DNA of 64,000 bases from the IMG/VR virus record IMGVR_UViG_3300028805_004760, positions 96,001-160,000 of that record. One strand, written 5' to 3'. The notes beneath the pieces are model-generated. The model ran no database searches and was not told the DNA's origin. It worked only from the letters and a program-made list of their open reading frames with translations. This document shows, piece after piece, positions 1-64,000 of the stretch. Source of the DNA: a virus (lineage: Duplodnaviria > Caudoviricetes). Position 1 is the first letter of the stretch; every line of letters starts with the position of its first letter. The translations under genes were made by a program, and so were the position numbers.

Positions 1-42
1 GCTTAACAGGCCGCCGCTCTAACCGTTAAAAGCTATGCACCC
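1..42 (-). tRNA. tRNA-Asn(GTT), truncated by window edge
   Basis: Reverse complement gives acceptor 5' strand, D-arm and anticodon loop CTGTTAA. Confidence 0.85.
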
Positions 43-57
43 AATAAATAATTTATT

Positions 58-129
58 TGCTATGTTTGTGGATTCGAACCACCTTCTGCGTGCCGCCGGC
101 CGCCATTCTGACCATTAAACTAGAACATA
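58..129 (-). ncRNA. tRNA-like element with non-canonical anticodon arm
   Basis: D-arm and GGTTCGAATCC T-arm intact; anticodon arm is GCGGCCGGCGGCACGC with no 7-nt U33 loop. Confidence 0.55.
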
Positions 130-221
130 CAAGTATCGGCAAATACTTCGTTTGTTAAACTACTTCTAACTTTACATAGAATTGCCGTCCTATATAAACT
201 TAGGGTTCGTTTAGCCGATTG

Positions 222-311
222 CGGTCCCTACGGGAATTGAACCCGTCTGATTCGGTATTACCTTTCTCCTGAGTGACAGTCAGGCGTCCACACCATGCAG
301 ACCCAGAGACC
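222..311 (-). tRNA. tRNA-Asp(GTC) with long variable region
   Basis: CCTGA-CTGTCAC-TCAGG anticodon arm; about 20-nt variable region; T-arm GGTTCAATTCC. Confidence 0.85.
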
Positions 312-325
312 AATAAATTTATAAG

Positions 326-400
326 TGGGCTCGCTGGGGGATGATCCCAGAATCTCGCGGCTTATGAGGCCGGTATTTTAACCTATTAAACTACAAGCCC
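326..400 (-). tRNA. tRNA-Met/Ile2(CAT) with atypical T-loop
   Basis: Anticodon loop CTCATAA; T-loop ATCATCC instead of TTCRANY. Confidence 0.75.
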
Positions 401-431
401 AATTCGTATTCATTATTACGAATTTTATTTG

Positions 432-516
432 TGGGATAGGTAGGATTCGAACCTACTGAGTTTCATAGTAATGGTTTTACAGACCACCGCCCATCCACCA
501 TCTGAGCCGCTATCCC
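432..516 (-). tRNA. tRNA-Tyr(GTA)
   Basis: Loop CTGTAAA, long variable arm, canonical T-arm. Confidence 0.9.
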
Positions 517-640
517 AAATTCAATTTTACAGATAATTGAGAACTGTATTGGAGGCTCCTCGTTTTTCTGAGAGAAATTAATTTCCACTGGGTCAGCAAG
601 CCATTGTCACCCAACCTACTGCAGTTTAGGTCTTTAAAAG

Positions 641-713
641 TGGAAACGAAGAGAATCGAACTCTCCCATCAACCTTGCAAAGGTCAATCGCCAGCCTTGG
701 AACATTCGCCCCC
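641..713 (-). tRNA. tRNA-Ala(TGC)
   Basis: Loop TTTGCAA; G3:U70; A73. Confidence 0.85.
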
Positions 714-1081
714 AATATAAAAGAATATCCACGCCCGATTTTCACAGACTTATTGCACTTTCGTAACCTAATCCCCATATAGTTGACGTCTACCATGAGG
801 GTGGTGGCTGAGAGTTAAAATCCAACTCACAACAAGATATTCTTAAAGGTTCGCCGTGGGTTGTATTTCACTTCCCGACCTTCCCAAGACTTACTCTTTC
901 AACAATTCCTTTGGTAATCTCATTTCATTTGTTAATAATTGAATAGCCGGTAATAACGATTAATATTAATCTCCCGAAGTTTGTCCATTCAATCCATCTT
1001 ACTCTGAGGGCTACTCGTTCATTTGCAATTTAATGCAGTTGATACCATACGCCAGGATGTTATTACTTAACTTCCGACTAG

Positions 1082-1155
1082 ATCCGAGTGTCAGACTCGA
1101 ACTGACAACCTCCTGATTACAAGGCAGGGGCTCTACCAATTGAAGCTAACCCGGA
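1082..1155 (-). tRNA. tRNA-Thr(TGT)
   Basis: Loop CTTGTAA; canonical D and T arms. Confidence 0.85.
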
Positions 1156-1160
1156 ATGTT

Positions 1161-1291
1161 TAGGATCATTATCCGATTGGATAAAATTAAAAGTTCTATC
1201 ATTAAACCCTCGGTGATCCTTTTAAACAGTTGAGATTGAACTCCGATTGAACAGAATTATAAGTTCTATTATTAAACCCTCGGCAATCTCA
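1161..1291 (-). repeat. Two tandem copies of a ~60-nt structured motif
   Basis: Shared core TCCGATTG..AAGTTCTATxATTAAACCCTCGG (+ strand) with different, self-complementary closing stems. Confidence 0.75.
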
Positions 1292-1693
1292 TAATAATAT
1301 AGAATTTCTGTAATATCACCGACATGTGTCAGCTGCGTTATTGTTCACAAACGCGAATCCTGCGAAATTCTATTATATAATGATAAGGAAATTCTGTTGT
1401 TCTTTAATGTTCCCTTGTTCCATATAAATGAGGCCCGATGACTACCCATCAAACATTAAAGAATATATTTACTGAACTATACCGCTGGGCTGCTTGGCAT
1501 CCCATTGACAGTGGTTTTACACCAACCTCTTCCGTATCAGTTTAATATTTGATATTAATTAGTACATGCGATTTTATGTTAATGACCTCTGTCCGTACTG
1601 ATTATTTACCTCAGTAAAGCAATCTTACCAAATATTGGCTTGGAGGGGTCCTCCGTGACGCTACCCACGTATATCTTTTAATATCATATTTTC

Positions 1694-1724
1694 TTTATTT
1701 TGTTGTACCAATATGTCAAAGAAC
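1694..1724 (-). promoter_or_regulatory. boxA-like antitermination element GTTCTTTGACATATTG
   Basis: 31-nt exact repeat of 12841-12871; resembles rrn boxA; lies just downstream of promoter motif 1780-1808. Confidence 0.7.
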
Positions 1725-1779
1725 TCAATTTCAAAAACTAAATATTCATATTATATTAGTTTTCAAATATTATATTAAT

Positions 1780-1808
1780 AATATAGTTCATTAAAAAATT
1801 ATTTCAAA
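1780..1808 (-). promoter_or_regulatory. Phage early-type promoter (TTGAA..16-17 nt..TATATT)
   Basis: Matches the motif repeated at 13 or more sites in the window. Confidence 0.65.
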
Positions 1809-1848
1809 TTTCTAAGAAATATTTTTAAGAATTATTTATTAATTTTTG

Positions 1849-1917
1849 TTTCCTCTAGTTGGACTCGAACCAACGCCCACCGGCCTTCCCGGTGCTCTAC
1901 CCCTGAGCTATATGGAA
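1849..1917 (-). ncRNA. tRNA-like element lacking an anticodon loop
   Basis: Canonical D-arm (TAGCTCAGGGGTAGAGC) and T-arm; anticodon arm ACCGG-GAAGG-CCGGT has a 5-nt loop. Confidence 0.65.
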
Positions 1918-2013
1918 CCTCGTATTCAAAAAAAACTACCATACTCCATTATATACATACGGCCGATATTATATAACTTCATTACTCTCATTAATCATCC
2001 TACTAAAAAACTG

Positions 2014-2084
2014 TTGGACCTACGGGACTCGAACCCATAACATGAGGACCAAAATCTCACGTGTTACCATTACACCAAGGTCCA
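2014..2084 (-). tRNA. tRNA-Gln(TTG)
   Basis: U1-A72, loop TTTTGGT. Confidence 0.9.
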
Positions 2085-2340
2085 GTTTATAAAAATCCAG
2101 TACTATTCTTCTATAATGTTCATTTAAGTGTAAATCCTTGCTCTACATGTGGTGGGCCACTTTACCCTGATTTTCAAATTCCCATGGAAATTATCAATCC
2201 CTCATATATAGTACCTTTGTACCTTTATTGAATTATTGCTCCTTTTGCCTATTTAGAAGTATCGGCTGACTACGTTATAGAATCGGAATTGAACCGGTTC
2301 TTCAATAACCCAATGGATTTTATATAATCTTGAGTTCAAT

Positions 2341-2430
2341 ATTTCAAAGAACAATTCAAATAATATTTAATGTTTAAATAATATTTGTTTTATATAATTA
2401 TAATATAGTAACTTTATTTTTAATTTCAAA
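2341..2430 (-). promoter_or_regulatory. tRNA array B promoter plus boxA (TTGTTCTTTGAAAT)
   Basis: 2341-2410 is identical over 70 nt to 13059-13128; includes the TTGAAA..TATATT promoter. Confidence 0.75.
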
Positions 2431-2450
2431 TATCTAAGATATTTTTTTAT

Positions 2451-2490
2451 AAAAAAATAAGCGGTTAAGAATTTCATTTCCTAACCGCTT
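2451..2490 (-). terminator. Intrinsic terminator (attenuator) of leader B
   Basis: Stem AAGCGGTTAGGA/TCTTAACCGCTT followed by a U-tract on the minus strand. Confidence 0.85.
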
Positions 2491-2515
2491 GCGTATATTA
2501 TTATTTAGTTTATAT

Positions 2516-2629
2516 TCAAAAATCTATTTCCGTAGATTGCAAGCGGTCTTTACATATGTCATAATTCTTATTCCAAGCATTTACTAATGTTTGGTCGGCA
2601 TTTTGTTTATATGTATTAACTGTTTGCAT
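2516..2629 (-). CDS. Putative attenuator leader peptide B (37 aa, MQTVNTYKQNADQTLVNAWNKNYDICKDRLQSTEIDF)
   Basis: ATG..TGA ORF overlapping antiterminator 2539-2547; composition matches the downstream tRNAs. Confidence 0.75.
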   Translation of the reverse strand: MQTVNTYKQNADQTLVNAWNKNYDICKDRLQSTEIDF

Positions 2630-2688
2630 TATAGTTTAATTTAATTTAATTTAGTAATAATAATATTTAATTTAGAACTTGGATAAAA

Positions 2689-3864
2689 TTATTTCAAATT
2701 TTTCTTAATTTCTTCAATCATTTTATTAACTTTATCTAAATATTCTTTAGAATCATTAATTTCTGATTTAGCATTAACTCTTTCCCATTCTCCATATACT
2801 TCAGGATTTGCGGCTCCCCTTTCTCTTGCACGTTTTACAGATCTTTCTGCTGTATTTGAAGATTGTAATGATTTATATAATGATTCATATGCATAAGATA
2901 CATATGTCATTAATCTACCCATATCAAAACTTTGTGTTAAATTTTCTGGTGAACTTACTACTTGTTTATAAAGAGCAACAACTTCATCATTTGCTTTCTT
3001 AATATCATCAAATAATAAATTAGGATCCTTTTGAAGTTTCTTAGCTTTAATTTCAGCAACCATTGTTTTATAACGTGATTGTTGTTTATTAAGAAGTTCT
3101 TTTAATGATTCAGCATCATAATTAATTGCGCCTTTCTTTTGTTCTTCACGAGTTGTAGCAACATCTTTATAATCCTTAATCATAGAATCAGTAATTTCAA
3201 GTGCCATTACTTTAACACCTTCAACTTGTGCCAAATCTTTAAGCATATCTACAACTTCATTAGCTTTCATTGAACGTGTTTGATATGAATAATAAGGTTT
3301 TGTCACTTCTTTAACACCATTACCCCATTTACCATCTGTTTTAAAATAGAATACACCATCTGCTTTATCGTCTTTTCCATAAGCTTTAATAAAGTTAAGA
3401 ACCTTATTATCTTTTGTCATTACAATAAAATCTGCATTCTTATCTTTCTTTCCATAAGTAGATTTAATAAGTTTTATTAATTCCTTATTGTCTGGTGCAT
3501 ATTCTTTAAAATCTTCATCTTTAATTTCAGACCATTTAAGACCTTGTAATCCCTTTTTTAAATTATATTTGCCACCATCTGTCTTAGGACCAAATATAGA
3601 TGCAAAATTAGTTAAATTTGGTTTGTAATAATCATCAGAATAATTACGGCCTTGTTCTTCATTACGTTTCTTTCTATCTTTTTCGTCTTGAATTTTACGT
3701 TTATTATTTTCTTTTTCAGCATCAAATATAGCTTGTGCTAAAGTAGAAAGAATACTAGATTTAAATGATTCATTAATCATATCTTCTGCTATCATATTTG
3801 CTTCTTCTTTAATGATTGCAGAATTCCATCTTGAATCTACAATATATTCAAATAATTGTTTCAT
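2689..3864 (-). CDS. Hypothetical phage protein (likely start MKQLFEY)
   Basis: Long ORF with typical composition; the upstream 25 codons overlap a terminator. Confidence 0.8.
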   Translation of the reverse strand: MKQLFEYIVDSRWNSAIIKEEANMIAEDMINESFKSSILSTLAQAIFDAEKENNKRKIQDEKDRKKRNEEQGRNYSDDYYKPNLTNFASIFGPKTDGGKYNLKKGLQGLKWSEIKDEDFKEYAPDNKELIKLIKSTYGKKDKNADFIVMTKDNKVLNFIKAYGKDDKADGVFYFKTDGKWGNGVKEVTKPYYSYQTRSMKANEVVDMLKDLAQVEGVKVMALEITDSMIKDYKDVATTREEQKKGAINYDAESLKELLNKQQSRYKTMVAEIKAKKLQKDPNLLFDDIKKANDEVVALYKQVVSSPENLTQSFDMGRLMTYVSYAYESLYKSLQSSNTAERSVKRARERGAANPEVYGEWERVNAKSEINDSKEYLDKVNKMIEEIKKNLK

Positions 3865-3907
3865 TTTACATATAGTTATATTTATAATTAATATATATAA
3901 AAATAAC

Positions 3908-3950
3908 AAAAAACCAATGATAATTTTAAAAACTACCATTGATTTTTTTT
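3908..3950 (-). terminator. Terminator of tRNA array A
   Basis: Hairpin CAATGGTA/TATCATTG flanked by A and T tracts, directly after the last tRNA. Confidence 0.65.
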
Positions 3951-3968
3951 TGTAATGTCAATTGCGAG

Positions 3969-4048
3969 TACCCCTACTCCGATTCGAACGGAGACCCAAT
4001 TAAGGACCGCTTTTGAGACGGCTGCGTAGACCATTCCGCCATAGGGGC
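3969..4048 (-). tRNA. tRNA-Leu(CAA)
   Basis: Loop CTCAAAA, variable arm. Confidence 0.9.
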
Positions 4049-4054
4049 ATATAT

Positions 4055-4139
4055 GTAGGGCTGAAGGAATCGAACCTCCACGTGTCCTATCGGTAGGCAC
4101 CGCACGTTTCCATGTGATAGTAACTAGCTATCTGCCCTA
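4055..4139 (-). ncRNA. tRNA-like element with GGAA loop in place of the anticodon loop
   Basis: Acceptor TAGGGC/GCCCTA, T-arm GGTTCGATTCC, long extra arm, no 7-nt anticodon loop. Confidence 0.55.
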
Positions 4140-4165
4140 ATGTTACATATTGATACAACAAAATT

Positions 4166-4414
4166 TTAATTTATCTTATACAATTCTTCATTTTCAATTG
4201 CTCGTCTTATCCATCTCATCAATATTAAAGCTTTATCATAATGATACATAAATGTAGCAGTTTCTCCAACATCATGTTTATCAGACAAATCAATATCAAG
4301 TGAATATATTGTACCATCTTCTACTGTTATATGATAAACAGCAATTCCGCCTGCCTTTACACAATCAAGATTAGCAGAGCCTTTTACAATTGTCTTTAAA
4401 TCATGAGTAATCAT
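4166..4414 (-). CDS. Small hypothetical phage protein within the tRNA array
   Basis: 82-aa ORF, co-oriented, natural composition. Confidence 0.75.
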   Translation of the reverse strand: MITHDLKTIVKGSANLDCVKAGGIAVYHITVEDGTIYSLDIDLSDKHDVGETATFMYHYDKALILMRWIRRAIENEELYKIN

Positions 4415-4436
4415 TTTTCTCTCCTATATATTTATG

Positions 4437-4500
4437 TGGTTGGGATTACTGCAGTCCTCCACAGTATCAGTGTGGTATGCAATTATTACACCAAATCCCG
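4437..4500 (-). ncRNA. T-armless tRNA-Ile(GAT)-like element with encoded CCA
   Basis: GGGATT/AATCCC acceptor, CCACA-CTGATAC-TGTGG anticodon arm, no T-arm. Confidence 0.6.
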
Positions 4501-4502
4501 AG

Positions 4503-4586
4503 TGCCCTCCACGGGAGTCGAACCCGCACCCATTTTACCGGACCAGCTCCTTAGGCTGACGTGTCTACCAATTCCACCAAAAGGGC
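4503..4586 (-). tRNA. tRNA-Leu(AAG)
   Basis: TCAGC-CTAAGGA-GCTGG; Leu-type D and variable arms. Confidence 0.85.
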
Positions 4587-4666
4587 ATCGCTGTGGATGT
4601 TACTTTACTGTTCATGACCAGACAATTTTAAAAGAAAATCCACCATAAAGAAAATCAAAAATTGTG

Positions 4667-4747
4667 TGCGGCTAGTCAGATTCGAACTGACACCCATATA
4701 ATGGACGGCTTCTTAGACCGCTGCGTCGACCGTTGCGCCATAGCCGC
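4667..4747 (-). tRNA. tRNA-Leu(AAG)
   Basis: GCGGT-CTAAGAA-GCCGT; Leu-type body. Confidence 0.85.
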
Positions 4748-5048
4748 AGATTAATTCCCATTCTAACAAGCAATATAAAGTGTTTGCAACCACAATATAC
4801 TGTTAAAATGTCCTAATAAATATTAACCAATAGTACAGCACCAATTGCTGTTATTGAAAATTAATATCGTTCGGCTTGATGAGGTCCTTTTTTAATTGGT
4901 AACGATAACTTCCAATCACCAAGTCATCAAATGGGAACTATAATTCGCATGGTTATCTTAATTCCGTTTGGTTATCTAGAAATGCTTAGGAATTCTTACT
5001 GTTCATAAGTACGAGTCAAACCATTGCATAAACTACGTATCGTATTCG

Positions 5049-5122
5049 TTGGGCTGGTCGGAGTCGAACCGACGATCCCTTGCTTGTAAGGCAAGTGCTT
5101 TAAACCACTAAGCTACAGCCCA
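5049..5122 (-). tRNA. tRNA-Val(TAC)
   Basis: CTTGC-CTTACAA-GCAAG. Confidence 0.9.
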
Positions 5123-5410
5123 ATAAATATAGTTTTTGGTAAGAACTATAAAAAACTTATCCTACTTGACATCAATTTTTAGTTTTCGGACTACCCAGCA
5201 CGCTACCCTAAATTCACCTTAATGGTTATAAAATCCATCCTTCTTCCAATTAATATAAAATAGGCCTCTTTTATAATAATTTGCTACTAAAAGTCTTTTT
5301 CTGGGTTGAGAGGATTTTACTATTTTATGGAGAATTTACTCCACTTCGTCATCTAAATAGCGAAAGACTAGCACAAGATATTGGCTTGCATCGCTCTACC
5401 TTGGCACGTG

Positions 5411-5484
5411 TTGGGGTACCGGGACTCGAACCCAGAACTTCTGCTTCAGAGACAGATGTGTTAACCAATTACACGCATACCCCA
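5411..5484 (-). tRNA. tRNA-Gln(CTG)
   Basis: Loop CTCTGAA; U1-A72. Confidence 0.9.
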
Positions 5485-5485
5485 A

Positions 5486-6301
5486 TTATTTATAGGTAAT
5501 ACAATTAAAATCATTGCATTTAACTTTTATATTATTTAAATTAAATTCTTTAATTATATCTGATGTACATTTAATGTTATTAAATTCAAACCAATCATCA
5601 ATTTTTCTATTCCATAGAGCATTTGCTTGTTCTCCTTTATTAGTTAATCTTTTAATATATTCTTCTAAAGATTTAAATAAAAAATGTTTAACATATATAT
5701 TACAAAAATTAATATAACGTCCTATATAATTAATTTTAAAAAAATGTGGAATTAACACAAAATTATTTAAAGTAGATAAATTGTGTTTACAATTAATAAT
5801 ACATTTAAAATTAAAATACTTTTGATTAAATTTTTCATTATATTTTGTATATGTATTAAAAATACTGTATTTTTGATGATTATATGGATGATATAAATAA
5901 TTATTAGATAACATTGTTTTCCAACACATACTTATACACAATTTATCAAAATTATCATTTAATACATTATATAATTGTTCTTTTGTACAATCAATATATT
6001 CGTCTGGATCTATAAATGCCATCCAATCATAATTATTTTTCCAAAGACGTTCAAATATATGATAAACGATTTTTTGTCTAAAAACTCTATTATTTAACAT
6101 TTGAAATTCTTCGTCATTACATATATCTGTAATCTGAAAAATATGAACATAATTATATTTACTTAATAATTCTTTATGAGATTTACTATCAAAATCTTCA
6201 ATTAAATAAAAATCACCAAATCCTAAATTATGATGATATTCAATCCATTCTTCAATATAATCGTGTTCATCTTTGATTATTTGACATATACATAATTTCA
6301 T
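5486..6301 (-). CDS. Glycosyltransferase (GT2-like/GT92 type)
   Basis: N-terminal ICQIIKDEHDYIEEWIEYHHNLGF and WMAFIDPDEY DxD motif. Confidence 0.8.
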   Translation of the reverse strand: MKLCICQIIKDEHDYIEEWIEYHHNLGFGDFYLIEDFDSKSHKELLSKYNYVHIFQITDICNDEEFQMLNNRVFRQKIVYHIFERLWKNNYDWMAFIDPDEYIDCTKEQLYNVLNDNFDKLCISMCWKTMLSNNYLYHPYNHQKYSIFNTYTKYNEKFNQKYFNFKCIINCKHNLSTLNNFVLIPHFFKINYIGRYINFCNIYVKHFLFKSLEEYIKRLTNKGEQANALWNRKIDDWFEFNNIKCTSDIIKEFNLNNIKVKCNDFNCITYK

Positions 6302-6443
6302 ATATTAATATAAATTATATAAATTTAAAGATACTTACACAAACTCCAAGTCGCCGGCTTGTATGTCTTGAGTTTCCTTAGTTACAGCGAGAATTCTTTG
6401 TTAAACTTCTGTACATACCATACCTCTCCCTCAGTATCTTTAG

Positions 6444-6523
6444 TACCCTCAGTGAGATTCGAACTCACACCCAATTAAGGACAGATTCTAAGTCTGCTGC
6501 GTAGACCATTCCGCCATGAGGGT
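6444..6523 (-). tRNA. tRNA-Leu(TAG)
   Basis: GCAGA-CTTAGAA-TCTGT. Confidence 0.9.
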
Positions 6524-6786
6524 AAATTGTGTCCTTGTTCCATTAACGCAGTCTTAGGCACCGAACCACACGGATAGTTCATTACTTTAATTAACTAATC
6601 GTGCTCCTCCATACACTACTCATTCAATATATATCTCAGGCATGGTGTTTCACCCTTGTCTTATTAGTTAATTTTAATGGGTTACAACTATCAAAAAACC
6701 AATATATGTCCGCCCTATACCAATTAAAGTCGGTGTCTCTTGGTAAAATCCAAGGCTCTCTTATAATTTAAGCTAATAGGACAACG

Positions 6787-6871
6787 AGCGGGTAAAGGGA
6801 ATCGAACCCTCATCTCCAGTTTGGAAGACTGGTATAATCAGCTAAATGCCTGACCATTATACGATACCCGC
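6787..6871 (-). tRNA. tRNA-Gly(TCC) with enlarged D-loop
   Basis: CCAGT-CTTCCAA-ACTGG; extra TCAGGCATTTAGCTGA hairpin in the D-loop. Confidence 0.85.
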
Positions 6872-7067
6872 ATAAACATGATCTTTCGAGTTTCAATGAG
6901 GTTCCTCACCCTCTACAGGATATTGTTCGTAAACAAAACTCTAACTAACGCTTCTACTGGTCCCTCAGATCATGAACTTAAGGAATGGAGCGGACGTTCT
7001 CCCCAGTACCGACGAGGGAACTGGCAGTTTCGATTAATAGGCCTGTGCACCAACCTATTACTACATG

Positions 7068-7156
7068 CGGAGAGCACTGGGGTCGAACCAGATCCAGATA
7101 CTATCCGAACGCACTGCTTAGCAGGCAGCCGCTATCACCGTTTAGCATTACTCTCC
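7068..7156 (-). tRNA. tRNA-Ser(GCT)
   Basis: Loop CTGCTAA, long variable arm, G73. Confidence 0.9.
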
Positions 7157-7220
7157 AATTTGGTTGATTAACTAGCTCAACCATAAGCCTCGATATAATT
7201 ACTACTATAAGTAGAATTTC

Positions 7221-7294
7221 TGGGGGTTATGCCGGAGTCGAACCGACCTAGACAGAACCACAATCTGTCGTCCTACCGATAGACGAATAACCCC
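7221..7294 (-). tRNA. tRNA-His(GTG)
   Basis: Loop TTGTGGT; G-1:C73. Confidence 0.9.
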
Positions 7295-7496
7295 ATGTAA
7301 AGATAATTTTATAAAATAGGTGTTGCCAAAACTTAAATTATCATTCATAAATTTCTTACCCAAGACCACCGGAGTTTTCCTTGATACTATTTCTAGCCGT
7401 ACTTCTTCCTATCATAGGGATAACCCACTACTCCAATTGGTATTACTTAAAATTTATGCCATATAAAACACTATTTATATGAAAGTTTTATCCAAG

Positions 7497-7582
7497 GGTG
7501 TTAGACGAGATTCGAACTCGCATTGGAATTTCTTCCGATGATTCACAGTCACCTCCCTGTAACCAATTCGGGTACTAACACC
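7497..7582 (-). tRNA. tRNA-His(GTG) with long variable arm
   Basis: Loop CTGTGAA; variable hairpin GGAA-GAAA-TTCC. Confidence 0.85.
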
Positions 7583-7624
7583 ATATTAAAAAATTTAAAA
7601 TTTGTTTAAATGAGTTTGTGAGAC

Positions 7625-7948
7625 TCATAGAATTTCCACCACTTTACCAAAAATGTTTTTTCTAGTTATAACACCATTTGGTTTACCATGATTATTACCA
7701 ATCAAAAATCTATCACCTGCTTTAATACTCCATATTAAATGCAAATAATAATGACCATTAACTTTACAAAGAACTATGTCTCTTTTATTTAATATAGTTT
7801 CATTTGTAACTGGTATACAAATAACTGGTTGCCTTGATTTAAGTATTGGCGTCATAGAATTCCCAACACCAGTTATTTTAACAATTTCTCCAGCTTGTAA
7901 ATGTTCGGCAGAAATTCTGTTTTCTAATCCACTGTAAGTGTATTCCAT
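7625..7948 (-). CDS. Peptidase S24/S26-like (LexA/signal-peptidase fold) small protein
   Basis: GNSMTP motif, DIVLCKV, HLI, GNN, IFGKV. Confidence 0.75.
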   Translation of the reverse strand: MEYTYSGLENRISAEHLQAGEIVKITGVGNSMTPILKSRQPVICIPVTNETILNKRDIVLCKVNGHYYLHLIWSIKAGDRFLIGNNHGKPNGVITRKNIFGKVVEIL

Positions 7949-8230
7949 AACAAAATTTCAAATATTTTTAAAAAAATAAAACAGGTCAACCTTAAATCCC
8001 TGTAATGTGGCGATAAGTTTTTTATCATAATCAAGGCTTATGACTGCACAAGCTATGAGGGCGCCATTTCAACTAAAACCTCGTCAAAGGCCATGTTTAA
8101 CGATACATGTATCGAATCCCGATTTTACCACCCTAAGCGGATTTTTCAGAGGCCTCAGGGAATCCTCTGTATTGGGGTGAACAGGAATTGAATTTAGTTC
8201 ACCAGTTTTGTCATTCAATTCCAAGAACTG

Positions 8231-8302
8231 AGCAGCGTACGAGGTTCGAACTCGCTCCTGAACATTGGCAATGTCCTATGCCACCATTAACACCTACACT
8301 GC
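8231..8302 (-). tRNA. tRNA-Gly(GCC)
   Basis: Loop TTGCCAA; U73. Confidence 0.9.
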
Positions 8303-8484
8303 ATTTGTGGTAAAACCCATACCATCTCGATGATAACTACCACAAGTATAAAATATCTGACAATATTAAATACTAAGTTTCTGACATATCTCCATCAATA
8401 TATAAGAGATTTATAAAGAAATAAAATAAATGTCAGTTTATAATAATTCTTTAATAAATATTATATACCTTCTGATAAGCATTG

Positions 8485-8558
8485 AGCGGATAATGGGACT
8501 CGAACCCACAACTTTCAGACTGGCAGACTGACACTCTAACCAATTGAGCTATACCCGC
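8485..8558 (-). tRNA. tRNA-Gly(GCC)
   Basis: Loop CTGCCAG; U73. Confidence 0.85.
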
Positions 8559-8559
8559 A

Positions 8560-8602
8560 TGGAGCAGGGAGGACTACGTGGCGTGCCTCACCACAACCCT
8601 GC
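8560..8602 (-). ncRNA. 43-nt mini-tRNA with Gly-type acceptor and UCCA end
   Basis: GCAGGG/CCCTGC-T-CCA plus one internal hairpin GTGGTG/CGCCAC. Confidence 0.5.
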
Positions 8603-8701
8603 ATATTAAAAATCAACATTCCAAACTAGAACAAGATAATATTCTCTAATGTTAATCCTCTTCGTTTAATTAACCTGGTATATCATCAAGAGAATATATT
8701 G

Positions 8702-8845
8702 TTGCGCGGGCCGGACTCGAACCGACATAAGATTGTGTTTCAGACAATTGTGTAAACCGTAATTTGAAGTAGCTCTCATCTACAGCATCCTATTAAAGAG
8801 CAACAGCGATAAAAGTTAATAAAAATAAAATTTCACCACCGCGCA
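8702..8845 (-). tRNA. tRNA (GAA by position, Gln-like U1-A72 body) with ~70-nt D-loop insertion of the Y-RNA-like module
   Basis: TGCGCGG/CCGCGCA acceptor; ATTGT-CTGAAAC-ACAAT; insert contains CTTTTATCGCTG and GATGAGAGCTACTTC. Confidence 0.65.
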
Positions 8846-8847
8846 AG

Positions 8848-8921
8848 TAACCCACATGGGATTCGAACCCATTACTCCAGCTTGAGAAACTGGTGACTTA
8901 AACCTATCTGTCCCGAGGGCC
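8848..8921 (-). tRNA. tRNA-Glu(CTC)
   Basis: CCAGT-TTCTCAA-GCTGG. Confidence 0.85.
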
Positions 8922-9023
8922 ATATATAAGGCAGTTATTCCTATATCTTCAAATCTTATGATTTGCTTGTCAGATGATCCGGATCTTTGTGAACTGTTAT
9001 CAACAAATAACCCCTTATATTTG

Positions 9024-9095
9024 AGCGGCTGATGGGAGTCGAACCCACGTCCCTGGATTGGAAGTCGAGTATAATAGCCGTTATACGACAGCCGC
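9024..9095 (-). tRNA. tRNA-Gly(TCC)
   Basis: Loop CTTCCAA; U73. Confidence 0.9.
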
Positions 9096-9100
9096 AAATT

Positions 9101-9245
9101 AAATTCATGTAACCAGCGATAAAAGTAATACATTAGAGTTGGATTCGAACCAACGACCTCCGAATTAAACATTCGGTGTTCTAGCCACTGAACTACCCTT
9201 TCAAATATTGGCGAAAGAAGTAACTCTTATCTTCAACAATGAATT
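9101..9245 (-). ncRNA. Y-RNA-like module enclosing a colinear tRNA-like domain
   Basis: GATAAGAGTTACTTC ... D-arm, CCGAA-TGTTTAA-TTCGG arm, T-arm ... ACTTTTATCGCTG. Confidence 0.6.
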
Positions 9246-9377
9246 ATAAAATTTTGCAATTTTAATTTGCAATATGGGTGGAGGTATCTTATCACCATCA
9301 GATATCAGATTATTTTTCTTTGAAATAAATATTATAGAGCTCATCTAATAATTATTTCGCAAGTGAACCTCCATGTG

Positions 9378-9450
9378 TAGGGATGGGTGGAATCGAACCA
9401 CCTTCTACGGCTTATGAGACCATCGTAATAAACCGTTATACGACATCCCC
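9378..9450 (-). tRNA. tRNA-Met/Ile2(CAT)
   Basis: ATGGT-CTCATAA-GCCGT. Confidence 0.85.
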
Positions 9451-9510
9451 ATTGGTCGGGCCCGAACTCCATCCTACCTCGAGTAGCATAGGGTGGCGAA
9501 CCCGTTATTG

Positions 9511-9584
9511 TTGGGCTACTGAGACTTGAACTCAGGACCTCTACATTATCAGTGTAGCGCTCTAACCAACTGAGCTATAGCCCA
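9511..9584 (-). tRNA. tRNA-Ile(GAT)
   Basis: CTACA-CTGATAA-TGTAG. Confidence 0.9.
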
Positions 9585-9717
9585 ATAAAAATATCTAATC
9601 TACACACTGCTCTCGACCGTCGTCTCACAGTTCCTTCTGATGTTCTACCGTCGTAGTAATGGATTTTCACCATTTATTTCAACATCTCCTCTTCCACTAT
9701 ACCTCAATTAGATATTG

Positions 9718-9792
9718 TTGGGGAACCGAGATTCGAACTCGGACCTTCTGCTTCAAAGGCAGATGTGCTCAACCATTACAACTCATTCCCCC
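9718..9792 (-). tRNA. tRNA-Gln(TTG)
   Basis: TCTGC-CTTTGAA-GCAGA. Confidence 0.85.
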
Positions 9793-9796
9793 AATA

Positions 9797-9926
9797 TAGC
9801 AAATATGTTATCCTATTACACTAATGACAGATTTTACACTTTCAGAACAATATTCTAGAACTATTGGACATCGGTCATATAGACCTCGATACTGCCATGC
9901 TGGGCTCGAACCAACATCTTTTACCT
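9797..9926 (-). ncRNA. Circularly permuted tRNA-like element
   Basis: Order is T-arm, acceptor 3' strand TGGCAG, ~55-nt linker, acceptor 5' strand CTGTCA, D-arm. Confidence 0.55.
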
Positions 9927-9932
9927 AAAGAT

Positions 9933-10011
9933 ATTCCCGTAACTATCGAATAAAGTATCTAAGTAAAACATTGACAGTGTTTGAAGTAACTCTATTCTTC
10001 AACAAGGAATT
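9933..10011 (-). ncRNA. Minimal Y-RNA-like module (no tRNA domain)
   Basis: GAATAGAGTTACTTC ... short hairpin ... ACTTTATTCG, closed by ATTCC/GGAAT. Confidence 0.55.
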
Positions 10012-10012
10012 G

Positions 10013-10086
10013 TAGGGAGGCCCAGATTCGAACTGGGATTGCGGACGTATCAGATCCGGAGCCTAAACCGTTTAGCAGATCTCCCC
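10013..10086 (-). tRNA. tRNA-Ile(GAT)
   Basis: CGGAT-CTGATAC-GTCCG. Confidence 0.85.
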
Positions 10087-10357
10087 ATATAAATTGAAAT
10101 TCTTGCAAGATTATATATAAAATTCATTCTGCTTACCATCTGGACTCACATTACTTACTAATTATATATAAAATTTCAATTTAAATTAAAATAAAGTTCT
10201 GTTCCATCTCGGACAATGTATTAATCCTAAAGCCTATGGGAGGTTTTTCTTTATGGCCAACTCGATCATTACCTCCAGCAAGTGTTATGTGATTTATTTC
10301 CGGATAACCCATAACTCTTATGCCAACTTTACCCATCTATCTGGGATATGAACTTTG

Positions 10358-10444
10358 TAGCTCTGATGGGAGTCGAACCCACACGGGCCTTCCGGCCCGA
10401 CAGATTTTAAGTCTGTTGCGTACTACCAATTTCGCCACAGAGCC
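10358..10444 (-). tRNA. tRNA-Leu(TAA)
   Basis: ACAGA-CTTAAAA-TCTGT. Confidence 0.9.
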
Positions 10445-10452
10445 ATAATATG

Positions 10453-10526
10453 TACGGGTAACGAGGTTCGAACCCGTATCTCCACCTTGAAAGGGTGACC
10501 ACCTAACCTATTAGTAAGATACCCGC
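10453..10526 (-). tRNA. tRNA-Glu(TTC)
   Basis: TCACC-CTTTCAA-GGTGG. Confidence 0.85.
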
Positions 10527-10543
10527 ATATTAATTTATTGTTG

Positions 10544-10618
10544 TAGGGGAGACCGGACTCGAACCGGCAACAAGCTACGCCCCAAACGTAGTGACTTAAC
10601 CTATTAGTCTACTCCCCT
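10544..10618 (-). tRNA. tRNA-Pro(TGG)
   Basis: CTACG-TTTGGGG-CGTAG. Confidence 0.85.
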
Positions 10619-10788
10619 AACTTAATCATCTTACATGAGCACCTTATTTCAGCAGCTCTCCGCATCTAACTTTCTCCCAGTATGACAACCAGTTACAGTT
10701 CCATCTCGTGCGTCTTCTGTGGACTATGTCAACTTACTACAAACCTTCACGAACCTCAGATGATTTTTACCTTTGCCAAGGTTGGTTG

Positions 10789-10862
10789 TCGGGATGACTG
10801 GACTCGAACCAGCGACCTCATGTTCCCAAAACACGAATACTAACCAACTGTACTACATCCCG
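10789..10862 (-). tRNA. tRNA-Pro(TGG)
   Basis: CGTGT-TTTGGGA-ACATG; C1-G72. Confidence 0.9.
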
Positions 10863-10996
10863 ATTTGTAATATTTCTATTTCCTCGTCTCACTATAGCAG
10901 CCCGCTGCAGACGTCCCTATAGATCTTACCGAGTCCTATCCTTTATGGGCAAACTTTGTAGCTACATTACCGGAGTTTGCATAGACAATATTACAA

Positions 10997-11077
10997 TGGT
11001 CGGGATGACGAGACTCGAACTCGCATAAACCACATTCCAAGTGTGGACGGTTAAACCAATTACCGGCATACATCCCG
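10997..11077 (-). tRNA. tRNA-Pro(TGG), CCA encoded
   Basis: CCACA-CTTGGAA-TGTGG; A37 instead of G37; irregular D-arm. Confidence 0.85.
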
Positions 11078-11191
11078 AATTTAGATATTTAAGTTATAAT
11101 TACGTCTTTATAACATTTCCATACGCTCCTGCTTTCCGGAAATTAGTATGGCGTAATTTACGGTTCGGACTTATACTATTAAATATCTGTG

Positions 11192-11267
11192 TACTCGGTA
11201 CGGGACTCGAACCCGTAATCTCGCACCTTGAAAGAGTGGTGTCTTAAGCCAATTCGACTAACCGAGC
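11192..11267 (-). tRNA. tRNA-Glu(TTC)
   Basis: Loop CTTTCAA. Confidence 0.85.
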
Positions 11268-11549
11268 GTTATAAAAATCTTTCCTAATCCTTGTACTTAA
11301 TATTTCCTCTACATTCCACGTAGGCGAGGTACTTCTTGGCGCCTTAAGTAACAAGATAACTCTAAGATATGAAAACATTAATCTATATTATGCGCAAATG
11401 TTTCTTAATGTTTTCAGAGTTTCATCATAAGATCATAATACTAATGTACTCACTTATAATGTTCTTAAGTAAAACTGAATACACGTCTGGGTTTTTTGTT
11501 TAATTCAGTACTTAATTAATATGTAAAAGTGCAAATAAACTTTTACATG

Positions 11550-11638
11550 TGGGAGCACGAGGAGTCGAACCTCGGCCTTCAGATTTTCAGTCTGACACGC
11601 GCTAACTTTTCAGTAATAACCGGCTACGCTATACTCCC
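11550..11638 (-). tRNA. tRNA-Phe(GAA) with enlarged D-loop
   Basis: TCAGA-CTGAAAA-TCTGA; about 15 extra nt in the D-loop. Confidence 0.8.
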
Positions 11639-11646
11639 AAATTTTG

Positions 11647-11719
11647 TGGAGCGGGGTGGACTCGAACCACCATCTACGGATTTTCAGTCCGCCGCATTGA
11701 CCATCTCTGCCACCGCTCC
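11647..11719 (-). tRNA. tRNA-Phe(GAA)
   Basis: GCGGA-CTGAAAA-TCCGT. Confidence 0.9.
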
Positions 11720-11729
11720 AAGTATTATG

Positions 11730-11804
11730 AGGGTAGAGCCGGATTCGAACCGGCGGCTTTACGGTTTTGCAGACCGTTCCCTTGGACCACTCGAGCATCT
11801 ACCC
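11730..11804 (-). tRNA. tRNA-Cys(GCA)
   Basis: ACGGT-CTGCAAA-ACCGT; U73. Confidence 0.9.
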
Positions 11805-11911
11805 AAATAATATTCAAATATTGCAATCATTCAACATTCTGCCACCCAGGCATATAACCCAAGGAAAGATTTAAACTTCTGACTTCTTATAAAGAATATA
11901 TTTGAATATTG

Positions 11912-11986
11912 ACGCCGTGACCGGACTCGAACCGGCATTCAACAGTTTTGCAGACTGAGGGCTAAATCCATTCACACCACACGGCA
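11912..11986 (-). tRNA. tRNA-Cys(GCA)
   Basis: Loop CTGCAAA; U73. Confidence 0.8.
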
Positions 11987-11991
11987 ATTTA

Positions 11992-12159
11992 AAATTTCAT
12001 AGAAAAAACGAATAAAGTATTGAACCTAATAGCCGCGTATACCAATTTCGCCACCTCGGCGCATTATTGGCCAAGGACGGGACTTGAACCCGCAATCCGT
12101 AATGGAAGCAATTTTCATTAATTTTAATTGAAGTAACTCTACTCTACACTAATGAAATT
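11992..12159 (-). ncRNA. YrlA-like Y RNA: long closing stem plus permuted tRNA-Leu-like domain
   Basis: GAGTAGAGTTACTTC ... variable arm, T-arm, CCTTGGC-loop-GCCGAGG, D-arm ... ACTTTATTCG. Confidence 0.65.
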
Positions 12160-12161
12160 CG

Positions 12162-12252
12162 CGGAGAAGGCCGGACTCGAACCGACACGCCGTGTAACCG
12201 ACTACTGGTAGTTTTCAAGACTACTGCCTTACGCAATTAGGCTTACATCTCC
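12162..12252 (-). tRNA. tRNA-Ser(TGA)
   Basis: GTAGT-CTTGAAA-ACTAC; long variable arm. Confidence 0.9.
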
Positions 12253-12384
12253 AATTTAAAAATGAGATTAATTCGAAGTTACCTTTTCGGCGTTAACATA
12301 TATCCGTTTAACAGGAATATATCATGACATAGGTACCCTCAGCCGATATCCTACCTTCAGGGGGAAATCTCTTAAAACCCAATG

Positions 12385-12469
12385 CGGAGGCGGTAGGATT
12401 CGAACCTACGGACCCTCTCGGGCCTCTGGTTTTCAAGACCAGTGCAATCGACCACTCTGCCACACCTCC
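12385..12469 (-). tRNA. tRNA-Ser(TGA)
   Basis: CTGGT-CTTGAAA-ACCAG. Confidence 0.92.
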
Positions 12470-12840
12470 AAATTAAAAACTTCCTACATCTGTCTTAGAG
12501 CAATTAACCAAACGCCTTTCGGATACGGTGCAGATTCTCACTGCTTTTCTCTTTCACAGTCCCCATCACGTTGCTTTACGTACCTATGACCTTAATCACG
12601 TGTTTGCCACTACAAGATCTTTCAACTGTCAATTCAGTATGCCCGTAGAAGGTTCAATATTAAAATTCCCTTCAGCCTCGGAAGTTATATATTTTTATAA
12701 ATCTCATAAACCCGTTACGATTGCTCTTGGTTCAGCGCTTTACGTATTCATTCTATTTCAATGCCCTTCTGAGAGTTTATGACTTACAACCTGGATCCCT
12801 CTGTACCTTAGAATCGTTGACCAATCCAGGTAATTTATTT

Positions 12841-12871
12841 TTTATTTTGTTGTACCAATATGTCAAAGAAC
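12841..12871 (-). promoter_or_regulatory. boxA-like element GTTCTTTGACATATTG
   Basis: Exact repeat of 1694-1724. Confidence 0.7.
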
Positions 12872-12894
12872 AATTAAACTTAATTAAAAGTTTG

Positions 12895-12966
12895 TAGCCC
12901 GTAGGGGAGTCGAACCCCTCTTTTGAGAATGAAAATCTCACGAACTAACCGATATTCGAACGGGCC
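12895..12966 (-). tRNA. tRNA-Glu(TTC)
   Basis: TGAGA-TTTTCAT-TCTCA. Confidence 0.9.
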
Positions 12967-12973
12967 ATCATTG

Positions 12974-13055
12974 TACCCCCACTGGGATTCGAACCCAGAC
13001 CCAATAAATTGGACAGATTTTAAGTCTGCTGCGTAGACCTTTCCGCCATGGGGGC
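12974..13055 (-). tRNA. tRNA-Leu(TAA)
   Basis: GCAGA-CTTAAAA-TCTGT. Confidence 0.9.
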
Positions 13056-13058
13056 GTC

Positions 13059-13148
13059 ATTTCAAAGAACAATTCAAATAATATTTAATGTTTAAATAAT
13101 ATTTGTTTTATATAATTATAATATAGTATCTTTTATTTTTATTTCAAA
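13059..13148 (-). promoter_or_regulatory. tRNA array A promoter plus boxA
   Basis: 70-nt identity to 2341-2410; TTGAAA..TATATT promoter followed by TTGTTCTTTGAAAT. Confidence 0.75.
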
Positions 13149-13166
13149 TTTCTAAGAAATTTTTTT

Positions 13167-13206
13167 AAAAAAATATCTCCAGAACTTTTTTCAAAATTCT
13201 GGAGAT
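13167..13206 (-). terminator. Intrinsic terminator (attenuator) of leader A
   Basis: Stem ATCTCCAGAA/TTCTGGAGAT followed by a U-tract. Confidence 0.85.
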
Positions 13207-13240
13207 TTATATATTGTTACCTTATTATAGTATTTCTATT

Positions 13241-13354
13241 TTATATTTCCGCATCTCCAGAACATGTTATGCTAAGTTGAAAGCCTAATTCACAAGGTTC
13301 ACCAAAAATTGATGATCCTAACATAGGGATAATATGTAAACTTTGCAACTTCAT
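13241..13354 (-). CDS. Putative attenuator leader peptide A (37 aa, MKLQSLHIIPMLGSSIFGEPCELGFQLSITCSGDAEI)
   Basis: ATG..TAA ORF overlapping antiterminator 13253-13262; composition matches array A tRNAs. Confidence 0.8.
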   Translation of the reverse strand: MKLQSLHIIPMLGSSIFGEPCELGFQLSITCSGDAEI

Positions 13355-13501
13355 ATATTCTTTCGATTTGTTTTTATTTATATAATAATATAATTTAATT
13401 TAGACTTTGGATAAAAAATATTCAAATATTTAAGAATTTTTTTAAATATAATATATCCGAAGTTATTTTTAAATATAGAAATTTAATAAAAATAATTAAA
13501 T

Positions 13502-16500
13502 ATGTTTAAGCCTTTACTTAGGACATTACCTTCTCTTTCAGGTAATTTTACGATAGGATGTAAATTAAATGAAATTCAAAAGGATACACGTGACGAATAT
13601 TCTACATATGTAAAAATGGCTAATTTAATGCCATTACAAAATACTTTATATAGTAATAATATTGAAATTAATTTATTGAATGGTAAATATGAACATGATA
13701 TAAAGAAATATTACTATAAATATTCAAATTATTTTTATAAAGAAAATTATCAATATAATACTAAAAATTTCAAAACATTAAATTTAGACGCTAAATTTAA
13801 TTTTATTAATGATGCAAGAAATAAAGATTATGAATTTGGATGTAAACGTATAAATTATTCTCAAAATGAATACGCTTATAGTTTTTATGCGCCTATTTAT
13901 ATTGATAATGTAAATGATTTACCAGAATATTTTTGTATTAATCTAAGTTTAGATACATATCATATCAAAACAATAAAAATTTATTTAAATAAAGAAAGTA
14001 AAATAAATTATTTGAAAAAATATTTAAGTCTTTATTTAAATAAAATTGATGATAGAGTTATATTTTGTTTACCAGATTCGTATCAAGCTACATATTTTGG
14101 AATTGATGTTAAACAAGGTGGTTTAACACAATATAAAGATAATGTTATAGGTAATATTTATAAAAGTCAGACAACTATTAATAATTTTGATAATATAATT
14201 TGTAAAGGATTTGAACGTAATAATTTAATTATGCGACAAATCATCCCATTAAGTTTCATGTTTAATATAAATGATTTATTGGATGATTATGAAAAAGAAT
14301 TCTTTAAAGGATATAAAGTCAATATTTCTGGATATTACTATTCAAATAATGACATTAAATATGATTTTTATGATTTTGATACTAACTATTGGTCATCATA
14401 TAATAAATATTTAAAATATATTGAACGTTTAGGCAAATATAAAATATCTTTTGGAACAAATGTAAATGGCAATATTAATGTTATGGATGTTGGATATCCT
14501 TCTTTAAATGAATCAAGATACATTAAGTATATTGATTCAAATAAAATAACACCTAAATATTGTAAGTTTAAAATGTTATTATCTGATGATAGTGATCCAT
14601 ATATTACAAACTTAAGTTTTGGTTATTCATATTTACAAAATCCAAATCAGAAATATGGATACTTCCCAACCATGTTTAAAGATATTCATGCAAATGCAGT
14701 TATTCTTAATAAAGATTTAAAGTTGCCTATTGGTAATAATATTGACACATATTATAAAACTTCAAAATATTTTGCAAATAATGTATATATTGATTCTACT
14801 AATTATGATAAATATTACAAGTTAATGTCAAATTATTCTGGAACATGGTTTAATGTATTAACAGATAATGAAGTAATTTTTAATGATAAAAATTTCGTAA
14901 ATGTAAAATATGATAATGCATATTTTAAAGGTATATTATATAATTTAAAAGAATTACATAATTTAAACATTGATAAATTTGGATTATTTTTATCATTTAA
15001 TTTTAATTATATAAATGAAGAAAAGTTAAATAGTGAAATCATAAAAGCTAAATATGTATTTTCAAAATCAGATAAATCAGATAATATGATTAATACTTAT
15101 GTAGATGATTATGATATGGGAGTACATTATTATGATTTAAGAAAAACTACAAATACACAAATTTCTACATATAGTTTAAATAATTATCATAAAAATTTAA
15201 TTCATCCATCAATATACGGAAAAAATTGTTATTTGCTTCATGACAAAATATTGAAAGAGAATATTAACGGAAAATATGTTCAGGAACAAAATTATTCAGA
15301 TGAAAATATATATTACAAATATAATGATATCTTAAGTCATATTGATTCTATTATAAGTAAAACTAATAAAGATTTAAAAGGTGTTGATTCTGATATAATT
15401 GAAAAAATTAAAGAAGACATATTATTAGAATTATCTGATAAAATTATTGTGGGTTATTTATTAATGGATGTTCACAATAACATTAATTTGTTTAACACAA
15501 TTAAATCATTAAATATATCTGAAAAAACATTAATACTTACTAATGAACTATTTTCTAGAAATGACCCAGAAAATTTAGATGAAAAATATAAATGGTTATA
15601 TGATAAACTATATTTCTGTTCATCTAATAATAATAAGAAAAGACTTTTAAATAAATATTATAATACAATTAGTTATGATGAAAATATAAATGGTAAAGTA
15701 TGCTTATTTATTAAAGAGTTATATGTTCATAAATATTATGTAATTGATATACTTATAACAATTATAAAAAAATATTTACATTATATATCTTATAATATAA
15801 TTAGTAAGTTTGAAATTGAATTTTCATCAGATAAAACATATTTATATGAATATTTTGGAAATATCAATGGAATAGAAATATATGATTATTTGATTGAATA
15901 TAAAAATAATGAATATTCAAATATATATGTAGACACTTATAACTTAAATAATTTGATTAAAAAATATAATGAGATAAATGAAGATAAAATTTATCTAACA
16001 ACAATAGAAAAGAAAAAATATAATTATTACATTAAACTATTAGATAAAGATCATATTAAAGAGTATTATTATAAGATTAACAATGACGAAAATAACATTA
16101 ATACATTAAGATTAATAAATATGTTAAAACAAATATATGTGAAAAAACGTCATTGGGTTATAAATTCAAATGTATTTGATATAAAAGATTCATATACTAA
16201 TCTTTTTGATTATTTATTAAATTATGAAAATTATACATATACATCAGATACTGAAGAATCATTAAAAGACACGATTAATAAATTTAAGAAAACTATCGAA
16301 ACAGAAACTGATGATAAAGTTGTTATTGAATGGTTATTGAATTCTTTATCTGATAATCGTAATGCAAATAATAATTTTGTATTAAATTTCTTTGGATTTG
16401 AAATTGAAATTGATTTATACATTAATAAAGATGTATATATGCTTGGTGATAATATATATAAGATTTTAATCAATTCTAATGGTGTAATTGATAATTATTT

Positions 16501-17944
16501 ATATCTTTATATTAATGATAATAATTCAATAAACAATGAAACATGGGAAATTACTAATAGTCAAAATAATTTAAAAAATATTAACGATTCGTTATTACCA
16601 TTGTTTACCGATGTTTATATAAATGATTATGATATGAATATTATGCAATCTATGATTAGTAATAATAAAATATCAAAAAATAAATATTGGTATAATACTG
16701 GTGTTTATGTTAAAGAAATTGATATTAAAGAAACTATAAAATCTTTAATGACACAAAATTTATATCAAGTATATTTGAATTCATTAATAAATACTGTACA
16801 ATCAGATTGGTCTAAATATGTTGTACAAAATGATATTAATATTAGTGAAGATACAATAAATAATAAAATTGATTTTTTATATGAATATCAAAGAAATAAA
16901 TTTAATCAATTAGTTAAATATATAGGAATTAAATTATATTCAATTGAAGACACACTTGATATATCTTTAGATAATTTTGAATATGAAGGTGTTTCATATG
17001 ATAAAAAGTACAATATATATACATATGAAAAGGATAATTTGAAATATGGTTTTTATGTAGTTAATTGTAATGTAAATAATACAAATCATTCATTTTATAT
17101 TAAAGATGATTTTAATTTGAATATTCAATTTGATTCAATTAATGGTCATATAATTAATGATGCTAATAAAATGTATTTTAACAATATATTTTATCTTTTA
17201 TTACCATTCTTAAAAATCAACATTTTCAATGAATTTACAAAAATGGTAAATACAATAGTTTATCCTAAAGAATCTGAAATTACAATTACATATACTAATA
17301 AAGCTCTTAATAAAAATGATAATATAAAATACGATATAATGAACAAATATAATGTAACCGATACTACATTATACGAAAGTTTGAAAAAAATAGATGAAAA
17401 GAAAATAAAATTATTAAGATATTTCAATTATATAACACCTTATTTATGCAAGACTTCAATTATTAAAGATGTTTGGGAATTGAATTTTATTGATAAAAAC
17501 AACGAATCATCTGATAAAGAAAAATACAATATATATAATAGAAAAGACATTAATATATATAAGTATAATCCATTATTAGTATATTCTGGTGAATATAATG
17601 TATCTTCTAATAAATATGATGAATATAAATTAGTTGATCAAATAGAATATAAGCATTTTAATGATAATATAATATATAATTTGCCTGAATATATATCTAT
17701 TGAATCAGATAAAGAATATACATATAATGAAATAAAAGAATTAACAGATGATAGTGATTTAATTAAAGAAAAACAAATTAATATATTATATAAATTTTTT
17801 AAAGAAAATAACTTAGATTATAAAGATATAATGTTATTTTTATTTAATAAATATGAATCTAACTTTATAATAAATAAAACATATGATTCGCCAATTTTAG
17901 AAAAATGTAAGTTTAATATATCATATAAATTTAGTCTAATTTAA
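13502..17944 (+). CDS. Large hypothetical phage protein (possibly virion-associated)
   Basis: 1480-aa uninterrupted ORF; no motif recognised. Confidence 0.85.
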   Translation: MFKPLLRTLPSLSGNFTIGCKLNEIQKDTRDEYSTYVKMANLMPLQNTLYSNNIEINLLNGKYEHDIKKYYYKYSNYFYKENYQYNTKNFKTLNLDAKFNFINDARNKDYEFGCKRINYSQNEYAYSFYAPIYIDNVNDLPEYFCINLSLDTYHIKTIKIYLNKESKINYLKKYLSLYLNKIDDRVIFCLPDSYQATYFGIDVKQGGLTQYKDNVIGNIYKSQTTINNFDNIICKGFERNNLIMRQIIPLSFMFNINDLLDDYEKEFFKGYKVNISGYYYSNNDIKYDFYDFDTNYWSSYNKYLKYIERLGKYKISFGTNVNGNINVMDVGYPSLNESRYIKYIDSNKITPKYCKFKMLLSDDSDPYITNLSFGYSYLQNPNQKYGYFPTMFKDIHANAVILNKDLKLPIGNNIDTYYKTSKYFANNVYIDSTNYDKYYKLMSNYSGTWFNVLTDNEVIFNDKNFVNVKYDNAYFKGILYNLKELHNLNIDKFGLFLSFNFNYINEEKLNSEIIKAKYVFSKSDKSDNMINTYVDDYDMGVHYYDLRKTTNTQISTYSLNNYHKNLIHPSIYGKNCYLLHDKILKENINGKYVQEQNYSDENIYYKYNDILSHIDSIISKTNKDLKGVDSDIIEKIKEDILLELSDKIIVGYLLMDVHNNINLFNTIKSLNISEKTLILTNELFSRNDPENLDEKYKWLYDKLYFCSSNNNKKRLLNKYYNTISYDENINGKVCLFIKELYVHKYYVIDILITIIKKYLHYISYNIISKFEIEFSSDKTYLYEYFGNINGIEIYDYLIEYKNNEYSNIYVDTYNLNNLIKKYNEINEDKIYLTTIEKKKYNYYIKLLDKDHIKEYYYKINNDENNINTLRLINMLKQIYVKKRHWVINSNVFDIKDSYTNLFDYLLNYENYTYTSDTEESLKDTINKFKKTIETETDDKVVIEWLLNSLSDNRNANNNFVLNFFGFEIEIDLYINKDVYMLGDNIYKILINSNGVIDNYLYLYINDNNSINNETWEITNSQNNLKNINDSLLPLFTDVYINDYDMNIMQSMISNNKISKNKYWYNTGVYVKEIDIKETIKSLMTQNLYQVYLNSLINTVQSDWSKYVVQNDINISEDTINNKIDFLYEYQRNKFNQLVKYIGIKLYSIEDTLDISLDNFEYEGVSYDKKYNIYTYEKDNLKYGFYVVNCNVNNTNHSFYIKDDFNLNIQFDSINGHIINDANKMYFNNIFYLLLPFLKINIFNEFTKMVNTIVYPKESEITITYTNKALNKNDNIKYDIMNKYNVTDTTLYESLKKIDEKKIKLLRYFNYITPYLCKTSIIKDVWELNFIDKNNESSDKEKYNIYNRKDINIYKYNPLLVYSGEYNVSSNKYDEYKLVDQIEYKHFNDNIIYNLPEYISIESDKEYTYNEIKELTDDSDLIKEKQINILYKFFKENNLDYKDIMLFLFNKYESNFIINKTYDSPILEKCKFNISYKFSLI

Positions 17945-17946
17945 AA

Positions 17947-20900
17947 ATGATAAAAAATGTTAATTTAATGCAGAACCCAATAGATTTAGCTTGGGATGAA
18001 AATACAGAATATTCAAAAGAACACATAATACAAGCATTGGCTAATTTGGGTCAACGCATGGGTATAAAGGGAGATAGTATAGCTTATAAATCTTTTACAT
18101 TTAATGATATATTAAGCGATGTATATTCAGCAAATGAGTATATAGGATTTATAGAATATTTTAAAAATGATGAACTAAATGAAACTAAAGCAAAATTTGG
18201 TGTAACTAGTAAATATCAATTACATAATTCAAATAAAGATATAACAATTGATACAACAACAAGTATTAATAATATTTTAATATTTCCAAATGATTTGTCT
18301 TTTTCTATTCCTATAAACAATATTGAAAAATATTCAAAAAACAGTATATGTATAAATGAAAATAATGAATTGACGTTTATGCTTGCTGGAAAATTTATGG
18401 GAGCTTCAGATGATGAACCAAATAATACAATTCTTTTATATTATAAATTTGATATATTAACAAATAAACTTATTACTTGTTATAAAGTATTTTACTTTGA
18501 TACAAATAATAAAAACGAGAAGTATTATTGTTTACTCAATGTAAATAATATAAAAGAAAATAATAAATTATCGAATAATTTTACTTTAGATATACATGTA
18601 TTTAATAGTTCATTATTAAATAGTTCATATAAGCAATTATTTGAAAATTTATTTTGCTTTAAAAATTACGAATCAAATGGTAAGATTCCATTTAGTATTT
18701 TAAATTCTTATTATGTAAACATTGATAATCTATTATCATATAATAGTGATACATCATTTAATTATGATTCAAATTCTGTAATTAGTGTTATACTTAATAA
18801 CATTGATAATAAAATAATTCATCCATCAAAACAAATTAAATTAAATTTTGATACATATGCAAATGAATTATTGTCTGTTAATGAAACAGATTTGTCTGAT
18901 GCTTTAGAATATTTTTCACAAGAATATAATTTAAATCTTTATGAAGAATTATTTATGATTAATGAAGATATTAATAAACTTTATTTTAATATCTTTAAAT
19001 ATTATAATGAAAAATTTTATTTAGAATATAAATCAACATTTATTAAACGTATTCTTTTTAAAATTTATGAAAGATCTTCAGAATTTAATTATGACAATAG
19101 TTATCGTCTTTATATTCCTTTAGACTATAAATTCCATTATATATGTAACAGTAATAATGATTTAAATATATATTATTCAAATAATATTTATGTTTCTTAT
19201 ACTTCTTTAGATAATGTTGATTTAGATGAATTTTGGAAACTTAATACAAATCTTATATATGATTATTCTGGTATTGATAAAGTAAAAGTATATAATTTTG
19301 AATTAACATATAATTCAAATGATGATGAATTAATTAATACAATTGATATTAAAGACATTTATACAATGCCTTATATTAATGCCAATAACAATTGGTCAAT
19401 AAATGATATTGATACAAAAATACGTGCAATTGGTAAAGATGCGGGTAATCCAAATATTATAATCATATTTAATAAAAATCAAAATGATTATGAAATATTA
19501 AATGCAATTTCAAATAAAAAATATATTGAAAGCGCAACATATGAACAACGTTGGTTTGAATTAAATACAGCATTATTTGAAAATATTAATGAAGTAACTA
19601 TTAGATGCTGTGCATATATTCCAAAAATCGAATCTTTAACATACGAATATTTTAAAGATTCAATCATATTTAGTATTTCTGACTTAAATTGTTTAGAATA
19701 TGATACATTTAAAACTAGTTATAAAGGATCATATATATACACATTATGGAATGTAGTAGAAAATAATGGTGAATTGAGTTTTGAATTAATTAATGATACT
19801 GATAATACTTATGCATTAACATTAGGTTCTACTATTAATTTATTAAATGCAAATAGTGATGCATCAGTTGCCAATTTAAATGATCAAGATTTAATATTAC
19901 TTAAATCAGTATTAAGTAATGTTGGTCATGAAAAATTAACAGTTAATAAAAATAATTGGCTTATATTGAAGAATAAACAGTCAGAAGAATATGTTGATGA
20001 ATACAATTTAAAAACAAGTGATTACAATAATGATCTTAACGCCATATTGCAATATAATGACAATGTTTTATTAAAGTCTAATCACATTATTCATTCACAA
20101 AATTCAAAATATATATCAAATATAAATGATTTATCAATAACTAATTCTTTATATCCTAAATATGTAGTTTCTACATCAGAAGACATAGTTACTAAAGAGG
20201 TTAATAAACTTGAATTAATTAATAAAATAAAATCATTGCAACAATATGAGAGTAGAATATATGTGCAAGGACGAGAAACAACAAATACCGAAGAATTAAT
20301 TGAAGTTATACAAAATGTTGGAGAATTAGAAGAAACACAAGAAACAATAGAAATTAAATCAGAAAAGGTCAGCAGTGTTAAAACTAATTATAATGAATAT
20401 GTATTTAATTCAAATATTCCTTCATTAGATTATAAAGAATTATTTATAAGAAATGCAAACTTATTAAATAGACTTAATATTATATCATTAGATTCAACTG
20501 GACAAATATATAATGCATATATTGGAACATCTTATGATGAATCAAATAAAAATATATTGCATATAGGATCTAATAATACTAATATCAATATTGGTTCAGA
20601 CACTTTAATTAATGAATTAGATAGAAATAAATTTAACACGCATGAAAAATTATCAATAGATTTCAATGAAATATTATTAAATGCTTCAAATAAAGTTGTT
20701 ACATCAAAACCAATTACTTCAGAATATAAATTAAATGGTATAACATATTATTCTGGTACAAGTAAATTAATTGGAACATTTAATAAGTTTGATTTTGGAA
20801 GTATGAACATAAATAATTTGTCATATTCTTCTAATTTAATAGTAAAGATAAATGATATTTATTTTATTTCAATTAACCAATTATTAAATAATGTATTTAA

Positions 20901-21198
20901 TGTTAAATCATTAACTAATTATAATATTAATTGTGTAAAAATTAATAATGAAACACCAATTATAATTAGAGAAGATAATTTTAATTCAAATAACATATTT
21001 GTAAATGAATATAATGAAAATAATATAAATAAGTATTTATATATGATTAAATTACATTCATCAGATAATGTATTTGAAATAAATGATAATGTAATATATG
21101 CACCATTAAATATTGAAATAATGTATTATACATATTCTTTAAAAGATAATTCTAATAATTCTCAAAACGCCATAAATATATATGTATCATTTAAATAA
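17947..21198 (+). CDS. Large hypothetical phage protein (possibly virion-associated)
   Basis: 1083-aa ORF; contains PYINANNNWSINDIDTKIRAIGKDAG, reminiscent of tail-fibre-type repeats. Confidence 0.85.
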   Translation: MIKNVNLMQNPIDLAWDENTEYSKEHIIQALANLGQRMGIKGDSIAYKSFTFNDILSDVYSANEYIGFIEYFKNDELNETKAKFGVTSKYQLHNSNKDITIDTTTSINNILIFPNDLSFSIPINNIEKYSKNSICINENNELTFMLAGKFMGASDDEPNNTILLYYKFDILTNKLITCYKVFYFDTNNKNEKYYCLLNVNNIKENNKLSNNFTLDIHVFNSSLLNSSYKQLFENLFCFKNYESNGKIPFSILNSYYVNIDNLLSYNSDTSFNYDSNSVISVILNNIDNKIIHPSKQIKLNFDTYANELLSVNETDLSDALEYFSQEYNLNLYEELFMINEDINKLYFNIFKYYNEKFYLEYKSTFIKRILFKIYERSSEFNYDNSYRLYIPLDYKFHYICNSNNDLNIYYSNNIYVSYTSLDNVDLDEFWKLNTNLIYDYSGIDKVKVYNFELTYNSNDDELINTIDIKDIYTMPYINANNNWSINDIDTKIRAIGKDAGNPNIIIIFNKNQNDYEILNAISNKKYIESATYEQRWFELNTALFENINEVTIRCCAYIPKIESLTYEYFKDSIIFSISDLNCLEYDTFKTSYKGSYIYTLWNVVENNGELSFELINDTDNTYALTLGSTINLLNANSDASVANLNDQDLILLKSVLSNVGHEKLTVNKNNWLILKNKQSEEYVDEYNLKTSDYNNDLNAILQYNDNVLLKSNHIIHSQNSKYISNINDLSITNSLYPKYVVSTSEDIVTKEVNKLELINKIKSLQQYESRIYVQGRETTNTEELIEVIQNVGELEETQETIEIKSEKVSSVKTNYNEYVFNSNIPSLDYKELFIRNANLLNRLNIISLDSTGQIYNAYIGTSYDESNKNILHIGSNNTNINIGSDTLINELDRNKFNTHEKLSIDFNEILLNASNKVVTSKPITSEYKLNGITYYSGTSKLIGTFNKFDFGSMNINNLSYSSNLIVKINDIYFISINQLLNNVFNVKSLTNYNINCVKINNETPIIIREDNFNSNNIFVNEYNENNINKYLYMIKLHSSDNVFEINDNVIYAPLNIEIMYYTYSLKDNSNNSQNAINIYVSFK

Positions 21199-21728
21199 TG
21201 AATTTAAAAGTTTTTATAGTATGTTTAAATAAGCAAATAGCTTTAGATATTGCAAAAAAAATTGTTATGTTAAATGACGATTTATCAATATCACCGATGT
21301 TTACAACGGATAACTCAAAAAATACACCAAATGATAATTATGAAATTTATATGGATGTAAATACTGTTAATTTGTCATATAAGAATAATTCATTACTTTA
21401 TATTATGACAAATAAATATATATCAACAGGAATTACAATTGATGATTTCTATAATAATGATTTATGTATAATGAACATTAATGAATACAATTTAATATCT
21501 GAACATTTATTTAATAAATATGATATATTGACAATTTGGATAGATACTAAAAAACATGGTTCATTATCAAATACTGATTTAACAGAAATAAAATATTTTA
21601 ATTCATTTTTAGAAAAAACAAAATACTTATATTTTTTAGATGATGAATCTAATATAAGTGACACTATTTTAGATTATATTAAAGGTGATGAAAGTAAACG
21701 TCAACACTTGCTTGAAGAAAATAGTTAA
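21198..21728 (+). CDS. Hypothetical protein, degenerate guanylate-kinase-like
   Basis: FTT and GITIDDF segments resemble GMP kinase; P-loop absent. Confidence 0.55.
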   Translation: MNLKVFIVCLNKQIALDIAKKIVMLNDDLSISPMFTTDNSKNTPNDNYEIYMDVNTVNLSYKNNSLLYIMTNKYISTGITIDDFYNNDLCIMNINEYNLISEHLFNKYDILTIWIDTKKHGSLSNTDLTEIKYFNSFLEKTKYLYFLDDESNISDTILDYIKGDESKRQHLLEENS

Positions 21729-21807
21729 TATTAATTAAATTTTATATTGAATTAAATTTTTTATATTATCTATTTTTAAATATTACTAAAAACATAAGAT
21801 TAATATA

Positions 21808-22434
21808 ATGGCTGAGAAATATGAAGGCAAGATAGAAAGTAGAGAATTTCTACCAAGCGAAGATGGCGGTATGGGAATATCTGGTACTTGGATTAATAAA
21901 CGAACAGGTGTAAAAATTAATGTTCGTAATTCTATTATGGATGGTGATAATATGATTATTATTACAGATCGTGGCCAAATTTCAATGAATGAATTTTCAC
22001 GTGATTATATCCAAGCATCAGATGAGATATATGATGAATCTGGTAAAGTGGTTGGACATGAAGAAGTAACAATTGAAGATTATGGACAAGATTCAGATTG
22101 GGCAGATATTCAAGCAGCAATGGCAGGTACACCTGGATTACACCCACAAACACCACAACCAGGAAAAACTGCAGTAAATACTAATGATCAAATTATTAAA
22201 AAGGTTTTTGATAAATTATCTTCTTACCCTAAAATTGACGTAGATATTAAATGGGACGAATTTCCAGAAGCACAAATAAGAACATTAGTAGATTATTTAG
22301 AGATTAGTGTAGATGATATATCAACATATATTATAAAGAATTATGTTAATATAGAAGCTTTAAGTTTAGCAATAACAGAAATTCTTAATTCAAAATTAGA
22401 TAAGAAAAATATTGAAGAGCAAACTAATGAGTAA
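21808..22434 (+). CDS. Hypothetical phage protein
   Basis: 208-aa ORF. Confidence 0.8.
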   Translation: MAEKYEGKIESREFLPSEDGGMGISGTWINKRTGVKINVRNSIMDGDNMIIITDRGQISMNEFSRDYIQASDEIYDESGKVVGHEEVTIEDYGQDSDWADIQAAMAGTPGLHPQTPQPGKTAVNTNDQIIKKVFDKLSSYPKIDVDIKWDEFPEAQIRTLVDYLEISVDDISTYIIKNYVNIEALSLAITEILNSKLDKKNIEEQTNE

Positions 22435-22672
22435 AGAAAATGATTTACAAATGATTGAATCCTTTTTAAAATTTGACGAGAATATTAAGGCAGCACAACA
22501 ATACATTAAAGAAACGTATCATATTGATAGTGAATTTTCTGATGAAGATAATATTTTATATATATGGTCTCCTAATATTAATGAAAGTTTAAGTCTTGCT
22601 TCAGCCAAAGAATATATTTGTCAAACAATTGGAAATGAAATGATAGATATTATTTATGGAGAAAAACAATAA
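22427..22672 (+). CDS. Hypothetical protein
   Basis: ORF starting MSKEND, overlapping the upstream stop. Confidence 0.7.
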   Translation: MSKENDLQMIESFLKFDENIKAAQQYIKETYHIDSEFSDEDNILYIWSPNINESLSLASAKEYICQTIGNEMIDIIYGEKQ

Positions 22673-22759
22673 GAATTAACATCATAAATAATGCAAAATA
22701 TAAAATATGGTTAATTTATTAATTTTATATTTTTTCTTTCATTAGAAGGATGTAAATAA

Positions 22760-22802
22760 TAGCCAGGGATGATATTTATTATAATATCCCTGGCTAATTT
22801 TT
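22760..22802. terminator. Bidirectional terminator
   Basis: TAGCCAGGGAT/ATCCCTGGCTA between convergent genes. Confidence 0.75.
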
Positions 22803-22811
22803 TAACATTTT

Positions 22812-23879
22812 TTAAATAATATCAAGTATACCTTTTAACTGATTGCTTGCAGCTTGTATTTGACTTTCTGCTAATGTTGTATCTTTACATACATTATAAT
22901 CTTTATATTTTTCAAATATATCCAATATCTCTTGTGGATATGATTCTTTTTCTAAAGCTACTAATCTACGATTATATTTAAAATGTTCAATAATATCATT
23001 TTCTGATTTATTAATTCTTCCTACATAATTTTTTAGATTAATAACTTTATCAATATAATTATGAATAGAATTATCATCATGATAATCTAAAGTAAAATCA
23101 ATATCTTTTGTTGCTACTTTATAGATACGGGATGTTTTATTTTTTGATTTACGAACAATTATTGGATATATGTTATCTCCAGCATCTCCTCTAATTATTT
23201 TATCTATAACTATATCTTTAGGATTAATCTTATGTACTTCTTTTGATTTATCAATAACTTTATTTAATAAATCTTCATTTATATTAAATTCATTATTAAA
23301 TAAAAAATTAAAATCATCTTCAGGAAATTCTTCTAAAAACAATCCATTATCAACATTCCACCATGCAGTGAAACATTTATCAGAATTCATAGATACTAAT
23401 TGTTTTAAGTCATTATCTTTTGTCCAAATAATACAATTAGTTCCTTGAGAATTCAAATATGTAGACCAATGATAACACCAATCGTCACCTTCTACATTAT
23501 TTTCTTGACAAGCAGTTATACCGCAACTTTGTAATGTTGAAATAAAATCTCCATAAGAAGAAAATAATAATTCCCAATTAATATCTGTAGATCTTACTCT
23601 ATTTCCTTTATATTCGACTGATTGTTCTTCTGAAGTTCGTTCATCATAGATAAATTTTGGAACTTCTAATTGGTTTCTCCATGAGCCAGCATCTGCAACA
23701 AAAATTATATTATCAATAAATGGGAATGTTCTAAGAACTACATTCATTGATTTAATAAGCATTAATTTTAATTCCTGATTAAGTTCAAATTCATCGATAA
23801 ATCTATTATTTAATACAGATAGTCTGCTCATTAAAAGCCAGTTTCCATCAACAATCAATGTTAATTTACTTTTTGGCAT
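22812..23879 (-). CDS. rnh: 5'-3' exonuclease / T4-type RNase H (FEN family)
   Basis: LIVDGN, YKGNR, EGDD, TKDNDLKQL, GDAGDNI motifs. Confidence 0.9.
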   Translation of the reverse strand: MPKSKLTLIVDGNWLLMSRLSVLNNRFIDEFELNQELKLMLIKSMNVVLRTFPFIDNIIFVADAGSWRNQLEVPKFIYDERTSEEQSVEYKGNRVRSTDINWELLFSSYGDFISTLQSCGITACQENNVEGDDWCYHWSTYLNSQGTNCIIWTKDNDLKQLVSMNSDKCFTAWWNVDNGLFLEEFPEDDFNFLFNNEFNINEDLLNKVIDKSKEVHKINPKDIVIDKIIRGDAGDNIYPIIVRKSKNKTSRIYKVATKDIDFTLDYHDDNSIHNYIDKVINLKNYVGRINKSENDIIEHFKYNRRLVALEKESYPQEILDIFEKYKDYNVCKDTTLAESQIQAASNQLKGILDII

Positions 23880-23939
23880 AGTTTAATTACCGCATATATT
23901 TATATAAAAATAGTTATTTATTTTTAATTAAAACATATT

Positions 23940-25553
23940 ATGATTAGAAAATATTTAACTAAATTTAATTCATTAGATGAATATTATAATAGTTTTTTGT
24001 TATCTAACGAATTTGAAACAAAAAATGTATCAAAAATTGATTCAAATATTTATTTCAAATTCTTTCATGTTCATGAATACTTAATAAATGAAATATTTGA
24101 AAATATTGAATTATTTAAACGATTATTACGTTTTTGTAAATTTAGATATGAAAATATTAATCATGATATTTTAGATTACTTTACAGAATTTTCAATTATT
24201 GAATTAATTAATTTTAATGAATTTAATATATATCCTTATGAAGCCGAATATATTGGAATATATAATAAAAACATTAAAGTAGCTAATATAAAGTTAAATA
24301 AAATAAATTTTAATGAAAGAAAATATCGTATAGGATTAATGTCAGATATTCATTATAATGATACGACAATAGATAATGATACTGAATCATATAGTATTGA
24401 CGAATCTTATTATAAAGAAGATATTGAAAATGCATTATCATTTTATCAAAATAAAGAAGATATAAAATTTATATGTGCTGCTGGAGATATTTCAACTGAT
24501 TCTGTTAAACATTTATTAAATTTTAAATTAATGCTTAATAAAGTAACACCAGATACTAATTTTTATTCGTGTCTTGGTAATCATGATTTTAAATGTACAG
24601 CTTATAATATTGGAGAATCTGTAGAAGAATCATATCAAAATACAGGATTATCTACTAATGATAAAGATAGACTTAATATATGGAATTCTATTATAACACC
24701 AAACCATTCAGATTATGAAATTCATTATCAAGATGAAAATACAGAATATGGAAAAACATCATATTGGTTTGAAGTACCTATAGAAGGAACTAATAAATCA
24801 GATATATACATATTCTTGTCAGTTAATTATGGATATGGAAATTACACATCAACCGCAAATCAAATTTTAAATGAAGAATCAGAAAATATACAACCATTAA
24901 TTGATTATGTTGGATATATGCCTTCTGATTATAATATACAATTTTATGACAATCTAACATTAATTTGGTTAAAAGATTTATTAGAACAATTTAGTAATAA
25001 ACGTGTATTTATTTTTACACATCAATTTTTTTCGCATAAAGCTGGAAATAATAATGGTAATAATGATTATTATAAATATGCATCTGATAATTGGAAAATA
25101 ACATCTACAAGTGCATATTGTCTTTGTGGCATACAATTTGAATTCTTAAATAAATTGAATAATGAATATAAAAACACGATTTGGTTTACTGGACATAGTC
25201 ATTATAAATGGAATTGGCAAAAAGATGACAAATATATTAATATTTGTAATAATGAATATAATATATATAAACCAGGAATTGAAGGTCTTAATAATTTAAA
25301 TCGTTATTTAAGAGTATCAGATACTGTAATTGCTAAAACTGGTGTTAATGTGCATTTACCTAGTACTTCACGTCCATTAGGATTATATATTAAAAATTAT
25401 ATGATTGCTGGTATGGATTCAGAAGGTGCAATAATGGATATATATGAAGACTATGTAGATATAAGAGGTATAATATTCAAGGAAAATACTAATGAATATA
25501 TTAATCAATATTGTCCAATAGCTCAATATAGAATTAATATTCCAGCAAAATAA
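23940..25553 (+). CDS. Calcineurin-like metallophosphoesterase
   Basis: SDIH, AGD, GNHD, TH, GHSH motifs. Confidence 0.85.
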   Translation: MIRKYLTKFNSLDEYYNSFLLSNEFETKNVSKIDSNIYFKFFHVHEYLINEIFENIELFKRLLRFCKFRYENINHDILDYFTEFSIIELINFNEFNIYPYEAEYIGIYNKNIKVANIKLNKINFNERKYRIGLMSDIHYNDTTIDNDTESYSIDESYYKEDIENALSFYQNKEDIKFICAAGDISTDSVKHLLNFKLMLNKVTPDTNFYSCLGNHDFKCTAYNIGESVEESYQNTGLSTNDKDRLNIWNSIITPNHSDYEIHYQDENTEYGKTSYWFEVPIEGTNKSDIYIFLSVNYGYGNYTSTANQILNEESENIQPLIDYVGYMPSDYNIQFYDNLTLIWLKDLLEQFSNKRVFIFTHQFFSHKAGNNNGNNDYYKYASDNWKITSTSAYCLCGIQFEFLNKLNNEYKNTIWFTGHSHYKWNWQKDDKYINICNNEYNIYKPGIEGLNNLNRYLRVSDTVIAKTGVNVHLPSTSRPLGLYIKNYMIAGMDSEGAIMDIYEDYVDIRGIIFKENTNEYINQYCPIAQYRINIPAK

Positions 25554-25565
25554 TAAATAACAAAC

Positions 25566-25599
25566 AAAGGTATACATCAATGATGTATACCTTTTTTTT
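25566..25599. terminator. Terminator
   Basis: AAAGGTATACATC/GATGTATACCTTT plus T-tract. Confidence 0.75.
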
Positions 25600-25623
25600 A
25601 TTCTACTTTGATTAATGTCTTAA

Positions 25624-25821
25624 TTACTCAGCTACAACAGTAGAATCAACAGCAACTGTGTCAGCAACAATTGAATCAACTACCATTGAATCAACAACTT
25701 CAATAGAATCAACTGCTACGCTATCTACACCTTCAGTTGCTGTACCTGCACCGTTACCGCAGCTTCCGATAGCCATGCCAAACATAATTGCAAAGATAAA
25801 TGCAAAAATTGTCTTTCTCAT
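25624..25821 (-). CDS. Small lipoprotein with VDS repeats
   Basis: Signal peptide ending in GSC; acidic DSV/DSI repeats typical of Bacteroidota lipoproteins. Confidence 0.8.
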   Translation of the reverse strand: MRKTIFAFIFAIMFGMAIGSCGNGAGTATEGVDSVAVDSIEVVDSMVVDSIVADTVAVDSTVVAE

Positions 25822-25928
25822 GTTTTTAATGTTTTAATGTTTTTTATTTAATTAATATATTAGTGAATTATCAATATTAAATATAGTTTGAACTTGATTG
25901 ATATTCAATTTAATAATAAAAATATTTA

Positions 25929-26492
25929 TTACCTACGACCACCAAAATTTCTATTATTTGGTTTATCTACTGAATTATTGGTTTGTCTATTTGTTCGTGT
26001 ACCATTTTGATTATTTGGTCTATTTGGACGATTATTATTCGGTCTATTTGAAATAACATCTGGGCGACTACCATGTGGTCGTCTATAACTATCACCTCTA
26101 TGTATAGGCTTTATATTTCTAAAATTATTAGGTACACCAAATCCTTTGTGATATCCTGGTCTAAATCTATAATCATAACGATGAGGTCTGAAATATGGAC
26201 GATAATGTAAATGATTAAATGGATGTCTATATGCTCTTACATACCAATAATTATCATAATAAAAAGGATAATAATATAAATTATTATACAAATAATATAA
26301 TATTGATCCATTATAGTAATATGGAGTTCCATAATGAATAACAATATTAAAATCAACATTGGATTGAACAATATCCGCCTGTGCTTCTACATATATGTCA
26401 TCTTGTGTTGTCGCATAAGAATATACTTCACAACTTGATAATGAACATATCATCATTAAAGCAATTAAAAGTGTTAATAATTTTCTTTTCAT
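25929..26492 (-). CDS. Putative lipoprotein (Tyr-rich core, Arg/Asn-rich tail)
   Basis: LSSC lipobox. Confidence 0.75.
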   Translation of the reverse strand: MKRKLLTLLIALMMICSLSSCEVYSYATTQDDIYVEAQADIVQSNVDFNIVIHYGTPYYYNGSILYYLYNNLYYYPFYYDNYWYVRAYRHPFNHLHYRPYFRPHRYDYRFRPGYHKGFGVPNNFRNIKPIHRGDSYRRPHGSRPDVISNRPNNNRPNRPNNQNGTRTNRQTNNSVDKPNNRNFGGRR

Positions 26493-26494
26493 AG

Positions 26495-26758
26495 TTAATC
26501 AATTAAATTTTCATTTTTTAATACTTGTGCTAATATTACAGCACGACTAACACAATCACTAGCAATCTGATATGGACTTTTTGAATTATTATCAAAATTC
26601 GTATTTGCAAATAATCTTATAACACAATCTCTAATTATTGCTTTATTATCTTTAGATAATGATTTAACTACTTCATCTAATTTATTATTTAAAGAATCTA
26701 TATCAAAATTAACTGTTACTTGAGCTGCTCCAGATCCAGCTCCGCCTTCTTCTCCCAT
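26495..26758 (-). CDS. Hypothetical protein
   Basis: ORF in operon. Confidence 0.7.
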   Translation of the reverse strand: MGEEGGAGSGAAQVTVNFDIDSLNNKLDEVVKSLSKDNKAIIRDCVIRLFANTNFDNNSKSPYQIASDCVSRAVILAQVLKNENLID

Positions 26759-26786
26759 AAATTAATAAATGTTTATTAAAAATATT

Positions 26787-27377
26787 TTAATCTTCAGTTA
26801 ATGTTTCTTTTGGATTAAATGGTAATTTTACAAAATCTTCATAATATTGTTGTACTTTTTTCCAATCTTCAAAAGTAGGTACATCTTTTAATGTTAATCC
26901 ATAACGTCCTTTTAAAGCATCATATTTTCGCGAATAATGATTTAAAAGTGTTTTCTTTGGAAGATTTACAATTGATAAATAAATATATTGGTAAAGTTTA
27001 TCATCCATATTATCAAGATTATACTTATTTACCATTTTTCCTGTTTCAGTATTATAAAGAATATATCCATAAAACGCATTATCTCTTGACATATCTGTTC
27101 TATAAATAAATAATTTATCATAAATACCAGGATTATATTTATTATAAGTTAAATCATAAATTAAACAATTTGTTTTTGAACGACTAAACTTATCTAAATA
27201 TTCAATAACAATTTTATCTGCTTTATGACTATTTGGTGTGATTATTCCATATCCACTAAATCTTGCATAATCAATCATACGTCCACCCGCAAATAAACCT
27301 TGTAAAATCAATGATCCTTTTTGTTTAAAATTATCAAATGTCTGATAATAAAAATCTAATGTAATTTCGTAATTCAT
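26787..27377 (-). CDS. Hypothetical protein
   Basis: ORF in operon. Confidence 0.75.
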   Translation of the reverse strand: MNYEITLDFYYQTFDNFKQKGSLILQGLFAGGRMIDYARFSGYGIITPNSHKADKIVIEYLDKFSRSKTNCLIYDLTYNKYNPGIYDKLFIYRTDMSRDNAFYGYILYNTETGKMVNKYNLDNMDDKLYQYIYLSIVNLPKKTLLNHYSRKYDALKGRYGLTLKDVPTFEDWKKVQQYYEDFVKLPFNPKETLTED

Positions 27378-27379
27378 AA

Positions 27380-27946
27380 TTATTCTCTTTCGTTAAGTAA
27401 ATTTTCTAATTGACTAATAATCCAATCAGTATTCTCAATACTTAGATTATCTTTATTTTGTAATTCTCCTCTAATATAATTTATAACAGTACTTTTAATA
27501 ACACGCTTAGGATATTTACCTTGAATATTATCATAAATATCTAAGATATATTCGTCTATATCAAATACTGATACATTTTCATTATATTTTTTATGATAAG
27601 CACTTTCATATAAATAAGCAAAATGTTTCCATAAATATTCTTTATAGAAACTACGGTCATCTTCTTTAATATCTGAAAGTTTAATTAAATTTTGTATATT
27701 ATGAATTTCATCGTTATAGATTTCTTCTCCGTTTTCTTCTTTAAAATAAAATAATGCAACTTTTGCTGTTGCATATTGTTCAAAATTAAATACAGTATTT
27801 TTTAATAAAGAATAAAATGAAGAATCTTCAAATATACTTTTAATTATTGTTGATTTTCCATCCCAATAAAATAAAATAGGTACTTCTGTCTTATTTAATA
27901 ATTTTTGATTTGATGTAATATTTAATGCTACAAATGAATTTTGCAT
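27380..27946 (-). CDS. Hypothetical protein
   Basis: ORF in operon. Confidence 0.75.
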   Translation of the reverse strand: MQNSFVALNITSNQKLLNKTEVPILFYWDGKSTIIKSIFEDSSFYSLLKNTVFNFEQYATAKVALFYFKEENGEEIYNDEIHNIQNLIKLSDIKEDDRSFYKEYLWKHFAYLYESAYHKKYNENVSVFDIDEYILDIYDNIQGKYPKRVIKSTVINYIRGELQNKDNLSIENTDWIISQLENLLNERE

Positions 27947-28075
27947 ATGTTAAACTATATGTTTTTGATAATATTTAAATAGTTCTTTATGATTTTATTT
28001 TTAAACTTTTTTAATAAAAAATCCGCCCACTTGTAAAGTAGACGGATTATAAATTTAATTAACTATGAATTAAGG

Positions 28076-28747
28076 TCATTCACCAAGTGGCATTTTAAAT
28101 CCTTGTTCTTCAGGAAAACATGGATTATTTGTTCTTACATCACCAGTTACAGCATCTACATAAACATGTTCATGAGTATTACCGAAGATATATTGTGGAT
28201 TAGCGTCAATTGGTCCAAGTTCTCTACGAAGTACAACCTTTTGAGAATGTGGCTTAACAATATTAGTTTCCATTAACTTTTCATATGCTTGTGCAAATGT
28301 TAACTTAATTTCAGCTTCATCAAGTGGTTGATCACCTACCCAAAATGCATTTGGTTTTACTTCAACTGCAGCAGTATCAGGAGTATGAGCAAATAATACT
28401 ACATAAGTATCAAAACTCTTTTGATCTTCATATTCAATAACATATTGGAAAACATTTGAAACTGCTGTAATTACAGGAGCGTTTTCTGATTGTTCGGCAT
28501 CAAGCCAATCTTGCAATACAATGCATGACTCAAACCAACGATAATTGTTATTGTATTGTAGGAACATTTGCTGTCTATCAGTTGAAACCAAATGTTCAAG
28601 ATTTAAATTAGCCTTTTGTGATACTAGTTCAACAGAATCTGTTTTAACTTCATTTACTCCTTGATTTCCATTACAGCCATTACATGAGCTTAAACCAATA
28701 AGTAAAGCAAATAAAAAGCTAATAAATAAAACAGAAAGTTTTTTCAT
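28076..28747 (-). CDS. Putative lipoprotein with PepSY-like C-terminus
   Basis: LSSC lipobox; VYVDAVTG motif. Confidence 0.75.
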   Translation of the reverse strand: MKKLSVLFISFLFALLIGLSSCNGCNGNQGVNEVKTDSVELVSQKANLNLEHLVSTDRQQMFLQYNNNYRWFESCIVLQDWLDAEQSENAPVITAVSNVFQYVIEYEDQKSFDTYVVLFAHTPDTAAVEVKPNAFWVGDQPLDEAEIKLTFAQAYEKLMETNIVKPHSQKVVLRRELGPIDANPQYIFGNTHEHVYVDAVTGDVRTNNPCFPEEQGFKMPLGE

Positions 28748-29034
28748 AGATTTATTAAGATATTTTTACAAGTTAATTATCACAAAACATTGATAATTAA
28801 TAAATAAAAATAGTAAAAATATCTTAATAAATATCAAAAAACTTATTTTTTATTACCGTTATCTAAATAATTGATTACCGATGAACAAAAAATATATATT
28901 AACCCACCCAGTCCAAATATAATTAATCCTAATTCAAATGTTTTATACAACGAACCAATTCCAACTGATAATAGTGCTAAAAACATTAAATAAATTATTA
29001 ATTTAAGCCAATTCATTTTTATTTATGATTTAAA

Positions 29035-31782
29035 TTACAATACAATTTTTTCTCCTGTCATATAACGATTAAGTTCCAATCCAAGTGTCCAATTCCAATC
29101 TTTATATCCAATATAAAATACTGTATTTGCTGGTTTATAGATTACTTTCATAGCTACCTTATTATCCATAAGCTCCTTACCAGTTTTATTTTCGGCAACC
29201 TTCAAAAGTTCTTCAAATAAATCTTTAACATCTTCTACATTATCTGGAGAATTTTTATGAAATCCAGTATCAAACTCAACAATTCTACGAACTATTGCTG
29301 TTGGGTAACGATAAAACTCAATTACTTCAAAATCCTCAGGATCATTTAAAATTGTCATAATGTTTTGTTATTAAAATAAGTTTAATTATTATAAGTATTG
29401 CTAAAGTTATTCATTAATCATCATATGATTTAACTGTCATTTCAATTCCTTTTTCTTTAGCGAAATTTAAAACCATATAATAATATTTAGACTGTAGATT
29501 ACGCATTTGATACCAAATTGCTTCAAATGGACAACCAATTGATTTAAGATAATTATAATCTTTCTTTGGCAGTTTCTTAATCAACATCTGAAGAACTTCT
29601 TCACCACGATATTTTCTTGCGGCCTCATCAATCTCCTTAGCTTTCTTATTATTTTTACGATAACTTAGAAATGTAATTCCACAGCCACAACCGACAAATG
29701 CAAATCTCTTTTTCTTATTCTCCGGAACATGATCATCATCTTCAACAACAGATTTATATTGTATCTCATCGAGACATGCCTGATACAAATTATCAATATT
29801 AGATTTAAAATAATCTAGAAGCTCTTCAGCAAGACTCTTATTAGACTTCTTTTTATAATTAGGATCTCCCAATTCTTTAATCAATCGAGCAGCTTCCTCT
29901 TTTGAAAGAATCTCATTACGATAATCTTTTTTTGTAATGCAATAAAGCGCCCATCTCTGTCTTGCAGTTGCAGTATTCTCCATATTTAAATCTTATTAAG
30001 AATTGATTTATAATCATTAACAGCATTCTCAAGAATCTCAGTAGAAATATGTTTAGCTTTATATTTTTCGATTTTTGAATTGAGTTTGCCAATCTCAGCC
30101 ATTACCAATCCAATAACTCGATTTTTTTCAGTTTCTGTCAATGTATTTACCATATTTAATATTTGTTTGATTACAAATATAATATAGTTCTTTTATTTAA
30201 AAATTCAAATATTATATAAATAATTTCATTAATTTATTACATATTTCATACACACAAATCTTTCCAAAAATTTTTTCTCATATCAATTTTAACAGAATTC
30301 CATCCAATAAAAGGACTTCCATATCCATGATTAATTGACATTACTTTATCAGTTGGTTCATTATGTTTATCCAAATATACATTAACAGTATACTTAAGTT
30401 TCTCACCAGGTTTTGAGAAAAAGTATGTTATAAATTTCAAATCATAATAGATATTAGTTCCTTTTTCTAACGAATATCCAAATGACTCAAGATAATTCTT
30501 ATATTTATTATAACTTACGAATTTCATAATTTTCAATAAATGATTTAGATAGATTTATGCAAGTATCGAAATGATTAGAACTAAATTCTGGTACATTGTA
30601 ATCACCATCATATTTTATTAGATATTTAGTATGATAACCATTACAGTGTGGTTTATATATAAATATTGTAAAATCATTATAAGGAGTTGATACATTACGA
30701 AAAACTATTTTAAATCCTTTAGTCTTAGCATAATTTTTTAACTCATCAATACATTCTTTTACATAAAAATCATTAGGTTCTCTATACATTTTTAATCATT
30801 TATAATATTAATCTGAATCCATTGAAATAATTTTACCAGTAGACCAATCTGTCTTTACTTTATGTGTAAATTTCTCAGGATGCATTGTCCAAAGTGAAAG
30901 AATAGCTTTTGCCTCTTTTGAAATAGGCTTACCGTTATCAATCCACGGTTCATTTATATCGAACTTAACATACTGAAAATGATAATCTCCGCAAGGACCA
31001 CCATTAGTTTCATAATCATCCTTGATTATCTCTTCAATAACCATTTTCATAATTTTCTTAGAAGAAAAGAAACCAAGAAAACTACCTGCTTTATAAATTA
31101 ACGCGTACATATTTTATTTGTTTTAATTACAAATATAATATAGAATATTTTTTAAAAAATTCAAATAATATATGAAATTACAATAGAACAAATCTAATCA
31201 TTTTCTATTCGTTTTCTTAACTGTTGCATTTCAATACTTACACTTATAAATCTTACAATAAGCCAAATTGGAAAGAATAATATAACAATTGGCCAAAGCA
31301 AAACATAAAAAAGATTGATTATTACTTCATATTTTTTGTCTAACCATTTACTTTCATTTGCACAAGCAAATAAAATTCCAATAAAAATATAAATACAGGA
31401 TATTATCCAACCTCCTAATACAATTCCGAAATACTGAAATATAATTAACATAATTTATTGATATTTTGACCAAAGTATTTTATATTCTTCAGGAGTCATA
31501 TCTGTAATATAATCTGCATCATTTAAATCATACATTACAATAAAATGTCTAATATTATTTCTTTTTAGTTAATTCTTTTAGTTCATTATAATCATCAACG
31601 TGCATATATGCTCCACAGTCATAGTCTTCTTCTCGAGGATCATCGTCATTTATGTCATCAAAATAATAACAATTTATTGTAGGATCAAAGTCAACACAAT
31701 CTGGAAATATATTGCGGCCACCATTTATGCAAACTTGGCATCTTCTTAAAAGTTTTTTAGATAGTTCTTCTTTTTTGTACAT
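29035..31782 (-). other. Cluster of small early hypothetical genes (29035-29358, 29414-29983, 30246-30536, 30508-30789, 30808-31110, 31194-31451, 31555-31782)
   Basis: Tightly packed co-oriented ORFs with internal promoter motifs at 30171-30210 and 31127-31166. Confidence 0.75.
30171..30210 (-). promoter_or_regulatory. Repeated phage promoter (TTTGAA-N16/17-CTATATTATATTTGTAA)
   Basis: Near-identical copies at 31127, 34968, 40801, 49662, 53864, 59400 and 59868. Confidence 0.75.
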
Positions 31783-31912
31783 TTAATTTCCAATTTTATT
31801 TATATATGAATTATATTTATCTCTATAATAATTACGTTCATCTGTAATTTGATTGATTAAATTTATTAGATCTTGTATAGTCCAATTTTTAAAATCATCT
31901 ACTTTATACATA

Positions 31913-32530
31913 TTATAGTTCTCCTTTAAATGTTAATATTTCATTGCCTCTTTCAAGTTGAATTTGATCTAACCATTTTTCTCTCTGGTCAACTAATTTA
32001 TTTCCTTTATTATATTCAGAAATTTTTGCTTTAAGAATACGAAGACCAATTTCTCTGTTACGAATTTGATTTCGTTCTGCTTGACAAACAACAGTAATAC
32101 CTGTTGGAATATGTACTAATCGTACACAAGATTCTGTTCTATTGACATGTTGCCCACCTGCACCTGATGCTCTCATTGTGTCAATATGAACATCTTTTAT
32201 ATCAAGTTGAACTTCATTGTCTTTATATTCGTAAAACTTACAGCCAACGAACCAATTCTTACGTTTATGATTAGGACGAATGTTATTCTTAGTACAAATA
32301 TATTTAATTGTACCTTCCCACTTATTTTTAATTTCAGTTAAATTATCTTCAGAAGCAAGCATCACTGATTTAAATCCCCAAGCTTTACCTTCTTCATAAT
32401 TTACTATGCGAACATTACAATTATTTTTTTCGCATTCTTTCACAAATAATCTTGCAACTTTTTCACAAGCCTGATTACATTCTTCAGGACCACGACCAGC
32501 TGTAAATTGTATAAACCATTTATAGTTCAT
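31913..32530 (-). CDS. prfH: Peptide chain release factor homolog PrfH
   Basis: [35 protein letters not shown] (GGQ), ERGN; about 205 aa, lacking domain 1. Confidence 0.9.
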
Positions 32531-32666
32531 ATTATTTACAATTTAAAGGTTTATCTCTGTCTTTACACACCAACATACATTTATAACAATTACCATCACA
32601 CAGACCTTCTAAAATATATTTCTGTGAATCTGATAAACCATCATATAATTTATTTGTGTTCATTAT

Positions 32667-32867
32667 TTATTTTGAATTTTTAAAGAAATTACCAATTATA
32701 TTAAGTAAAAAACAAACACCCCATGCTTGCCAAAACGTAAGAATAGGAGCTGCAGTCCAAAACAATGGAACTAACCAATTCCAAAGTAACATGAAAACCA
32801 AACCTTCAATTGCACCTAATGCAATTGCAATAACCAATACAATTAAACAACCAATTGTTTCTGCCAT
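32667..32867 (-). CDS. Small membrane protein
   Basis: Two hydrophobic segments, LWNW and LTFWQAWG motifs. Confidence 0.7.
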   Translation of the reverse strand: MAETIGCLIVLVIAIALGAIEGLVFMLLWNWLVPLFWTAAPILTFWQAWGVCFLLNIIGNFFKNSK

Positions 32868-32954
32868 AATTTTTATTTATTAAATTAATATATTTTATTT
32901 TTGTATTCAATTTTTTCTAACTCATGTCTTCGTGTCTCAATTTCTACATAAGAT

Positions 32955-33407
32955 TCATTTATTAAGAATTTTCTTAATTTCCATGTCACACCATAGTTTA
33001 CCCAAAGCATCCTCATATGATTCACCAGAATAACAAGCATGGTAATATCTTTCATAATTTCTTGGTTTATAACCAACTGTATATTTATATTCTGGAGCTA
33101 TTGGTTTATCATTATATTGAAATGTAAGTATGCAAGTTTGTTTTTTATTTTTATTCTTATTATGAGGAAATACAATTTCTTCTTCAATATCTATATTATA
33201 AGCTAATTTCATATAATGAATATAAGCTTCTGTTTGATCATTATATTCCTCAACAACTTTCCATTTATTCCACCAATGTTTCTTTTGTTCAATAACCCAT
33301 TTATTTTTTACGCCCATAAATGCAAAAAGAAATGCAAATAGCATAAATGGAGTTAACCATAACCAACTATCATTTGTTGGTTTATTACATCTAATTCTAT
33401 ATTTCAT
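32955..33407 (-). CDS. Hypothetical protein
   Basis: ORF with one hydrophobic segment. Confidence 0.7.
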   Translation of the reverse strand: MKYRIRCNKPTNDSWLWLTPFMLFAFLFAFMGVKNKWVIEQKKHWWNKWKVVEEYNDQTEAYIHYMKLAYNIDIEEEIVFPHNKNKNKKQTCILTFQYNDKPIAPEYKYTVGYKPRNYERYYHACYSGESYEDALGKLWCDMEIKKILNK

Positions 33408-33412
33408 AATTA

Positions 33413-33811
33413 TTAAATATTACAGAAATATTTAAATACATTATTTATTTCATCTAAACCTTCAATTTTTTTATCAGGCCAAATTTCGTTGTTTTTTACT
33501 TTTACTTCATAAACATCTTTTACATGATTTATTTGAGATACCTGATAATCAATAACATCTTTAAATGTTTTTAATGATTCTTTTAAAGTATGAAAATTTT
33601 TAGCAGTATAACATGGGTTTAAACTAACATCATGTATATCTTCACATGCATGATATAATTTTCGCCATGGATTATTAAATATACGTTCAAATAAAGTCAA
33701 TTGTGAAGGATTAATTCTAAAAAATACTTCTTTATAATCAGACCATTCAAAAGCCCATGGACTTTGCTTGGCTTTTAATTGTATTTTATAATTTAAATTA
33801 AAAATTTTCAT
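33413..33811 (-). CDS. Hypothetical protein, paralog of 33814-34146
   Basis: Shared RINP..L...R.FNNPWR.LYH.C motif. Confidence 0.75.
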   Translation of the reverse strand: MKIFNLNYKIQLKAKQSPWAFEWSDYKEVFFRINPSQLTLFERIFNNPWRKLYHACEDIHDVSLNPCYTAKNFHTLKESLKTFKDVIDYQVSQINHVKDVYEVKVKNNEIWPDKKIEGLDEINNVFKYFCNI

Positions 33812-33813
33812 AA

Positions 33814-34146
33814 TTAATCATAAATAGGTTCATCATCCCAAATTATTCCTTTAGCAACATACTCATTATGTTCTAATTGAGCCTTCTTTTCTTCCTCTGC
33901 TAGATAATTAACAACATCTGCATATGTTTTCAAATTCTTAATTCCATAATTATTATATTCATGAGTATTAAAATATGAATTCATATGATACATACATTGA
34001 TGATAAAGAGTGCGCCAAGGATTATTGAACATCCTATCCCACAAAGATAATTCTTTTGGATTAATTCTCCAAAATATTTGTCTAATCTTTATTGGAGATG
34101 GTTCCAAATAAATTTGTACGGTGCAATTAGAATAATCTTTCTTCAT
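33814..34146 (-). CDS. Hypothetical protein, paralog of 33413-33811
   Basis: Shared motif as above. Confidence 0.75.
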   Translation of the reverse strand: MKKDYSNCTVQIYLEPSPIKIRQIFWRINPKELSLWDRMFNNPWRTLYHQCMYHMNSYFNTHEYNNYGIKNLKTYADVVNYLAEEEKKAQLEHNEYVAKGIIWDDEPIYD

Positions 34147-34148
34147 AA

Positions 34149-34517
34149 TTAATGTTTATATTTTTTTGACTTAAGATACTTACCAAACTTATGATTCCAA
34201 TAATTCTCCCCATTACCGTAATGCTTATTAACCCACGCATTTCCGTTTCTATCAACAATATAGCAATTTTTATCTTTCTTTGAAACAAGAAATGTACCAT
34301 CAGTAGGTTCATTCCAAGAATCATGTGGAAGCTCAATATTAATAACTAAATCTGACACATCTTCAATATCTTTATTTGCTATAAGATTACGAAGATTATG
34401 ACGATTCATCTGACGAGCTTTTCGATTACGATCACGATAATACTCAGTATTAGAACCAGTACAAATTCCGCATTTTATATATTTACGATAAGTTCTTGAC
34501 ATATTATAATTTTCCAA
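34149..34517 (-). CDS. Hypothetical basic protein
   Basis: MSRTYRK start, Arg-rich. Confidence 0.7.
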   Translation of the reverse strand: MENYNMSRTYRKYIKCGICTGSNTEYYRDRNRKARQMNRHNLRNLIANKDIEDVSDLVINIELPHDSWNEPTDGTFLVSKKDKNCYIVDRNGNAWVNKHYGNGENYWNHKFGKYLKSKKYKH

Positions 34518-34675
34518 TCTATTTTTCTTCTATTACATTATCTTTATAAAAAGGACCTCCACATTTGCCTGGTTTATTATATCCTGGTAATATCTTATCA
34601 CAAATATTCAAATATGCGCATGTTGAACATATACCATTATAACCAGCAAATTTAAATTTTTTATTTAGTTCCTCT

Positions 34676-34954
34676 TTAGTCATTATTTATCATGTTTAAA
34701 AGTTTATCCTTAACAATTGGTTGATCAATTTTTTCTTGAAATACGAGAGCAATTAATTCATCAATATTTTCACCTTGTTTAATTGCATCAATCATTGCTT
34801 CGATATAATCATCAAAATAATTATAAGGATAAACCATAGATCCATCTTTAAGAAAAAGAAAATTAATTCGTTCTTCTTTAACTTCTGAACCATACTTTTT
34901 CTTTTTCTCATTAAGATAATCTTTAACCCACTCTCTATTTGTCTTTCGTCTCAT
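34676..34954 (-). CDS. Hypothetical protein
   Basis: ORF directly downstream of promoter motif 34968-35006. Confidence 0.7.
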   Translation of the reverse strand: MRRKTNREWVKDYLNEKKKKYGSEVKEERINFLFLKDGSMVYPYNYFDDYIEAMIDAIKQGENIDELIALVFQEKIDQPIVKDKLLNMINND

Positions 34955-35105
34955 ATATTATATTTGATTACAATTTAAATATAGATTAATTAGTAAAAAA
35001 TTCAAATTATATATAATTTTTATATTCTTATTTGTTAAAATTATATAAAACAAAAAACTATTTTTATTAAATACACGTGCAAAATATATGAATCACGTGA
35101 AATAG

Positions 35106-36128
35106 ATGAGAGATTTGATAATCGGAGACATGCATATCGGAATTAAGAATAATTCCGTGACATGGTTAGAATCCCAATTAGAATTTTTTGACAAGCAAAT
35201 ATTTGAAACAATAAAAAACAAGCAAATTGAACGAGTAATATTTTTAGGAGATTTAAGTGACATACGTTATTCAATTAATCAACAAATTGGTATTGAGTTA
35301 CAAAATAAAATAAGAGAGATGATTAAAATGTTTCCAGATATTAAATTTTATATGATAGCTGGAAACCATGATTATTATTCTCCTCTTGAAGAATTTGCTA
35401 CTTATAATGTTTATAATTTAATATTTCCTGAAGAATTTTTATATGTTCATAAAAATTTAATAATCGTTAATAATGATCCTTTGTTAACTGAAGATGGTGC
35501 TTTAATGCTGCCATGGTATTGGACAGAGAATCCAGATCATATAGATGAAATATTATATAATTATGATTTTGAAAGAGAAGTAAAATCAATATTTTGTCAT
35601 ACTGATTTAACAACATGGCCAGGAGCTCGCATAGCATCTTTTAAAGGAACTCCAATTTATTCTGGACATATACATTATATTGTGGAAGATAAGTTATGTA
35701 ACTTACATAATGTTGGAGCTGCAGTTTCATTGACATTTAATGATGTTAATCAAGATAGGTTCTTATATATACTTGAAGATTTTGAAGAAGTTGAGAAAAT
35801 AAAAAATATTACGACACCTCAATTTAAACGTGTATATAATGAACAGATATTTAACTTAACAGATGAGTTCTTTGAAAATTCATATATACAATTATGTATT
35901 TCAACAAATAATATACATAATATAAAATATGTAGAACAAATTAAAGAACTTAAAATGAAATACATTAATAGTAATATTCGTATGCATATTATTGATGATG
36001 ATACGGATATTGAATCATTAGAAGTAGAAGGATTTAATACTGATATATCAAAGTATATTGAAAATAATATCCCAGAACATCTTAATGAAAAATATAACTT
36101 AATAAAAAATAAACTTAAAGAACAATAA
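35106..36128 (+). CDS. Mre11/SbcD-like recombination nuclease (T4 gp47-like)
   Basis: GDMHIG, LGDL, GNHD, SGHIH motifs. Confidence 0.9.
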   Translation: MRDLIIGDMHIGIKNNSVTWLESQLEFFDKQIFETIKNKQIERVIFLGDLSDIRYSINQQIGIELQNKIREMIKMFPDIKFYMIAGNHDYYSPLEEFATYNVYNLIFPEEFLYVHKNLIIVNNDPLLTEDGALMLPWYWTENPDHIDEILYNYDFEREVKSIFCHTDLTTWPGARIASFKGTPIYSGHIHYIVEDKLCNLHNVGAAVSLTFNDVNQDRFLYILEDFEEVEKIKNITTPQFKRVYNEQIFNLTDEFFENSYIQLCISTNNIHNIKYVEQIKELKMKYINSNIRMHIIDDDTDIESLEVEGFNTDISKYIENNIPEHLNEKYNLIKNKLKEQ

Positions 36129-36682
36129 TGGATGATGTATTAGTTAAGTATGAAGATATTGAAGAATCTATAACTAAAGAATTAACTAAAGAATTAAATG
36201 ATCAAATTAATAAAAAAATCTTAGAAAGTTTATCAAAATTAAGTGATCCTGATTTTGAACGTAAAAAAATATTTAATCAAGCTATAGAATATAAAGATAA
36301 ATTCAAAATCATATCAAATTCACCGATGAATTATGTTTTATTTACATTTATAAATGAATTGATTAAAAGTGACATTAAAAATGGTTATATAACTCATAAA
36401 TATAAAGATGCATTTGATAAAGAATATATTTCAAAATATAAATTAGATGATTTAGAATCAGTAACATATATTTATGATAATGCATTTGGTGAAAATAAAA
36501 TAATTCGTTGGCATAGATATAAAACAGGTGAAAAGGAAGAAAATGAACCAATATATATACCTTATAATATTTTAAACAACGTAGAAACAATAAATAATTA
36601 TAAATCAAATAGTAAATATATTGTAGGACCAGGATTTATTCCTGAAACAAAATATTATAATACATTTAATATAAAAATATGA
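36128..36682 (+). CDS. Hypothetical protein
   Basis: Translationally coupled ORF. Confidence 0.7.
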   Translation: MDDVLVKYEDIEESITKELTKELNDQINKKILESLSKLSDPDFERKKIFNQAIEYKDKFKIISNSPMNYVLFTFINELIKSDIKNGYITHKYKDAFDKEYISKYKLDDLESVTYIYDNAFGENKIIRWHRYKTGEKEENEPIYIPYNILNNVETINNYKSNSKYIVGPGFIPETKYYNTFNIKI

Positions 36683-37596
36683 ATGACGTTAAAATAGATT
36701 GGAAAAAATATGTCGATAAAATTTATTGTATAAAATATATTGGAGAATCAGAATATAGAACAAATAAATGCAAGGAAGAATTTAATAGAGTAGACATACT
36801 TGATTCTGGTATTTATTATGAATTTGTAAATGTTAATTCTCCAATATATAAAGATATCTACCAAACATTATTTACAAAATTTAGTAAAGATCGTCCTTAT
36901 GATTATGTAACTGATTGTACATTTGGACATTATTATTGCATGAAACATGCAGAATATTTTGATTATAAAAGAATTTTAATATTAGAATCTGATGATGTAT
37001 TTTTAAGAGATAAAAATCAGATTATAGAAATCTTAGAAAAATCAAAAGAAATAATGGATAATGATGAAAATTCATTAATGGTGTTAAATGGTTGTGAAGT
37101 AGATTGCCCAGCATATACATTTACTTTACCAAAAGAATTTTATATTAAGTTTAATTCTCAATATTCATTGTGGTGTGCAGGCTTTAATATATATTCAAAA
37201 AATGCATATAAATTATTTATTGACAAATTTGAAAAATATGAATTTTTTACAAATGATACATATAAATTTATATATGGAGATAAAATAAATGTTTATAATA
37301 ATGAAGTAAATATATGTATACAACAAGATTGGGTTAAAATGACTACTAATTTTGATGTTCTTTATAATATAGATATTAACAAAGATTTTATTGATAGATT
37401 TAAATATGTAAGACTTGAATTATTTAATTCATGGGTTGCGAATTTTCATCAATTTCAATCATTTAATGCTTATGATATATTAAAATATAAACCAGAAGAT
37501 AATGTTTATCACAATTATTTGTATCAACTTTTTAATACTTTAAATACTTACTTATTTGATAATAAATTAAATATAAACGATTATATAATAGGATAA
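36679..37596 (+). CDS. Glycosyltransferase (GT25-like)
   Basis: VDKIYCI, CTFGHY, RILILESDDVF. Confidence 0.7.
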   Translation: MNDVKIDWKKYVDKIYCIKYIGESEYRTNKCKEEFNRVDILDSGIYYEFVNVNSPIYKDIYQTLFTKFSKDRPYDYVTDCTFGHYYCMKHAEYFDYKRILILESDDVFLRDKNQIIEILEKSKEIMDNDENSLMVLNGCEVDCPAYTFTLPKEFYIKFNSQYSLWCAGFNIYSKNAYKLFIDKFEKYEFFTNDTYKFIYGDKINVYNNEVNICIQQDWVKMTTNFDVLYNIDINKDFIDRFKYVRLELFNSWVANFHQFQSFNAYDILKYKPEDNVYHNYLYQLFNTLNTYLFDNKLNINDYIIG

Positions 37597-39299
37597 TGAT
37601 AATACACAATATAACAATTAAAGATTTTAAGTCTTGCTATGGATCTCATTATTTTGATTTTGATAAAATGAAAGGTTTAGTAAAATTATCCGGACCTATT
37701 GGTGCAGGTAAGACAACAATTGGAGAAGCTTTATTATGGGGTCTATTTGGAACTGTTAAAGGTCAAAATAATGGACAATTAGTTGCATGGAATACAAAGG
37801 CATGCGAAATAGAATTAAATTTGACATGTAAAGATAATTCAATTCATATCATTAGAAATATACGTGAACCATTAATTGTTGAAGTAAATGGAAAGACTTT
37901 AGCTGCATCAAATAAAAAAGATACACAGCAAATATTAGAAGAAGAAATATATGATGTTCCTAAATTAGCAATCGTTAAAATGTGTATCATATCATTTAAT
38001 GCTTTTAATAGTTTAGCTTCCATGAGTGTCGGTGAAACTAAAATGTTCCTCGATGAGATATTTGGATTTAAATTATTTTCAGAATATAATGATGAAATTA
38101 AAATTGAACGTAAAACACAAGAAAATGAACAAATAAGATTACAATCTGTTTATGATGAAAATTTACAACAAATAGAACATCTTAAAGAAAAACAAATTAT
38201 ACAAACTAATGAATTAGCTACATCTTTAGATGTTAAAAGTATTAATGAAAAAAGACAAGATTTAATTAACCAAGGTATTGCTTTAAAAAATAAAAAGGCA
38301 AATCTTAAAAAGGAAAGAGAACAAAAGGATAAAGAATTTGATATTAAAATTCAGGAATATCAAAATAAAATGACTGAAGCTGCAACATTAGGTCGCCAAG
38401 CAAAAAATAATTATAATACATTTAAATCTGGCATATGTCCTACTTGTGGTCAATCTATTGACCAATCTCATATTGATGAATATAAAAACAAAATGGAAGA
38501 ATATGCGTCAATATATAGAGAAAATGAATATCAGAAAAAACTTTTAGAAATTAATAAATCTCAAACACATGATTCATATCATGAACCTATGATTAAGTGC
38601 GATGAAGAAATGGATTCTCTTCGTAAGCAAATATCTAAAATTGATGCTGAGTTAAAATCGTATAATGATTCAGTTCAACTTATTCAAGATAATTATGATG
38701 AGCTAATTAAAGAATATGAAAACAAAGCTAAAGAAATTAAAAAGCAACTTGATAAATGTGATTCAGAAATTATTGAATGGAATGAAATGAATGATTTATT
38801 TAGTAAAACATTACGTTATAATTTACTTGAAACTCTTATTCCACATATTAATAAATCAATTCAATTCTTTATTAATAAGCTTGAACAAAATTATAAAATT
38901 GAATATGATCAAGAATTTAAAGCTCACATATTTGTAGATGGATGGGATAAAGAAATTGCTTATAATAATTTAAGTACAGGACAACGTAAATCATTAGATT
39001 TAGCAATTATTTTCGGTATACTTCAAAATATTATTGCTAATGTAGATCTTAACATATTATTCCTTGATGAGTTATTTAGTAATATGGACGTTAATGCAAG
39101 AAATATTATGTTAAGTATATTAAATGAAAATATTGGAAATGATAAAACAATATTTGTTATTAATCATGCTGAAATGCAAGACGATATGTTCCAACATAAG
39201 ATAAGAGTAAAATTAGAAAAGAAAAAAATTATATCTGCATCTCAACGAAAAGGAGAAGACGTAATAGTTCAGGCTTCAAAATATGAACAAGAATTTTAA
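37596..39299 (+). CDS. Rad50/SbcC-like ATPase (T4 gp46-like)
   Basis: GPIGAGKT Walker A, CPTCGQ zinc hook, LSTGQ signature, LFLDE Walker B. Confidence 0.92.
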   Translation: MIIHNITIKDFKSCYGSHYFDFDKMKGLVKLSGPIGAGKTTIGEALLWGLFGTVKGQNNGQLVAWNTKACEIELNLTCKDNSIHIIRNIREPLIVEVNGKTLAASNKKDTQQILEEEIYDVPKLAIVKMCIISFNAFNSLASMSVGETKMFLDEIFGFKLFSEYNDEIKIERKTQENEQIRLQSVYDENLQQIEHLKEKQIIQTNELATSLDVKSINEKRQDLINQGIALKNKKANLKKEREQKDKEFDIKIQEYQNKMTEAATLGRQAKNNYNTFKSGICPTCGQSIDQSHIDEYKNKMEEYASIYRENEYQKKLLEINKSQTHDSYHEPMIKCDEEMDSLRKQISKIDAELKSYNDSVQLIQDNYDELIKEYENKAKEIKKQLDKCDSEIIEWNEMNDLFSKTLRYNLLETLIPHINKSIQFFINKLEQNYKIEYDQEFKAHIFVDGWDKEIAYNNLSTGQRKSLDLAIIFGILQNIIANVDLNILFLDELFSNMDVNARNIMLSILNENIGNDKTIFVINHAEMQDDMFQHKIRVKLEKKKIISASQRKGEDVIVQASKYEQEF

Positions 39300-39302
39300 A
39301 GC

Positions 39303-39328
39303 AAAGCGATACCTTGTGGTATCGCTTT
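39303..39328. terminator. Bidirectional terminator
   Basis: AAAGCGATACC/GGTATCGCTTT. Confidence 0.7.
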
Positions 39329-40593
39329 AATTATATATTGTAAATTTTGGATATAAATTAGGAGTATCTTTATCTTCTATTTCAGACTTATGATTTTCCC
39401 ATCTCTTATAATATTTTGAATCTTCAGTATAATCTTCCTCATCCAAAAATACATATCTATATTCTTGGTTTGTTCTGCAAGCATATGCATGAATATTGAT
39501 ACCTTCTTTTACTGCATCTTGGATATCCTCAAATGTAAATGCTTCTTGCTCAGTTACATATTTGTATTCTTCAGGATATAATTTTTTTAGATCATCTACA
39601 GTTAATTTATATAAATTCAAAAATTCTTCCTGTGTATTAATAACAAGCTTTTTAGTTACATTAGCAGCACGTTCAATAACCCTTCGCCAAATAAAATAAT
39701 TTAGCCTATCATTAATATGATATCTTATACTATACATAATTTTATTCAGTTTCTAAATCAACATTACATTTCAAAAAATCTGAGAAGTTAAATAAATCAT
39801 AATCCCAAAAACTAGAATCATTACCTTCATCATCAATACAAACTTCATAATGATGAAACTCAATATAATTACCAGTACTTGCTAATATATAATAATTAGT
39901 ATATTTATCATAAAGCTTCTTTTCTGGATTATTGATAAGCCAATTTAATGCATCGCGTACATTATTTATTTTCATTTATTTCTTTCTTTTTAATTTCTGC
40001 CAAAAATATATTTCTATCAGATACTTTATAAGTACGTTTCATGTCTTCAATACCATTTGCTTTATATAATGCGCTTGGAGTAACTACATATTTAATATTT
40101 TCATTTTTATCAAAATCAAACTTTGAAATACTTCCCACAATAAAATTTCCTTTAACTTTGATAAATACCAAATCACCGATATGCATCTCATGACCTAATG
40201 CATCGTAATATGTATCAAATAATGTACTCATATAATTTACTTAATCGCTGTTATAACTCTCTTCCAAGAATATCCAGGTGCTGAATTACAATACTGTGTC
40301 TTAGATACTCCATCCATTCCAAATACAATTCTTGTTTTAGGATAATAAGAAGATTTATTATTTCTACCAGTACATGGTGTGGTTCTCTGAAGTTTCAACT
40401 TAATATACTTATTATTGATTTTAGTTATATCAATAACTTCATAATCACGATTCTTATCCCAACTACAATTAATATGCTCCCAAATATTATCTTGATGAGT
40501 ATCTTTAGAATATAGTTCCATATTGACAATATTGCCAATCTTTATATTTGTTAAATCTAATCCTTTAACTTCAAACTTAACTTCATTATTCAT
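39327..40593 (-). other. Four small hypothetical genes (39327-39737, 39742-39975, 39962-40231, 40237-40593)
   Basis: Co-oriented ORFs downstream of promoter motif 40801-40840. Confidence 0.7.
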
Positions 40594-40910
40594 ATTGTAT
40601 ATATTTAAAAGTTTCTACATCATACGTTCTTATCTGTGTAACCTTGTGCATGACCTGCTTCATAACAGTATTGCATATATCGCTTAACACAATTAAGCTG
40701 ATATTCATTTAGTTGTCTACCACAAATTGTATTGTTAATAAACTTCTCATACTGTTTTTCTACTGCGGAATTATATTTCATATTTTAAATATTATTTAAA
40801 TTACAAATATAATATAGAAATTAATTAATATTATTCAAATTTTTATGTTAATATTTGAAAAAGTTTGTTAAATAATATCTATTTTTTAATAATTATATAA
40901 ATAAGTATAA

Positions 40911-42677
40911 ATGAACCAATCTTGTATATGTGTTATTTTAAATAATGATCATGAATATTTAAAGGAATGGATAGATCATCATTTAAATTTAGGTTTTAAT
41001 CATATATATTTATTTGAAGTACCCGAATCAAAATCACATAAAACAATTATAAATGAGTATAATGAAAATGTATCATTATTTAGAATAGACCAATTAGATA
41101 TTGATATAAAAGATTATTTTTATCATCAATATACATATAATTGGTTTATATCTAAATATAAAAACGAATATGAGTGGTGCTTATTTTTAGATAATATTGA
41201 TAGTTTTTTTATATTAACAAATGAATTACTCGAAAACTTTTTAAATGGTTATCATGAAAAAAATGCATTATTAATACGTTGGAAATTGTTTAATGCTAAT
41301 GGTAATACTTCAAAGCCATATAAAGGCACTGTTATTGAAAATTATGATAAACAGTTTTATGAAGAATTCAATATTAATGATGGTCATATATATAATTCAT
41401 TTGTTCATATGTCATTAATAGAAAATGAAGTATTATTTAATAGTAAGTTCATTAATTATGTTAATGGTTTATATGATATTGATTTAAATAAAGATATTAA
41501 TAATGAAAATGATATTAAAAAAGTAAAAGTATTAATTAATAATGCTTATATTAATACATACGTTACAAAATCATGGGTTGATTGGTGTTCAAAAATATAT
41601 AAATATATTAATTGTAAAGAAAAATTAATAAAAAATGAATACATGTCATTAGATACATTTTTTACATATAATGATGATTTAACTATATATGACGAAGTAT
41701 TTATTAATAATGAATTAAAATATTTTCATAACGAAATTATAAAAGATAATATTTATTATATATTATCATATAAATATAATAAAACACTTAACGATTATAA
41801 TCAATTTAGTCAATCTTTACAATATAGATTTTATAAATTTTATAATGAAGATTTAAGAAAAAAACTTTTAAATAAAAAAGTTGCAATCGTTTTATTATCA
41901 AATGACATAAACACATTATCATATGATAGATATTCTAATTTAGAGTTTTCATTATATGATTCTGATTATGATTTATATTGGGCGATATCTTCAGAAAATA
42001 AAGAAGAATTAATTAATGGCATAAACTATTATATTTTTGATAAAACAAAATTAAAAGAAAAATATGGAAAAATATTTTATGCAAAATATTATAATAAATT
42101 ATTTAATGTATCATTAGTTATACAAGATTTTTATGAAAACAACCCACAATATGATTATATATGGTGTGTTGAAGATGACGTATTATTTTCTGGACAATGG
42201 ATAAATTTTTTTGAATATTTTGATAATTCTAGTGATGCTGATTTATTAGCATCTAACATACAAAAAATAGATTATTCAGTAATACATTTTATATCACCAT
42301 TAGTATCAGATTCAAATATATACAATAATAATTTGTTTAAAGAGAAATTACAATCATTTAATCCTGTTTTTAGAATATCAAGTAATGCATTAAAAATATT
42401 AATAGATTACTACAAATCTGGAAATTCTGGGTATTATGAATTTTTGATGCCATCATTAATTAATTTACATGGATTAACATTAGAAGATTTTGGTGGAGAT
42501 GGTGAATATGTTAAACCCGTTAATAAAAATAAGTGGTATATTAAAACATTGCAAAATCACGGTATTTATGGATCAATACAAATAAGTGAAAAAATATTAG
42601 TAAATCTACTTGAAAAATTGCACGAAAATAATAAAAACATATTAATTCACCCAGTAAAAATATTATTAAATAAATAA
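40911..42677 (+). CDS. Two-domain glycosyltransferase
   Basis: N-terminal YLKEWIDHHLNLGF GT2/92-like domain; C-terminal YDYIWCVEDDV..HPVK GT-A domain. Confidence 0.75.
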   Translation: MNQSCICVILNNDHEYLKEWIDHHLNLGFNHIYLFEVPESKSHKTIINEYNENVSLFRIDQLDIDIKDYFYHQYTYNWFISKYKNEYEWCLFLDNIDSFFILTNELLENFLNGYHEKNALLIRWKLFNANGNTSKPYKGTVIENYDKQFYEEFNINDGHIYNSFVHMSLIENEVLFNSKFINYVNGLYDIDLNKDINNENDIKKVKVLINNAYINTYVTKSWVDWCSKIYKYINCKEKLIKNEYMSLDTFFTYNDDLTIYDEVFINNELKYFHNEIIKDNIYYILSYKYNKTLNDYNQFSQSLQYRFYKFYNEDLRKKLLNKKVAIVLLSNDINTLSYDRYSNLEFSLYDSDYDLYWAISSENKEELINGINYYIFDKTKLKEKYGKIFYAKYYNKLFNVSLVIQDFYENNPQYDYIWCVEDDVLFSGQWINFFEYFDNSSDADLLASNIQKIDYSVIHFISPLVSDSNIYNNNLFKEKLQSFNPVFRISSNALKILIDYYKSGNSGYYEFLMPSLINLHGLTLEDFGGDGEYVKPVNKNKWYIKTLQNHGIYGSIQISEKILVNLLEKLHENNKNILIHPVKILLNK

Positions 42678-42688
42678 TTAATTAAATA

Positions 42689-44239
42689 ATGGCTAAGCTA
42701 ATATCATTGAACAACATTTGGTCGGATAATACATCTTTAGCATATATAGCATATTATAGTGGTAATTCATTATATAGTATACCTAGACCTAATAGTTTTC
42801 CAAATCAAGGTGCAAATAATTTTAAATATTATACAGAATCTGCTGCAAATAATGCGTCTTTTTTAGCAAATTTTCAATCACATACTACGGCTTATGGATT
42901 AAAAAGTTTAAATAAATCAGCACAATCAACAACGAAATTAATTACAAGAGACATATTACAGCAAGGAGCTTTAACAACAGTAAATGCGGATATTAGATAT
43001 CCAATAAGTGATTGTGGTTATTATTTTAACGGTGATGATGATAGTCAAAATGCAACATTGACTGGAGTAGAATGGAATATCAGTACTAATAATAATATTA
43101 ATAGTTATTTATTATATGGTAATAGTTATTTGCTTAGTTTAGTTAAGAACCAAAATATTCCAAATAATGAATTAATTCAATTACAAGAAAATAGTAAGTG
43201 TGCATTTATGCAAATTGGCCAGTTTTATGTATCATATAATTCTAACGGTAATCATACTGTATATACTGATTGTGTGGATTGTCATATGTTGTCTAAAGCA
43301 GTAAATTATGTTTCTGATGAAACAAATCCAATTTATTATTATCTAGTTATTGTTCCTTATTATAATAGATGTGGACTTTCAAATGGATGCGCAATGGGTT
43401 ATTATGGTGGTGCTAATATTGTTAATTATTTAAAATCATATTATAAAACGCAAAATAATTATGTTTTAACAAATTTAACTAATGATTCTACATTTTTTAA
43501 TAACTTTATTAATTCAACAGATATTAAAGTTGCGTTACAGAATTATGCAACTAGTATGAGTGATAATGGCTTGAATATATTTTATGAAGTTAAATTATGT
43601 TCAGCGACTGATATAAAAAGTCCATCATATCATTATTGGTATCATTTAGCAACAACATCAGAACCTTATGGTTTTTGTCCATTTAACTATTATACATGTT
43701 TAGTTCAATTATCAAAAAATATCAGTTGTGGATTTGGATCATCCATGAAAAGTAAACCATGGGTAAGTTATGTATATGAGCCAACTTGGTATAATATGTC
43801 ATATCAAGCAGCATTTAATGGTTATACTTTTAGTTTAATAGATTTGATTAAGGATAAAATCAATCTTGAAGCTGGTTATAATATATGCGATGAGGCTTAT
43901 TTTTTATGTGATTTAATTGATAAAAATGTTTTAAATACTTGCGCACATTACGATAATGTAAAATTATATTTCGGTGGTACGAATGGTGTCATTGCTAATG
44001 CACCTTCAGCATGGTCATATATATCTGATGCAAAAGGTTTATCATGTTTTTATAAAACAATAATATTACCAATTGCGGTTAAATATGGTGTATTAGTTAC
44101 TCCACCTTCAGCCCTAAATTGTTGGCGATATGGTCGTCAAGTAACTAATACAACACCAAACTATATGCCTATATATAAAGGCGTAACATATTTAACAACA
44201 TTACAACCTAATCAAATTTATAGTTATGCATTATCATAA
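42689..44239 (+). CDS. Hypothetical protein (possibly virion-associated)
   Basis: 516-aa Asn/Ser/Tyr/Cys-rich ORF. Confidence 0.75.
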   Translation: MAKLISLNNIWSDNTSLAYIAYYSGNSLYSIPRPNSFPNQGANNFKYYTESAANNASFLANFQSHTTAYGLKSLNKSAQSTTKLITRDILQQGALTTVNADIRYPISDCGYYFNGDDDSQNATLTGVEWNISTNNNINSYLLYGNSYLLSLVKNQNIPNNELIQLQENSKCAFMQIGQFYVSYNSNGNHTVYTDCVDCHMLSKAVNYVSDETNPIYYYLVIVPYYNRCGLSNGCAMGYYGGANIVNYLKSYYKTQNNYVLTNLTNDSTFFNNFINSTDIKVALQNYATSMSDNGLNIFYEVKLCSATDIKSPSYHYWYHLATTSEPYGFCPFNYYTCLVQLSKNISCGFGSSMKSKPWVSYVYEPTWYNMSYQAAFNGYTFSLIDLIKDKINLEAGYNICDEAYFLCDLIDKNVLNTCAHYDNVKLYFGGTNGVIANAPSAWSYISDAKGLSCFYKTIILPIAVKYGVLVTPPSALNCWRYGRQVTNTTPNYMPIYKGVTYLTTLQPNQIYSYALS

Positions 44240-44320
44240 AAATAAATTAATAAATTTGCTTAAAATAAGAAAATAATAATTATTTTAATTAAATACAAAA
44301 ATATATAGAGTAAGATAAAT

Positions 44321-45457
44321 ATGGCATTAACAGATGAAGAATTAATGGAACAAGCATTACAAGGACAAATTCCCGAAGCTCCAGTTGGTCCTATACAGGA
44401 AAATGGTGAGCCTGCTGAACCATTAAGAGAAAAACAAGTTGAAAATAATCCTGAAGAGCCAAGATCTGAAGCAGCAAAATATCTTGGTACAAAATTAAAT
44501 CATAAACCAGGAGATAATCCTTTTGTTGATAAAGATGCAGATCAACGAATGATTGATGAAAAGAAACTTTCACGTATTGGTGATAAGATTGGTCAAAATG
44601 CAGAAATTAGAGAAGGATGGATTGATGTAGATAAAGCATTACTTGGTAAGAGAGCAATATTCTATCCAGAAAATTGGAATTTCCGTATCCGTCCTGCAAC
44701 TGTAGAAGCAATTCGTAACTGGTCAAATATTGATGATGAAAATCCTAATTCAGTAGATGATGTATTTAATGAAATTCTTAAGAGTTGTTTAGCAATTATT
44801 GGACCTGGTGGTCAACCAATACCATGGGGTAATATTAATAACTGGGATCGTTTCTTCTTCTTATTACTTATTCGTGAATATACATTCCGTACTGGTGAAA
44901 AAATAATTAAGTATACTGATTATTGTCCAGAATGTGATAATGAAATTGACTTCCAATTAACATCACAATCATTGATGTATGATTTCCCAGATGAGGAAGT
45001 TATGAAGTATTATTCTCGTGAAGAAAGATGTTGGTATATTGATCCTGCTGAATTTGATATTGAAGGAGAACAACCAATTCAACTTTATTTACCAACACTT
45101 GAAAAGGATGCTGCTATTAAGGCTTGGTTAATTGCACGTTTACAAGAAAATCGTAATCGTAAGATAGATCAAACATTTATTAGATTTGCAAGTTGGCTTA
45201 CACCAAAGATTTCTAAAGACGCTACAATTGCTCAACGTCAAATTAGAGAAATTGATTTGAAGTATAAAGGATGGAATGAAGATATGTTTACATTTATGGA
45301 TGATGTACTTCGCAATATTATTGTTACACCATCAAATAAGTTAATTATTAATTGTCCTATTTGTGGAGAGGAGGTAACATCAGATATACGATTTCCAAAT
45401 AGCATCCGCGATCTATTCAACTTATCAGGTAAACACAGAAAATTTGGTCAAAAGTAA
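44321..45457 (+). CDS. T4 gp26-like baseplate hub / tail assembly chaperone
   Basis: IRPATV, DRFFFLLLIR, CPEC and CPICG motifs. Confidence 0.65.
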   Translation: MALTDEELMEQALQGQIPEAPVGPIQENGEPAEPLREKQVENNPEEPRSEAAKYLGTKLNHKPGDNPFVDKDADQRMIDEKKLSRIGDKIGQNAEIREGWIDVDKALLGKRAIFYPENWNFRIRPATVEAIRNWSNIDDENPNSVDDVFNEILKSCLAIIGPGGQPIPWGNINNWDRFFFLLLIREYTFRTGEKIIKYTDYCPECDNEIDFQLTSQSLMYDFPDEEVMKYYSREERCWYIDPAEFDIEGEQPIQLYLPTLEKDAAIKAWLIARLQENRNRKIDQTFIRFASWLTPKISKDATIAQRQIREIDLKYKGWNEDMFTFMDDVLRNIIVTPSNKLIINCPICGEEVTSDIRFPNSIRDLFNLSGKHRKFGQK

Positions 45458-45701
45458 GTTGTATATTTGCAAAGACTATCATATACAACCATCTGAAATT
45501 GGATTATTACCTTATTATGAATTTGAAATTATGCTTGAAGAAATTAAGCAGATTCATAAAGAACAAGAAAAGGAAAATGAAAGACAACAAAAAGAATCAG
45601 ACATGATGAGAAAACAATATAATCCAAATAAGATGATGAGTAGTATGAATCATTCTATGTCAAATATTACAATGCCGAAAGTTAATATACCTAAATTTTA
45701 A
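45444..45701 (+). CDS. T4 gp51-like baseplate hub assembly protein (possible frameshift extension)
   Basis: HIQPSEIGLLPYYEFEIML resembles the gp51/TAC C-terminal module; no ATG start. Confidence 0.6.
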   Translation: MVKSKLYICKDYHIQPSEIGLLPYYEFEIMLEEIKQIHKEQEKENERQQKESDMMRKQYNPNKMMSSMNHSMSNITMPKVNIPKF

Positions 45702-45727
45702 AAGGAAGTACTTAAGTACTTCCTTTT
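45700..45727. terminator. Bidirectional terminator (perfect palindrome)
   Basis: AAAAGGAAGTACTTAAGTACTTCCTTTT between convergent genes. Confidence 0.75.
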
Positions 45728-46467
45728 TACATTATTACATGACCTAATTCACGTTTAATTAATTTCATACCATCATCAAGATATTCTATTAAATAGTGTT
45801 TATATATACAATCTATACCATAGAAATCTGCTTCATTAGTATTCCAATGAATTGGTGTATCAGGTTCAGTATGTCCAAATACTTGAGACCAAATAACACC
45901 ATCTTTATCTACATACATTGATTTCTTTAATCCTTCAGGGCGAATCCAAAGTGGACTATTCCATATTGAACTCCCATAGCAGTCGCCACCATCTCTATAT
46001 GTAAAACAAAATGCTTTAGTTTCAATAGTATTGATATCACCTAATGAACCCGATTTAATCCACTCATTAAACCAATTCATAGATACTCCAGCATGAGAAT
46101 ATATTGTTTTATTAATTTCATCTATAAATATCATTTGAAGAATCTCTTTATCCCAGTCTCTGCATAAAGGATACCCAGCAACTGATGCAGATAAAGAATT
46201 CCATCCTGAACATCTCCCAAAATTTTCATCCATATAATGCATATCATGATTACCAATTAACATTATGAATCGTCCTTTATGCATCTTTAAATGTTCTTTT
46301 CTAAGATTAATTATGTTCTCATACCCATCACGTTGAGTATATACATCTATGTTAAAAGAATCAAAATAATCTCCTAAAATAATTACTTCATCAGGATTTT
46401 CCTTATCATATATTTGTTTTACTAATCCCCAACGTCCATGTGGATCTCCAATTACTATTCGTTTCAT
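45727..46467 (-). CDS. Metallophosphoesterase
   Basis: GDPHG, GDYFD, GNHD, SHAG, FGHT. Confidence 0.88.
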   Translation of the reverse strand: MKRIVIGDPHGRWGLVKQIYDKENPDEVIILGDYFDSFNIDVYTQRDGYENIINLRKEHLKMHKGRFIMLIGNHDMHYMDENFGRCSGWNSLSASVAGYPLCRDWDKEILQMIFIDEINKTIYSHAGVSMNWFNEWIKSGSLGDINTIETKAFCFTYRDGGDCYGSSIWNSPLWIRPEGLKKSMYVDKDGVIWSQVFGHTEPDTPIHWNTNEADFYGIDCIYKHYLIEYLDDGMKLIKRELGHVIM

Positions 46468-47399
46468 TAATAAGTTAAATTTAAAGGTATCATATATGTA
46501 TTTTCAATATAACGCTTTCTAATATCATTTGAATCTAAATATATATCTAATATTAATTTTTTAAATTCATTAAATAAAAATTCATCATCAAATTTATTAA
46601 TATAATTATAGATATAATCTAATTGTTCATTCGATAATTCTTTGTTAAAACAATAAAGATTAACTAAATGTGTATTTGGTGAATATAGATGGTCCTGATT
46701 GTTTTTAATACATCTTTTAAATAAAAATTCTTCAATTGATTTAAATATAAAATGTTTTAATTTTATATTTGTAATATTATTACTAAATTGAAGTATATCA
46801 TTAATATTTCTTACAATTGTACCATCACCTTTACATATTTTATCACATTTTATTTTATGTGTATATTCTAATCCTTGTATGTTTTCTTTTAAATTATTAC
46901 AATTAACAATTATTTTTGTTTGGTTATTATAATAATCATTAATTCTTTGTGTAAAACGTTCATTTAATGGTTTATTTTCATAATATGTTAAATTATTAAA
47001 TCCAAAACAATCCCAATTGATCAAAATACATTCATTCGTTTGACACCAATCTTCATCAAAATAATTATTTATATTGTTATTATATTTTTCATCTAATTCT
47101 AAAAACTCATCAACATCAAAAAAACATATAAAATCATAATTAATATAATTATTCAAATATGTTTCTTTTAAAAGTTGATTATGATTAAAATATAAATCTT
47201 TTTTATTGATAACATCTATAAAATTATCATTAGCATCAATAATGTCATATATATCTTCAGCATAATCACCTGTGCTATCATTATTATCAATGATTAACAT
47301 TTTAGTAAACCCTAAGTTTCTATAATGTTCTATATATTCATTTAAATATTTATTTTCATATTTTACTGGTGTTATGATTAATGATTGATATGTACTCAT
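46467..47399 (-). CDS. Glycosyltransferase (GT2-like/GT92 type)
   Basis: ENKYLNEYIEHYRNLGF, FFDVDEF; paralog of 5486-6301. Confidence 0.8.
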   Translation of the reverse strand: MSTYQSLIITPVKYENKYLNEYIEHYRNLGFTKMLIIDNNDSTGDYAEDIYDIIDANDNFIDVINKKDLYFNHNQLLKETYLNNYINYDFICFFDVDEFLELDEKYNNNINNYFDEDWCQTNECILINWDCFGFNNLTYYENKPLNERFTQRINDYYNNQTKIIVNCNNLKENIQGLEYTHKIKCDKICKGDGTIVRNINDILQFSNNITNIKLKHFIFKSIEEFLFKRCIKNNQDHLYSPNTHLVNLYCFNKELSNEQLDYIYNYINKFDDEFLFNEFKKLILDIYLDSNDIRKRYIENTYMIPLNLTY

Positions 47400-47429
47400 G
47401 TTTAATATCTATATATTTATTAAAAATAT

Positions 47430-47870
47430 TTATTTGCCAAATGTATTATCAATTTCTTTTTTACCATTTTCATATTTCCACCAATAACCATCAACAAAAT
47501 AATAATTAGCTTCAGATTTTCCCAAATGCGACCATCTTTTATAAAAATCAGGATCTTTCGTATAAAGACGTCGTTTAAAATTTAAGATAAGATCTTCACA
47601 AATAAAATCAGGTTGTATCTTTTCAGCTTTATTAGATAAACACTTACATAAATTAAAATCTTTATTTTTATATGCAATAAGGCATTCTCTATATAATTTT
47701 ATCCAATCAATATGATCTTTATACATAAAATTACAAGGATGGTTTTTCCACTTCCCAGTGCCTTCAACCATATTAATTAACCAACCGCATTCTTGTATTT
47801 GACGGTTTAATCTTTTTGAATCTAAATCATCTGCAGTATCTGCACATGTTCCTGTTAAAAAAATTGTCAT
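47430..47870 (-). CDS. Pyrimidine-dimer DNA glycosylase (DenV-like)
   Basis: LDSKRLNRQIQE and WKNHP motifs; LYTKDPDFY. Confidence 0.7.
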   Translation of the reverse strand: MTIFLTGTCADTADDLDSKRLNRQIQECGWLINMVEGTGKWKNHPCNFMYKDHIDWIKLYRECLIAYKNKDFNLCKCLSNKAEKIQPDFICEDLILNFKRRLYTKDPDFYKRWSHLGKSEANYYFVDGYWWKYENGKKEIDNTFGK

Positions 47871-48052
47871 TATTCAATTATACAATATATTAAAATTATT
47901 CCTATGATAACCAAAAATAAACATCCAACTAATTTTAAACAACCTTCCATTAGGAATGTAAATATCCACTCCAAAATATCTAAAAGATGTCCTAATAATC
48001 CACCACAAACAAAGCAAATTATAATTAAAATAATTATCCCAAGTGATACCAT
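47870..48052 (-). CDS. Small membrane protein
   Basis: Hydrophobic 60-aa ORF. Confidence 0.6.
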   Translation of the reverse strand: MVSLGIIILIIICFVCGGLLGHLLDILEWIFTFLMEGCLKLVGCLFLVIIGIILIYCIIE

Positions 48053-48124
48053 ATATTATTTAATTAAACTAAATAAATATAGTAACGCTTGGGATAAATT
48101 TTCAAATATAATTTAAATTATATT

Positions 48125-48922
48125 TTAGTTTTTACCTTGTGCTTGTTCACTATTATCAGTATTAGATTCTATAGTCTTTGCTGATGTCTTTTTTGTTGAT
48201 GTCTTTTTAACAGGTGTTGCATTTGCTAATGTTACTGTTGGAGTAGTATTAAACATTTTAAAACCACCATTTTGCATCATTTGCATGAGCATCATTGTTT
48301 CAAACATATTTGATTCTCCCTTGCTCTTATTAAGGAACATTAGCATCATCATGTTTGGATCAATTCCATTAGTCTGATTACCATTCTGATTCATCATCAT
48401 GTTAAGCATCATGAACTTCTCCATATCGACATCTCCGCCTTCACCATTCATAAATGCAAACATTAATGGATTAAATCCGTTTACTGTATTATTGTTAAAT
48501 CCAGCAAACATATTCAATACGACGCAAACAGTTTCTGAATTTGTCATAAAATCCTTAGTCTTATTAATCCTAAGATTATTGCCATTAAAACAAAGAACCT
48601 CAATATAATCCTTGGTAACCTTGGTGATCTTACCATACATAGCCTTTTCACCTTCGCTTACAAGCATAATATCATTTTCACTAACCTGTGAATATGGACG
48701 ATCAATCAAATAAACAGGAAAATCCATTACAAACTCTGGTTCATATGAAACAATGGCACCATCATTGTTAATACCAATATAACTTTCACCAGTTGGATTA
48801 GTTTTCTTCAATACAATTGTACCATCAAAAGTCATTCGCAACTGGCCTGACTTTGTTGGTCTGTACTGAGCCATCATCTTTTCAAGCATACGCTTAAACA
48901 TACTGTTCTTTTTTTCTTCCAT
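48125..48922 (-). CDS. Hypothetical protein with Met-rich C-terminal repeats
   Basis: NPLMFAFM, MMLNMMM, PNMMMLMF, MMLMQMM. Confidence 0.8.
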   Translation of the reverse strand: MEEKKNSMFKRMLEKMMAQYRPTKSGQLRMTFDGTIVLKKTNPTGESYIGINNDGAIVSYEPEFVMDFPVYLIDRPYSQVSENDIMLVSEGEKAMYGKITKVTKDYIEVLCFNGNNLRINKTKDFMTNSETVCVVLNMFAGFNNNTVNGFNPLMFAFMNGEGGDVDMEKFMMLNMMMNQNGNQTNGIDPNMMMLMFLNKSKGESNMFETMMLMQMMQNGGFKMFNTTPTVTLANATPVKKTSTKKTSAKTIESNTDNSEQAQGKN

Positions 48923-48997
48923 TTCTTTTATTTATTTAAATTAAATTAATAACAATTACATTTTTAAAATAGTTTTAACATATAATATTTTTCAACA

Positions 48998-49645
48998 TTA
49001 TAAATGATTCTTGATCAAAATAGGTTCTAAATGACTACGAATATCTTTTTCATATGAATGCCATTTTTCTTTCTTTACTTCATATTCCATTGTTTCGCGA
49101 GCATCTAATTGGGCTTGCTGTTTTGAAAGACCACAACATTGCCAATCAATCATTAATGCTTCCCAATCTATTTTATTCCAACCATGTTTTAATCCATATT
49201 CTAGGTGATGCTTATTGTGGTTACGATGCCACTTTTGGACTTTCTTATAATCACCTTTCCATAATAGTTTAAGCCATGGTTTTTCAATATCATGCAATAA
49301 ATATTTAGGTTTCCATATTCCTAAATTCAATGCAGTTAATTGAAATCCACACCAATGAGCGAACCAATAACTAAATGAACTACGATCTTCTTTTCCAAAC
49401 ATACTGAATGAAGTATATTTTTGAAATACCTCATCTAATGTTTTATAATATTCAAAATTAAATGATTCATCATTAGCATCAACGATCATATAATTATATT
49501 CATCCCTATGATTAATCCATTCATATTTGAAATATTCTTCAAAATCTGAAATATCACGTTCTGATGGATTTTTAAGATTATAAAGATGATATAATCCTTT
49601 GCGCTGAATAATTGTTGGTTTAAGTCTTAAATAATCGTTAAGCAT
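48998..49645 (-). CDS. HD-domain-like protein
   Basis: LLHDIEK, HRNHNKHHLEY, MIDW. Confidence 0.65.
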   Translation of the reverse strand: MLNDYLRLKPTIIQRKGLYHLYNLKNPSERDISDFEEYFKYEWINHRDEYNYMIVDANDESFNFEYYKTLDEVFQKYTSFSMFGKEDRSSFSYWFAHWCGFQLTALNLGIWKPKYLLHDIEKPWLKLLWKGDYKKVQKWHRNHNKHHLEYGLKHGWNKIDWEALMIDWQCCGLSKQQAQLDARETMEYEVKKEKWHSYEKDIRSHLEPILIKNHL

Positions 49646-49683
49646 ATCAATTTTATTAAAATTACAAATAAATATAGTTCATT

Positions 49684-50061
49684 TTATTTATTATTCAAAT
49701 TATTAAAATAATGATTATGAATCCATTTAATTGTTGCTTCTATTTTAGGATCTTCCCATCTATTATTTACATGTTGTTCTAATTGATAACACAATTTATC
49801 CCACTCTTTAAATTTCTTATATTCTTGCATATATTCATTCTCAGATTCAGGATATTTTTCATGATGTTTATAATGATAATTTTTGCATGTTTCGGGTGTT
49901 TCCATTGTTTTATCAATATCTCTATCAAACCAATTTTGATGAGGCCAACAATACTGGTGTATTTTCATTTCCATTGTACAACAGTAATCACTATCCCACC
50001 AGCAAAAACCATCACAGTTTAAACAACATTTTTTATCAGAGAAATCTTTAAATTCTGTCAT
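49684..50061 (-). CDS. Hypothetical Cys-rich protein
   Basis: CCLNCDGFC..YCC. Confidence 0.7.
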   Translation of the reverse strand: MTEFKDFSDKKCCLNCDGFCWWDSDYCCTMEMKIHQYCWPHQNWFDRDIDKTMETPETCKNYHYKHHEKYPESENEYMQEYKKFKEWDKLCYQLEQHVNNRWEDPKIEATIKWIHNHYFNNLNNK

Positions 50062-50389
50062 TATTTATTTCTTGTTTTTATTATAATTACGATGTCGTTT
50101 TCTGATATTTCTAATAATTGATCGTTCATATACATATCAATTATCTAATTCTGGTGATAAACTCATAATTTATTTAAATTCTCACATTACATATCTTTAA
50201 TATATTCTTTTACTGCAATTAATGTTTCAACAGAACCAGTAAAATAATTTTGGTCACATAATTCAATACTATCTTTTAATTGATCTTTAGTAGCACCAAT
50301 TTCATAATTAAGATAATCTATAATTTGATTTTTAAATAGTTCTTTTTGTTCTTTAATTAAGTTAATCATATTATGCAACATAAGTTTTA

Positions 50390-50899
50390 TTAAAAAAGTT
50401 CTTCACAATTTTCTTTTAATATTTTCTTAGTCATAAACAATGATCTTCTTGTTGATTCTGGATTAATTCCTGAAAGCCAATCATTATATGAAACAGATCC
50501 AAACAAAACTTTCTTATAAACTAATTTATATTTTCCATTATTATTTAATTCCTTTTTAAAAGCAATAAATATGTGTGGAACTTTTTTATCTTTATTTGGA
50601 AACTTATTATCACCAGGACATCTATTTTGTGCAAATTTTAATTCTTTTACATTAGATGTAGCTTTAACTTCCATAGCGATATTTTTAAAATATCTATGCT
50701 CAATATCGTGACCTGTTGTTTCATCTCCATGCATCACACGAGAACCATAAATTTCCTCAAATGCATCTAATAGACAAATCTCAATAAGTGACGGTATCAC
50801 AGCACCATTTAACCCATCATGATATAACACTTTATAATATGTGTTATTAAAAATCTCTTCAGATCTTTTTACAATTTGTATTAATCGTTCTTTTTTCAT
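50390..50899 (-). CDS. Putative PD-(D/E)xK nuclease
   Basis: GHDIE...MEVKAT. Confidence 0.55.
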   Translation of the reverse strand: MKKERLIQIVKRSEEIFNNTYYKVLYHDGLNGAVIPSLIEICLLDAFEEIYGSRVMHGDETTGHDIEHRYFKNIAMEVKATSNVKELKFAQNRCPGDNKFPNKDKKVPHIFIAFKKELNNNGKYKLVYKKVLFGSVSYNDWLSGINPESTRRSLFMTKKILKENCEELF

Positions 50900-51154
50900 A
50901 CATTTTAATTTTAATTAATAATTTATTTAACGTAATTTATCTTCTATCCAATCATTTATATTACATATGCCATAAATAATGATTATTGTAATCACAACAA
51001 AAATACCAAACCATGAAAAACACCAGAAATAAAACCTCTATAAGCAATTAATTTCTTACTAGTCCATATATCTTTATCATAATATACTTTAAAGATATAA
51101 TATCCAATTGACCATAATAGCCAACCTAATAAATAAGTTAAAAATGTTAACATA

Positions 51155-51472
51155 TTACTTTAATTTAATTCCATAATTTGCGCCACGTTTACAAAATGTG
51201 AATGTACCTTGTAATTTACCATGATCCAATTTTATAGCTATATCATCAAAATCTGTCATAAACATTTGCATATTTTGTAGATTAGTTTCTGACCAAAAAT
51301 AAATTACACATGATGAACGTCCTCTTCCATATCCAACATAACTTATAGTATCTTCCCATTCATAATTATCTTTTTCTTCATCATATGAATCTCCTTGATA
51401 CCATTGTACTTTTCCTTTGTTTAAATGTAATTTCCAATTACTCATAATTTTAATAAATTTTAATATATTCAA
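51155..51472 (-). CDS. Hypothetical phage protein
   Basis: GRGRSS and FTFCKRGANYGI motifs. Confidence 0.7.
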   Translation of the reverse strand: MNILKFIKIMSNWKLHLNKGKVQWYQGDSYDEEKDNYEWEDTISYVGYGRGRSSCVIYFWSETNLQNMQMFMTDFDDIAIKLDHGKLQGTFTFCKRGANYGIKLK

Positions 51473-51636
51473 TTAATTTCATATCATCTACCAATGACTT
51501 ATGTTAAATCACATTAAGTCATTAATAAATAAATATTATCAATTCAGAACTTATAGTTATCCCTGTATCGGATAACATTAATTTAAGTCAACAAACAATA
51601 TATAAATATTAAATATGTATATAATACAATACTTAT

Positions 51637-53559
51637 TTAATATAGTTCAATCTTAATTCCTTTTTCACGAGCTTTCTTCATTTTTCCCGTGTTACTATCA
51701 AATGAATTAGTAAATACAATTTGTACTTCCTTCCATGATGTGGTATTTCTATACTGAGGATTACACTTAAGAAACTCACCCTTTGACTTATAGTTATTTG
51801 GTTCACCAGTAAGAATTACGGGAATCTGATTAGATACGGTTTGTGTTGCTGCAATATGAACAGCTTTAAAATCATCCACGGTTTTTCCAAGATGTGAAAG
51901 AATATTATAAATATCATTCTTTTCATCTGAATAATCTTTAGTAACCCATTCATATCCCTGTGTTGCAAGATGTTCAAAATCTGCATTTCCAGTAAGCATA
52001 TATGTGGCGCACTGTTCAGCAACCTTAGAACCACAGAATCTAAAATTACAAGACTTAATAATATCTACTAATGAAAGATTTTTAAGTGTTTCTTCAAATG
52101 ATTTCTTTGCTTTATCTCCGGCCTTTCCAGAACCAGTACCAAAATAAATTTCTTCAGGTGAACAAAGAAGAATATTGTCGGGCAGTTTCTTTGTTGTTTC
52201 TCCAAAGAAATCTGCAGTCATTTCATCTGAATTAGTTCTTTCCAAATATTCAAAAATCTTTTTAGCAGTTTCATTACCAATATTTGGAATATTTAATGTC
52301 TGAGCAGAATTAATGAACATATTGCGAAGCATATCAGTTTCATTCAAAATTTTCATCAAATGAATATCTCCATCAATATATGTATTCTCAGGTACATTAA
52401 GTTTGCTAGAATCAAAATTATCTGTATTTGTTACTTTGTAAAGAAAAGGAATAATATCACCAGCAAGCGACATAATAATCTTTGAACCAACTGATACTTT
52501 CTTTTCCAAAAGATATCCATAATTATGACCTGAACATTTTTGAACCATTCGACCGTCCATTTCAACTGGCTTAACCCAAACAATAGGAGTTAATTCACCA
52601 GTTTTACCAAGATTCCAGGTAATATCCAATACTTCAGTTTCTTCAAGCATTGGAATGAACTTAATAGCCACACAATCTTTAGGACGACGCTCAGTAGTAT
52701 TATTGATACGTTCTTCAGCAATTGGCTTAATTACAATACCATCAAGCGCAAAAGTACATTCCTTACGAAATTCCGAATATTCTTCATAGATATATGCGAG
52801 ATGATCTTTGTCTTTATAAATAGGATAAATCTTATAATAATCAGGTAATACACCTCTTATATCATTTGAAAGAATTTCGTTTCCATCTTCATCAAAACAT
52901 AACTCTGTCCAATCTCTATCTATCCAAATACCATTGTTTAATGTACGAAAATCATAAATCATAATAGCGAGATCATTCAGCATTAATTTGAATTCAGGTT
53001 CATTAGAATAATCTCTATTAAGAACACCAGACACAAATGAACGAGGATTTGTAAATTGTTCGGCATATTCTTTTTCAAAAACTGATTTATGTACTAGTAC
53101 TTCTCCACGAAGTGTATATGTACCACCTAATTCATAAAAATACTTAGGAATTTTTGAATATAAATGTTTCTTAAGATCTTTTCCCCAATTACCATCACCA
53201 CGTGAAGAAATAGTTATATATCCATTATTTACATATACTTCAAATGAACAGCCATCATATTTTGGAGTAATAATATAATTACATTGCTTATCTGTATACT
53301 TAAGCATTTCATTATAATATTTATTCCAATCAATATTTCCTTCTTTATTCTTATGAATCTGTACCTTTGAAATAGAACCCATAATGAATGGGTGTTTAAC
53401 AGTATAAGAAGGATTACGACGAGTACCAACTTCAGATTTATTTTCCAACCCAAGTTCTTTCTCAAGTTGGTCAAACTCAAAGTCAGTCATAATTTCCTGT
53501 CCATTATAATAGGCTTCTTTAGCCTTAAAATATAATTCTAATTTTTCGTTCTTTGTCAT
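51637..53559 (-). CDS. ligA: NAD-dependent DNA ligase
   Basis: AYYNG..MTDFEFD, PKYDGCS, SRGDG, RGE, NPR, DGIVIK, AIKF, OB fold, BRCT-like end. Confidence 0.92.
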   Translation of the reverse strand: MTKNEKLELYFKAKEAYYNGQEIMTDFEFDQLEKELGLENKSEVGTRRNPSYTVKHPFIMGSISKVQIHKNKEGNIDWNKYYNEMLKYTDKQCNYIITPKYDGCSFEVYVNNGYITISSRGDGNWGKDLKKHLYSKIPKYFYELGGTYTLRGEVLVHKSVFEKEYAEQFTNPRSFVSGVLNRDYSNEPEFKLMLNDLAIMIYDFRTLNNGIWIDRDWTELCFDEDGNEILSNDIRGVLPDYYKIYPIYKDKDHLAYIYEEYSEFRKECTFALDGIVIKPIAEERINNTTERRPKDCVAIKFIPMLEETEVLDITWNLGKTGELTPIVWVKPVEMDGRMVQKCSGHNYGYLLEKKVSVGSKIIMSLAGDIIPFLYKVTNTDNFDSSKLNVPENTYIDGDIHLMKILNETDMLRNMFINSAQTLNIPNIGNETAKKIFEYLERTNSDEMTADFFGETTKKLPDNILLCSPEEIYFGTGSGKAGDKAKKSFEETLKNLSLVDIIKSCNFRFCGSKVAEQCATYMLTGNADFEHLATQGYEWVTKDYSDEKNDIYNILSHLGKTVDDFKAVHIAATQTVSNQIPVILTGEPNNYKSKGEFLKCNPQYRNTTSWKEVQIVFTNSFDSNTGKMKKAREKGIKIELY

Positions 53560-53561
53560 AA

Positions 53562-53846
53562 TTAATCCTGAATATATCCTAACCACCAAGTCTTATTCTT
53601 AAAAAATGTAGTGTTTAATTTTAAATCACATACATTTTCATAATTAAAGGATATAAAATATTCTCCAACAACTGTGTCATTTTCAATCGTAATAACTTCA
53701 ATTTTACCATCCCAACACCAAGCAACTTGACTCCATAAGCCAGTTTCTTTATTAAAACATAGAAGTTTTAAACCACCATTTTTTAGATTTTCAAAAACTT
53801 CATTTGGAGTTGCAATACGATCTTTAATTAAATTATATTTGCGCAT
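53562..53846 (-). CDS. Hypothetical protein
   Basis: Downstream of promoter motif 53864-53903. Confidence 0.7.
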   Translation of the reverse strand: MRKYNLIKDRIATPNEVFENLKNGGLKLLCFNKETGLWSQVAWCWDGKIEVITIENDTVVGEYFISFNYENVCDLKLNTTFFKNKTWWLGYIQD

Positions 53847-53965
53847 AGTTGTTGTTGTTTATTAACAAATATAATATAGTCATTTTTTAAATAATATTCA
53901 AAATTTACAAGTAAATTTATGAATTTATCATATTCAAAAAATAGATGGAATATTCCACCTATTTT

Positions 53966-55588
53966 TTAATATCTATGTTTACAACTTTCTTCAACTGTAT
54001 CTTTACTAAAGCTATATTTAATTGGTTCATTAGTATTACAATCAAAATATAAAGAATAGAAATAAGTCGTAACTATCCAAGGAGCATCACTTGGCCAAGC
54101 ATATTTCTTTCCTCTATGTTCGTTTTCATACGTACATTCCAACATATTTTTATCTTCTTCATATTTGATTTTAACAGAAGACAAATCATCAGCAAATTTA
54201 AATGGTGTTCCATTTACAATTGTAAAATAAAAATCTGAAGGCAATCTAGTAGAATGATATTCAGAAAAATCAACATTTGTAAATTCTCCTTCCGATTTTA
54301 TAATTTCCAATAATTGAGGTACGTTGATTGCTAAATATGAGAACAAATCAGTATCAAACGTTTCACAACGTGTATCTATATATGTTTTTTCACCATATCT
54401 ATTAGTTTCTACATATGTTTTCGGTATATAATCATCATGATACCTATATTGTTGATCATGTTTCCAATCCAAATATAACTTAAGATAATCTTTATTTATA
54501 TATTTGCTTGCATCAACATAGCATGTTTCATCTACTACATATTTTTCATAAGTTTCTCTATTCCATTGCGGATGATAATCTTCAACCTTCATTGGCTTTA
54601 GTTTAAGATAAACTGCAGGACACAAAAGATATTTACGTTTTTCTTCTTCTTTTAATTCTCGTATCTTACGATGGTAATCTCGAACATCAAACCAAATAAT
54701 TGAATTATTTTCATCTTTATAATTTTCACTCATAAAATTAATATATTCAACCCATGTATTTTGATATTTATCAGGATTCAAATATATTTCATTATAAAGA
54801 TCATCATATAAATTATTTCGTGTGAAATTACTTATAAAATCTATTAATTCTAATTCCTTTTTAGATAACTTATAAAATTCATATTCAATTAAATTTCCTT
54901 TCTTATCTTTACGAGGAACATGTTCATAAATGCCTTTATGTGTTTTCTTATCTTCTCCTTTATATTTAGATTCATATGATGGTTCTAAATTACTTTGTGT
55001 CTTATGTTTTTTAGCATATTTAAGATTTACATAATCTGCATTAACTTTATGATCATAAAAATATGTATATCCATCAGATACATATTCATTTTCTATCTTA
55101 TTATGATAATAATTACCATCAAGAAAACTTGTCAAATATGTATATACACTATTGCCTTTTAGTAATGCGTCTTTCTTTGGATAAATTCTCCAAACATTTT
55201 TTTCGTAATTATAAGTTTTTCCTTCATCAGGCGGTATGTATTGGAAAAACTTCAAACCATAAGTATCAGATACTTCTTCAAGTTCTTTTGCTGCCTTCTT
55301 TATAAGAATGTATTTAACTAATTTTTGAACATGACTTGCATAAGCTTCATTATCTAACTTAAGATCAATTAAATTAATTCCTTTAATTTTTTGTAATTCA
55401 TTAATTGAATATAATTTTGTTCTTAAGAAATTTTGATAAAAAGATTTACACTGAGCAATAATTGCTTTAGCTTTTTTATATTCTCCAATAAAATAAGATA
55501 GATTTTCGAAGTTGTTGAAGTCTGATGAATTATCAAGGAGTTGCTGATTTTGAATGTCAACAACTCCCTTTTTATCAATCTTCTTCAT
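53966..55588 (-). CDS. Hypothetical protein
   Basis: 540-aa ORF. Confidence 0.8.
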   Translation of the reverse strand: MKKIDKKGVVDIQNQQLLDNSSDFNNFENLSYFIGEYKKAKAIIAQCKSFYQNFLRTKLYSINELQKIKGINLIDLKLDNEAYASHVQKLVKYILIKKAAKELEEVSDTYGLKFFQYIPPDEGKTYNYEKNVWRIYPKKDALLKGNSVYTYLTSFLDGNYYHNKIENEYVSDGYTYFYDHKVNADYVNLKYAKKHKTQSNLEPSYESKYKGEDKKTHKGIYEHVPRKDKKGNLIEYEFYKLSKKELELIDFISNFTRNNLYDDLYNEIYLNPDKYQNTWVEYINFMSENYKDENNSIIWFDVRDYHRKIRELKEEEKRKYLLCPAVYLKLKPMKVEDYHPQWNRETYEKYVVDETCYVDASKYINKDYLKLYLDWKHDQQYRYHDDYIPKTYVETNRYGEKTYIDTRCETFDTDLFSYLAINVPQLLEIIKSEGEFTNVDFSEYHSTRLPSDFYFTIVNGTPFKFADDLSSVKIKYEEDKNMLECTYENEHRGKKYAWPSDAPWIVTTYFYSLYFDCNTNEPIKYSFSKDTVEESCKHRY

Positions 55589-57805
55589 TACTCACCAAGC
55601 AAATTAGCAACAGCTGTCATATCCTCCTTGAACTTATCTTCCTCACTCATATTCTTACGCAGAATCTTAATGGCCTTTTCAATAGACTCAAGCTTCTTAA
55701 CATCAGCCAACTCCTCAGCACACAACTTAAGGTCAGCTTCCCATGCCTCAGCAGTATAACCATAATACAAACGAGGTTCATTTGATGTTTTAACTAAACC
55801 AAGCTTAGACAAACCCAAAGTATCTACAGCAGAATCATCACCCTTTGTACCTTCCTTAATAATATTGAAAGCCTTAATAAGATATTCGACATCTGTAATA
55901 GCTTCAATATTGCATACGCCAGGCCATGCACGCTTTACCTTATACTCGTACTTCTTATTCTTAAGTACATCACGCTCACTCTCCAACTTGGCAATGTTAG
56001 CCAGCAAATTTTTTCTGTTAATAAGTTCCATAAATTTATTTATTTAAATGTTAAAAATTATTATCTATAAATGTTTGTTTGAATATTAAAATCTATATAG
56101 TTATCTGTATTAGATTTTTCAATACATTCTTCTATTTCATTTAATGTATTTTCTAAATTCTTTTCGTTTGATTTATCGTATGTATTTTCTATAAATTTAT
56201 CGTATTCTTTTTTAAATGCTTCTTTATTTAAATCCAATACTGGGTCCATAATATCAATATCTTTTGAAGATACTTCTTTATTACTTTCAAGTATATTAAT
56301 GTTTTCTATTAATTTGGGAATAAAAACACGCTCATATGATTTAGCTATCCATTTGCAAACATATCTTATTGTAGAATTATCATTAATTCTATTTGCTAAT
56401 TCCTCAAAAAATATTTTTTTAAATTTAAAATATCCTAATTTAGCTTTATAAATTAATAATTCATTAATTTCATTTTTTTCTCCAGGTTTCTTAACAAAAC
56501 GTTCTACAAACATGTAATTATCATGTTTATAGTAATTTATATTATATTCATAATCGCTAAATTTTATTTTATCAACAGAATCTCCAAATATGATTGAACT
56601 ATTTGATCCTTCTTCTATTTGATTTTTGTCAGAATATTCAAACAATATTTGTTGAACTTTTTTAATAAAATTAAAATTATTTTCAATATATTCCTCAGCT
56701 TTTTTTGATGATTTAATTGAAGGATCATTATAACAAGCTTCAGCTAAATCTTTACCAATATCTTCAACAAAATCCATTAAATTAATTTTGCGACATATAG
56801 CTGTAACAACTCTTTTCTGTTTATATTTTAATGAATATAAATATGTTTGTGCTGAAAGATATTCTGTTCCATCATTAATATAAGATAATTTGGCATCTAT
56901 TTTAATGTCAGGATCATATATGCAATCACTACGAAACTTAAATGTTCGATAATCAATATTTATTAAAGAACTAAATACATTATATAATTCTGTGTCTGTA
57001 AACTTACCGTTATGACCAATCATTTTAAATATATTTTTGAGTTGTGTTATTATAAATTGGCTTAATATGTTTAATATTAGTCCATTGTCCTGTTATAATC
57101 CATCGTCCTGATGAATTATCAAATTTATCTTTTGGTTCTTTATCAATTGATTCAAAACTCCAAACATATGTGCGAGGATAATAATGATAACATGTCCACC
57201 AAACAATTTTACCATTATAGAATCCTATACGATATTCATGATAATATATATGTTTATTACCCTCTTTATCTTTGTAAGATTGCTCAAATTTATGAATTGG
57301 TGCATCATACGCTTGTGCATCAATATGATTAATACCTACAGAATATAATGTACCTTCATATTCCCATGAATATTCATAATCATCCCAACGCTTATTAATT
57401 ATTTCATAAACTTGAGGTTTAGCTTTCTTTTGTACTAAATTACCTGATAAGATCTGTTTTTCAATTTCAAAAACATTTACTCTACGATCTTCAGCATATT
57501 CCCAAGGTGTTACTTTAATAAAGTGCTGTTTAGATACAATATATTTCCATACATTATTATGTTTATCAACAACGTATGGAAATATGTTATGATTTTTAAT
57601 CTTTATCATTTACTTTTAATTTTCTATTATATTCAATATCATAATCTGTTAAACACCGCCATTTATCAACAATGAAATAATCATTAAGCCATGATTCATA
57701 AGTTAATTTCTTTACGAATCCATCAAAATCATCAATTTCTACTTCATCCTTATTAAGGAAACGATAATTAAAATATTTACCAGTTTCTATTTGCTTACAA
57801 ATCAT
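55588..57805 (-). other. Four hypothetical genes (55588-56031, 56061-57023, 57025-57609, 57596-57805)
   Basis: Co-oriented, tightly packed ORFs. Confidence 0.75.
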
Positions 57806-57833
57806 TTCTTTATAAATTTATTAAAAGTAAAAT

Positions 57834-58367
57834 TTACTTTGCTAATTCTTTAAGTACGATTGGAATTATTTTATCTACTGCATCTCTTGATTCAACTTCA
57901 ATAAATTCAGCGTCAGCAAGATAATACAAATCTTTGATTTTAACATCTAATTCTAAAGACTGTTCATAATTATGAATTCTTCCATAGTCTTCAAATTCAA
58001 TATTACCACGTTTAATGAAAAAATCTAAATTCCAAAACTTATGATATTCATTTATAATTAATTTGTCAAACTCTGTATTATCTTCAGCTTTATATAAAAT
58101 ATTATTTATGAATGAACCATCATGAACAATAACATCAACTTTTCCTATTTTATTTGATATGTTATAATGTTCCATTCCAAATATAGCAATCTGATTGGTA
58201 GGCATTGTTTTATTTTCTTCATATATACGATCTTTTATATATTCAGAAACCAGTTCACAATGAACTCCCATTTTCTTCAGTCTTGCAAATAATTCAGCTG
58301 CAACGGTAGACTTGCCACTACAAGGACCACCTATTAAATTGATAACTAAAGTTTGCTTATAATCCAT
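57834..58367 (-). CDS. P-loop ATPase/kinase (NadR/AAA_28-like)
   Basis: INLIGGPCSGKST, ELVSEY, GRIH. Confidence 0.8.
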   Translation of the reverse strand: MDYKQTLVINLIGGPCSGKSTVAAELFARLKKMGVHCELVSEYIKDRIYEENKTMPTNQIAIFGMEHYNISNKIGKVDVIVHDGSFINNILYKAEDNTEFDKLIINEYHKFWNLDFFIKRGNIEFEDYGRIHNYEQSLELDVKIKDLYYLADAEFIEVESRDAVDKIIPIVLKELAK

Positions 58368-58441
58368 TTTCTACTAAACAATATATTTAGTATAAAATAG
58401 ATCAATTATTAACATTTATTTCTTAATGAAGAAGAATTAAT

Positions 58442-58855
58442 TTACTTCTTAATCCAATAAGAATAAACTGAAGATTTTAGACACTTATCTGATACATCAT
58501 AAATTTCACCATCAATAAAAGTAACAAAATAATCTGCCAAATTTAAAATCATTGTTCCTTTATTGAAATCTTTAATGAATTCTGTTACAGTAGGACGAGA
58601 TGTTCCTCTTTGAGGTTTTCCAAGTGTTACAAATTCATATCCGTGATTTTTCAAAACTTCATCAAACGCTTGCTTAGATGTCGCAACATTATAAATTTTT
58701 TTACCTGCTTCTGATAAAAGATCATAAGCTGCTTCCCATGTAATGTTCAATGCGCATGACAATGCTCGTACTGATGAATCATTAATATACCAGTTCTTAG
58801 GATTACCTGACTTGAAAAACTTACAAGTAGGATTAGGATTAAAATACTTTATCAT
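58442..58855 (-). CDS. Hypothetical phage protein, DCxxRA-family-like
   Basis: YFNPNP..DSSVRAL..WEAAY..DGEIYD. Confidence 0.65.
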   Translation of the reverse strand: MIKYFNPNPTCKFFKSGNPKNWYINDSSVRALSCALNITWEAAYDLLSEAGKKIYNVATSKQAFDEVLKNHGYEFVTLGKPQRGTSRPTVTEFIKDFNKGTMILNLADYFVTFIDGEIYDVSDKCLKSSVYSYWIKK

Positions 58856-59076
58856 ATTTATGTTTTTTAAAATGTTTACAAACTGTGTTAATATTTTTAA
58901 AAGTTGTCTTTATAATATTCTTAATATGTGATGTTCGATAATTACCAACATATGAACACCAAAAATAACTTAACTACTTATAATGCAACATATATTTTCT
59001 CCCAAATCTCTTCTATTTAAATTTTATATATTATAAATAGTTTAATATTAAAAAAATTCAAATATGGTTAAAATTA

Positions 59077-59382
59077 TCAAATATATAAATTATCTACTGC
59101 ATTATTCATGTTATTACCATCACGGTGCTTAATATGACCATTATATGCAGGACCAATAAATGTATCATAAACAACATGTGAAATCTGTAGTGATAGATAA
59201 TAATAACCTCCCCTGCACTTAACCTGTACCTTCATACGACGCTTATTACCATTTGTTGGTGTGGTTTTCAAAATATGACCCGTCTTCTTGTTACGAACCT
59301 TACCTGTATTAGACACCTCATAATTCTCATCAACACCAATGTAATACAAATTTTGTGAAATGGGCTTCCAAAATTCTTCCAT
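59077..59382 (-). CDS. NUMOD4/HNH endonuclease
   Basis: WKPI..YEVSNTGKVRN; HRDGNNMNNAVDNL. Confidence 0.8.
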   Translation of the reverse strand: MEEFWKPISQNLYYIGVDENYEVSNTGKVRNKKTGHILKTTPTNGNKRRMKVQVKCRGGYYYLSLQISHVVYDTFIGPAYNGHIKHRDGNNMNNAVDNLYI

Positions 59383-59443
59383 GTTTAATATTATTAAAAT
59401 TACAAATATAATATAGTAATTTAATTAAAAAATTCAAATATAA

Positions 59444-61492
59444 TTAAAGATATGTTCTCCAACTAGGTCCTTTTTCTAAATCAATAGTAACCCAGAGAGC
59501 TCCAGATGTATCAATATTCTTAATATAATAACAATCAACCTCTGATTGAAAAGGCAAATAATTTCCCCGTCCTACACGTTTATCTCCATAAAATAATGTA
59601 GTTACTTCATCAAATGAAACACGAGCAGTTGAAAACGGCATCAGACCGTTAACATCCTTTGCAACTTTGATTGCCTCACCATGACAATTAAAATTTGAAT
59701 AAGGAACATTAATATGAACTTTTGTCTTACCAAGTACTTCAGCAAGAGCTTTAGTAATTGAATCAAGTTGATAACCAGTTGGCATATAGCCACGAGCAAC
59801 AAACTTTTTTCTTAACTCCTCAATACCTTGTGTTTTCTTTTGTCCGAATTTCATATTTATTTGATTTTTACAAATATAATATAGTATTTTATTTAAAAAA
59901 TTCAAATATAATTAGATTTTAGAACATTCAGTTTTAATATTCAATGTATTAACAATCTTATTTACTTGTTTAATTATATGTTCTCCATTTTTATCAATCC
60001 ATAAACTTTCAAAAATTTGTAATTCATCTTTAAGTTCATCTAATGTATGTCTAGTGACTTCATACCATATATGTATAGGAAAAGATAATTCATGATCTTC
60101 TATATGATAGTTATCAACCTTAGAAATATCAAACTTACCTGTTGGCTTACCATCAAATCCATGTTCTTGACAATTACGATAACGAGTTTCCAACATCAAA
60201 TATTTGGCAGCTATTTTTTCTTTTGGAGTCATAATTTAATATTCTTAATAATATTGTCTTTTTTATCTTTAACTTTTTTAATTTTATCGTTAATTGAATT
60301 AATTAATACTGTCATATCGACATCTGATGCAGTTGCAGCTTTATTAGTATCTTCTAATTGTTTATATAAGTTAACTAGAGTTTCATCACAACTCAATATT
60401 TCATATTTAACTTTTTTAATTTCAGCATTGCACGATGCTTCATTTTTATCAAAGTAAAAATATGCTTCATTATTACGTTTTATATTATATTTATTAATGA
60501 TATCTTCTAATTCTTTAAGAAATATTTCCAATTCTTTATAAGAACAAAATTTTATATAATTATTGTTTTCTTGATCTTTTGCATTATATTTAGACTCTAA
60601 ATATTTTTGAATTTCTTCCCAATTAGATTTTTCATCATCATTAATAACTTCAGGATAAAAAAATCCTATCTTACCAATAGCTTCATTTTTCTTAAAAAGA
60701 TTTTTTGAAACATACCAATCAATAAATAATCTTGGTGATGTTCCCAATGTTACACCTATATAATTGCTACCATTAAAATTTTTTTTATTTGGTTTTCCTG
60801 CTGCCCATCCATTTGCGTAATCAAAATAAATTTGGGGAGTCCAAAGTAAATCAATACAAACATTGTTGCCAAAAAATTTTGGCTTACAAGTTTCTATTGC
60901 AGATTTAATTTTTTCATAGTTAAAAGTTTTTTTAACTCTTTCGTTATATTTTAAATCAATCATATTAATTTTTATTTTTTAAAACTGCTAATCTATTTTT
61001 AATTTCATCAAGTGAATCAATTCCACTTTCAATAATACGAATTGCTTTTTCTAATGTATCAATTTCGTATGGCTTTCGAAGTTCTTCACATTTCTTTTCA
61101 CATTCATCTTTATCAAATGTAATAAATTTCCAAACCGATTTATCTCCAACATATTTATTAAAGAATTTATGCATTAACATAAGAACCATAAGCATCTCCT
61201 CATAATAAAGATTAATAGCAAAATCTTTAAAATGATACCATTTTTTAACACCAGAATCTTTTAATGCATCCCAAAATAATTCATGACCTCTAAAATCAAA
61301 ACAACTACAAACTGTATATTTGTCATTAGAATGTTTATCAATCGACAAACAATAATCTGTCATTCGATTCTTACCTGTAGCATCAGTATATAAAATACGA
61401 ACTCCCCACAAACAGTGTAGTCTATCTCCATTATTCATCTTAAGAAGCTTAATCTTAAGATCTTCTAAATTCTTCGAATCTAATGTATTCAT
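59444..61492 (-). other. Four hypothetical genes (59444-59854, 59912-60232, 60229-60963, 60965-61492)
   Basis: Co-oriented ORFs with promoter motifs at 59868-59907 and 61523-61551. Confidence 0.7.
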
Positions 61493-61644
61493 ACTATTTT
61501 TGTTTGATTTTTATATAATATTAATATAGAAATTTGCTTTATTAATTCAAATATTATATAATTTAATATTATATTTATATTTCTTTAACAATTGAACATA
61601 TAGTATTAAATAAACTATATTTTTTAAAATTAAAAAGTTTAAAA

Positions 61645-62553
61645 ATGATAGATTTTTCTAATGTAAATATTAATAAAGCATTAAAAAAGATTAGTATTTC
61701 TACTGCTTTAGATACTTTATTTACACCTTTTGATACAGAAGGTGTAGCAGCAAATACATATAACAAGCATTTTAATAATCCTCAATCAGAGTATTATCAT
61801 ATGACAGTTGAACAGATTATGGAAGTATGGTCTGCAAAGGGTGCAACATCAACTCATTATGGTTCATTACTTGATGATTATATTGGGAGTATATTAACTG
61901 GAACTGATAATGATAGAAGATTATTTAAATTAGATAACGGATATGATTATGATGAAAGACTACACAGTCTTTGTGATTCGTTTGATAATTTCTATTCAGT
62001 ATTAAGTAAGTCAGGAGATACAGAATTTATTGATAGAGAAAAATATTTATACTTAAAAGTAAAAGATCCTGATACTGGAGAAGATATGTATATGTATGGA
62101 CGTTTTGATGCTTTATTTAGAAATAAACGTACTGGTAAATACATATTAATTGATTGGAAGTCTTCAGGCACAATTGATAAAGTTGCTAATAAATGGACTA
62201 AAAAGATGTTAGGTCCTATGTTTAAATATCCACAACTTAATTGGTTTAGATATACATTGCAACTATATTTCTATAAACAAGCATTATTAGAAGGTGGATA
62301 TTTACCTGAAGGAACATCACCAGATGATATTATTGTAATGATTGTTAATCTTCCTGGTAAGATAATTGAAGATGTAGGTACAAATTACCAAACTCATACG
62401 GGTGCAATGCCTTATGACAATAATATAATGAATACTTTTTATAAATTTGCTATTCAGAAAACAAATTTAATGAAAAAGAATGAAGTTAAAGAACAAGAAA
62501 AAACAAAAGTAGAAACAAAAACAGAAGAAACTAATATAGAAGATATTTTTTAA
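61645..62553 (+). CDS. PD-(D/E)xK Cas4-like exonuclease
   Basis: GRFDALF..LIDWKS..YTLQLYFY. Confidence 0.85.
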   Translation: MIDFSNVNINKALKKISISTALDTLFTPFDTEGVAANTYNKHFNNPQSEYYHMTVEQIMEVWSAKGATSTHYGSLLDDYIGSILTGTDNDRRLFKLDNGYDYDERLHSLCDSFDNFYSVLSKSGDTEFIDREKYLYLKVKDPDTGEDMYMYGRFDALFRNKRTGKYILIDWKSSGTIDKVANKWTKKMLGPMFKYPQLNWFRYTLQLYFYKQALLEGGYLPEGTSPDDIIVMIVNLPGKIIEDVGTNYQTHTGAMPYDNNIMNTFYKFAIQKTNLMKKNEVKEQEKTKVETKTEETNIEDIF

Positions 62554-62555
62554 AT

Positions 62556-63558
62556 ATGAAAACATTTAAAGATTTAGTGCCAGGTGATATAATTTATTAT
62601 TATGATCATTGTAAAATGAAACCTCGTAAAGTTGTTAAAATTGAATTGAGAAATGAAGTTGAACAATTATGGGATGGTGGGTATCTTTTATTATATTGCG
62701 AACATGGATATCAACCAATTAAGATTCATCCAATTTGGCATGATTCAGGAATGGCATATCATGGAAGTTCAAAATATTTTTCATGTAAAGAAGCAGCTCA
62801 AAAAGAAATGAATATACTTATTCAACATAGAGAATATAGAGTAGCAAAGTTCAAAAAACAATTAGAGAAAGAAACTAAAATATTAACAAATTACAAAATT
62901 TTATAATTATGACATTTCCATTGATTAATAACGTTTATTTATTTGAGGGTGAAGAAGTATGTGTTGGTGCTCAAACACTTTTTTATAAAGTATATTTAAG
63001 AACAATACCTAAAGAAGGTGGCAGTATATATTCAACCGCCAATTGGTGGAAATTTATGCTTAATGCTAAATACTTAAAAGAATTACCAAAAGTATCTTCA
63101 GCATATTAAAAATATCATACATGATATGATTAATATATTTAAAAAATTAGAACCAAATTCAAGATGGACATATAATGATTTAACAATAGTTGTTGAATCA
63201 GCAAATTTGTTTTATGTAAGTTGGTATTATTTAGATGAGTGGTGGAAAACACAACCCAGAAAAGTGCACTTGCATAAAACAAATAGATTATTTTTTATAC
63301 TTAATGCAAACGAATATGCTTACTTATAAAGGATTTGAATTTTATTATGATCCACTGATTCATAGATTAGCTGCTTGGAATAAAGATTATGCAATATCAA
63401 TTAGCATATTTCTAACCGAATGTCAAGAATGTTGTTTAGTAAAATTATTTGGTAATAATGGAGCTAAAGATGTATTAACTAATAATATGAAAAAATGGAT
63501 TAATAATTACTTAAAATATATAGAAGAACAGAATGAATTTTGTAAAACCAAAGTTTGA
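62556..63558 (+). other. Four small hypothetical genes (62556-62906, 62909-63109, 63126-63329, ~63316-63558)
   Basis: Tightly packed co-oriented ORFs. Confidence 0.7.
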
Positions 63559-64000
63559 ATTTATAACACAGAAATATGAAGGTGATCTTTTAGAAAATAT
63601 GTTTAAACATATTGAGATTTGTGGTCGTAATTGTTACAAATCAGAAGATCATATTACAGATAAATCATATGAAGGATTTGTTAAAAATTTAATGGAACAT
63701 GAACATGGTGCTATGCTTGAACATGGTACTGTTTATTTAACAATTCCTATTGGTACACCAGTTGATGATATTCAATATATTTGGAAAACTGATATTGTTA
63801 AATTTTTTACTAATAATAAATATTCAGTTGTAAAAAGTAAAAGAATTAATAAAACAGTAGATGTAGAAATTAAAGGATATGGGTTAAAAAAACAAGCATC
63901 TGCAATATTTTATTTTATAACTACAAATTGGCGTGTTATTTGTGAAAATAAAGATTTTGAGATTCTCAAATATATGGGACAGTTTAAGTCTATAAGTGAA
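63533..64000 (+). CDS. thyX: FAD-dependent thymidylate synthase ThyX (5' part; missing from ORF track)
   Basis: Translation gives MNFVKPKFE..IEICGRNCYKSED..HGAMLEHGTVYL..YFITTNWRV. Confidence 0.85.
   Translation, partial: MNFVKPKFEFITQKYEGDLLENMFKHIEICGRNCYKSEDHITDKSYEGFVKNLMEHEHGAMLEHGTVYLTIPIGTPVDDIQYIWKTDIVKFFTNNKYSVVKSKRINKTVDVEIKGYGLKKQASAIFYFITTNWRVICENKDFEILKYMGQFKSISE

Follow-up and report, generated by a model that had tools for sequence, protein, structure and literature searches.

Candidate leader-peptide attenuators that may sample the tRNAs of the downstream arrays in a rumen jumbo phage

We found that each of the two large tRNA gene arrays of a rumen jumbo phage is preceded by what appears to be a dedicated cassette, which would comprise a special promoter (P1), a translated open reading frame (ORF) of ~37 codons, and a three-segment RNA switch. 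The cassette probably acts as a ribosome-mediated attenuator: its codons would sample the tRNAs encoded in the array behind it and thereby exert negative feedback on that array, in tandem with a second promoter (P2). At the sequence level, the ORFs, the terminators, an alternative pairing that covaries, a match between leader composition and tRNA set, and P2 are all evident. The attenuator interpretation originally put forward for the leader of array B thus holds as far as pairing and composition are concerned; it needs amending in that the layout is not a simple promoter-leader-genes succession, the consensus P2 having been missed.

The window, i.e., the whole 64,000-nucleotide (nt) stretch of DNA analyzed, corresponds to positions 277130-341129, read on the minus strand, of a virus record that consists of one contig of 376,291 bp (G+C content, 27%). 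The DNA and RNA runs containing the window stretch are sheep and bovine gut metagenomes, and the DNA carrying the cassettes is that of a rumen jumbo phage. The standard genetic code fits this genome, in which ORFs of at least 100 amino acids (aa) span 87% of the sequence. Searches with ARAGORN recovered 38 tRNA genes in the window, every one on the minus strand, and 65 tRNAs and one tmRNA in the whole genome. Most of them lie in two co-oriented arrays: A, with 31 genes, and B, with 29 genes that extend from window position 2084 to ~6 kb past window position 1. A small Arg/Thr tRNA cluster at 92-95 kb of the genome holds all four Arg tRNAs. To the left of the window, array B continues with four Asn tRNAs (the first of these genes spans the window edge), Leu(taa), two Trp, six Lys, Val(tac), Asp, Tyr, Met, Thr, Ala, Gln, and a tRNA with a cta anticodon. 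The original prediction had called for Lys, Trp, Val, and probably Arg tRNAs in this continuation; the first three were found there, and Arg was not, all of its tRNAs being in the 92-95 kb cluster. The contrary outcome that had been named for array B (no Lys, Trp, or Val and an abundance of Gly, Pro, His, or Ser) did not occur, and the whole-genome tRNA search recovered no Gly, Pro, His, Ser, Glu, Phe, Cys, or Ile tRNA in array B. For all further comparisons, we classified amino acids as A-only (E, S, C, F, P, I, G, H), B-only (T, A, Y, D, N, W, K), or served by both arrays (L, Q, M, V).

The anatomy of the two cassettes is summarized in Table 1. The predicted 37-codon ORF of leader B is present with the sequence given for it, and leader A likewise encodes 37 aa in 114 nt, as had been noted. 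The two cassettes follow the same plan with unrelated letters in the ORF and terminator; the claim that the leaders are unrelated is correct for these parts and fails for the flanks, which are homologous over 82 nt upstream (73% identity) and 118 nt downstream (93% identity). Codons 28 to 31 of leader B do contain the proposed complement of positions 2492-2484: segment 1 (ACCGCTTGC) is matched over 9 nt by GCAAGCGGT at 2484-2492, in segment 2, which overlaps the 5' arm of the terminator. That terminator, described earlier as a 12-bp U-tailed hairpin, has the U tail (tail, ATTTTTTT) but 13 pairs (5 G-C and one G-U) around a loop of 6. In leader A, the complement of segment 1 (13206-13197) is itself the 5' arm of the terminator. 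No Shine-Dalgarno sequence was seen before either leader, and by eye other genes of the phage also lack one. The stop codon of leader B lies 24 nt upstream of segment 2. A ribosome footprint covers ~28 nt, with ~12-15 nt ahead of the P site, and a ribosome on the leader B stop codon of the window would by this estimate fall ~6 nt short of segment 1. A hairpin within the leader B ORF has invariant stems and a variable loop codon in the 10 homologs described below, and it is a possible RNA polymerase pause hairpin. Two further candidates were discarded: a segment 0 at the start codon, seen to sequester segment 1 in the minimum free energy (MFE) fold of the full RNA, is by eye not conserved in three metagenome loci (L023, L024, and L026), and a third 37-aa ORF (8666-8779) is a by-product of tRNA-like sequence and not a leader.

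Table 1. Features of the two leader cassettes and tRNA arrays (window coordinates)
Feature	Position	Strand	Remarks
tRNA array A	3968-13055	−	Leu, Glu, Ser, Cys, Phe, Pro, Ile, Gln, Met, Gly, His, Val
tRNA array B, window part	1-2084	−	Gln-ttg 2013-2084, Thr, Ala, Tyr, Met, Asp, cut Asn
Conserved non-tRNA RNA element between P2 leader and first tRNA	2085-2340	−	3' half conserved in 4 phages
Box P2, consensus phage promoter TTGAAA-16-TATATT (2429-2402) with conserved 5' leader ending in GTTCTTTGAAAT	2341-2458	−	
Leader B intrinsic terminator	2451-2490	−	Stem-loop 2459-2490, U tract 2451-2458
Leader B segment 2, shared strand	2478-2492	−	Antiterminator 3' strand 2484-2492 and terminator 5' arm 2478-2490
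Leader B ORF, ATG start, 37 codons plus TGA	2516-2629	−	Open frame kept in homologs
Leader B segment 1 (ACCGCTTGC), antiterminator 5' strand, codons 28-31	2539-2547	−	
Hairpin within leader B ORF, codons 12-19	2573-2594	−	Predicted in MFE folds
Box P1, presumed leader B promoter, TTGAAA-17-TAAATT at 2697-2669	2645-2726	−	73% over 82 nt to 13373-13454
Leader A terminator	13175-13206	−	14 pairs, loop 4, U tract
Leader A ORF, 37 codons (114 nt), paralogous cassette used as replicate	13241-13354	−	
Leader A segment 1 (TTCTGGAGAT)	13253-13262	−	Codons 31-34; complement at 13197-13206

The alternative pairing is exceptional within the genome. We identified 66 terminator-like hairpins on both strands of the 376,291 bp, 63 of which have, within the 15-130 nt upstream, no stretch of at least 7 nt that is complementary to the 5' arm, and one has a complement of 7 nt; only the two leader cassettes reach 9 nt and 10 nt, located 57 and 56 nt upstream. 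When the leader RNA was truncated before segment 3, the MFE structure contained the segment 1:2 helix in both leaders (−17.6 kcal/mol, z = −4.14, and 0 of 200 shuffles as good in one; −13.5 kcal/mol, z = −2.39, and 5 of 200 in the other), and the terminator was the favored fold of the complete leader RNA in both. Thus, the order of synthesis would favor read-through unless segment 1 is occupied, e.g., by a ribosome. An Rfam scan of window positions 1-15000 recovered tRNA and plastid tRNA-antisense models and three weak sRNA or cis-regulatory matches, far below their gathering scores and none at the cassettes; no leader family or T-box matched at E ≤ 1.

The pairing proposed originally is maintained in relatives: in an alignment of 10 distinct leader B cassettes, double changes preserve it. 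The antiterminator (13 pairs) is paired in 90.6% of 128 cells, with 5 pairs changed on both sides; 0 of 500 shuffles reach its covariation score, and slid controls are 22-42% paired. For the terminator (12 aligned pairs), the figures are 94.2% paired, 5 double-change pairs, and again 0 of 500 shuffles. One position (columns 94:163:188) covaries in all three segments, reading G:C:G in 2 sequences and A:U:A in 8, and leader A contributes a compensatory change of its own (CTGG/CCAG in the window versus CCGG in 3 relatives). The cassettes therefore have the hairpin, U tract, and double-change pairing of intrinsic terminators, together with an antiterminator that shares one strand with the terminator and has its other strand inside the ORF, within reach of a ribosome.

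These relatives were recovered in two ways. A 236-kb viral contig (G001) was reached through the 416-aa gene that lies upstream of leader B, and DNA patterns of the leader cores led to two further viral contigs (G002 and G003) and 11 metagenome loci. The 3 viral contigs and 11 loci supplied the 10 distinct DNA homologs of leader B; leader A has only 4 DNA homologs, a third degenerate scan for it having found nothing beyond the same 3 viral contigs. A BLASTN search with positions 2300-4000 against 50,697 phage records gave no match. One locus obtained with the first degenerate pattern (L003) was rejected as a chance match in a G+C-rich contig, and no tRNAs accompany the 25% relative of the 416-aa protein in another (L002). 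When 9 large neighboring proteins were scanned against Pfam and PHROGs, little emerged, and the 416-aa protein matched no family. At least 3 other phages carry both cassettes in conserved form, and 28- to 29-nt stretches of the leader cores are identical in DNA between phages whose neighboring protein is only 56% identical.

In all four genomes, the gene order is leader A, array A, leader B, array B, and the tRNAs are split between the arrays in nearly the same manner, except that array B of the relatives has taken over Ile(tat) and, in some cases, also Ser or Ile(gat). Immediately upstream of leader B is a gene for a 416-aa protein here and for a 226-aa protein in G001; G002, G003, and one metagenome locus (L027) have no gene there, array A being followed directly by leader B. 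The 416-aa protein of the relatives is found elsewhere in the array or is missing from that spot. Thus, the leader travels with the array and not with the 416-aa gene.

An ATG-initiated frame runs uninterrupted through segment 1 in every homolog (10 of leader B, 4 of leader A), the other two frames containing 2-8 stops. The homologs vary between 32 and 38 codons (leader B) and between 36 and 43 codons (leader A), the 37-codon length common to leaders A and B not being conserved. What is conserved in both peptides is the N-terminal two thirds. In L023, L024, and L026, segment 1 is read in a different frame and the ORF still stays open through it, L023 and L024 then returning to a shared C-terminal NDxEG; in the G002 leader A, a frameshift just before segment 1 adds 6 codons and leaves the nucleotides of segment 1 unchanged. 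The 28 database peptides described below end in three kinds of motif (..DHL.., ..ATC.., and ..PL..), which fit, judging from the peptides, a single nucleotide string read in three frames. Such shifts of frame within retained nucleotides indicate that selection preserves an open frame over segment 1 and not a peptide sequence.

We then compared leader composition with the tRNA sets. Eighteen of the first 25 residues of leader B belong to the set visible in the window (Q, T, A, Y, M, D, N; hand count), one fewer than the 19 claimed earlier, and 24 of 25 belong to the full array B set, which adds K, V, W, and L (hand count). As had been observed, leader B lacks Gly, Pro, and His, has Ser, Glu, and Phe only past codon 31, and includes three Lys, two Val, one Trp, and one Arg. 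The only Arg codon falls within segment 1 and is not kept in relatives. The ratio of A-only to B-only residues is 24:4 in leader A and 6:21 in leader B (Fisher P = 2.4 × 10−6); before segment 1, it is 19:2 and 2:18, respectively. Of 83,781 37-aa windows taken from the phage ORFs, a fraction of 6 × 10−5 is as A-skewed as leader A and 0.8% is as B-skewed as leader B, and among the 653 small ORFs of 30-45 codons, 0.6% match the skew of leader A and 0.15% that of leader B. At the codon level, tRNAs of the own array can read 25 of the 27 codons before segment 1 in leader B and 28 of 30 in leader A (window only, hand count). The exceptions are ATA25 and TGT26 in leader B and AAG2 and ACA30 in leader A; given the usual footprint, a ribosome stalled at any one of three of these four would already cover the nearby segment 1. 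Control codons are thus present in a modified sense, as codons cognate to the tRNAs of the array.

The correspondence proposed for a single peptide holds across a diverse peptide family. A profile of 10 leader B peptides searched against 1.84 billion cluster representatives (E ≤ 0.001) recovered 29 proteins, from which we kept 28 peptides of 32-60 aa, leaving out one of 703 aa (P0024), and we split each into a head and a tail 4 residues after an invariant Trp. The heads of the leader B peptides (663 residues) contain 412 B-only, 221 shared, and 30 A-only residues, 22 of which are Ile, and they discriminate between similar amino acids: D58:E0, K51:R0, T84:S3, Y48:F1, N108:H2, A36:G1, with P0 and C1. 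Their tails (319 residues) show no such discrimination between similar residues (D22:E25, K12:R5, T20:S7, A26:G16, C35). The phage proteome uses D about as often as E, T about as often as S, and Y about as often as F. The leader A heads (6 distinct peptides, 151 residues, hand count) have the opposite preference, with E11:D0, S28:T0, F14:Y0, H6:N0, and G18:A0, their only B-only residue being the Lys at codon 2, and 25 of the 77 residues in their tails are B-only. The heads of the two leaders thus reject the commonest conservative replacements in opposite directions, a pattern that would be hard to explain by peptide function and that fits selection on tRNA identity. These counts come from related homologs and are not independent events, and the database peptides (P0001-P0033) are known as proteins whose composition was compared with the array split of the window genome. 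The match is not perfect, Ile being frequent in these heads (22 of 663 residues), although tRNA-Ile is part of array B in 3 relatives. In G001-G003, tRNA-Ile(tat) belongs to array B and ATA occurs in the leader B head, and in the window genome the same tRNA belongs to array A; we gave this link no weight, as by eye leader B of the window has one ATA and leader A of G003 has one too.

The promoters of the cassettes are of two kinds. The P1 boxes conform to TTGAA(A/T)-17-TAAATT, and their core motif occurs in the genome only at the two cassettes; P1 is presumably a promoter, as suggested by the hexamer match and its conservation, with promoter-like hexamers being common (26 in 2.6 kb versus 16.4 expected). 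In both cassettes, P2 follows the terminator and precedes the first tRNA, and its box in cassette B is 93% identical over 118 nt to 13059-13176 in cassette A. The P2 class has 33 regular-expression matches in the genome, all intergenic and all on the same strand; 22 lie 17-57 nt upstream of an ORF of at least 80 aa, and 3 are the tRNA array sites. A P2-like box with the same GTTCTTTGAAAT end is present upstream of the tmRNA, and the same box also precedes an internal part of array B, without a leader. The consensus class, its intergenic one-strand distribution, and the tmRNA box together suggest that P2 is very probably a real promoter between the leader terminator and the array. The Arg tRNA cluster and the tmRNA have no leader cassette before them, only P2-like promoters. 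The element between the P2 leader and the first tRNA of array B has no Rfam match.

Since P2 lies downstream of the terminator, the arrays can be expressed without read-through, and the leader, with P2 between its terminator and the array, would gate only an extra stream from an upstream promoter. An attenuator flanked by a sole promoter and its regulated genes is therefore not what we found, P2 intervening, except in L027, where tRNA-Leu(taa) begins ~6 nt past the tail of the leader B terminator, ahead of P2. We mapped two sheep gut metatranscriptome runs (X3 and X5) and two DNA runs onto window positions 1-14000; among the matches listed (32 of >2,000 pieces), word depth in the leader bins was 1.9 and 2.5 in X3 and 0 in X5, versus 18-2335 in the array bins and 92-109 in the DNA run X1, figures that derive from contigs and so do not convey starts, ends, or levels.

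On these grounds, we propose the following mechanism. A transcript started at P1 would be translated from the leader start. Its segment 2 could pair with segment 1, forming the antiterminator, or with segment 3, forming the intrinsic terminator. An unhindered ribosome would cover or abut segment 1 as segments 2 and 3 emerge, so that formation of the terminator cuts the P1 transcript short. With the ribosome delayed in the first 22-26 codons, or never loaded, segment 1 would be free to pair with segment 2, and transcription would read through into the array. The sensing codons would act as a sampler, not as a run of one amino acid, and a shortage of any tRNA of the array would result in more transcription of the same array. 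Because the codons sampled are those of the array's own tRNAs, this would amount to negative feedback on each array's supply. P2 would furnish a leader-independent stream, the leader gating the additional upstream one in a tandem-promoter layout. The inferred steps here are the promoter activity of P1, the control of termination by stalling, and a contribution of read-through that counts beside P2. The more specific reading that feedback operates in two channels, with each leader testing every tRNA species behind it and topping up that array alone, is a tentative one, which we regard as possible rather than probable.

The switch might instead be a general gauge of translation, which reports overall ribosome activity or coupling and not single tRNAs, the amino acid bias being a by-product. 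A three-segment switch would act alike whatever slows the ribosome, the antiterminator is in the folding predictions the first structure to form without a ribosome, and each amino acid is used only 1-5 times, as against the long runs in classic leaders. Such a gauge is nevertheless unlikely, as it leaves unexplained both the use of D, K, T, Y, N, and A without E, R, S, F, H, and G in a leader B head whose tail takes both and the reverse preference in leader A. That P1, the ORF, and the terminator form a stand-alone gene for a 32-43-aa peptide, with the arrays driven by P2 and the terminator insulating P2, would account for the full consensus P2 directly past the terminator, for the conserved N-terminal parts of both peptides, and for the 28 relatives called as small proteins in public data. 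We nonetheless consider it improbable: a gene of this kind would have no need for a coding region that is complementary to, and covaries with, the arm of its terminator, an arrangement that only 2 of the 66 terminators have; its C-terminal third would hardly be read in different frames among relatives; discrimination of D from E, T from S, and K from R is not expected from selection on a peptide fold; and cassette A has no co-oriented gene upstream that would need insulation.

It has also to be considered that the actual product is the terminated transcript of the leader (~180 nt), i.e., a trans-acting or dual-function RNA comparable to rnTrpL of Sinorhizobium. Attenuator-derived sRNAs are described in two reports (PMC6614838 and PMC7968998), and the leader-core stretches that are identical in DNA despite the divergence of the neighboring protein speak for a role of the RNA. 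We think this very improbable as the explanation of the cassette, for it leaves the match between amino acids and tRNA set unexplained, and it is compatible with the attenuator rather than exclusive of it. Coincidence, finally, has in its favor that AT-rich DNA yields small ORFs and hairpins, that the genome has 653 small ORFs of the relevant length, that promoter-like hexamers exceed expectation, and that the match in composition concerns two peptides. It is scarcely credible in the face of the skew statistics, the covariation, the terminator control (2 of 66), the open frames, the contrast between heads and tails, and the conservation of both cassettes in at least 3 further phages.

The favored reading, attenuation by a translating ribosome, has well-known precedents. 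Leader-peptide attenuators control trp, his, leu, thr, ilvGMEDA, and pheA (Rfam His_leader, Trp_leader, Thr_leader, and Leu_leader), and the thr and ilv leaders are multivalent, sensing 2 or 3 amino acids. The phage cassettes resemble these enterobacterial attenuators in having a short translated ORF, an intrinsic terminator, an exclusive antiterminator that overlaps the ORF, and control codons tied to what the downstream genes supply; four sequence-level features of such attenuators are present, and the sole promoter is not. However, the downstream genes are tRNAs and not biosynthetic enzymes, and hence the gauge would read the supply of tRNAs and not of amino acids. The leader is a sampler of 11 or 12 amino acids used 1-5 times each and not a run; there are three segments and not four, so that an untranslated leader should read through and not super-attenuate; and a second promoter follows the terminator, in a phage setting.

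Comparisons with other systems are also instructive. The pheST attenuator of Escherichia coli (leader, pheM) reads the availability of charged tRNA-Phe and is thus a case of leader-peptide attenuation on a gene of the translation apparatus; it differs in controlling a synthetase and not tRNA genes, in sensing one amino acid, and in being cellular. T-box riboswitches likewise govern antitermination by tRNA status upstream of translation-related genes, but they bind uncharged tRNA directly, without an ORF, whereas the cassettes have a conserved ORF and, as mentioned above, no T-box match. Bacterial rRNA operons carry tandem P1-P2 promoters, and the phage arrays share with them two serial promoters before stable-RNA genes, one possibly regulated and one basal; regulation in rRNA operons is at initiation, whereas here an attenuator would gate the upstream stream from the presumed promoter P1.

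Phage tRNA genes are usually treated as constitutively expressed cargo, and the present reading bears on how a phage matches tRNA supply to demand. If it is true, the cassettes put a textbook mechanism to a new use, the attenuator monitoring which tRNAs are available and acting in return on the tRNA genes. A full-text literature search, in the portions of text that it returned, yielded no description of leader-peptide control of tRNA genes or arrays, and within that scope this would be the first regulator described for a phage tRNA array. The opposite discrimination of D/E, T/S, K/R, and Y/F in the two leaders is an unusually clean and testable signature, which can serve as a search rule for such sensors in other tRNA-rich phages, and the cassette offers a compact natural part for reporters of the availability of single tRNAs. 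Were the two-channel reading to be true, the shortage sensed could stem from a host tRNA pool ill-suited to the AT-rich codons of the phage or from host defense nucleases that cut particular tRNAs, and the split of the 20 amino acids over two arrays would be a regulatory design with complementary sensors and not an accident of gene order.

A very regular class of phage promoter, with the form TTGAAT-TTTTT..(A/T)CTATATTAT-ATTTGTAAT, was recovered genome-wide. All 33 strict matches in the whole genome are intergenic and lie on its + strand (33/33 in both respects), and this placement suggests that one temporal gene class would be transcribed from a single strand. Weaker matches occur in the window, for example, at 49552 and 45529. 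The phage also encodes a tmRNA, which appears to be driven by a promoter like P2, the consensus promoter located between each leader terminator and its tRNA array. The sequence GTTCTTTGAAAT ends 3 nt upstream of this tmRNA and likewise 3 nt upstream of the first tRNA of array A; it is a shorter form of GTTCTTTGACATATTGGTACAA, a motif repeated within the tRNA arrays of several of these related phages. The motif may represent a processing or 5'-end signal.

Features in and around the tRNA arrays (L, loci in database DNA)
Feature	Position	Strand	Remark
Motif GTTCTTTGACATATTGGTACAA	window 12874-12850 and 1723-1700	-	
Motif GTTCTTTGACATATTGGTACAA, other loci	L006:2015-2040; L020:7225-7250		
tRNA, anticodon cta	genome 347128-347199		final gene of array B, beyond window position 1; ARAGORN label 'Pyl'
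Odd tRNA call, 90 nt	window 11549-11638	-	four-base anticodon call (tagc)
Odd tRNA call, 68 nt	window 1850-1917	-	'Leu(aag)'
Non-tRNA element, 255 nt	window 2085-2341	-	between P2 leader and tRNA-Gln
Counterparts of the 255-nt element	L001:10768-11016; L015:1583-1814; L020:6769-7023		
Glycosyltransferase family 2-like gene	window 5486-6301	-	inside or between tRNA arrays
416-aa protein gene	window 2689-3939	-	no family; inside or between tRNA arrays
tmRNA	genome 103338-103744		tag ANDELVDDAWLNSWEYRMAA

The cta anticodon is of the amber suppressor type, and a tRNA with this anticodon is found in the same place in the related phage contig G002; most ORFs nevertheless fit the standard code. The putative tRNA-Leu lacks the length expected of a class II tRNA, and two further tRNA-like stretches (window 9136-9197 and 11003-11075) were scored by Rfam and left untyped by ARAGORN. 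Protein genes are also present, and because the 416-aa gene is situated elsewhere in the array in relatives (after Ser-gct in contig G001), the arrays are rearranged around it.

The 255-nt non-tRNA element is strongly conserved in its 3' half across four phages, and no Rfam match to it was found in window 1-15000 at an E of ≤1. A junction connecting 2341 back to 2087 (a step back of 255; depth 29, side 31) occurs in a single contig from one RNA run and could reflect a circular or permuted RNA or else an assembly artefact. The long inter-tRNA spacers of array B do not consist of AT-rich filler, and in the sheep-gut metatranscriptome run X3 (record 9), one contig at depth 85 covers 1,014 nt (window 710-1723, - strand) with zero differences. 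Therefore, the tRNA arrays may encode further stable RNAs.

Follow-up and report, generated by a model that had tools for sequence, protein, structure and literature searches.

Large phage tRNA arrays have been read as codon-supply or as counter-defence devices, and to our knowledge the regulation of such arrays is largely unknown. The locus described here raises the question of whether a virus can adjust the transcription of its tRNA genes to the supply of the very tRNAs that they encode. The source record is a 376,291-bp virus genome with 26.9% G+C that carries 65 tRNA genes and a tmRNA gene, and the stretch of 64,000 nucleotides that we analysed is referred to as the window (positions below are those of the window unless they are marked as genome positions). 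Of the words sampled from this stretch, 96-97% are present in sequencing runs labelled as sheep gut metagenome, from which it may derive. An initial annotation, made from the sequence alone, had proposed that a short open reading frame (ORF) and an intrinsic terminator ahead of a tRNA array form an attenuator whose leader codons list the tRNAs encoded downstream. We are inclined to think, with some reserve, that a ribosome-mediated (leader-peptide) transcription attenuator stands ahead of each of the two tRNA arrays at this locus and senses the supply of the array's own tRNAs.

Two leader units ahead of two tRNA arrays

The first unit (unit A) fills a 446-nt gap that has Leu-taa (13055), the first tRNA gene of array A, on one side and a diverging gene for a 1480-aa protein (plus strand, from 13502) on the other. 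The elements that the initial annotation had named in this gap were all located, namely, the 37-codon leader ORF, the terminator with its T run, and an antiterminator in codons 31-34, the last as a 10-11 nt repeat, GTTCTGGAGAT. This sequence has exactly two copies on the minus strand, one in codons 31-34 and the other in the 3' arm of the terminator (13175-13185), and its complement, with 1 mismatch, forms the 5' arm (13196-13206). Since the copy in the leader has the sequence of the terminator 3' arm, it can pair with the 5' arm.

A second full unit (unit B) lies at 2697-2341, ahead of the second tRNA array, and separates the tRNA genes into arrays A and B. All features of the two units are on the minus strand, and their coordinates are collected in Table 1. 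In unit B, the 5' arm of the terminator plus 2 nt (2484-2492, GCAAGCGGT) pairs with the antiterminator segment ACCGCTTGC, and RNA folding pairs the start region of the leader with the same segment. The two units have an identical layout and unrelated helix sequences: the ORF and the terminator differ between flanks that are conserved, with 73% identity over 82 nt in the stretch of the upstream promoter-like site (P_up) and 93% identity in a 118-nt block that holds the downstream promoter-like site (P_down) and, in unit A, also the 5' leader of the first tRNA. No third unit was found upstream of the Arg/Thr tRNA cluster at genome positions 92122-94933, and a terminator scan of the whole genome returned just units A and B.

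As to the arrays themselves, the earlier count of 32 tRNAs downstream of unit A was revised, ARAGORN calling 31 genes and Rfam adding two tRNA-like matches within the array (9136-9197 and 11003-11075); the set of amino acids served, as named earlier, stood. Array B serves Q, L, T, A, Y, M, D, N, W, K and V, and also contains an amber-suppressor-type tRNA (cta). We refer to the amino acids served by the two arrays as set A and set B.

Table 1. Features of the two leader units and the adjoining tRNA arrays (window positions)
Feature	Unit	Position	Strand	Description
Promoter-like site P_up	A	13397..13425	-	TTGAAT, 17 nt spacer, TAAATT; read from sequence
Region 1	A	13333..13367	-	5' half of long stem; start codon and codons 1-7; MFE fold
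Leader ORF A	A	13241..13354	-	37 codons and stop; peptide MKLQSLHIIPMLGSSIFGEPCELGFQLSITCSGDAEI
Apical hairpin	A	13295..13319	-	codons 12-20, GSSIFGEPC; MFE fold and alignment
Region 2	A	13253..13294	-	3' half of long stem; last 11 nt (13253-13263, GTTCTGGAGAT) form the antiterminator
Terminator (regions 3 and 4) and T run	A	13167..13206	-	stem 13206..13175, 14 pairs, 4-nt loop, then ATTTTTTT
Conserved block with P_down	A	13059..13176	-	118 nt, 93% identical to 2341-2458
Promoter-like site P_down	A	13147-13120	-	TTGAAA, 16 nt spacer, TATATT; promoter scan
tRNA array A	A	3968..13055	-	31 ARAGORN calls; serves L,E,S,C,F,P,I,Q,M,G,H,V
Promoter-like site P_up	B	2669..2697	-	TTGAAA, 17 nt spacer, TAAATT; overlaps end of 416-aa gene
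Leader ORF B	B	2516..2629	-	37 codons, MQTVNTYKQNADQTLVNAWNKNYDICKDRLQSTEIDF
Antiterminator	B	2539-2547	-	ACCGCTTGC, codons 28-30; 9-nt complement of terminator 5' arm
Terminator and T run	B	2450..2492	-	13-bp stem 2490-2459
Conserved block with P_down	B	2341..2458	-	TTGAAA, 16 nt spacer, TATATT at 2429-2402; 118 nt, 93% identical to unit A
tRNA array B, start	B	1..2084	-	7 tRNAs in window; 29 ARAGORN calls in total, to genome 347199

Leader codons match the tRNAs of the array downstream

Leader A draws 33 of its 37 residues from set A and 13 from set B, and leader B draws 30 of 37 from set B and 15 from set A. Residues 3-29 of leader A belong to set A without exception (27/27), as the initial annotation had stated. 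Its further remark that Asn, Tyr, Lys and Asp are missing there is true, only because the tRNAs for these amino acids belong to array B, which has a leader of its own. Indeed, the composition of the paralogous leader B differs from that of leader A and matches array B, which bears out the expected correlation between leader and array content: its codons 1-24 are all in set B (24/24), and these first 24 residues cover each of the 11 amino-acid types of array B, Trp included. When only array-specific residues are counted, the A:B ratio is 24:4 in leader A and 6:21 in leader B (Fisher p = 2.4e-6). The agreement extends to the codons, whose tracking of the array anticodons had also been pointed out earlier: within codons 2-27 of leader A, the proposed sensing zone, 25 of 26 have a cognate anticodon in array A under wobble rules, the exception being AAG at codon 2.

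To reach the in-set count of leader A (32/36) by mononucleotide shuffling took 100,000 trials for a single success, and its run of 27 was reached by none of the 100,000. The joint score that discriminates A from B in both leaders was attained by 0/100,000 mononucleotide shuffles, by 2/100,000 shuffles that preserve codon position, and by 0/100,000 random partitions of the amino-acid types. As an empirical null we used the 881 ATG-initiated ORFs of 30-60 aa in this genome, among which the set-A run of 27 in leader A is the tied longest and the set-B run of 23 in leader B is the longest, the next being 19. The fraction of residues in the set is matched by 7/881 small ORFs for leader A, mostly hydrophobic membrane-like ORFs, and by 8/881 for leader B.

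The ends of the matching stretches can be set beside the position of the antiterminator. A ribosome occupies about 4 codons counted from its A site. Since the antiterminator of unit B begins in codon 28, codon 24 is the last stall site that would leave it free, and it is at this codon that the in-set run of leader B ends. In leader A the zone limit is codon 27, and the in-set run extends to codon 29.

Three mutually exclusive helices

RNA folding of unit A brings the start-codon region and codons 1-7 into a long stem with codons 23-31, the antiterminator included. Together with the antiterminator and the terminator, this long stem completes the 1:2 / 2:3 / 3:4 layout of an attenuator. In the minimum free energy (MFE) folds of both units, the start region forms a long stem with the antiterminator, and the apical hairpin and the terminator are present as well (z = -3.67 and -4.09), none of 200 shuffles being as stable. 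The energies of helices 1:2, 2:3 and 3:4 are -27.1, -13.0 and -18.7 kcal/mol in unit A and -16.7, -12.6 and -17.7 kcal/mol in unit B, similar in size to those of the trp leader. Thermodynamics favours the terminator over the antiterminator, so the attenuation model requires kinetic control.

A strict scan of the whole genome yielded 48 terminator-like hairpins, two of which have an upstream complement of at least 7 nt to their 5' arm. One is the terminator of unit A, with a complement of 10 nt at a distance of 56 nt, and the other that of unit B, with 9 nt at 57 nt. Three of the other 46 have a 6-nt upstream complement, and 43 have none of at least 6 nt.

The three alternative helices are conserved among relatives with compensatory changes, which lends support to the attenuation reading of the initial annotation. 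Pairs were counted in the homologue alignments A3 and A4, type A being represented by 5 homologues. For the 2:3 helix, 81.8% of 55 cells are paired in type A, where one pair occurs as CG in three sequences and as UA in two, and 63/63 cells are paired in type B, where one pair occurs as AU in six and as GC in one. For the 1:2 stem and the terminator taken together, 78.6% of the cells are paired in type A vs 34-45% when the partners are slid, and 89.1% in type B vs 32-37%; in each type, 8 pairs have changed on both sides. The apical hairpin (helix 5) has 90% of its cells paired, and 7 of its 10 pairs never vary among the 5 homologues; it is invariant at the nucleotide level, synonymous sites included, in 4 of the 5 aligned genomes, and is possibly a pause hairpin. 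An Rfam scan of window positions 1-14000 at E up to 1 assigned no family to unit A or unit B, and at the same threshold neither a T-box nor any other non-tRNA family matched at 13056-13501 or 2341-2726.

Conservation and co-variation in related phages

Anchoring on neighbouring proteins and conserved stretches, we found leader A in the related giant-phage contigs L001, L003, L005 and L016, and leader B in L001, L018, L017, L019, L021 and L022. Leader A was also detected by a DNA pattern scan in 13 metagenome loci, all of types already found here, and by a profile search of a representative library in 7 protein clusters. The matches of the DNA pattern scan in L024 and L031 turned out to be chance matches, as did one in GC-rich DNA of L006. 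Searches of public phage records with the unit (blastn) and with the neighbouring 416-aa protein (tblastn) gave no match.

The leader is conserved as an ORF, as the initial annotation would have it: 23 leader-A sequences, of which 15 are distinct, and 7 leader-B sequences retain the ATG and the frame, length changes are in-frame, and most homologues are 34-38 codons long. Over 11 leaders, a count that excludes L021, 258 of 267 sensing-zone residues belong to the set of the downstream array vs 80 of 129 residues outside the zone, and 254 of the 267 zone codons have a cognate anticodon in that array. When the zones are compared with the other array of their own genome, only 6-15 of 23-26 positions fit. 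Codon 2 is usually out of set (K, N or T), and the nine residues missed in the zones comprise K at codon 2 in four leaders and M at codon 2 in L016, the remainder being four Gln codons in L022, a locus that ends before the Gln gene of the relevant array. The relatives form one clade, so the 11 leaders represent few independent events.

The peptides themselves vary considerably. Among the 15 distinct leader-A peptides, 19 of the 27 zone columns vary, with radical swaps such as L/E/P/F, and 60 of the 64 residue types are in set A. The four out-of-set types come from three of the more distant peptides: P0005 has an N, P0007 a T and a W, and P0003 a K, the last in a column that is past the end of the zone in the shorter L016-type leader. 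In the lineage of L005, L033 and P0002, a frameshift alters just the tail of the peptide after the zone, with the nucleotide sequence kept, and the tolerance of this change speaks against a peptide with a function of its own. Taken together, the patterns are those of a ribosome-read sensor joined to an RNA switch rather than of a functional peptide.

Leader and array have also changed together in one instance. The gene for tRNA-Ile(tat) is found in array A in this genome alone and in array B in G001, G002, G003, L019, L020 and L022. The leader-B zones of the relatives contain ATA in 6 of 6 cases (at codons 4, 5 and 12; 10; 10; 10 and 14; 10 and 14; and 25), and the leader-B zone of this genome contains none, with Asn in place of Ile at codon 10 and an ATA at codon 25, one codon beyond the zone limit. 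This shift is a single co-variation event, and the contrast between A and B is likewise one comparison. In G003, the leader has three TCA codons for which neither ARAGORN nor Rfam called the corresponding gene, Ser(tga), in array A; only by eye was a Ser(UGA)-like sequence recognised there.

These comparisons bear on two other explanations of the units. One is that they are structured non-coding small RNAs or insulating terminator cassettes, in which the frame is incidental and no translation is needed. The strong predicted structure (z about -4), the conservation at the nucleotide level and the presence of a promoter-like site and a terminator in each unit would all agree with such a role, and small RNAs derived from attenuators and acting in trans have been published (PMC6614838). 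This explanation leaves the conserved ATG and the in-frame indels without a reason, however, and does not account for the way in which the amino acids of both paralogous leaders, and of their orthologues, follow the tRNA set encoded downstream; nor did either unit match an Rfam family at E up to 1. We regard it as improbable.

The other is that the units are free-standing small genes, each made up of a promoter, a functional protein of 37 aa and a terminator, and that the match to the arrays is coincidental. Each unit does have its own promoter-like site and terminator, with a further promoter-like site after it, the ORF length is conserved, and 7-8 of the 881 small ORFs equal the leaders in the fraction of residues in the set. 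A functional protein would hardly be expected to undergo radical swaps at 19 of 27 zone columns and yet retain 60 of 64 residue types within one set, or to tolerate a frameshifted tail, and it would place no constraint on the synonymous sites of the central hairpin or on alternative helices that involve the terminator. Moreover, the two leaders match opposite arrays. A small-gene origin of the units is therefore very unlikely in our estimation, and we retain attenuation by a translating ribosome as the preferred reading.

Promoter-like sites and translation initiation

P_up of unit A is a putative promoter, and a motif scan recovered this site at genome position 327694. In the relative L005, the stretch upstream of leader A that contains the promoter-like site is tandemly duplicated (3575-3700, minus strand). 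P_down is a near-consensus promoter-like site, with putative promoter activity, that stands between the terminator and the first tRNA and is conserved in every unit, those of the relatives included; the same motif is found upstream of protein genes at genome positions 193110 and 193541. A classical attenuator has no promoter between itself and the genes that it regulates, whereas here a promoter-like site is present at that place in both units and in the relatives. With a putative P_down after the terminator, the tRNAs would need no readthrough, so the attenuator can add to their transcription and cannot be its sole switch, and the arrays probably have a basal transcription beyond the attenuator's control. 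The initial annotation, in which the conserved P_down element was missed, had the attenuator switch the array on; its role would be additive and not that of the sole switch.

Neither leader has a Shine-Dalgarno sequence. Such sequences are near-absent from the genome as a whole, being found ahead of 2 of 164 long ORFs, and leaders without one are therefore normal here. This suggests that the host may initiate translation without Shine-Dalgarno pairing. Upstream regions are A-rich across the whole genome.

Four metatranscriptome runs were compared, as contigs only, with window positions 12800-13700. Most of the pieces lie on tRNAs, and one contig of 248 nt corresponds to 12852-13099. Another contig corresponds to 13059-13175 with a depth of 5, and could equally derive from the 93% identical block of unit B or from DNA carry-over. 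One piece of 39 nt matches the conserved hairpin of a relative's leader, and the rest of the leader is without cover in these contigs.

Proposed mechanism

The general principle of ribosome-mediated attenuation (PMC1183508) can be applied to these units as follows, the steps of leader translation, stalling, regulated readthrough and promoter activity being those that we infer. Transcription would start from P_up, and a ribosome would load on the 37-codon leader. If no ribosome loads, region 1 would pair with region 2, and the terminator (3:4) would form. If the ribosome runs fast to the stop codon, it would cover region 2, and the terminator would form again. If it stalls within the first 24-27 codons or so, it would keep region 1 open and leave the 3' end of region 2 free to pair with the 5' arm of the terminator (2:3), allowing RNA polymerase to continue into the array. 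P_down would supply the basal transcription of the array, to which the attenuator would add an inducible share. Since the sensing codons sample the codons read by the tRNAs of the unit's own array, a shortage of any of the charged species would raise transcription of the whole array, and the outcome would be a polyvalent, self-correcting feedback on tRNA supply.

Whether the phage goes as far as to meter the translational demand for its tRNAs one by one, each leader serving as a codon checklist of the array behind it, any stall boosting the whole array, and two complementary sensors sharing the task, is in our judgement evenly poised. The sensor may respond to cleavage of host tRNAs or to a mismatch in codon usage; to name host anticodon nucleases as the trigger, as the initial annotation did, is pure speculation.

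Comparison with known regulatory systems

Leader-peptide attenuators are known from trp, his, thr and pheA and from the multivalent ilvGMEDA leader. Five structural elements of these classical systems were found in the phage units, namely, the ORF, the regulatory codons, the terminator, the antiterminator and the anti-antiterminator. The two share a short leader ORF with regulatory codons, the 1:2, 2:3 and 3:4 helices with an intrinsic terminator, and a stop-codon position at which a ribosome that completes the leader would lie over region 2. They differ in that the phage units precede tRNA genes instead of genes for biosynthetic enzymes, and have a promoter-like site downstream of the terminator. 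Furthermore, in place of runs of 1-3 amino acids, the phage leaders use about 25 codons for 11-12 amino acids and 12-16 anticodon species, and the system is viral and present twice with complementary codon sets. Computation shows the anatomy and its retention among relatives, the covariation of the helices and the match of each leader to its array. The mechanism would be the classical one, and the novelty would lie in the tRNA-gene target, in a breadth of 11-12 amino acids, and in the occurrence of two units with complementary codon sets in a virus.

T-box leaders, the riboswitches of Gram-positive bacteria that sense uncharged tRNA, likewise detect tRNA status through a choice between terminator and antiterminator. 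Unlike the phage units, however, a T-box binds one tRNA directly by a specifier codon and a conserved T-box sequence, without translation, and controls synthetase or amino-acid genes. That the switch in the phage units is run by some factor other than the ribosome (a protein, a directly bound tRNA as in a T-box, or a small molecule) is highly unlikely, for although exclusive 1:2, 2:3 and 3:4 helices are common to many kinds of riboregulators and the apical hairpin shows the invariance that one might expect of a binding site, neither a T-box nor another Rfam family matched, direct binding of a tRNA reads one specifier and not some 25 codons, and the codon-level match of 254/267 is what decoding by a ribosome predicts.

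A ribosome-read leader ahead of tRNA genes appears to be without a described precedent. The phage arrays resemble other large phage tRNA arrays in being long runs of tRNA genes that cover most amino acids, and differ, within the literature searched, by the proposed leader-peptide sensor ahead of them: full-text searches found no attenuator ahead of tRNA genes and no leader-peptide control of phage tRNA arrays, in agreement with the initial annotation, which knew of no polyvalent tRNA-depletion sensor controlling such an array. An attenuator-like leader ahead of the E. coli tRNA-Phe genes was considered as a possible precedent, but the 105 nt upstream of pheV in strain K-12 contain no Phe-rich leader ORF. 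According to PMC7049720, pheU and pheV are monocistronic with leaders of 3-4 nt, and on both grounds this precedent was dropped.

If the codon-checklist reading is true, these units would be the first attenuator known for tRNA genes, the most polyvalent leader-peptide sensor known, and a natural viral feedback loop on tRNA supply. It would follow that tRNA supply can come under direct translational feedback, that the classical attenuator design can be extended to cover a dozen amino acids instead of one, and that it can operate in a virus whose hosts, as a group, do without Shine-Dalgarno sites. This reading also offers a testable explanation of why the tRNA genes are distributed over two arrays whose amino-acid sets hardly overlap, and the units could serve synthetic biology as a compact natural sensor of multi-tRNA availability.

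Additional features of the tRNA arrays

Several further observations were made in and around the arrays. A conserved element of about 230 nt follows P_down of unit B and precedes the tRNA that opens array B (2085-2340, minus strand), and is found as well in L001, L017, L018, L019, L021, L022 and L023. In the consensus fold, which is closed by a helix AAUCC / GGAUU, 66 pairs are predicted, 13 of which have been maintained through changes on both sides, and an exact 21-nt core is shared by 8 viral contigs. No Rfam family matched it at E up to 1, and we consider it a candidate for a new structured RNA that would be co-transcribed with the tRNAs. A third block of the P_down type, with neither leader nor terminator, lies within array B between tRNA-Leu(aag) and tRNA-Thr (1830-1780). 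In addition, the motif GTTCTTTGA(A/C)AT recurs directly upstream of tRNAs or conserved spacers, at 13066-13077, 2341-2352 and about 1716-1727 in the window and in the arrays of G003 and L016, and may be a processing or start signal.

The amber-suppressor-type tRNA (cta) lies outside the window at genome positions 347128-347199 and closes array B, as its counterpart does in two relatives. TAG ends 6 of 164 long ORFs in this genome, which has 232 ORFs of at least 150 aa in 376 kb, and a recoding of TAG in late genes is possible; the leader B of the relative L021 ends in TAG. ARAGORN called irregular anticodon loops in two tRNA-like genes, with an anticodon of 4 bases in one (tagc) at 11549-11638 and of 2 bases in the other (ag), outside the window at genome positions 343937-344006, and relatives have similar irregular calls (gc, tttg and ag). 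The tmRNA gene is also outside the window (genome 103338-103744) and encodes the tag ANDELVDDAWLNSWEYRMAA. Finally, Arg alone is missing from both set A and set B, and the separate cluster at genome positions 92122-94933, which has no leader unit, consists of four Arg tRNA genes and Thr(cgt).
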